Assembly (NCBI GenBank): GCA_032718475.1
Contig: JAUCBJ010003328.1
Location: 1-32,640 of the forward strand
Origin: Nemertoderma westbladi
Taxonomy: Eukaryota > Animalia > Xenacoelomorpha
DNA: 32,640 nt
Direction of reading: 5' to 3'
In this document: one piece after another, positions 1-32,640 of the stretch
Position numbering within the stretch: the stretch's first letter is position 1
Layout: every line of letters starts with the position of its first letter
Translations under genes and position numbers: made by a program
Notes under the pieces: model-generated
The model's input: the letters and a program-made list of their open reading frames with translations, nothing else
Databases searched by the model: none
Told to the model about the DNA's origin: nothing

Positions 1-331
1 TATGAAAGTTATCATATTAAATCTTTATCTTGAAAACAGGTGTTTTCAAAGCAATATAATTGAAGTTCATCATTGTCTTAATGGAATATTAGATTTCTGT
101 TGTATTGTTGTAATATTCATCCGCGTTAATGCAGTAGTACCATGGCCATGGTAGTACAGTAAATGCAGTGCTGCAAACTTGTTCTCTCTTACCGGTAGTC
201 TGAATGAAAGTCGTAGGCCTAACAGCCTAAAGCTGTAAAGCATTTCAGCATTTAGCCCTTAACTTCACATTTGCGCATTTCCTAAATGCATTTCCTTTAG
301 GCCTACATAATTAACCTTGGCGCTTGGCATA

Positions 332-3300
332 ATGTTCTCCGTGGTGAAGTTTATTGTCGATAATAGTCTATTAACAGTCCCGACCCGTTGGTTGTCGACT
401 GATAATGAGGTGGATGGAAATGGCGAAACGGTACGGGTAACTTACTGCCCTTACCCTTCAAACATCCAGAGATTATCTAATGAAAAGTTTAAAAAACTTA
501 GGAAACAATCAATGTTGGAACCATCTGATATGCTGGACTGGGAACATTACGATGTTTTTATTATCGATCAAAAAGGTAAGCCTCTAGCTGTCTAGCTCTA
601 CTGAATAATTACCGGTACATGTCTGCCTGTACAGGTGACAGGTAGGGTAGCCTGGCAGACCTTTACCTACCGGCAGATATTTTTAGTAAAACACTGTAAA
701 AAGTACCGGTCTGCCGGTAGCCCTAAAGTAAAGTGAAGTAAATTTTCTTCGGCCGTTAGGCCGGGGGCGGGTTTACACACAAAGTCTGACGACTTATTTC
801 CAGTGCGGTCCCCCCAGAACTTTACTCCCCAGAGGAAACTGCAGTACCTGTACCCATTTAGCTACCAATTAAGGATGAAAGGCTCAGATGCGCCCTGGCT
901 AGTCCCCTTTAAAGCATTCGTGCCGAAACGAAAACTGCCCTTGCCCATGTGGCATGTGGGGGGGGGGGGGGGGGGGGGGGATTGAACCCGCGACCTACAG
1001 AGAGATGTGAATTCAATGCAAATGCAACCACTACACCAAGGTATTTAACTGTTACCAGTTTTACCACTACACCAAGTGGGACCGGGTTGACGACCTACTA
1101 CAGTACTATGCTTTACTTTAGATAACGGTACCATGAGTTTAATTTATATTACAGATTCGTTCAACCTGGCGGAGGAACAATTGATTAGAGCCAAGGATTG
1201 CTTTACACCTTCGAAAAAAAGAGCAGTTGTTCCCGTTCAAAGGTAAGAACTATGATGTAAAGGCATGAGCATCATATTGGCTGGTTAAAATATATCTCCT
1301 TATGTGAATGAGTGAGTCTACAATACCGGTAGTAGGTTAGGGCGATGTAATACTGGTCTCATTGTTAGGTTTAGGTGGTCATTGAATTAAAGATAGGGTC
1401 AACTGGGGGAATTTGGGACATAAAACATTTTAGAAAAATATGTGAAAAATGTACAGGGTAAAATGTGTAGGGTGTAAAATGTACTAGTTGCTAGTTTTGT
1501 ATATTGGGTGATTTCAAAGCGCATCAGTGATCAGTATGCTACAACAGGTAGCCTACTGATACAGACAGACAAAAAACTGAAAATAGTAAAGCACAAACAG
1601 TTGCGTGTACCAGTGTGGGCAGTCTAAAATGCTTTTTTTTTACTATTTTCAGTTTTCAGAGGTACCGGTATAGCTAACATCTGAACAGTCAGTGTTCGGC
1701 TGTTGCAGTCTTTGTATCCTTTATTTATTTATTAGTCATACTATTTTTTTACAATCACAATATTTATTTTTTAAACCTATAGCCTATATGATGTCCCAAA
1801 TTACGCCTAACGTATAGGAAGCTAAATTTTTTCATGGATGTATGGCTATTATTATATATTATTATTATTATGTTATTATTAATTATTATATATTTTTCTT
1901 ATTTATATGATAATATGTACAGATCTGATATAGGCCTACCGGTATTTAAGAGAACTGTACGCCCTGAAATTCAGTGAATTGCGTCCTGCAATGAACTTTA
2001 TATATTTGCAGGGGTTCATTCGTTTATTCGTCCGGGCGAATAGATACACCGGTTAATACAATTCAAAATCGAAATACTCTTATTGAGTTGGGGCTAGATC
2101 TCGATCGAGGTGAGTCAGGTGAATTTTGTTACCGGTACCAGCATTTTTAGTCAAATACCTAACCCTATGTAAGCATTGAGCATTTTTGCATGACAGTTTT
2201 AATTAGGATTGGGGGCTGACTAACCATGCCCAAAATAATGAACCAATAATACTCTAGCTCCCCCCCCCCCCCCCCCCCTAGCCTGTTCAAATTCACTGTA
2301 CAAACTCATAAATTAATAATATTTTAGTAATTCTGTATTGCTGTATTAATTGTATACTTGTATACGTAACTGTACGGTCTGGTCTGGTGTAGCATTTTTC
2401 GGCACCTGAAACATGACTGTTCCTTAATTTTTAGTTTCATTAGCTCAACACCAATTAATTTATTACAGATAACAGCGTCGCACCACCTAACTTAGAAGAA
2501 CCAGAAAGTTTATTGGATGAAGTTGATGGAAGTTCAGAAATACCACCTGACTTAGAAGAACTAGAAAGTTTATTGGATGAAGATGATGGAAGTTCAGAAA
2601 AACATGGAGGTACCGGTATTTAAACTTTTTAAAATAGACTATCGGGTAGACAGACAGACAGCCAAGCCATATATCGAGAAGTAAAATATAATCTTGCTTA
2701 GAGTCCGTTCAAATGTCGATGGTGTTTTTCTAAGTGTCACAAACGCCAGTTTCATAACAAAGGGCACATTCCATCCTTCCTTACTGTGATTGTATATTTT
2801 GTTGTCCTATATTTTAACGCAGATCCATCGGTTAACGCTTCTGCATCGTGGCATGATGTTCCACAACCAACTACACTGCCGAACGCAGGCATTGCCATGC
2901 AACAGATGGCCAACAATGACACATGTTACCAGGGTGTCGGTGATATTTTTCAGGAGCTTGATGCGGCCACGACACAGGAGGAGTTTGATGCGGCCACGAC
3001 ACAGGAGGAGTTTGATGCGGCCACGACACAGGAGGAGTTTGATGCGGCTACGACCCAGCAGAATGGTTGGTATCATATCTGTTAGCGGCGTAGATTAGAC
3101 CCCAGAATCTACCCCCTCAGTTTGTTGGTAATATATAATTTAGCTTACTAGTTATACTACATTTATTATTTACTATTTCTGGCGTAGTTGGTCTTTTCCT
3201 AAATGCGGCCCTGCCTATACCCCACCCCCGGGCGGGGTGGGTGGGGTATAACTTATTCGCGTAAATACAGTAAGATACATGTTTGTGGGGCTTTCGCGCA

Positions 3301-6300
3301 GCACGAGACTCAGTTAACCTGAGAAGCTGTAATCTATAGTACTTGCAACCAATCCACTTCTCAGCTGAGCTTCTATATACAGTAAGTATGTAAACATCAA
3401 CCGGGCCAGCATACACCTGCCTCTCTTATGAATGCAATTAGTGGATGGAGGGACAATTTGTAAATTTCCCGCCCAGGTACGGCGTCTAGACGAAGTGGAT
3501 ATTTAGCGCCTCCTAGTGACGGACCGTGAAATTGTGGGAAGCTATAAACTCTATGTACTCATTGAATTACGAATATTCCATACGTCAATCTGTGAAAGTT
3601 TCATCAAAATTGATGCAATGCTAAAGTTATTAAACCTAGACGAAGTGATGCGGTACCGCTAGAATACCTACCGGTACCGACTGACAGACTGTCTGATTTT
3701 TGACCAAACCTCATATTCTTTCTAAACTTTTGACGTACTACATACAGTACATACAAAGTTTGGTTTAATATCATCAAGGAATTACAAAGTTATTAGTGAT
3801 CAAAAGTTAGACGTGTGACGACTACGACAGACAACTCGTTAATGGTACCCATATGCTAAGGCTTCGCTCACTTCGTGGCTCGACAATACAGTCCCAGTCA
3901 GTTATATATTGAGTTGATTATACATTAACTTAGTTCAGATAAGCCCTCCAGTATTCAAATTATTTATACTTCATTATATAATTTGTTTTTTTCTCCGTAG
4001 ATTGCATTGATACCAATGGAGATTGTGATGATGTTTCCATGCCACAAAAATCAAAAGACTCTCATATACCTAGAATCTGTAAACTCTGTCACAAAGAAAC
4101 GCTTCGAATTAATGATCATCTACGCAATCGACACCAAATACAACATGCCGGGGTTTTAAGCCGGCTGTCTCTGGAGAGTAAAGAACTATATTTTAAGAAA
4201 TCTGGTGTGATAAGATTATATAAAAGTGGTAAAAAGAAACCGAATCGTCGAATATCGCGGTGCTTAATTTGCAATAAATGTTTTTATAAGATTGGTGACC
4301 ATCTGACTTGTAAACACAATCTTCTACCCGGAGATCCAGAGCGTGAACGAATGTTACATGATCCAAGTCGTTATATACTACCTGCTATTGACGCTGGTGA
4401 ACCAGGTGAACCTCCTATGATGGATCAATTTATGGATTATTTGAAAGCAGATTATAATGAAGAATCATTAAAAGAAAGAGAGAGGGATATCTTAATGATA
4501 GCTTCGAGTGTGAGAACATTCTTTAAACATATGGGTGATAATAAAGAGAACTACATACTAAGGTTCGATGAGATAAGTGATCCACAAAAATTACATAATG
4601 CATACTGTCAAGTAGCTTCTGAGAAAATTCGTGGTGGTGGCACCCGGTCTGCCAATACACTGAAAGCCGTACTAAGGAGACTTCAGAGATACTTTGAATT
4701 TCTTGTCTTAAATGATGTTAGCGGGGCCGTGAAAGGCCTGACAGTGACAAAAGATTTACAACGGCGACAGAAGTCCGATGTTAGAAAGCACGCCTATACA
4801 GTTCGCCAAAGGGCTACGGAAACCATGCCTACAGCTGAGGAGATAAATAAGTTTCAGACGTCTTCATATATTGATAAAATTCGCGACAATATTACAAGGT
4901 TACCTGACGTTGATGACAAAGACGAACTGACAGAAATGCAAACGTATCTTATAAGTCTAATAATATACGACCTGGGATTGCGAGAGTGTGTTGTAAAGAA
5001 CTTAAAAGTGAAACATTTCAAGGAGGGTTTTGTAACCACAGATATCAGCGGTAATAATGTGTTTATTTTTCAAGTACCAAATCACAAGACCTCAGGATTT
5101 TATGGACCACAGAAAATTATCATTAGCTATAAGGATTACGTTTTATTAAAGAAATGGGTTTATATCGGTCGCACATTATACACTTCTCGTACGTTGTCTT
5201 CTGATTCAAGTTTCGTATTTGTGACACGTAATGGAGAGCAACTTAACAACACCAGCATCCCACTTAATAACCTGTGGCAAAAACTCGTCCCAGGTTCCAA
5301 GTCGAAGGCAGGATCGACTAGTTTTCGGCACGCCAAGAGTTTTTTCAACCAAAGACTACCAGGAGAAGTCCATGAAAAAGAAAACGCTGCTCACTCAATG
5401 GGTCATTCTAGGGAAACACAATTACGGATATATGAGGCTGTTCAGTCAACCAGTGAGGCTTTATCAGCACGTGATAGACATCAAAGGGCATTCAACTTTG
5501 CTCTTTCACATCCTGGTTCTACTGCTCCAGACACCAATGCTATAGGACCAGATTCCAATGCTACAGGACCAGATTCCAATGCTACAGGACCAGATTCCAA
5601 TGCTACAGGACCAGATTCCAATGCTACAGGACCAGATTCCAATGCTATAGGACCAGATTCCAATGCTACAGGACCAGATTCCAATGCTATAGGACCAGAT
5701 TCCAATGCTATAGGACCAGATTCCAATGCTACAGGACCAGATTCCAATGCTACAGGACCAGATTCCAATGCTATAGACGTTTCACCTTCAAGAGAAAAGT
5801 TTGTTTTTTATTTATATAATTATAGTTTTGTTTTGACCTCAGGCCAATATTATTTATTTATTAATATTTATTATATCACCACCATAAAAACACAAACAAT
5901 GCAAATTATAATATGCTACTATAAAATTTTGTTGTTGGTGTTTATGGTATACTGTCAATTAATTATGACCCAGACAATCAACCCTATATCCTACCCACAT
6001 AATAATATAGATTGAGATTTTATTGACTTCTTGCAGCGAACAACTTATAAACGAGCACAGTATATCGAATATTACATAATGTAAAATAGCGATAAATTGT
6101 AATTAAGAACGATTTACTACTAATAGTCTAAATGCTTATTAACAAGGACAGCTAATTCCGACCCACTAAAATATCCATGAAACTTAATTGGGCCGCAATT
6201 GTCGGTGTTGGATTTTCCGGGTCGCAAGTGTTCGGGTCGGAATTGTCGGTGTTGGATTTTCCGGGTCGCAAGTGTTCGGGTCGGAATTGTCGGTGTTGGA

Positions 6301-7592
6301 TTTTCCGGGTCGCAAGTGTTCGGGTCGGAATTGTCGGTGTTGGATTTTCCGGGTCGCAAGTGGTCGTGTCGGAATTGTCGGTGTTGGATTTTCCGGGTCG
6401 CAAGTGTTCGGGTCGGAATTGTCGGTGTTGGATTTTCCGGGTCGCAAGTGTTCGGGTCGGAATTGTCGGTTTGGTGGTCGGAATTGTCGGTGTTGGATTT
6501 TCCGGGTCGCAAGTGTTCGGGTCGGAATTGTCGGTGTTGGATTTTCCGGGTCGCAAGTGTTCGGGTCGGAATTGTCGGTGTTGGATTTTCCGGGTCGCAA
6601 GTGTTCGGGTCGGAATTGTCGGTGTTGGATTTTCCGGGTCGCAAGTGTTCGGGTCGGAATTGTCTGTGTTGGATTTTCCGGGTCGCAAGTGTTCGGGTCG
6701 GAATTGTCGGTGTTGGATTTTCCGGGTCGCAAGTGGTCGTGTCGGAATTGTCGGTGTTGGATTTTCCGGGTCGCAAGTGTTCGGGTCGGAATTGTCGGTG
6801 TTGGATTTTCCGGGTCGCAAGTGTTCGGGTCGGAATTGTCGGTTTGGTGGTCGGAATTGTCGGTGTTGGATTTTCCGGGTCGCAAGTGTTCGGGTCGGAA
6901 TTGTCGGTGTTGGATTTTCCGGGTCGCAAGTGTTCGGGTCGGAATTGTCGGTGTTGGATTTTCCGGGTCGCAAGTGTTCGGGTCGGAATTGTCGGTGTTG
7001 GATTTTCCGGGTCGCAAGTGTTCGGGTCGGAATTGTCTGTGTTGGATTTTCCGGGTCGCAAGTGTTCGGGTCGGAATTGTCGGTGTTGGATTTTCCGGGT
7101 CGCAAGTGTTCGGGTCGGAATTGTCGGTGTTGGATTTTCCGGGTCGCAAGTGCTCGGGTCGGAATTGTCGGTGTTGGATTTTCCGGGTCGCAAGTGTTCG
7201 GGTCGGAATTGTCGGTGTTGGATTTTCCGGGTCGCAAGTGTTCGGGTCGGAATTGTCCGCTTATTAATTACAGTATTATCCCATCGTATTGTTTTTTTTA
7301 TATTCATTCATACATTCTCATGTAATCTTACATATTTCATACTTTCTTGTTTAGGAATGTGAATAATACGAGGAAGATTAAACAACTGCTGAAATCCAAG
7401 CGGGCTGTTTGGTCACCGAATTCATCTGTACGTCTCTGCGAAGCCTTCAGAGAAGAGATAAACGGAAAGCGGATTCCGAGAAATAATACCAAAATTGCCT
7501 CTGTCCGTCGTCTATTTCCCGGAAAAACTGACAAACAAATATACCAACGACTCAACGTTCTCAAACTAAAGATGAAACATGCCAAACCTTAA
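332..7592 (+). CDS. Spliced tyrosine recombinase gene (~949 aa): N-terminal domain, acidic linker, 2 C2H2-like Zn fingers, YR catalytic domain, GPDSNAT repeat, Myb/SANT-like C-terminus
   Basis: Hand-built exons: 332-575, 1155-1242, 2012-2109, 2469-2609, 2823-3065, 4001-5798, 7355-7592. All six introns are GT..AG, the phases match at every junction (1,2,1,1,1,2), and the 2850 nt contain no internal stop. AATAAA overlaps the stop. Not confirmed by transcripts. Confidence 0.72.
724..1041 (-). mobile_element. tRNA-derived SINE with Nin/Deu-like central domain (in intron 1)
   Basis: Minus strand has an A box (TGGTGTAGTGG), a B box (GGTTCAATCCC), a Nin-like core GCCTTTCATCCT..TAAATGGGTAC and a TTTAC/TTCAC-type tail. 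Confidence 0.65.
1394..1815. mobile_element. Degenerate MITE, possibly pogo-like
   Basis: Perfect 12-bp inverted repeat AATTTGGGACAT (1410-1421) / ATGTCCCAAATT (1791-1802). Exact ends unclear. Confidence 0.4.
2482..2600 (+). repeat. 60-bp coding duplication (PPxLEExESLLDExDGSSE x2)
   Basis: Two near-identical 60-bp units inside predicted exon 4. Confidence 0.9.
2951..3058 (+). repeat. 27-bp coding minisatellite (QEEFDAATT, ~4 copies)
   Basis: CAGGAGGAGTTTGATGCGGCCACGACA units in predicted exon 5. Confidence 0.9.
3280..3886. mobile_element. Non-autonomous dispersed repeat, Helentron/HINE-like (copy 1)
   Basis: Ends GTGGGGCTTTCGCGCAGCACGAGACTCAGTTAAC and AATGGTACCCAT..AAGGCTTCGCTCACTTCGTGGC, a GACA/GAC microsatellite, and internal degenerate TAGACGAAGTG repeats. 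Homologous to 16511-17290 and 26911-27140. Confidence 0.6.
4001..5798 (+). CDS. Main exon: Zn fingers plus tyrosine recombinase catalytic domain
   Basis: Fingers CKLC..H..H and CLIC..H..H. YR catalytic residues occur in order: R (GLRECV, 4981), K (HKT, 5086), xxR (TSFRH, 5326), H (MGH, 5404), Y (RIYE, 5431). The ORF tail after 5798 is AT-rich intron read-through. Confidence 0.88.
5536..5776 (+). repeat. 21-bp coding minisatellite (GPDSNAT/I, ~11 copies)
   Basis: AATGCTAYAGGACCAGATTCC units in frame downstream of the YR domain. Confidence 0.95.
6143..7258. mobile_element. MULE/foldback-like non-autonomous element made mostly of a 44-bp tandem array (~23-24 units), in intron 6
   Basis: Unit GGAATTGTCGGTGTTGGATTTTCCGGGTCGCAAGTGTTCGGGTC, with an inverted partial copy (GGACA..AATTCCGACCC) at 6146-6164. 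A 9-bp direct repeat GCTTATTAA at 6134-6142 and 7259-7267 is TSD-like. The array is certain; the MULE class is inferred. Confidence 0.62.
7355..7592 (+). CDS. Terminal exon encoding a Myb/SANT-like helical domain
   Basis: KRAVWS..LCEAFREEI..IP..LFPGKTDKQIYQRL pattern. Acceptor TTTCTTGTTTAG ending at 7354 is in phase 2 with the donor at 5799. Confidence 0.65.
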
Positions 7593-7596
7593 TAAA
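7591..7596 (+). promoter_or_regulatory. Candidate polyadenylation signal of the YR gene
   Basis: AATAAA overlapping the TAA stop at 7590-7592. Confidence 0.45.
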
Positions 7597-7779
7597 CAAA
7601 CCGAACGTTATATCATATCTGTCGGCCTAGTTAAATTCATAGTTAAGTGAAGTGGGGGTTCTATAACTCACAAGAGCTAATCCTGAACATTGTTGTTGGC
7701 AAGCCTCATATTTGGACCCAATTTTATTGGAAAAATGTATAATGTTTCTGCATATAAAAATATGATCTATAAATGATTA

Positions 7780-8163
7780 TAAACAAATAATTCCAAGTTA
7801 TTTAGTTTAGTTTTTCAGAGTTATAGAACCATCCCCGAAATATTTGATTCTTGGAATGTAATCGTCTAGTTGTATTTTAATCATATAGTTTAGTTAGGCC
7901 TATCTTCTTAATAATTCAATTCTTTGTGCTTTTTTATTCTAATTCTTTTAAATTTAACACTTAACAAACACACAGTTATAACAGTTAAACAAATAATTCC
8001 AAGTTATTTAGTTTAGTTTTTCAGAGTTATAGAACCATCCCCGAAATATTTGATTCTTGGAATGTAATCGTCTAGTTGTATTTTAATCATATAGTTTAGT
8101 TAGGCCTATCTTCTTAATAATTCAATTCTTTGTGCTTTTTTATTCTAATTCTTTTAAATTTAA
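7780..8163. repeat. Direct duplication of ~178 bp (offset 206)
   Basis: 7780-7957 matches 7986-8163 essentially exactly. Confidence 0.92.
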
Positions 8164-8878
8164 TAATAATTAAAATTAGTTTTTAGACAATTTATTTGCA
8201 TTTCTCATTGCTCGCCCCGCCCCCTTTAGGAGGACTTAGTATTAGATTGTGACTGACCGACATCAGTGTCAGTATTTCGATAACGGGTATTTCGTCGGAT
8301 AATAATTTGGATAATGGGCGTAACAGGCGTTATGGATCTAGGCATTCTAGGGCGTTTCGTCCCGCAATATTTAAATGGCTGTAAAAATGGGCCTGTAATT
8401 GAAAAATTAAGTTGTTTATTAATTATTTGAAAGATAGACAGATGTTATAAGTCCCTAATAATAGTTAGTTAAGAATTAAAATAATACAGTATTAGGTCGT
8501 GGCAATGACCACTTTACACATCGAAACATTAACAATACAAGTTGTCTAATAATAAGCATGATCGATAAATTATTTATGCTTATTTTTACACGTTAAGTAT
8601 CATAAATGTACAAATAATCTAATATGTGATATATTTCTGACTCACAAAATTTATGTAAAATCAATCAAAAAATTTCTTAATTTCAATAATATCCGGCCTC
8701 TGTCACAATAGCCACATGGCCATATAGCCGTTACGCACTACCGCCACAATTTACACTATATGGCCCCGATATAAATCAAATTTCACACAAAGGCCACATC
8801 TGTATATATCATGGCCTTATGGTGTCGTTTAAGATATATATATATATGTACTCAATGTCTATAGCGGCGATCTGAAGG

Positions 8879-10126
8879 TCAATGCGTGGGACCCTCACGA
8901 GGAACATTGCGGGCGCGGGCTGCCTTTTGGGGAGCACCCTGGGCGACCTTGCGGTGTGCACCCTGACCCTGGGCGACGTTGAGTGGAGCACCCTGACCCT
9001 GGGCGACGTTGAGTGGAGCACCCTGACCCTGGGCAACGTTGAGTAGAGCACCCTGACCCTGGGCGACCTTGCGGTGTGTACCCTGACCCTGGGCGACGTT
9101 GAGTGGAGCACCCTGACCCTGGGCGACGTTGAATGGAGCACCCTGACTCTGGGCGACGTTGAGTGGAGCACCCTGACCCTGGGCAATGTTGAGTGGAGCA
9201 CCCTGACCCTGGGCGACGTTGAGTGGTGCACCCTGACCCTGGGCGACGTTGAGTGGAGCATCCTGACACTGAGCGACGTTGAGTGGAGCACCCTGACCCT
9301 GGGCGACGTTGAGTGGAGCACCCTGACCCTGGGCAATGTTGAGTGGAGCACCCTGACCCTGGGCGACGTTGAGTGGTGCACCCTGACCCTGGGCGACGTT
9401 GAGTGGAGCATCCTGACACTGAGCGACGTTGAGTGGAGCACCCTGACCCTGGGCGACGTTGAGTGGAGCACCCTGACCCTGGGCGACGTTGAGTGGAGCA
9501 CCCTGACCCTGGGCGATGTTGAGTGGAGCACCCTGACCCTGGGCGACGTTGAGTGGAGCACCCTGACCCTGGGCGACGTTGAGTGGAGCACCCTGACCCT
9601 GGGCGACGTTGAGTGGAGCACCCTGACCCTGGGCGACGTTGAGTGGAGCACCCTGACCCTGGGCGACGTTGAGTGGAGCACCCTGACCCTGGGCGACGTT
9701 GAGTGGAGCACCCTGACTCTGGGCGACGTTGAGTGGTGCACCCTGACCCTGGGCGACGTTGAGTGGAGCACCCTGACCCTGGGCGATGTTGAGTGGAGCA
9801 CCCTGACCCTGGGCGACGTTGAGTGGAGCACCCTGACCCTGGGCGACGTTGAATGGAGCACCCTGACCCTGGGCGACGTTGAGTGGAGCACCCTGACCCG
9901 GGGCGACATGGTGAGGAGCGTCCTGGTCGACATATTTTCTGAACACGAGCTCCCGATCGGTTGGCACTATTCTGATAATATGTACACGGGCAGCCATCAC
10001 CATCCCTTCCACGTTAGTGGCCGACTTCGCCCACCCAAACAGATTCCACCCACGATCTCCTTACCGGTCGAGTTTACCAACAACGTGGGCCCGGGCAGCG
10101 CCCCCTGGGATGCGATTCGTCTTTGC
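8879..10126 (-). pseudogene. Unknown protein exon with (QGQGAPLNVA)n repeat and a premature TAA at 10061-10063
   Basis: Acceptor CATGTAG ending at 10127. The frame reads AKTNRIPGGAARAHVVGKLDR*GDRGWNLFGW..VFRKYVDQDAPHH, then the repeat, then TGA at 8879. GC-rich against AT-rich flanks. Confidence 0.45.
8931..9910. repeat. 30-bp minisatellite, ~33 units
   Basis: Unit GGGCGACGTTGAGTGGAGCACCCTGACCCT; variant units recur at 150-bp spacing. Confidence 0.97.
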
Positions 10127-10847
10127 CTACATGATTATATAAAAGGTGTAATTGAAACATAAAAAAATTTGGATATTCTTGTCCCATGCATTTTTACAAG
10201 TATTTTTGTTATTCTATAAATAGTACAATTCAACATACTGTATGTAGTAATTCAATTAATTAATATAATTCAAAAGCTTGAGTTCTAATTTTTGCTATTA
10301 GTTTTTGTAAATATGATAACTTTTATCCAAAAACACATTAGGTTCTAAAATGTCAAACATGTGAGTGCCATATAGTTAGTTTTTTAGTTTATACTAATAT
10401 GATTCATTACAGCAAATGTATTGTAGTTTTGTATTATATTATAAATAATATTATATATTATTTATCTATAATAGTAAATAATAATATAATATCTTAATAA
10501 CTATTTATTCACAAAGAGCGACCAATACATTCTATTTGTAAAGTAATATATTTTATCTAATAACCTTTAACATTAGAGCTCTGTAAAATCAATATAGGGA
10601 AGAATAGAAAAGATATACTTTATATGTCTAGACTCTCTCATTACACTGAAAGTCAACTTGTTTTCCGTTACCATAGACACTGGTGCTTTACTTTACACAT
10701 AAGGTACATTTCCTATTTATTTATTACTCAATTCTAGGTGCGCTTTATCGAAGAATAATGAGGTAAACTCATTACTGCAGAAATAATGAGGGCGGAAACG
10801 TCGTGACTCATTATCGAATACTTCCTCAAGCACGACATCGGCATTAA

Positions 10848-11558
10848 GGGGGGGGTACACCATTTTGGTCCAAAATATGTCAAAATTTTTTTTATGGTAT
10901 ATTGTAATGCACAATTGAATGGTGTTTCCAAATCTGAAAACCGCTATTTAATAGCTCTTTTAGTTTTCAAGTTATGTAAATTTCCATTTACGGAATCCTA
11001 TTGAAATTACTATTACTATGTATAATGAAAGGTCGATTATCTCCAAATATTTTTTTCATGAAATTGTCAACTTCAAAACCCTACTACTTCTACAATTTTT
11101 GAGTAATTAGTCTGAAACTTCCTGTGGGTGTCTAGATAGCCACCCTGCATAAAAGTATCAGGCAACTTTTCGAAATTTTTTGTTAATAAAATTTAATACT
11201 ATTTATAAAAAACCTAAAAATTTGCATAAATTTGCAGCGCCACCTAGCAGAGCAGAATTATTTTAACAAAATTTCGCCTGATAGTTATGTTGCCCCATCT
11301 TTGATCTATCATATAAAATAACTTTCATGTGATTAGGTTCAAAACTGTAAAAGCCTTAGGGTTTTAAGCGCAACCAAGTTTTTTTTGTTGTTAACTAGTA
11401 TTAACTAATATTAAATAGCGAAAAAAAAAAATTTTCTGACCTGTCATGTAGAATAGCATCTTAGGCACCTATATGCCAAATTTTAGCCAAAATCAAACAA
11501 TTTTGAAACGCTGAGAGTGATAAATCGAAGAGTTGTCCGAAAATGGTGTACCCCCCCC
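10848..11558. mobile_element. Kolobok-type non-autonomous DNA transposon (711 bp)
   Basis: TTAA TSDs at 10844-10847 and 11559-11562; perfect 19-bp TIR GGGGGGGGTACACCATTTT. GG..CC termini with TTAA fit Kolobok rather than piggyBac. Confidence 0.85.
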
Positions 11559-12099
11559 TTAAGTACCCAAACGTGGTCCACTATTCGAAAACAGGGACAC
11601 GGCCTACCATAGTAGGTGCCCCTGCACACTGCCCCTCTGCATCCTTGGACGATGTTGATCTGTAAATACAAAATATATTGTGTGAAAATATATTATAATA
11701 TCTTCATAAAATACCTTTTAGGGTTAGCCACAAAATGACCACTATAATAAATATATCAGATTGAAAAAATGAAAAACTATAGATTGCGTTCAATGTAGAT
11801 TGCTTTTTCTCAAGAATATTTTGCAGGTACAGCTTTAGTATTTAGTATTCTATATTACAAATTCAGAACATTGTTATATACATTTACAACATACTACTAT
11901 TTTTAATTTTAGTAACTGTGTGTTGAGTTATGACATTAAAGAATAAACATGACAATAAACTCACCCGTTGTAACTGCAATGATTCTAGTCGCATGTAAAA
12001 GCCTTTGAGTTCCTTCGATGAGCTTATGAAGGATGGAAGACTCGATACTAGGGGTATTGTCGGCGGGTCGTTCATCGGCTCCAACTTCGCGTCCGTGGT

Positions 12100-12957
12100 A
12101 ATCACCGGTAGATTAACAATCGTGTTTGTTTGGGGTATCACCGGTAGTTTAACAATCGTGTTTGTTTGGGGTATCACTGGTAGATTAACAATCGTGTTTG
12201 TTTGGGGTATCACCGGTAGTTTAACAATCGTGTTTGTTTGGGGTATCACTGGTAGATTAACAATCGTGTTTGTTTGGGGTATCACCGGTAGATTAACAAT
12301 CGTGTTTGTTTGGGGTATCACCGGTAGATTAACAATCGTGTTTGTTTGGGGTATCACTGGTAGTTTAACAATCGTGTTTGTTTGGGGTATCACCGTTAGA
12401 TTAACAATCGTGTTTGTTTGGGGTATCACCGGTAGATTAACAATCGTGTTTGTTTGGGGTATCACAGGTAGATTAACAATCGTGTTTGTTTGGGGTAATC
12501 ACCGGTAGATTAACAATCGTGTTTGTTTGGGGTATCACCGGTAGATTAACAATCGTGTTTGTTTGGGGTATCACCGGTAGATTAACAATCGTGTTTGTTT
12601 GGGGTATCACCGGTAGATTAACAATCGTGTTTGTTTGGGGTATCACCGGTAGATTAACAATCGTGTTTGTTTGGGGTATCACCGTTAGATTAACAATCGT
12701 GTTTGTTTGGGGTATCACCGGTAGATTAACAATCGTGTTTGTTTGGGGTATCACCGGTAGATTAACAATCGTGTTTGTTTGGGGTATCACCGGTAGATTA
12801 ACAATCGTGTTTGTTTGGGGTATCACCGGTAGATTAACAATCGTGTTTGTTTGGGGTATCACCGGTAGATTAACAATCGTGTTTGTTTGGGGTATTACCG
12901 GTAGATTAACAATCGTGTTTGTTTGGGGTATCACTGGTAGATTAACAATCGTGTTTC
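12100..12957. repeat. 36-bp minisatellite, ~24 units
   Basis: Unit ATCACCGGTAGATTAACAATCGTGTTTGTTTGGGGT; one unit near 12497 has an extra A. Confidence 0.97.
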
Positions 12958-13228
12958 CAGTGGTTGTTGGTTCTACTATCCGTATGAACGATCTGACTCC
13001 AACTCCAGCAGAGTGAAAATATAACGCCGTAGTATGGGGATGCTCAGCCAACACGTTCGTGGGGCCTTCGCGCAGCACGAGGCCCAGTTATGAGATACAA
13101 ATTAAAATTGTGCGACTGTATCACAAAATCAGGTTATGAGAGATTAACCCACACCACCAATTAATCAAAGAAAGGGGGAAAGTACGTGTTCACCCCTTTT
13201 AATCTGCACCCCCCCCCCCTCCCACCAA

Positions 13229-13320
13229 TACATAACCGCGACATCTACCACCCACGGAAGGGTAGCACGAACTTTACATAACCGCGACATCTACCACCCA
13301 CGGAAGGGTAGCACGAACTT
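13229..13320. repeat. 46-bp tandem duplication
   Basis: TACATAACCGCGACATCTACCACCCACGGAAGGGTAGCACGAACTT x2. Confidence 0.92.
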
Positions 13321-15338
13321 ATTTCCAAACGCACGTTCAATATGCAAAGCCAGGTGGTTTATAGGAATATAATCAATGCAGTACTCGTCTTCATTATAAG
13401 CCTCTTTGTGTTCGACCTGTTTTGTATTAAAATATATTTATTAAACGCAGGCTGACGCTCTTTATAATAATAATACCTAGGGATGCAGCTTGGGAAAGGA
13501 GCAGGTTACAGTGGCACGTTATTTTAACCAAAACAATAAAGTAAACACAATAGAACAGGTTACAGTTTTATTTTTGAGAGTAATCAGCTGTTGTTATTTG
13601 CGTCCAATTTCCCCTGGAGAGGGATTAATTTTTATTGCGTCCAGTCCCCCCCCCCCCCCCCCCCTATCTTGAAATCAAATACCAAAAATATATTTATTAT
13701 ATGAACAATCTATTTGGAAATTGTAAGTTCGGCCTATCTCTTTACCATAAGCTCAGTATCTTTATCTGGTGTGTTTTTATTATTTTACCAATTATTTAAT
13801 ACGTTTGATAGAATTGAACAACACCGCCCAACACAACCAACTCTCTATCCGCCTCGAGCTGTCGAGCATCGAGAATACGAGAAACTCGATCGAAATACCT
13901 GCTTATCCCAGTAGTATCCGTCCGTAGTCACCGGACCGCTGCGGTTTACTCCCGTAGAACAGTAGAATTCCCGCAGCTTTCGACCCAATTCGACAACGAA
14001 TTCGCTTCACACTTTCACGTCGCAGAGAACGTAATCCAGTGCGATACAAGTATGCCCGGCGTTCAACCATTTCCCCCAGGCGATACCAGGATCCGGGCCG
14101 CCGCTAAACCCAGATCGCAATCCTCGTCGATTCGTCCAGTCGTCGACGTAAGTCAGTAAGTGGGACTCTTCCCACCGCACTCCAAGGTGGGTGACCGGAG
14201 TGAGGCATGAGGAACTTGGCAGTGGCCCGCATTACGATCTGACCGACCGCCGTATTCCCAGTGTCTGAGTGTAGTAAGAATCGAAATAGAATCGTAGTGA
14301 CAAACAAGCAATTCCGTAGCACTGCGTAGTATTCCCCCGTTAATCACCTCTTGAAGCAACTCGGCTGCTCGGGTCCAGATACATCGGACTGTCGGGAGCG
14401 TTTCAGACAGTAATGGAGCGGCATTTGCGAATATTTCCAATGGTTTTATAATAAATAGGGGATTCAACAGTTCAATGCTAAAACAAATGGATTATTCCTA
14501 ACCCCACCCCAATACAGCAATATACCTAACAGTATATAGCTTAGGTACCACAGTCTGACAGTACCATAATCAGTACAGTCAGCCTACGCTAATTTCACAG
14601 CAAAGTCCTTGTCATGGCCTGTGTGTAGTAGGCCATGGGTGGTACCTACGGTGCGCACTACAACGGCAGTACAGCAATACGGTGTACCGTGCCAATGACT
14701 GAATGATTAGCGGTAACTATCTAAACTATTATATTATTATTACCGGTGCCGGTACTGGGCTAATTAGGCCTAAACTATAATCACCGCAAGGGTTCCGGGG
14801 CCATGTTTAATTAGATTACATGATATGGCATGTCTGCAGTGTATGGTACCGGCTGACCAGTATTGCAGTATTGACTGATTGCAGGATTCGAGGTAGAATT
14901 ATATGTCAGATGCCGTCCAATCCGATCCGATCCGATGCAATTCAGCAATTATTCTAGCTACAACTGTCAGACTGCAGACTGTACAAGCCTAGCTGCTTAG
15001 GCCTACTTCTGTTTTGCCTATCACAGTTTCTCTAACGCAATATCCCTTTAATTGAATATCAGAATAATCCACCTATCTTTGCGGTGTTTTATTTAATTAA
15101 TATAGGGCATAATAAATTAGTAGAGGAGCTAGATCTGAAAACTGATTATACCGCGGTTATACGGCGCCTACACTTTTCTTTACTGCAATGAAAGCCGGTG
15201 TATAGCTATATAGTACCCGGCTGCGTAGGGTTCCAGGACGAAGGTCAGAAAAAAAGCACTACTGTATGGTCATTTTTCGACCGTCGACACAAAGCCGCTA
15301 CGAAGTTATTATGGGACAGGATGGTGATGCTCGGTAGA

Positions 15339-15712
15339 CAGTGGCGGTTCTAGGGGGGGGGGGGGGGAAGGGGGCATCTGCCCCTCCGCAGGTATCTTGG
15401 GGGGGGGGGGGCTTGCCCCCTCCCTAGCGAAAGGTAATGTGGTAAATCCGTACCAGTGGGTACCGACTTGCTCGAAAACAGACCTCTCTGGGAAAAGACT
15501 TCTATTTTTTTTCAAAATTTAGTTACTACCCGGAGATATCCATTATAAAACACTCTGATATTTTTGTAAAATTCTGGAACTTTGGGAATTCGGGAAAAAA
15601 TCGGGAAATTTTCTTCAAAGTTTTCTTCTTCGAACTGTAGCTTGTTTCCGAAACGTGCAGTGGCGTGCAGAAGGGGGGGGGGGGGCACCTTCCAAGGGGC
15701 GCCAAAATTTGA
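15339..15712 (+). mobile_element. hAT-like MITE fragments
   Basis: CAGTGGCGGTTCTAG(G)n terminus at 15339 and CAGTGGCGTGCAG..GGGGCGCCAAAAT at 15658. No matching opposite end found. Confidence 0.4.
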
Positions 15713-16510
15713 GCAGTAGTGGCATCATAGCCAGCTGATAGTATAATGGTGGTTCCAAGTTTAGCTTATTGATGCTAGACATTTAGCCCATCCAACATAC
15801 AAACATAGTAGTTTGGTTCTGTATTGGTTGCATAGCCTTTCAGCACTGCCCACATTGCACATGTGAAGGTGTCACAGGTGAGAAGGTAGATGTCTCCTGC
15901 GATTGGTCCATGGTATGGTCACTGGAAATATCTCCATTGGTAAGTTCAGTGGCTTTGTGGTTTAAGGCATGTGCAAGTAAATTTAAGCAGTAAATTTCTT
16001 AATATAATATAATTTTGCAATTAAAATAGTCATTTAATTACTTCAATATTTTCCACTACCACACATGTTATGAAAGTTTGTGCGGCTAAAATACTAAAGT
16101 ATATTTATTGCCTCTTAAATAATTAAATATAAGATAATTATTTTATTGCGCAGAACACCATCTCCATACCGAAACCTAACTAACCAAAACAATAAACGAT
16201 ATCATTACAAATTAATGGAAAGGAGTGCCACACACGTCGCGTCTCTCCTCCACATCTTTGGAACGATACGGGTTACCACCAGCTGACGGCTGCGACCCTT
16301 CCATTAACTAAATAATTAGATAATTAGACATAGACGGGTTTAGACAAAGTTGTTGTTAGGAATGTTTTTGTTGAACGATTTAAAGCTGGCGTTTATAAAC
16401 GTTTACAAGTCCGAAAAATTGACCTCAGCAAATTAAATATTTTGCCCCCCCCCCCCCCCCCATTGTAGCTAAAACATTACATGTATTACGTGAAATACTG
16501 TATTACACAT

Positions 16511-17290
16511 TCGCGCAGCACGAGACTCAGTTAACGAGAATCTGTACCGATACGTACCAAGTTTGGTTAAATTTCAGCAATGATTAGCCGACTTATTTCG
16601 ATTTTTATCAAAAGTCTGAAACTACTGGTACCGACTGACAGAGTGTATGATTTTTGTCCAAACTTAAAAATCCTTCTAAACTTTTGGAAGACTATGTTTA
16701 ACACTTGTACTCTCTTTGAGGTCATTTTTGACCCATCGGAGATTTAAACTTACACAATTTTATCACACATTGATATTTTATCTCGAAATTTTGTGACTTT
16801 TTTATTTTATAGTACTTCTCAATTAGAAAAACAAAAATGTAAAAATTTGCAAGGGGGTCTACAAGGGGGTACACAACCAATACAAATTAAATTTAAAGGT
16901 AAGCATTATGAGACTATTTTTATATATCCAGTATCTAGTCTCAGAATTGCGTCGCGTGAGGTAACTTTTGTTATTCCCCATTCAAATGAGTTTTACACAA
17001 AACTTCAAGATGCTTTAATTATTACTAAATGTGTACTGTACGTTAGGATCGACGAGAGGACAACTCACACATTTATATATTAAATTAAACCGCGCCGCGG
17101 GTACTATGTGGAGCAATATTAAAATAGACCTCAATGAGAAGCGATTGAGAACAGCTGAAACTTAATTTCATCAATTAATGGCTCATCAATCAATGACTGA
17201 GTTATTAGCGACGACAACGACGACAAACAATTCGTGAATGGTACCCATTTGTTAAGGCTTCACTCACTTCGTGGCTTGCCCCACAAACAG
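16511..17290. mobile_element. Helentron/HINE-like dispersed repeat (copy 2, may contain inserted sequence)
   Basis: Shares both end motifs and the internal GGTACCGACTGACAGA..GATTTTTG..TTCTAAACTTTTG block with 3280-3886, in the same orientation. Confidence 0.6.
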
Positions 17291-17582
17291 CTAACATAAA
17301 AAATATTATACAAACCAAAATAAACTTAATAAATGGAAAGGGAAAATTAATCTAATTAATTTATTGAATCGCGGTTAACGTTAATTCGTGTTTGACCTTG
17401 TTAATTAGATTTAATAATTTATATAACAAACATTTAGTTTTACTGTATAATTAATGAACAATATTACAGCTGTTTAAACAATGTAGAATCAGTTTGTGTT
17501 ATGCAATGGAGTAACAATGTCCGTTATAATGGCTAACACAATAAGAATAAGAACATAAAGAAAGTTGTTAAAACATACTTAC

Positions 17583-17752
17583 GCAAAAAAACTGCGATGG
17601 AGGAGTGACAGTGGCACCATGCCAGATAGGTTGGAGTTATACCCGATTATTCCCCGTTTTACGTTGAGGTTTTTGCTACGTATTTGTAGGTACTGTTCAC
17701 TATCGACAGCAAGGGCCAGTGCAACTACCAAGAATAACATAAACCAATTCAT
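17583..17752 (-). CDS. Candidate first exon of a secreted protein (signal peptide)
   Basis: MNWFMLFLVVALALA-VDSEQYLQIRSKNLNVKRGIIGYNSNLSGMVPLSLLHRSFF followed by a perfect GTAAGT donor. No downstream exon identified. Confidence 0.42.
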
Positions 17753-18267
17753 ATTATTTGATTTGCGATTGAGAATTAAAGTTCAGCTAATAATACGTTT
17801 ATACCCAAAATAATATATACAGTACGGTATTGTTGGTAGTTATAATAACTACAGTACTTTCGGTATTCTTATGTATTCGTGAAATAAAAAAAATAATAAT
17901 GTAGATTTTTTATCAGCAGTTGGATCAGAATGTTTTAGTTTTGGATAAAACTACTACATTTTATGCGATGATCCAATTAAATAGCTCTCATTATTTCTCA
18001 CAAGTTTATTAGTAAGTCGATAATTCTACTTTCGAAACACGTCGCCTTTTATCGCCAAATCATTAATTTGTGCTTCACAATCCGTCAATCAAATATAATT
18101 CTTCTTTTTATTATTATTAAACACCTCGTATAATATTTAGAGAGTGAGAAAAAAAACACCAAGGTTACGTATAACACTAACAGGTGAATATTTCCTAATT
18201 AAAAATCACACGAATAAAATAAAAACTCAAGTAAAATTCAATGCAATAATATATTTATTTACAGGTA

Positions 18268-18391
18268 AAATTACATACAATGGGGTCTACTAGTGATACA
18301 GTATAATATATTTACAAAGCTTTATTAAATTACATACAATGGGGTCTACTAGTGATACAGTATAATATATTTACAAAGCTTTATTAAATTA
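18268..18391. repeat. 59-bp tandem duplication
   Basis: AAATTACATACAATGGGGTCTACTAGTGATACAG.. x2. Confidence 0.9.
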
Positions 18392-18399
18392 ACAATACC

Positions 18400-18575
18400 T
18401 CAGTGGATTTTTTACCTTCGAATAAAATAATCTTTGTTCGTCGAGTTTACGACATCAACCGGTAAATTATTCCATATATTAACTATTCGATTACTAAAGG
18501 AGAACTAACTAATCTGGAGGCTGGAACGTTGTTGAAACAGTTTGTAATTATGACCTCGCGACCCTGGCCTATTAG
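18400..18575 (-). mobile_element. CR1-clade LINE ORF2 C-terminal fragment
   Basis: Translates SRGHNYKLFQQRSSLQIS*FSFSNRIVNIWNNLPVDVVNS, matching the CR1 'RGH..KL...F..R.V..WN.LP..VV' end motif. Confidence 0.75.
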
Positions 18576-18592
18576 CACTTTTGAAAAATACA

Positions 18593-18735
18593 TCGGTCTT
18601 GAACTTATTTATGTCCCTCTTGATTTATTTATATGTCAGTCTTGATTTATTAATGTCGATTTTGAATATATTTATGCCGCACTTGATTTAATTATCTCGC
18701 CCTTGAATTATTATTGCCGCCCTTGAATTATTATT
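18593..18735. repeat. Degenerate ~21-bp minisatellite
   Basis: About 7 recurring CTTGA(A/T)TTATT..GCCGC-like units. Confidence 0.7.
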
Positions 18736-18760
18736 CACGATCACATCACGATATCTATTT

Positions 18761-19730
18761 ATAATGTTCTCCAGATGGTGATTTTTGGCTAAAGATCAGT
18801 TAGTGAGTCAATCAGTCAGTTGGCCACAAGTAATTCTTACAGTAAGTAACATTTTGAACATAAATTATATTTTTTAGTAGAATATCTCCTCAAAAGGGCA
18901 AAATTTGTACTGATTCATCAATCACGAACAACAGACTTCATCATGTGTATACCCATTTTTAATACACTTCGATGAGAGGGATGTTATAAAAAATTTATTT
19001 AAAATTTATTAAAATCTTAACTCATTATTAGTAAATTAAGTTTAAATTTTATAATTTAATTAAATGTAAATTAAAAGTAAATTTGTGGTTCCAATGAGAA
19101 TCTATTTCAAGTTCAGATGAGTATACAACATATAATGATTTCTGATCACTAAGCATAGGGTGAAAAGTAACAAAGAAATTTGTTAAGTGTCATACTGAAA
19201 AAATTGTTTGCTGTGGTAAAATAATTTTTTTAATTCACTAAACAGTAAGCTGACGATTGCGGTTCCAATGAGACTATTTTCAACTTCATACGACCTTCCA
19301 AACTCTTGTTACAGCATATTATGACTTCTGATCACTACCTGACTACGCCTAGGTTGAAAAGTCGATTTTTGACATTTCTCATACTGAAAAAATTGTTCGC
19401 TGTTGAAAATAAATATTTTTTAATCCACTAACAGTAAACCGACGATTGCGGTTCCAATGAGACTATTTTCAACTTTATACGACCTCCCAAACTCTTCTTA
19501 CAACATATTAATGATTCCGATCATTATGCCTAAGGTGAAAATTAGTTTTTGTCGACGCAACAGATGAAAAATGATGTCTACTGATGAAAATGAAATTTTT
19601 TTCAAATTTTTGATTTTTTTGTAGTTCTGGGATCATAATGGAGAGAATGTGGGGCGGCCCCCTTTGATTCCAAGAATATGACCATGTACCTCCTACCCCT
19701 AGTTTAATGATGTTCCGGAGCATCATCTGT
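18761..19730 (+). mobile_element. HINE/DINE-like element with three ~180-bp internal tandem units
   Basis: (TCAG)n microsatellite near 18800. Units starting TTG(T/C)GGTTCCAATGAGA at 19083, 19257 and 19446. Weak subterminal IR TTCTCCA/TGGAGAGA. The tandem is clear; boundaries are approximate. Confidence 0.5.
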
Positions 19731-19828
19731 TGAGTTGAGGGAGTTGATGTTATTCTGAAACAATTTACGTCTCAACAAGGTAAAGAATAATGGAGGTACA
19801 CGCACATGTGGAAGTTTACACTCCTTAA

Positions 19829-19870
19829 CCCTATTTGGCCCGGGGGGGGGGGGGGTGGGTGTCATTTTAG
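19829..19870 (+). mobile_element. piggyBac-like MITE terminus
   Basis: TTAA (19825-19828) followed by CCCTATTTGGCCC(G)n. Partner end not found. Confidence 0.35.
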
Positions 19871-20619
19871 AACATTTAGTGTCATTTTTGTAATTTATCT
19901 GTATCTTTGAGTTAGGTTTGTTGGGAAAACCGAGATTCGTGACTTTTCCTAAAATTTAATGGGCTATTAAAGAGAGCAAACGCCATTTACATGGTATGTT
20001 AGTTTTCGTGTTGTGGTCCCTTTCTGGAACCCATCTCCAGTATTTTTTGTGCTAAAATTTTCAAAAGTTTTTATAATACACTAAAATTAATTTATTTGCA
20101 GTATATAGCGATTTTTCCACACTGATCACGAATATTAAACTCAAATATAACATTCGAGAACATTTTTGGTAATATTGAATGTGCCCTCTTGGGCACGAAA
20201 AAAACAAGTAGTGCAAATATGTAAATGAAAATCACCACAAAATCAAATTGCTTTTAAGACCATATGGGTTTTTTGGGATGCTAATCACAAATTTGACACT
20301 GAAATATATCCCTACATTGTTGATTAAGGCAATTTTGTAATTTTTTGCTACTTGTACCTACTTTTCGTTCTGGGGCACTAGAATGGCACCACAATTGGTT
20401 GTAACTAGTTTCCTCGTGCTCAGCGACCTCAAAAACCCGTATACGTTCAAAATTTAATTATCAAACCAAAGAAAGCATTTTTTAGTTTGACGTTTTTTTA
20501 CCCTTTCAAAACTATGGCATAACAGTTAAATCGTCTCATGTTTTGTATGGGTGGATTGTCTGCCACATCATCCAGCTGCGGACCAACCGCATTCAGATGT
20601 TGCCCTTTTGGGATTGGTA

Positions 20620-20746
20620 CTGATCGAAACATTACCAGGAATAATGCTAGTACTATTTCCAGAAGTAATATTGCAATGCAACATGACTTAAATTCCCTTT
20701 TGGATGGAACTGTGCCAGTTGGAGGACATAAGAATTGCTTAGCCAT
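20620..20746 (-). pseudogene. hAT transposase C-terminal dimerisation-domain fragment
   Basis: MAKQFLCPPTGTVPSKREFK, then after a frameshift CNITSGNSTSIIPGNV. Resembles 'LA..YL..P..SV.SER.F...GNI....R..L.P.NV'. Confidence 0.5.
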
Positions 20747-21619
20747 CTGAATTGCTTAGCCATCTGAAATTATATAAATTATTATAGAATATTGGCTAAA
20801 TGAAAATTAAAAAATAACCATTTATTGCATGGAAAACAAATAGCTCCATTTTCCATATAAATATATCAAGGTATATATCAAAATATATCAAATATATCAA
20901 GACCTGAGTTGCCTTGCGGTTCTGCAGCACGAAAGCCCCACATGTTAGTTAGTTTAGAGATTGCTAGACTGTAATTAAAATGTTTGGAATAATATGTAGT
21001 TTTGATTTAGCCATACAAGTAATAATTATAACCATATGGTATGTGACAGCGTTGTGTTATTTCTATTAAAGGAACAGAATAATTAAAAATATTTATAACT
21101 ATAATTCCATTATAAACTTCTGTATATATAATTAATTATAAGCTTATTTTCTTATACCTATAAAATTATTCCTTATTATATATTTATATTTGGCAACCCT
21201 AAAAAAACATACATTACACAAAATAAATGCTTGATTGAATCAGTAACAACTATATCCAATCCACTTAGAATAAGGTAGGTAACAATAGGTGACATCAAAA
21301 ATATCTATACCATAGGTAGTTTTCACCACCATGGGCGTGAACACATTGTCAGATTTCCAAATCTGACAAGAGTCTAGAGACTTTTGAAGATATTATTACA
21401 GTTGGAGGAATTCCAAATAAGCGCTCGAAGAACAACCTGATTGTTAGACAAGCATCTTGAGACTGTAGATAATTACACACATGATTGCATATCCACATGG
21501 TTGACCATGAAAGGAGTAATTGTCAACCCCTTCCCAAGACCCATTTCTGTTATCTTTTTATCCATTTCAGCATGATCTGCTGCTTCCGTAATGAAAGGAC
21601 ACTGATACCACTGCCCAGA

Positions 21620-23400
21620 CACTTTAATATCCTTTTTGATAAAATAAAGGAAAATATTCAATTAAAAAGGGATTCCAATGCTGTTGCAGATCATTTTCGC
21701 TCAGTCAGCATCAATGTTGGTGATAAAGAGTGGACTACATTTGATACGATCACAGAAGATCGAGTTACTAAAATAATTAATGAACTGAAAACGACCTCTT
21801 CGCTGATTGACCCCATCCCAGCATCATTGTTGCGTCGTTCAGAACCAGTTATAAGTGTAATAAGACCTATTATTACAAGATATATCAATGTCTCTCTAAC
21901 AACTGGTTGCGTCCCTGACAAAGTAAAAACTGTTGTGACTAGCCCTCTCATTAAGAAGCGAAATTTGCATCCAAATGTTAAGAATAACTACAGACCTGTT
22001 TCTAACCTTGAATATGTTTCAAAAATATGTGAAAAAGAAGTAGCTTTTCAGTTACAGTTACATATGGCGAAAAATCGTGTTCTTTCAAAGTTCTTATCAG
22101 GGTATCGAAAACATTTTTCAACTGAAACTATGCTGACACGTATTCATAATGATATCATGGGTGCTTTGGATAACAAAAAGCTAGTTGCCTTATTACTATT
22201 GGATCAATCGGCAGCATTCGATACAGTAGATTATAATAAACTCATTACTTGCCTCATGGATATAGGAATTAAAGGGACGGTACTAGATTGGCTAAAGAGT
22301 TATCTTAGTGAGAGATCTTTTTGGGTAATGATCAAAGGAGTTCGATCTTGTGTGGTGAAACTTGATTCTGGCGTCCCGCAAGGCTCGATTTTGGGACCGT
22401 TATTGTACTTAATATATACTCTGCCGCTTGCTCAACTTTGCATGGACATGAACTTAAACTTTCAGATTTATGCTGATGATACACAGCTGTACTTCATCTT
22501 TGCTCTTAAAGATCTAGATATTATCAATAATGAGATAGTGAATGTGATAAATATACTAGATAATTGGATGGTGTCTGTGAACCTTATGTTAAATAGTGAC
22601 AAAACCGAGCTTATGATAATTCGTAATCGCTTTGCAATTGCTGATATTGAACCTGTAACTCTTATTTTTGGTGAGAAAAATGTGACTTCAGTATCTCATT
22701 TCAAATCTTTAGGATTCATACTTGATGACAAAATGAACATGGAAAGACACATTTCGTCTATTGTAAAGGTATCCAATTATAATTTAAGGAATATATCAAG
22801 GATAAGAAGATATTTATGTAGGGAGCAAACTGTAAAGCTGATGACGTCTTTAATACTATCGAGAATGGACTACTGTAAGTATTTATTAGTTGGTATTCTG
22901 GATTATCTACAGCAAAGATTTCAAAGGGTGATTAATAATTGCGCACGTGTTGTAAATTGTGTTAATAGGCGTTCTCATGTGACACCTCTACTCAAAGACC
23001 TTCATTGGTTGCCAACATCTTTCAGAATCAGGTATAAGATTGCATTAATAACTTGGAAGTGTTTAAATGGAGTTGCTCCTGATTACTTGGCTGAATTAAT
23101 TCAAATTAACTCCAAAGTGACACGATCGCAGTATAACTCAACTTTGGTAGTACCATCAACCAACTATAAAACATTTGGTGATAGATCTTTTTCAGCGGCT
23201 GCACCGTGAATCTTTAATGACCTACCATTGGAAATCAGGATAACGAGCAGTCTAGCTTCTTTCAAAACTATGCTTAAGTCACATTATTTTCTTAAGGCTT
23301 TTCCGAACTAATATTATGTAATGTACATATAAATGCGCATTAGACTTATTTATTTATAGATAGTGCGCTATATAAATTTGGTGTTATTATTATTATTATA
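21620..23400 (+). mobile_element. 5'-truncated non-LTR retrotransposon (L2/Daphne-like, CR1 group), reverse transcriptase
   Basis: Motifs NYRPVSNL, LLDQSAAFDTVD, GVPQGSILGPLL, YADDTQLY and LKDLHWLP. One premature TGA at 23207-23209, after which the frame continues IFNDLPLEIR..FKTMLKSHYF to TAA at 23311. 3' GCGCA..TGCGCTATATAAAT stem-loop and (TAT)n tail. Confidence 0.93.
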
Positions 23401-23499
23401 TGTAGTTAACTTGTACAAACCATAAAAACTATATTACTACCAATAAAAATAACAATAACAATTAACAACCGCCCCTATGAGGGGAAAGAAATAATTATT

Positions 23500-25662
23500 T
23501 CACAAAGTATCACAGATCATTTAGAGTTCATGTAGTGCAGATTTAAACTCCACTCCCTCTTCAGGGGTTAGGTCCAACAACACGGTAACTGTGCAGTATC
23601 TACTGCATATAGAGTTTTTGCAACAGGTGCTGTGCTTTGCATGTTAAACATGGCTATGTCCCTTGCACATTTCCCAAGGCCCATATTGAAGCGCCTATAT
23701 TTCCTAGCCCGATTTATCCGCAGGTTGCCCTGAGTTGTATTCAAACATTTTCTATTGTCGCGGAAAGCAATGGACATACAACCCAGCGAAAACTCAGATT
23801 CAACTTCGCTTTGTTTGCTGCTCGAAAATAGAACTAGATCTTTGTTATCGGAAGTAAAATGGTTTGATTGGTTGGATTGATAGGGTTCATTACCCTTAAC
23901 ATGTATGAGTCGGGATACTTCCCTAGGTGCCATCCAAGCGCCCAGTGATTGCAGGTTAATGTGCTCGTGGACCACAATAGCGGTCCGGCGACGGGTGTGT
24001 GGCATTTACCGGCAATTTGGGGGTTTCTTTAAATAGCTGATCCAATACTGGCCCTCGCATGTGGGCCGCACCCCGAGGATTTGGAGTAGCGAAGTAATCT
24101 AGCTTGTAATTCCTCTCGATAATACCCAATGCTATTGGGATGAGACACGGATCGAGAGCACCTTTTTGGCAACTTTCCCTCAGTGATTTTGCCAGACACT
24201 CAAGGTCTATGGATGGATTCTTTCCAAGCAGAAGGAGCATTGGAAACTCCATAGAGAAATTTCCAAGGTACTTTCTGAGATTGTGTACGGAATTGTACTC
24301 CCAGTAGTCCCCCTTCTCAATGCCATTAAGTTTTGGGTATAGCATCGTTGGTGCCAAGCGATCTCTCAAAGAGACTGTTTGCAGTGGCAACGAGACAAAT
24401 GGAAAAGAATTTGAGCTTACGTTGGCTTTCTAAAATCTCCTGTCATATGTCAGGTTTGTTATCTCTAATCCATTCTCTTGCGTATTCTAATATGATTAAT
24501 TCAGATTTTATGATTGCTACGAAGTCATCACTGCTTTGAATCTTACTCAGATATTAGGGCAGGGTACAAACCATGCCAACCAAGGTAGATCCTGTATTTA
24601 ACATCCCCATTACCATACCGGGAGGAACCTTAACAGGTAGCTCTTCTTCATCAATGAAGTTTTGGTATCCATCAGTCATTTCACGTACGTCTGGACACAT
24701 CTATTAGATCTGAGGTCACAGCACAGTTCACCAAGAACCCCGTTTTTATCCTTGACAGATAGCCCCTTTCCCAATCGGAGACTTTTTGACTCAAAAAGGT
24801 TCTCTAACATCAAGCAGATTGTTGTTAAGGTTCTGTGGTTGTGACTCTCGCAATTCTTAAAGATTGTGACTAAAATCCACTCTAAAGCAGGGATTGAGAT
24901 ACACTCTTATCTTCGATTATCTTCGATTTCGGCCACTTTCCCATAGATCTTAGATTTTGTCTACTGTACCTGCTTTGAGGGCACTACCATCATGCTTCTC
25001 CAAAATTATCTTAGAAATCTCCTCTATGGCCGATTGGAAGAAACGAAACATGATGCACGGCGAATCTATAGATCTCGCATCCTTCTGTCCTCTTCCCAAC
25101 TGCTTGATGAAGGTAGAGAGAGTTGTTATTCTAGCCCAGAGTTGCTCTTGAGTAAATTCCTTTTGAATGGTGCCTCAGCGAGTGTAGCTCGCATGTGGTC
25201 GAAGTAACTTGGTCCCACTGGGTAACCCAGGTTTTTCTCAAGAAACTGGTTTGTTTCCAAATACACATCAGCGGCTGGGCTATTGACATCTAAGAACGGG
25301 GAGTATGTCATCCTACCCTTTCTCAACTCATCAGCACGATGGATGCTTAACTTGTCTATCCATAAAGCGAGTAGAGAGTCAGGGTCTGTTTTAAGATCAT
25401 CCCTATATAGTTCAGCGCATCCTTGAACGACATCCAGGTCGACTTGAGAATTTATTAATTCATGGCGAAGTGTTAACTCTTTCCAGTCTGTAGAACGGCG
25501 GTACGGTTGTGTATTAGCAGTCTCATGATATTTCAGGGTCCGAATAGTGATATTTATAACATACCGTGTACATGTCCCGGTTCATACTGGTGGTGCGCCT
25601 ACATAGGCGTATAGGTTGTTGACGATGGGAGCCAATGCTTGATGAGCGAGTTTTGAAAACAT
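23500..25662 (-). pseudogene. PB1: Endogenous viral element: near full-length orthomyxovirus-like (Articulavirales) PB1 RNA-dependent RNA polymerase
   Basis: Collinear motifs read by hand across frames: LYAYVGAPPV*TGT (25614), GRMTYSPF, motif F KQLGRGQKDARSIDSP..RFF (~25100), damaged motif A EDN..EC (~24915), FESKSLRLGKG, motif B PGMVMGMLNTGST (24596-24619), motif C QSSDDF (24521-24538), motif D LGTNDAIPKT (~24350), motif E WEYNS..GNFSMEFP..GKNPSIDL (~24220-24303), DNRKCLNTTQ, and C-terminal MICDTL* at 23500. Confidence 0.93.
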
Positions 25663-26805
25663 GTTTAAAAGACCTCTTGCTATTGCTTACACTAATACAA
25701 ACAAGGCAACAAAGAGCTCAGTAGCAGCACTAAATAATTACCTTTGTGTCATCAAATGCACTAAAGATATAGCATGTATGAGTATGGAGGAACTAGGATA
25801 CCACAAATATAATTTCATTAAGCGATACAAAAAAAAATCAGGAGAAAAACTGGAAACCTCGACCCTTAGGAGTTACTTATACGGCCTATTGCACCATTAT
25901 AAGAAATTATGTATTAGGATTGTCTTGGAGCTGAAGGGATTTAAAGACTCTAAGGAGGTGTTTCATGCCAGGCTGTATCAGTTCAAGACCGATGGCAAGG
26001 GTATTGCCAGTGACTCAATGGATTCCCATAATTTCTCTACCATGAAGTCAAGCAGACAGCTTTAACATTCCACCAAACAGGTGTTGCGAAACACATTGTA
26101 TGTTATTTAAACAACCCAATTTGGTTACCATCATGGGTTCGAAATGAGAAACGTGATGGTTGGTAAACTAGTTATTTATTAGTTAGTTACCTTCACTTGC
26201 TACAACTGAAAGAGTGCAATATCAAAACCAGAAAGGGTTCCGTGCCAGGTAGAGTGGTTGTCCTAAAGGCATACAAGGTACCTACAGATGAAGGAATAAC
26301 TAAGACTTGTATGTCTAAGGATGGTTAATCTCTCTAAGGATGGTACATCATGGTTTTGCAACCAGCCCATTAGGAAGATGCAAATTTTGTTGTCAAATGC
26401 TCTGAAATTAACACGGAGTGTCGCAAGATCACCCTGATATCATATGCTGCTCAAACTATTGTTGATCAACATAAAACAGCAACCTATGCCCAGAAACAAC
26501 TAGGGTCATTCTATTTCAGCCACATCATCCCACTACATCAATACTATTGAAATGACATAGTATAATGTGAGCAACACCCTCTCACACATTACGTTATATC
26601 TGGTGGTGCAATGGATTTAGATGTGGATAACAACACCACAGAGCATTGTTTGAAGGTATGATACCTGCATCGACCACTGCATCAATGGCTACAACGTCCT
26701 TATCATCCACTAACACAGTACAGTGCACTGATGTCTCTATAGATAGGACAATGGACTTGATTTTTAGAAAAAGTAAGTTCTCTGGGAATGTGAACATATA
26801 CTGTA
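25661..26805 (+). pseudogene. Degenerate Crypton (DUF3504-type) tyrosine recombinase
   Basis: NTNKATKSSV..EEL..F..KKKSGEKLETSTLRSYLYGL..F..SKEV..A....K..GKG, then across stops and frameshifts VLRNTLY..FG....EMR, IKTRKG, WFCNQPI, KIT, LGHSISATSSHY and a C-terminal FSGNVNI. Confidence 0.8.
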
Positions 26806-26910
26806 CATTGGATTACACCAGAATACTAATAAGCCAACTTTTAAATAACAGTCAGTTAATATAACAAACTACAGTTTTAACTGACTGAATTAATTTTACA
26901 GTATGTGCGG

Positions 26911-27140
26911 AGAGCCACGAAGTAAGCGAACCTTAGCGTAGTGGAACCATTAATCAACCTGTCGTTATGTTGATCTGTTGCTATATTTATGCAGTGTTCA
27001 ACTTTGAACGTTAATTACTCGATCAATCCTCAATGAAATGTAACCAAACTTTGTAGACAATAGTCTTGTCAAAAGTTTATAAATTTTAGAATTTTAGGAA
27101 ATTTAGAAATTTGCGTGGGGCTTTCATGCAGCACCAGTAT
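26911..27140. mobile_element. Helentron/HINE-like dispersed repeat (short copy 3, inverted relative to copy 1)
   Basis: GAGCCACGAAGTAAGCGAACCTTAGC is a near reverse complement of the right end of copy 1. Internal AACCAAACTTTGTA..GTCAAAAGTTTA is shared; the copy ends with GTGGGGCTTTCATGCAGCAC. Confidence 0.55.
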
Positions 27141-27720
27141 AACTGTCTTACAGTTTGAATAAATGTATTTATCAAAAATTATTAGGCTTGACATCTTCGG
27201 GTTAGATACTTTCATAAAAAAAAATGTTTGAAAAGACTACCTCTCTGTCGAATTTTATCTATTCTAGCCTGTGGTGTAAAAAGTTCAATATAATTTTTTT
27301 TTCAAAAAATATATTGTTTTAGGGTTCGCCCAAGTCATATCTGTGTTGCTATAGTAACCACAACCACTTCCAGTGTCAAAAAAAAAAAGCAAAATGGCAC
27401 TTCCAATCATCACACAAGGAAGGGAATGGTCTCATTCGAACTGGAATCATCGATTTAGTGGGGGTAGGAGGTAGTTCTCATCTCAGATTGACTCTTCAGG
27501 CCTTAATGGACAAAAATGATTTTTTATTTTTCCACATCAAACTGTATCAGTATTTCATCATATCTGTATCTGTAACATCATAGTGTATCATCATATCTGT
27601 AACTGTATAATTGATATTATTATTTATTTATTAGCATTACCGCAATTGTAAATTAATTATTATTTGTCTCATGTTTTTAGAGTTATGTTATCATTCACTA
27701 ATGACAATGTTTCTTTTTAA

Positions 27721-29580
27721 CCTTTTACCTGCCACCCCTCGAAATTTTTTTAAAAATTATAAATTTATCATGTTTTTGACTTTAGATTCGTTGGGTATGA
27801 AAGGATCAGAACGATTTTTTCAAAACTACCCACTCTTTGACTCAGGGAGTGTATGTTCCCATATGGGAACATTGGCCGTTAAACAGACAAGGTAAATATT
27901 TATAACATTTTAAATAAACAGCATAGTTATAAGCATTAAAAACCATTACATCATTATTAGATCGTATTGAATCAGCATTAGATTGTGTATATGACAAGTA
28001 CAGACATATGTATTGTATGAAATATGTAAAATACCAGAGGATATAATATAAACTATACTGTACTCTGTATAATTGAAAAATAACACAAAAACAATATACT
28101 TGTATATATTACAAAATAGTAATAGTTTGCTTAGAGATCTTTATACTTGAGGTCATGATATAGTTCAAAACAAACAGCACTGCAATCATGGTGTAGACGA
28201 ACTTCAAAATTTCTCACATTTTTTCCTGCAATTCTTCCTGCAGTAGACACATCGACCTTGAGTGGTGGGGATTGCATTATGGCCAACACCATCATATCGC
28301 ACATCATTCGGAAGATCATAGTGATGGCCGCCACTAGTTGATATTCGTTTGCTGGCATCATATCTCATACGTGTTACAGTTACTGAAGATAGGAAGGACA
28401 GATGACTATCAGCATCCTTACCACCATGGATAGTAGTGTGAATGCGCCATGCTGCTACCAATGACACATTCAGTGCATTTATGAAAAGGGGACCACCACT
28501 TCTTGCCAGTGATCGTTGGGCGATAGGATCCAAGAAGACAATCCATCAGATCAACTCCACCCATGCCCTGATTATACATGCTAACAGCATGTGGTTGTGG
28601 AACGTTGATAACCCCTCCTTTCACACGACACTTTGCAGAATGCAATGGCGTCACTGCATGACAGGTAGATAACATTTGTACAGTGGAATTATCATTCCAC
28701 TTCACTAATGCCAGTGAACCTTTGCTAGCCACTTCATATTTGCCACGCTCCAACTTCTTGAATTGTGATGTAGCTGTTAGTACATTCTTTCCCCCACAGG
28801 TTCGATTTTCACGTACAGTTCCAGTAGCATGCCACCCTTTATCAGCCAAATCCATCATCAGGTCATAGCCAGTGAAAAGGTTGTCAAAAAACACCTCATG
28901 CTTGGCAGGATTGCTAACTGATTCAACCACAGATAGCATTGTGTTAGTGACATGCTCACCAAGAGGCCCATTACGTTTACTGTCTTTACCAGTGTATATC
29001 TCCATATGCAATAGATAACCATTGGATGCTGCCTGCGTCCAAATCTTATACCCAAAACGTATTGGTTTTCCACGGATGTATTGTCTAGCACTGTGGCGTC
29101 CACGGTAAGGAACCATGGATTCATCTATGCTCAACTGCTCCCAACAGATGCAAACTTTATGAAATTCTTATTTATACGCTTGTATATGGGATTTACTTTG
29201 GCAGCTTTGTCACCTTCAACCAGCTGGTTATTATCTGCCAAATGCAAATGTTTCTTTATTGCACGGAAACGATTCCGCGTCATGGTTTGGGCCACAAATT
29301 CAACATGAAAATCTGGAGAATTCGACCAATAATCACTCTCTGATGGCACCCAATGATACCCAGAAAAAAAGCAAAATTCCAATAAACTGACAATTAATTA
29401 TCTGTTAGAAATTGTATAATCCGGTGAATTCTTTTATATTGCATATAGCAAAGACTGTCTCCGAATCTCTTCCACTAGTTCATCATCGAATATTTCACAA
29501 AACAACTCATAAGGTGTCTTCAGTAACAGTTGTGTCTCCTTTTCTGCAAGATTATCTGCACATTCCTTATGGATGGTTTT
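27721..29580 (-). mobile_element. Decayed piggyBac transposon (PGBD2/3-like transposase, frameshifted, 5'-truncated)
   Basis: TPYELF..FDDE, SGYH..YWS..MTRNRF, SIDESMVPYRG, KPIRFGYKIW, FFDNLFT, YNQGMGGVDLMD and a Cys-rich tail RCVYC..C..LH..CF..YH ending at 28131. TTAA (27717-27720) plus CCTTTTACCTGCCA terminus; palindrome ATGTTCCCATATGGGAACAT at 27853-27872. Confidence 0.92.
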
Positions 29581-30509
29581 TTAACAGGGGCGATCAGGAG
29601 CGCGTTATTACTGCCGCACTGCAGCACTGCTGCTAAACACAAAACTGCTTCTCACCGCTGGATGGCGCTAACCTGGCCGTCCGCTAATATATTTTACTAA
29701 TTTTATACGGCTCCTGCAAATCGCTTGTTCCTTTCTCTGTTGATCGCTCAACAGAGAGCTAACTGTTCGAATCTATGAGCCACGTGGGAATAACCAAAAC
29801 AATAAACCCGAATCGGCTCCCTAAGCTACTTAAAACGAGTGCGGTTGGCCTAGAACTCAGAGTTCACTTATCGCAAATACTGGAATTCACTGGGTAGAAC
29901 ATATAGAATGTGAGAATATTTTAATGTTAAGGGGGATAGATCTGTTACTTTCGTAGGTGCTGAAACTTGGCCTTCGGCTGGTTTTAGACCAGCAAACTTA
30001 CTACTGCTGTACAGTATACTATACTGGACACTGCTGTCAACCTGTTGCCCCGCTATTTTAAAATAACCACCTAGCGTGAATAGTCTATGGTATTCTAAAT
30101 AATCACTTAAACTACTCTCCGCTATGCTGCGTACAAATTCTTATTTTAACGCTAAATAATTACAGTCATAAATATGAAACAGCGTACTAATTACTAAGTG
30201 TTCCAGAATGCGCAATTCTAATTTATTACGCACCGGGTTACACTAGTAACAGCCTCAATACCGTATTATTTTGGCCTAATCAGTAATTATTTATCGTAAA
30301 CTAAGAAATAGAAATCAATCAAGGGAAAAGGGCCCCTGTCTAAGCATTCATAATTTAATCAGGCACACTTTAGCAACACAACACAAATAGCGTAGCACTA
30401 AGTTAGTAGTATGGCAGATAGCGCTAACTACACCAATCAGCTAGTGCACTAAATACCCATACGTTAGTACATCAGTATACCAGTGTTAGTCATCCAATCA
30501 GTCAGTCAG

Positions 30510-30829
30510 TGTAAGAACCACAGGCCACCCAAAGCCACACATAGGACTCCTAAAAACAAAACAAGTACAAAAATTACAAATTATTGCAAGAAACAAACGC
30601 ACAAACTGAGATAAGATTATATTACGAAGCAGACAGAAACTGAGAATACAGATTGAGAGATTATGGATTGAGAATGAGAGATGCATATACTGGAAATACA
30701 GCCAATTTATATGTGATTCATCGAGGATGATGCAATAATCCTCTGATTGGTTCCCCAATCCGCGCTACCATTAGACCAACCTGGAAGCAGCTAGGCCAAT
30801 AAGGAAGCCGGATTGTGAACCTAATCACA
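30510..30829 (-). mobile_element. Possible solo LTR
   Basis: Minus strand TGTGA..TTACA ends, CCAAT boxes, then CATATAAA and a pyrimidine-rich tract. No TSD seen. Confidence 0.3.
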
Positions 30830-31126
30830 AATTACCACCATATATGGTAATTTTGGCGTTGCTTAATTTAGCGGTACTAAAAGCACGGTACATAAAATCT
30901 AATTTAGCGCAAATATAATAGAAATTAAAGCAAATATACAGTTAATCCTATTGATACTAATAACAGCAAGCTTACATCAAGTGTTTTATAGGAAACTTGC
31001 TACCGTAGAACTATTTATTTATATTTTACTACAAAATTACATAGGTAGGACTACATACTGTACAAAATGGATAAAATTCACAAATATGGGCATTTTATTT
31101 TATCATATTTAATATGGGCACTTCAT

Positions 31127-32487
31127 TTCATTGCTGGACCCGTTTATACTCGTTTATACTCATTGCTGGACCCGTTTATACTCGTTTATACTTGTAGCTG
31201 AACCCGTTTATACTCATTGCTGGACCCGTTTATACTTGTAGCTGAACCCTTTAATACTCATTGCTGGACCCGTTTATACTAGTTTATACTTGTAGCTGGA
31301 CCCATTTATACTCATTGCTGGACCCGTTTATACTCATTTATACTCATTGCTGGACCCGTTTATACTCGTTTATACTTGTAGCTGAACCCGTTTATACTCA
31401 TTGCTGGACCCGTTTATACTTGTAGCTGAACCCTTTTATACTCATTGCTGGACCCGTTTATATTTATACTTGTGCTAAATTCGGTTATACTTGTAGCTGA
31501 ACCCTTTTATATATACTCATTGCTGGACCCGTTTATACTAGTTTATACTTGTAGCTGAACCCCTTTGCCTTTATACTCATTGCTGGACCCGTTTATATTT
31601 ATACTTGTGCTAAATTCGGTTATACTTGTAGCTGGACCCGTTTATACTCATTGCTGGACCCGTTTATATTTATACTTGTGCTAAGTTCGGTTATACTTGT
31701 AGCTGGACCCGTTAATACTCATTGCTGGACCCTTTTATACTCGTTTATACTCATTGCTGGACCCGTTTATACTTGTAGCTGGACCCGTTTATACTCGTTT
31801 ATACTTGTAGCTGAACCCTTTTATACTCATTGCTGGACCCGTTTATACTTGTAGCTGGACCCGTTTATACTCATTGCTGGACCCTTTTATACTCGTTTAT
31901 ACTCATTGCTGGACCCGTTTATACTTGTAGCTGGACCCGTTTATACTCATTTATACTTGTAGCTGAACCCTTTTATACTCATTGCTGGACCCGTTTATAC
32001 TCATTGCTGGACCAGTTTATACTAGTTTATACATGTAGCTGAACCCTTTTATACTCATTGCTGGACCCGTTTATATTTATACTTGTGCTAAATTCGTTTA
32101 TACTCGTAGCTGGACCCGTTTATACTCATTGCTGGACCCATTTATACTCGTTTATACTCATTGCTGGACCCGTTTATACTAGTTTATACTTGTAGCTGAA
32201 CCCTTTTATACTCATTGCTGGACCCGTTTATACTCGTTTATACTCATTGCTGGACCCGTTTATACTTGTAGCTAAACCCTTTTATACTCATTGCTGGACC
32301 CGTTTATATTTATACTTGTGCTAAATTCGGTTATACTTGTAGCTGAACCCTTTTATACTCATTGCTGGACCCGTTTATATTTATACTTGTGCTAAATTCG
32401 GTTATACTTGTAGCTGAACCCTTTTATACTCATTGCTGGACCCGTTTATATTTATACTTGTGCTAAATTCGGTTATACTTGTAGCTA
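31127..32487. repeat. Composite minisatellite/satellite of related 22-bp and 10-bp modules
   Basis: Modules TACTCATTGCTGGACCCGTTTA, TACTTGTAGCTGAACCCTTTTA, TACTCGTTTA and TACTTGTGCTAAATTCGGTTA in shuffled order. Confidence 0.95.
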
Positions 32488-32640
32488 TTTCAAATTGTAG
32501 TCAAGTTGTAGTTAATTCTGTTTTAATTAAATAAGCATACTAGCAATAAGCATTTTCATATTTCGATTATTTCGCTATAATATATTATAAAATTTGTTCA
32601 TAAAATTTCAAACGTTTCAACTAAAAAAAATAAATTTAAT

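Follow-up and report, generated by a model that had tools for sequence, protein, structure and literature searches.

Gene structure and coding support

The DNA analyzed here, referred to as the window, is a stretch of 32,640 nt from Nemertoderma westbladi (assembly GCA_032718475.1, contig JAUCBJ010003328.1, positions 1 to 32,640, forward strand), and a tyrosine recombinase (YR) gene is predicted near its left end, on the plus strand at positions 332 to 7592. The gene likely comprises seven exons (Table 1) separated by six GT-AG introns with phases 1, 2, 1, 1, 1, and 2; rejoining the exons gave 949 codons with no internal stop, in agreement with the initial annotation. A stop-free chain arose in 14 of 20,000 random GT/AG picks taken no more than 60 nt from the exon boundaries, but there are very many GT/AG combinations, so the lack of stops does not by itself fix the junctions.

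Splice sites were scored with a generic matrix, which ranked 524 GTs and 401 AGs. The top three donors were the three 5′ ones, which bound exons 1 to 3, while the last donor (AAA/GTTTGT) is weak and 22 stop-free GT-AG choices exist for the last intron. Codon-usage scores trained on exon 6 supported exons 1, 4, 5, and 7, compared to stop-free noncoding controls with maxima of −2.2 over 80 codons (n = 284) and 7.9 over 46 codons (n = 2653), and were uninformative for exons 2 and 3. When the 689 peptides of the window were compared with a profile built solely from the C-terminal tails of relatives, exon 7 came out on top, and the runner-up had an E value of 0.53. All three exonic repeats have a period divisible by three, and the best acceptor phase into the core exon was phase 1 in 10 of 16 relatives, as in the window gene.

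TABLE 1 Features of the YR gene and its surroundings (splice-site ranks are among 524 GTs and 401 AGs)
Feature	Position	Strand	Remarks
Exon 1	332..575	+	aa 1-81; start codon; putative small globular domain; donor 2/524; codon score +6.0
SINE-like insertion, intron 1	875..1075 (approximate)	-	Judged by eye only
Exon 2	1155..1242	+	In frame; acceptor 27/401; donor 3/524
MITE-like insertion, intron 2	1393..1815 (approximate)		17-nt inverted arms, 1405-1421 and 1791-1807, 88%
Exon 3	2012..2109	+	Acceptor 4/401; donor 1/524
Exon 4	2469..2609	+	Acidic; 60-bp in-frame repeat, 2 copies; acceptor 62/401; donor 27/524; codon score +16.8
Exon 5	2823..3065	+	Low complexity; 27-bp in-frame repeat, 4 copies; acceptor 30/401; donor 79/524; codon score +11.5
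Dispersed repeat, intron 5	3270..3885 (approximate)		Partial copies at 13051-13090, 16510-17276, 26912-26953
Exon 6	4001..5798	+	Core exon; acceptor 2/401; donor 153/524; 3′ boundary uncertain
Two C2H2-like zinc fingers	4078..4317	+	aa 298-316, 359-377
YR core-binding and catalytic domain	4408..5511	+	Fold, profile, residues
44-bp minisatellite element, intron 6	6148..7262		24 copies, 6190-7257; inverted arm at 6148
Exon 7	7355..7592	+	Myb/SANT-like helix-turn-helix at ~7395-7565, then stop; acceptor 9/401; codon score +5.6; tail-profile E value 0.0026
(AT)7 microsatellite	8834..8847		1.24 kb after stop; candidate right end, possibly chance

Exon 6 holds the two zinc fingers, the core-binding and catalytic domains, and a linker of 12 copies of a 21-bp repeat, from which Pfam matches to YadA and gp350 arose that were discarded. 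The zinc-finger motif is common to 39 of the 48 long sequences scanned, and phmmer also matches the N termini of relatives. For the Myb-like domain of exon 7, Atlas leads to Myb families were all below 0.9 and the Pfam Myb match had an E value of 0.11. Exons 1 to 5 matched no relative, and the 5′ exons probably form an added region that varies. The putative domain of exon 1, which may resemble an N-terminal module found in DUF4806-type transposon proteins, had no significant match in library and database searches, including a word-based protein search (0 matches). A PWWP-like PDB row was not significant (E value of 0.92), and a match on a viral contig (L120), being antisense to a phage gene, was set aside as chance.

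Four transposable element insertions had initially been placed in the introns. The MITE-like element, the dispersed repeat, and the minisatellite stand, while the SINE-like stretch was recognized only by eye, and neither ARAGORN nor Rfam returned anything for it. All four are intronic (p of about 0.03 under random placement), a distribution that fits host selection as well.

Predicted fold and catalytic residues

The structural model of the YR core reached a pLDDT of 92.7 with a 66-row alignment (only 35.7 without an alignment), and its top Foldseek rows were Cre. Over about 295 residues, Z scores were 17.2 to XerH and 16.4 to Cre, and the family profile matched XerA with an E value of 1.6e-12, although single-sequence searches of Pfam, PHROGs, NCBIfam, and PDB did not name the protein as a YR. 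A complete Cre-like tyrosine recombinase fold is thus predicted for the window protein, as the initial annotation had expected. The core-binding and catalytic fold is shared with Cre, XerH, and Tn1549 Int (Z of 15 to 17), but identity to them is 10 to 17% and the window YR adds zinc fingers and a Myb-like tail.

The R-K-xxR-H-Y set, with T or S in place of the His of HxxR, had been read directly from the sequence, and residue mapping recovered it as R599, K634, T711 (for H), R714, H740, and Y749 in model numbering (codons at 4981, 5086, 5317, 5326, 5404, and 5431, respectively). In the family-profile alignment, “TsfR” lies opposite “HVLR” of XerA and XerD. The 75 relatives have T (53), N (13), Y (4), A (2), M (2), or C (1) at this position and never H, so T711 is a family trait. 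With the His of HxxR missing, catalytic activity of the window YR can only be inferred.

A family of animal recombinases

Among 1.84 billion representatives, we found 62 matches at an E value of ≤1e-3, or 61 after removing one bacterial repeat protein (the top phmmer match, P0001, a tail-fiber repeat protein). Phage_integrase was matched in 26 of the 62, and DUF3504, GCR1_C, and DUF3435 in none. Relatives, found in cnidarians, crustaceans, and fish, are 22 to 33% identical to the window YR, and none of the representatives exceeded about 33%. An animal was named in 7 of the 30 clusters looked up; those of Nematostella, Hydra, and Paramormyrops had several loci each, and one cluster contains the telomere-targeting YR of a Marsupenaeus japonicus endogenous nimavirus. 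A motif scan detected a family YR in 67 of 119 loci (one marginal), with a frame of at least 500 codons in 24 of the 67 and many of the rest broken. Two copies within one assembly were 93 to 96% identical and carried different nested inserts. Word-based protein searches gave no match for exon 6 and one for the family profile, scans for related loci with P0002, the window core, and alignment A4 found nothing, and no family members were found among viral contigs.

The window YR carries the HKT..[YH]G motif and has sequence homology to the animal HKT-type YR family, which together with its Myb-like tail bears out the initial assignment to an animal “HKT..YG..MGH..Y + SANT” group. Its architecture, previously described as unusual, turned out to be ordinary, since two C2H2-like fingers, upstream exons, and T or N for the HxxR His are family norms and many members have a Myb-like tail. 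The description of the group as poorly characterized holds for functional work, of which there is almost none, but nimaviral members have been described (PMC10871703). The window YR sits on a long branch, distant from the loci with shared ends described below; grouping with the nimavirus YR was not rejected (p-AU of 0.28), while grouping with a Nematostella subclade was (p-AU of 0.025, 2000 replicates).

Genomic surroundings and element ends

The rest of the window consists of decayed LINE, piggyBac, Crypton, and RNA-virus-derived DNA. Repeat-rich frames on the minus strand (8.8 to 13.1 kb) have a coding-minisatellite style like that of the YR gene and are partly coding by score. No viral DNA genes were found in 12 long frames and 53 further peptides (0.7 to 20.8 kb), and neither telomere arrays nor rRNA were detected in the window. 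The YR core had no match to DUF3504 or DUF3435 at an E value of ≤1, consistent with the reported lack of DUF3504 motifs, although its Atlas neighbors include DUF3435 clusters at 0.90. The only reverse transcriptase in the window is of LINE type, in a separate frame 14 kb from the YR gene, which agrees with the earlier exclusion of a DIRS element on the basis of no linked RT/RNase H. As for the remnant at 25.7 kb, called a Crypton, its matches support a DUF3504 Crypton weakly (QRICH1, E value of 0.08; core-binding domain, E value of 0.0008).

Shared 3′ ends at (AG)n or (TAA)n, 3 to 6 kb past the gene, were found in 6 of the 14 relatives with long 3′ flanks, and none in the other 8. L079, L010, and L076 have a common 3′ block that runs to (AG)n, 3.1 to 3.6 kb past the stop codon, after which their DNA is unrelated; an 800-bp block common to L011, L021, and L043, and present in no other of the 119 loci, stops at a short (TAA)n. 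In all six, T or N takes the place of the HxxR His. Alternatively, related hosts may simply carry orthologous sites there. The contigs of the relatives are short, and no 5′ end was recovered from them. In the window, (AT)7 is one of three microsatellites; CATGGCC occurs 7 times (2.7 expected), three of them at 14.6 to 14.8 kb, and no shared 5′ and 3′ end motif longer than this was found. Apart from LINE and piggyBac fragments and two weak matches (E values of 0.004 to 0.007), the flanks of the window gene and those of relatives had no proteins in common.

A putative simple-repeat-targeting transposon

We consider it probable (roughly 60%) that the window YR is the mobilizing recombinase of a DNA transposon that targets simple repeats and probably belongs to CryptonV of Repbase. 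This reading draws on the reading frame, residues, and family membership observed here, on the predicted fold, and on the multicopy dispersal and shared 3′ microsatellite ends seen in the relatives rather than in the window copy. Such a transposon would excise as a circle and reinsert into a simple-sequence repeat. By analogy with the general chemistry of tyrosine recombinases, four YR subunits would pair the two element ends, Y749 would form a 3′-phosphotyrosine, and two strand exchanges via a Holliday junction would excise the circle or integrate it. Subterminal or target repeats may be bound by the zinc fingers and the Myb-like tail, in the manner of arm-binding domains, and the near-invariant His of HKT, H633 in the window YR, may substitute for the missing HxxR His.

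As cited in PMC8869645, CryptonV (Repbase; Kapitonov and Jurka 2012) are reported to be cnidarian YR-only DNA transposons, some families of which lie in microsatellites. The family of the window YR is likewise multilocus in Nematostella and Hydra and includes elements with apparent ends at (AG)n or (TAA)n, and we infer that the two groups are probably identical, although the window YR itself does not group with the Nematostella subclade. CryptonA/F/I/S and DUF3504 genes are also eukaryotic and YR-only, with introns common and no terminal inverted repeats (PMC3212892, PMC13465315), and the window YR resembles them in being eukaryotic and intron bearing but its core matches neither DUF3504 nor GCR1_C and has TxxR in place of HxxR. 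Starship captains (DUF3435) are intron-bearing eukaryotic YRs too, and Atlas neighbors of the window YR; they differ in being fungal rather than animal, in their DUF3435 domain, and in that cargo is only hypothetical here.

Nimaviral YRs carry C2H2 fingers, include multi-exon genes, target telomere repeats or 28S rDNA for insertion, and keep five of the seven classical residues (PMC10871703, Kawato et al.). The MjeNMV YR matches the window YR with 27% identity over 247 aa and in the zinc fingers, and both sides have C2H2, SAM-like, and catalytic domains, incomplete classical residues, and multi-exon members. On the other hand, no nimaviral genes, telomere array, or rDNA were found in the window (with only 331 bases lying upstream of the gene), and the window YR differs further by its Myb-like tail and by five upstream exons.

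Alternative explanations

This kinship makes it conceivable, if unlikely, that the gene lies at one end of a large element with cargo, or of an endogenous large DNA virus, and encodes its integrase, by analogy with nimaviruses and Starships. The multi-exon YRs of 28S-targeting whispoviruses (PMC10871703), the DUF3435 neighbors, the partly coding minus-strand frames, and the narrow upstream view would accommodate it. Against it stand the decayed transposon content of the window, the absence of viral genes from the frames scanned and of telomere arrays and rRNA, and the viral contigs devoid of family members. In the relatives, moreover, 32 neighbor frames yielded mostly transposon domains and nothing from virion or replication families, and flank genes were not conserved from one subfamily to another (on short contigs). 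With regard to the large cargo-carrying element of the initial annotation, a less likely possibility, six relatives apparently end 3 to 6 kb past the gene and no conserved cargo gene was found beside relatives, but on short contigs that captured no 5′ end. A bolder version, in which the YR mobilizes a large, intron-tolerant, Starship-like animal element with the repeat-rich neighbors among its cargo, one repeat-targeting integrase family spans compact microsatellite transposons and endogenous nimaviruses, and the HKT His replaces the HxxR His, seems to us, taken as a whole, quite doubtful.

That such a transposon gave rise to an immobile, domesticated host gene, with a role in site-specific recombination or DNA binding, is also rather improbable. 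The intact frame amid decayed mobile DNA, the confinement of the insertions to introns, the extra N-terminal region, and a closest relative at about 33% identity would all suit it; yet the window YR retains all of the family residues, while in domesticated Crypton genes the catalytic Tyr and the second Arg have disappeared (PMC3212892), and upstream exons and nested repeats are also present in relatives with apparent element ends. Orthologues would also be expected of a conserved host gene, although sampling may have missed the host lineage. Finally, the 949-aa model may be partly wrong or the gene silent, with a real exon 6 YR that ends at an in-frame stop at 6013 to 6015 or uses other junctions. 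The low rank of donor 6 and of the acceptors of exons 2, 4, and 5, the choices for the last intron, and the unmatched exons 1 to 5 point that way, but the fit of exon 7 to the family tail, the strong donors bounding exons 1 to 3, the repeat periods, and the phase-1 entry into the core exon make this highly improbable.

Significance

The window gene is intact and very divergent, and the animal recombinase family to which it belongs is widespread. The main result is a link that brings the integrases of endogenous shrimp nimaviruses and microsatellite-ending multicopy animal elements into one family, probably CryptonV. This link was not found in the literature searched (Repbase Reports and a 2020 review lie outside it). 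If true, this link would suggest a source for the site-specific integrases of large DNA viruses, provide element ends for an excision assay, and point to repeat-targeting recombinases that lack a residue thought to be central to catalysis.

Family assignment of the recombinase

The gene at 332..7592 (plus strand) is a real, intact and very divergent member of a known, thinly studied family of tyrosine recombinases (YRs). Single-sequence library searches gave no name to its core, encoded by exon 6, and an exhaustive phmmer search retrieved 62 proteins at E ≤ 1e-3 (22 to 33% identity), one of which, a bacterial repeat protein, was discarded. Phage_integrase was matched by 26 of the 62 and DUF3504 or DUF3435 by none, in agreement with the absence of DUF3504 motifs noted in the initial annotation. 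A profile of these relatives matched XerA (E = 1.6e-12), and the AlphaFold prediction made with their alignment (pLDDT of 92.7) resembled XerH (Z of 17.2, 299 residues, rmsd of 4.2) and Cre (Z of 16.4), bearing out the proposed YR fold. The catalytic residues R599, K634, R714, H740 and Y749 were all located, with T711 aligning with the HxxR His of XerA and XerD. The replacement of this His had been noted at first reading; among 75 nonredundant relatives, the position holds T (53), N (13), Y (4), A (2), M (2) or C (1) and never H, and the His of HKT is conserved in 74.

Zinc-finger motifs were found in 39 of 48 long sequences (a set that takes in the bacterial false match). Of 49 tails, 27 are Myb-like, a partly circular count, since the profile had been seeded with 21 segments taken from these tails. 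The architecture of the window protein, described earlier as unusual, is therefore the family standard, and the features that stood out at first reading are family traits. With exon 7 left out of the tail profile, it was still the best match among 689 window peptides (E = 0.0026). The protein belongs to the HKT plus SANT-type group to which it had been assigned. Its sole peculiar portion is exons 1 to 5, which had no match in the relatives. Exons 1 and 2 may resemble the module found at the N terminus of DUF4806-type transposon proteins, a likeness that searches with that region did not confirm.

In a tree of 76 sequences, excluding fragments and 13 near-duplicates, a long branch carries the window protein, which falls in, weakly supported, with proteins from fish and Artemia. 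This grouping was not rejected (p-AU of 0.51), nor was one with the nimaviral pair (p-AU of 0.28), and one with the Nematostella subclade was rejected (p-AU of 0.025, from only 2000 replicates).

Gene model

The predicted seven-exon model (332-575, 1155-1242, 2012-2109, 2469-2609, 2823-3065, 4001-5798 and 7355-7592) reads through 949 codons and six GT-AG introns free of stops, as originally annotated. Evidence for the exons is uneven. Scored with a generic splice matrix, not trained on this organism, donors 1 to 3 were the top three of the 524 GTs in 300-7700 and donors 4, 5 and 6 ranked 27, 79 and 153; acceptors 1 to 6 ranked 27, 4, 62, 30, 2 and 9 of 401. Codon usage trained on exon 6 backed exons 1, 4, 5 and 7 and gave no support to short exons 2 and 3. 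Random boundary picks gave a stop-free chain in 14 of 20,000 trials; despite this rate, many alternative stop-free chains are possible, and the last intron has 22 stop-free GT-AG options. Tandem repeats have periods of 60, 27 and 21 in exons and of 44, 16, 14 and 3 in introns. The palindromes TACCGGTA, TAGGCCTA and GGTACC are concentrated in the gene's first introns (1-4000) and again near 14.5 to 15 kb (14500-15300).

Relatives and element ends

Cluster identity was checked for 30 of 62 clusters, seven of which name an animal: Nematostella, Actinostola, Hydra, Artemia (fused to SET), Gambusia, Paramormyrops and Penaeus japonicus, the last including the YR of the Marsupenaeus japonicus endogenous nimavirus. 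Several loci apiece fall in the clusters of Nematostella, Hydra and Paramormyrops. A motif scan that covered 30 of the 64 parts of a metagenome collection, with a bias toward one motif variant, returned 119 loci, of which 67 have a family YR (one marginal); 24 of these keep a frame of at least 500 codons and many others are broken. Two loci from one assembly, L007 and L070, are copies 93 to 96% identical with different nested transposons.

Fourteen relatives have 3 kb or more of downstream sequence. Three of them (L079, L010 and L076) have a common 3' block that stops at (AG)n 3.1 to 3.6 kb past the stop codon, with unrelated DNA beyond. Three others (L011, L021 and L043) share an 800-bp block ending at a short (TAA)n 3.9 to 5.8 kb past the YR stop and absent from the other motif-scan loci. 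This block is noncoding, is conserved about as well as coding DNA and begins near TTAGGG repeats; it is possibly a terminal binding-site array or an RNA. The remaining 8 of the 14 show no shared 3' end, and none of the relatives yielded a 5' end; L079 implies a length of at least 11.6 kb. Alternatively, the related hosts may have inherited the shared blocks as orthologs.

L009 and L079 have in common two upstream coding blocks 3 to 5 kb 5' of the core exon; therefore, the window gene is not the only one in which upstream exons bring in additional modules. One block (L009:2680-2859, L079:3191-3409) resembles half a dsRNA-binding motif, weakly (Staufen_C, E = 1.6e-4; dsrm, E = 0.027), and these recombinases may be fused to an RNA-binding domain.

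Surrounding sequence

Only 331 bases are visible 5' of the start codon. The convergent repeat-rich frames are coding in part by codon score, have no Pfam match and are interrupted by the TIR element, by a shift of frame at about 12.49 kb and by a stop codon at about 10.06 kb. The Crypton previously placed at 25.7 kb stands as a Crypton-like remnant, in which DUF3504 was not detected. Neither telomere arrays nor rRNA was found in the window. An exon-like 85-codon frame (20501-20755, minus strand), without a family match, lies beside a 17-bp duplication of a likely acceptor.

Features of the window outside the recombinase gene
Feature	Position	Strand	Details
Repeat-rich frames, convergent with recombinase	8812-13087	-	30-bp x32, 36-bp x24; Cys/His-rich stretch
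(AT)7 microsatellite, candidate right end	8834		One of three window microsatellites
MITE/TIR element	10844-11562		30-nt inverted ends starting TTAA; presumably Kolobok- or piggyBac-like
Non-LTR retrotransposon 3' part	21485-23400	+	LINE-type RT, RVT_1 in 574-aa frame; ends near (TTA)n tail
Broken endogenous orthomyxovirus-like PB1 polymerase gene	23570-25600	-	Flu_PB1, two stop-free pieces (E = 6.5e-06, 5.9e-08); further pieces between stops and frame changes
Decayed Crypton-like remnant	25646-26560	+	QRICH1, E = 0.08; core-binding-domain match to YR profile, E = 0.0008
Broken piggyBac-type transposase	28200-29600	-	DDE_Tnp_1_7, E = 1e-47

Function

Our favored reading, with a probability of about 0.6, makes this gene the mobilizing enzyme of a DNA transposon that would be excised in circular form and integrate at a simple repeat. 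The recombination chemistry would be that suggested by the predicted fold and general knowledge of YRs; the transposon would leave as a circle, as has been proposed for Cryptons (PMC3212892), and then enter a simple repeat, a target preference to which relatives and nimaviral members point. Some CryptonV families are described as targeting microsatellites (PMC8869645). With three microsatellites in 32 kb, the (AT)7 so near the gene is unremarkable.

Membership in a large cargo or viral element is unlikely. Nimaviral YRs, as described in PMC10871703, carry C2H2 and SAM-like domains, keep five of seven key residues, are multiexon in some cases, have related decapod proteins outside viruses and are not close to DIRS, Enterprise or the Cryptons cited there. 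Pfam searches of 32 neighbor frames of relatives gave mostly transposon domains; besides single SET and DUF7869 matches there were a few weak strays, and no virion or replication family appeared. Domestication seems slightly less probable still. Three of the four intron insertions initially annotated were recovered by computation and the SINE-like one was judged by eye; that all four are intronic has a p of about 0.03, and with the intact frame this shows selection on the coding sequence, without indicating whose. A wrong model or a silent gene would be very surprising.

The gene is of interest mainly for a link, open to testing, of nimaviral integrases with animal elements that end in microsatellites, and for the chance of a cargo element.

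Follow-up and report, generated by a model that had tools for sequence, protein, structure and literature searches.

The 32,640-nt stretch of DNA analyzed here (hereinafter, the window) contains, with a probability of about 0.7 for the reading as a whole, a 2.24-kb copy of the PB1 segment of a virus related to Wenling orthomyxo-like virus 1, which was inserted into a Crypton-like repeat and likely made by an L2/CR1-type LINE copying viral RNA in the germline. The initial annotation had interpreted the region as a PB1 fossil that became part of the genome of an animal. This proposal was borne out, since both ends of the element are joined to host DNA, the duplication at its borders is precise, and the coding region is decayed. 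That the insertion is genuine is virtually certain.

The decayed PB1 region and its phylogenetic position

The decayed PB1 coding region occupies positions 23521..25662 of the minus strand, as delimited by profile matches and a frame map. Translations of this strand contain, in the right order, all of the PB1 motifs named initially: LYAYVGAPPV*TGT, KQLGRGQKDARSIDSP, LRLGKG, GMVMGMLN, QSSDDF, NFSMEFP, and LNTTQ. Matches with the Flu_PB1 profile of Pfam were noted for three of the six stop-free pieces tested, at the collinear profile positions 33–170, 213–280, and 479–578. When stops were written as X, the same profile gave 72.9 and 56.7 bits in two of the three frames against a cut-off of 26.4, in agreement with the PB1 assignment. 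A further profile, built from the fetched PB1 sequences, produced 14 matches in the six frames of the whole window; all ten matches above 8 bits were located at 23610–25644 on the minus strand, and the reversed-sequence control scored 0 bits or less. The GMVMGMLN sequence (24596..24619, minus strand) was taken to be the core of polymerase motif B. The catalytic palm motif is represented by SSDD (24524..24535, minus strand); according to PMC10636315, the palm motif of PB1 is SDD. This motif and the polymerase motifs are ordered as in the PB1 of Articulavirales, and motif A is there in a broken form.

The several stops and frameshifts claimed for the region were found in the frame map: within the homologous stretches, the frame changes at least six times and is interrupted by three stops. 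Six frame changes are clear (near 25180, 24930, 24710, 24340, 24030, and 23860, minus strand), and a seventh was placed by eye near 23600 on the same strand. The internal stops are located near 25583, 24908 (within motif A), and 24555 of the minus strand. Description of the element as near-complete is correct, but it is not complete: near 25175, about 40 reference codons in comparison with Thogoto, and 55–60 in comparison with Wenling, have no counterpart. As for the proposed extent from 25662 to 23500, the ATG at 25662 was retained, whereas the insert is wider (23454–25693) and an in-frame TAA at 23523–23521 precedes the TGA at 23502–23500. The TAA is the likelier end of PB1 coding; the final ~55 codons were judged by eye only.

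As a protein, the copy is dead, and no functional polymerase can be made from it; it may possibly serve as a source of small RNA. Based on three to four stops and on 4% of substitutions giving a stop, decay was estimated at about 4–5% of sites (range 1–12%). This is of the order of the 5–7% found between copies of the target repeat and exceeds the 0.7% found between alleles.

Among 1.84 billion representatives, the best matches of the element were two PB1 proteins of the Wenling clade (E 1e-33 and 1e-21). For the phylogenetic analysis, seven in-frame pieces were joined (541 residues, with X at every break). In five of the five trees, the element formed a supported clade with AVM87616 and UMO75720 and, where these were included, with L001 and L002. 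In the quick mixture tree of 33 rows, from which four near-identical influenza A rows had been dropped, the SH-aLRT support of this clade was 99. Dropping eight more rows, including the two longest branches, gave a 25-row LG+G4 tree with a support of 100/100, and the 13-row mixture-model tree showed 97/98. Trees for the two halves of the element (16 rows) supported the clade with 100/99 and 100/100. The branch of the element is long (1.3–1.8), and the trees were constructed without the published PB1 rows from whelk, goby, flatworm, comb jelly, isopod, and nematode. When the pieces were left unjoined, all seven scored best against the Wenling clade, piece 1 narrowly (63.5 vs. 58.5 bits). Thus, in the PB1 phylogeny, the element lies outside the influenza and thogoto-like groups and within the Wenling clade, to which it very probably belongs.

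Derivation from a thogotovirus or an influenza-like virus, whose features the initial annotation had recognized in several motifs, is highly improbable. The best match among solved structures is indeed Thogoto PB1, and the promoter-type end described below coincides in 14 of 15 positions with the genomic end of influenza C/D; however, members of the Wenling clade are absent among the PDB matches, and monophyly was rejected both with the thogoto-like rows (AU p 4.1e-11, LG+G4) and with the influenza rows (AU p 6.6e-8, LG+G4). PB1 identity is 32–35% to the Wenling clade, 25–27% to thogoto-like rows, and 22–25% to influenza. The motifs cited as influenza-like are shared more widely, and QSSDD occurs also in Wenling and Xinjiang proteins. 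Thogoto and influenza C/D PB1 have in common with the element the fold family, SSDD, and a promoter with G2-C9 pairing potential, and Thogoto and influenza D also share a start codon at +26; they differ from it in their low identity (22–27%) and in the rejected monophyly.

The closest relatives from the Wenling clade are 34% identical to the element over ~535 aligned residues, which is below the identity of influenza A vs. C in the same columns (44%). Members of the clade are 35% identical to one another, that is, approximately as distant as the element is from them. Since decay of a few per cent cannot account for this distance, the source virus probably represented its own genus-level branch. 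The suggestion of a divergent, possibly undescribed lineage of Articulavirales is therefore right as to divergence; the lineage is not wholly undescribed, as it falls into a clade of published, unclassified viruses. These relatives are sequences from RNA surveys with putative hosts, whereas the element is a decayed DNA copy.

Two partial PB1 segments, L001 (1407 bp) and L002 (1411 bp), show identities of 59% and 51%, respectively, with Wenling orthomyxo-like virus 1 and are further members of its clade. The word GRMTY is common to isopod viruses and the element. A word-index protein search, which also missed known PB1 proteins, gave no match for the frame-1 read, only two clade members for alignment A1, and only the query itself for P0005. 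Among metagenome contigs, none of 289 candidates was confirmed.

The clade is probably the one provisionally called 'Metamyxovirus' in passages of PMC10636315, the data set of which includes both AVM87616 and UMO75720. In the alignment of PMC12277240, both accessions stand beside flatworm, whelk, Yancheng, and comb-jelly viruses, the order of rows being a hint only. The same flatworm, whelk, Yancheng, and comb-jelly sources are the hosts named for the clade in passages of PMC10636315 and PMC10101049 (the second unclassified clade in PMC10101049). 'Metamyxovirus' is described as including viruses of whelk, squid, goby, flatworm, louse, and hydra; these passages of PMC10636315 and PMC10101049 do not name Wenling virus 1 as a 'Metamyxovirus'.

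The insertion and its allelic forms

Boundaries of the insert were determined using contigs of three public sequencing runs (X1, X2, and X3) from one organism, comprising two samples and two studies. X2 and X3 are filed under one sample, and the study of X2 differs from that of X1. According to the junctions in these contigs, the insert has a length of 2,240 bp (23454–25693) and is accompanied by a 4-bp duplication. Contigs of all three runs contain the joint 23453->25694, in which 2,240 bases are skipped and four letters fit both sides. This empty site has a single AATA, and the insert has one on either side: copy 1, at the viral 3' junction, at 23454..23457 and copy 2 at 25694..25697 (plus strand, both from contig joints). 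At the empty site, which has lost no bases of the target, the summed depth is 156–636 vs. 30–45 over the PB1 element, and the empty sites are paralogous copies of a multi-copy repeat, not an empty allele of the locus.

The left part of this Crypton-like target repeat lies at 23401..23453 (plus strand), where deep contigs join it to 25694. The right part (25698..26128, plus strand) carries an ORF similar to QRICH1/ALOG/Phage_int_SAM proteins (Atlas matches 0.93–0.97), and the empty site reads through into it in one frame. We take this ORF to be of the Crypton type; no match was found for it in Pfam. Other copies of the repeat differ by about 5–7%.

Junctions of the element are supported by reads: it is covered by two X1 contigs that agree with it at every letter and extend 84 and 35 bases beyond the junctions. 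An X2 contig covers 23427–24570, with the viral 3' half placed between host DNA on both sides, and has eight other letters and one gap in 1143. Its host overlaps (27–31 and 29 bases) are at or under the 31-base bar, and both ends fit. In X3, the element has no cover. Inheritance of the element is indicated by allelic variants in two samples from two studies and by neutral decay.

A chimera of the assembly or contamination with viral sequence, instead of host DNA, is scarcely credible. In its favor, X1 may be the source sample of the assembly itself, and the DNA nature of the runs is only guessed; against it, a live virus could not carry so many stops and frame changes, the duplication within a host repeat is precise, and the allele from the second study has its own substitutions and a deletion joined to host DNA.

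This second allele lacks a stretch of 3,639 bp (24571..28209), as follows from the X1 and X2 contigs. The loose end common to them matches 28210–28234 exactly, while none of 100 shuffles gave a match; the second allele therefore lacks 24571–28209. The deletion removes the viral 5' half, and its joint shows microhomology of 3–4 bp. X1 carries both the full and the deleted forms.

In addition, record 5 of X1 (422 bp) contains a second, collinear copy of the PB1 5' region, which corresponds to window positions 25473–25493 and 25649–25686. The likeness ends at 25686, and the flank of this copy is absent from the window; the same viral end is thus marked independently. Among its 30 loose letters, 11 differ from the window, and by hand count seven of ten codons keep the residue, three of them synonymously. 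Over these 30 letters, the comparison is consistent with a related virus having given rise to the second copy in an insertion of its own.

A young LINE fragment with an RT ORF and a TTA tail lies next to the target repeat (21485..23399, plus strand; RVT_1, E 1.2e-26). By its motifs, we assume that it is of the L2/CR1 type. Compared with high-depth contigs, it shows 16 differences over 1404 nt, and its ORF is open over 574 codons. Look-alikes of its protein in the Atlas belong to Chordata, Ctenophora, and Arthropoda. Co-insertion of the PB1 element with this LINE was rejected because they are separated by 55 bp of the target repeat, and because the LINE has kept its ORF open and is ~1% from its family. 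The LINE is a separate insertion, probably younger than the PB1 element.

Other features of the window were also noted. A 677-codon open frame (3982–6015, plus strand) ends in a 21-bp tandem repeat, and its Pfam match is to the repeat only; judging by eye, it presumably has zinc-finger-like and tyrosine-recombinase-like motifs and may be Crypton-like or DIRS-related. A fragment of a piggyBac-like transposase is located at 28418–29167 of the minus strand (DDE_Tnp_1_7, E 1e-47). The repeat at 26775–27276 has a very high copy number (in each of the three runs, one bin has a summed depth of 34,000–71,000) and is a candidate SINE or MITE. Minisatellite arrays at 6190–7257, 8936–9907, 12101–12956, and 31128–32486 (units of 44, 30, 36, and 22–76 bp, respectively) create spurious long ORFs. 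A search of the window against Rfam gave no matches. The CpG observed/expected ratio is 0.81 outside tandem repeats (0.31–0.95 by region), unlike the uniform CpG depletion of vertebrate genomes, and the invertebrate host suggested initially is likely, an arthropod being among the possibilities.

Segment ends and the route of integration

The viral 5' UTR (25 nt; 25663..25687, minus strand) starts with the promoter-type end AGCAATAGCAAGAGG (25687–25673). Ends for comparison were taken from the 31 PB1 loci of a viral collection, and most labels of these loci are our own assignments by length and ends. The exceptions are L007 (Thogoto), L008 (influenza D), and L009 (influenza C), which were identified by the top full-length match with a PDB chain (entries given in PMC11139864). 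The 15-mer AGCAATAGCAAGAGG agrees in 14 of 15 positions with the PB1 segment ends of influenza C and D, taken as the reverse complement, and in 7–11 of 15 with the coding-strand 5' ends of nine references. A promoter pattern, picked after seeing the references, occurs once in the window vs. a shuffle mean of 0.07, and this occurrence is six bases from the junction. The orthomyxovirus promoter forms a hook at positions 1–10, with A1, the G2-C9 pair, a 3–8 pair, and A10 (PMC11139864); the end at 25687–25673 keeps the hook positions A1, G2/C9, C3/G8, and A10. The ATG is located at +26, the position that it also has in Thogoto and influenza D; in five of the 12 references it is at 25–27, and in the others at 18–21 or 32–36. 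The segment L001 starts with a clipped promoter-like end before its start codon.

Between the promoter and the target, six extra bases, AGTGTA, belonging to neither, are present (25688..25693, minus strand). They represent either junction filler of the LINE type or a remnant of a cap-snatched leader. Within 300 nt of the flanks, the best match to AGTGTA is 5/6, and an overlapping 6-mer gives 6/6, which is attainable by chance. Counted as a leader, the sequence before the promoter has six bases, or ten with the duplication, vs. the 9–13 nt given for cap-snatched leaders in PMC11139864, and an origin of the six bases from the flank is equally plausible.

The opposite end consists of a 3' non-coding tail (23458..23520, minus strand) with a TTG/TTA-rich terminus and a small hairpin at 23472–23484. 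About 36 bases at this end are of uncertain origin. In the tail, no A5–6 run and no poly(A) were found, the longest run being AAA. Among the references, 11 of 12 have an A5–6 run followed by 15–16 bases, and the twelfth is clipped; the 3' end pairs with the 5' end of the same segment in six of the seven tested (p < 0.03). A degenerate complementary 3' end in the element was considered and rejected (shuffle p 0.26). Absence of a complementary 3' end is expected of an mRNA copy, so it bears on the template and not on membership in the family.

Orthomyxoviruses replicate in the nucleus and have no DNA stage; hence, a host reverse transcriptase was required. We regard a LINE as the probable route. 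The virus would have replicated in the nuclei of germline cells, where the LINE protein may have nicked the AT-rich target, with the AATA end priming on the 3' end of the RNA. The RNA would then have been copied through to its 5' end and joined with filler bases, and the inserted copy would have decayed neutrally. According to PMC4245944, the lengths of target duplications of L2 and CR1 peak at 3–5 bp, vs. 13–15 bp for L1 and 10–12 bp for RTE, and about half of the copies of zebrafish ZfL2-2 carry additional bases at the 5' end, which often come from the flank. The 4-bp duplication together with six extra bases fits this L2/CR1 pattern. The 3' junction, without poly(A), is TTG/TTA-rich like the tail of the neighboring LINE, but it is short and of low complexity. 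The neighboring young LINE shows that such an enzyme is present in the genome; being a separate and probably younger insertion, this LINE is no more than a candidate for the agent.

As for the template, the intact promoter end, the extra bases, and the missing terminal complement fit mRNA best, and we give mRNA, rather than cRNA or vRNA, an even chance. The lack of poly(A), the ~36 unexplained 3' bases, and the same end in the second copy keep two other readings alive. In one of them, which we consider unlikely, the template was genomic minus-sense RNA; copying would have begun at its 3' end and stopped short, with six bases added at initiation. Absence of poly(A) is consistent with such a template, and the same end is kept in both copies seen (the second matching to 25686), and truncation in LINE copies of long mRNAs often affects the very end that is preserved in the element (PMC4245944). 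Nevertheless, the target end and the promoter do not pair in a way that could prime copying, and RNA-virus fossils generally span single transcripts, as stated in PMC2987831.

In the other, rather improbable reading, cDNA made by another reverse transcriptase, e.g., that of an LTR retrotransposon, was captured at a double-strand break, and the 4-bp repeat would be microhomology, which a 4-bp match in AT-rich DNA could be. It agrees with the 36 unexplained 3' bases, with the proneness of the region to microhomology deletions, and with the insect viral fossils, which are typically without duplications or poly(A) according to PMC2987831. At the same time, the empty site loses no target bases, the junction has the L2/CR1 pattern, and LTR-like or inverted ends of the insert were found neither by eye nor among 13 inverted pairs.

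Other viral fossils and significance of the element

Orthomyxo-like fossils, including PB1, have been described from ticks, a moth, and fireflies and are mostly quaranjavirus-like; the fossil set of Chilo is 49–77% identical to living viruses (PMC2987831, PMC10675110, PMC12810003, and PMC6191289). Such fossils are, like the element, non-retroviral and of the same order, and some derive from PB1; the element differs from them in its clade, its near-full length, and its promoter end with duplication. The mammalian bornavirus and filovirus inserts made by LINEs resemble the element in carrying a single viral transcript with a target duplication, but they have poly(A) tails (PMC2987831), and L1 leaves duplications of 13–15 bp (PMC4245944), whereas the element has a 4-bp duplication and no poly(A). 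The main text of a vertebrate-wide survey (PMC11521997) does not mention the order. No fossil of the Wenling clade was found in the literature covered, outside which most subscription journals lie.

It is possible, and is proposed here tentatively, that, for the aquatic 'Metamyxovirus'-like clade, the element is the first fossil from a germline and is one of several insertions that arose independently in a non-insect invertebrate, copied from cap-snatched mRNA by an L2-type LINE. If true, a clade found mainly in surveys of fish and sediments would have invertebrates as true hosts, and the fossil would preserve the promoter and mRNA start of this clade, which no living member yet supplies in full. 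The element supplies the complete 5' segment end for its clade; in L001, the closest segment retrieved, this end is clipped. The usefulness of the fossil lies in its lineage, exact junctions, promoter, and alleles; since its junctions are known to the base, they point to integration by a LINE, a route of which insect fossils reportedly show no sign.

A germline insertion is direct evidence of infection of the host lineage. The second copy, if independent, suggests that infection occurred repeatedly and that further segments are to be expected. A minimum age could be derived from orthologous loci in sister species for a branch near the base of the influenza–Thogoto radiation.
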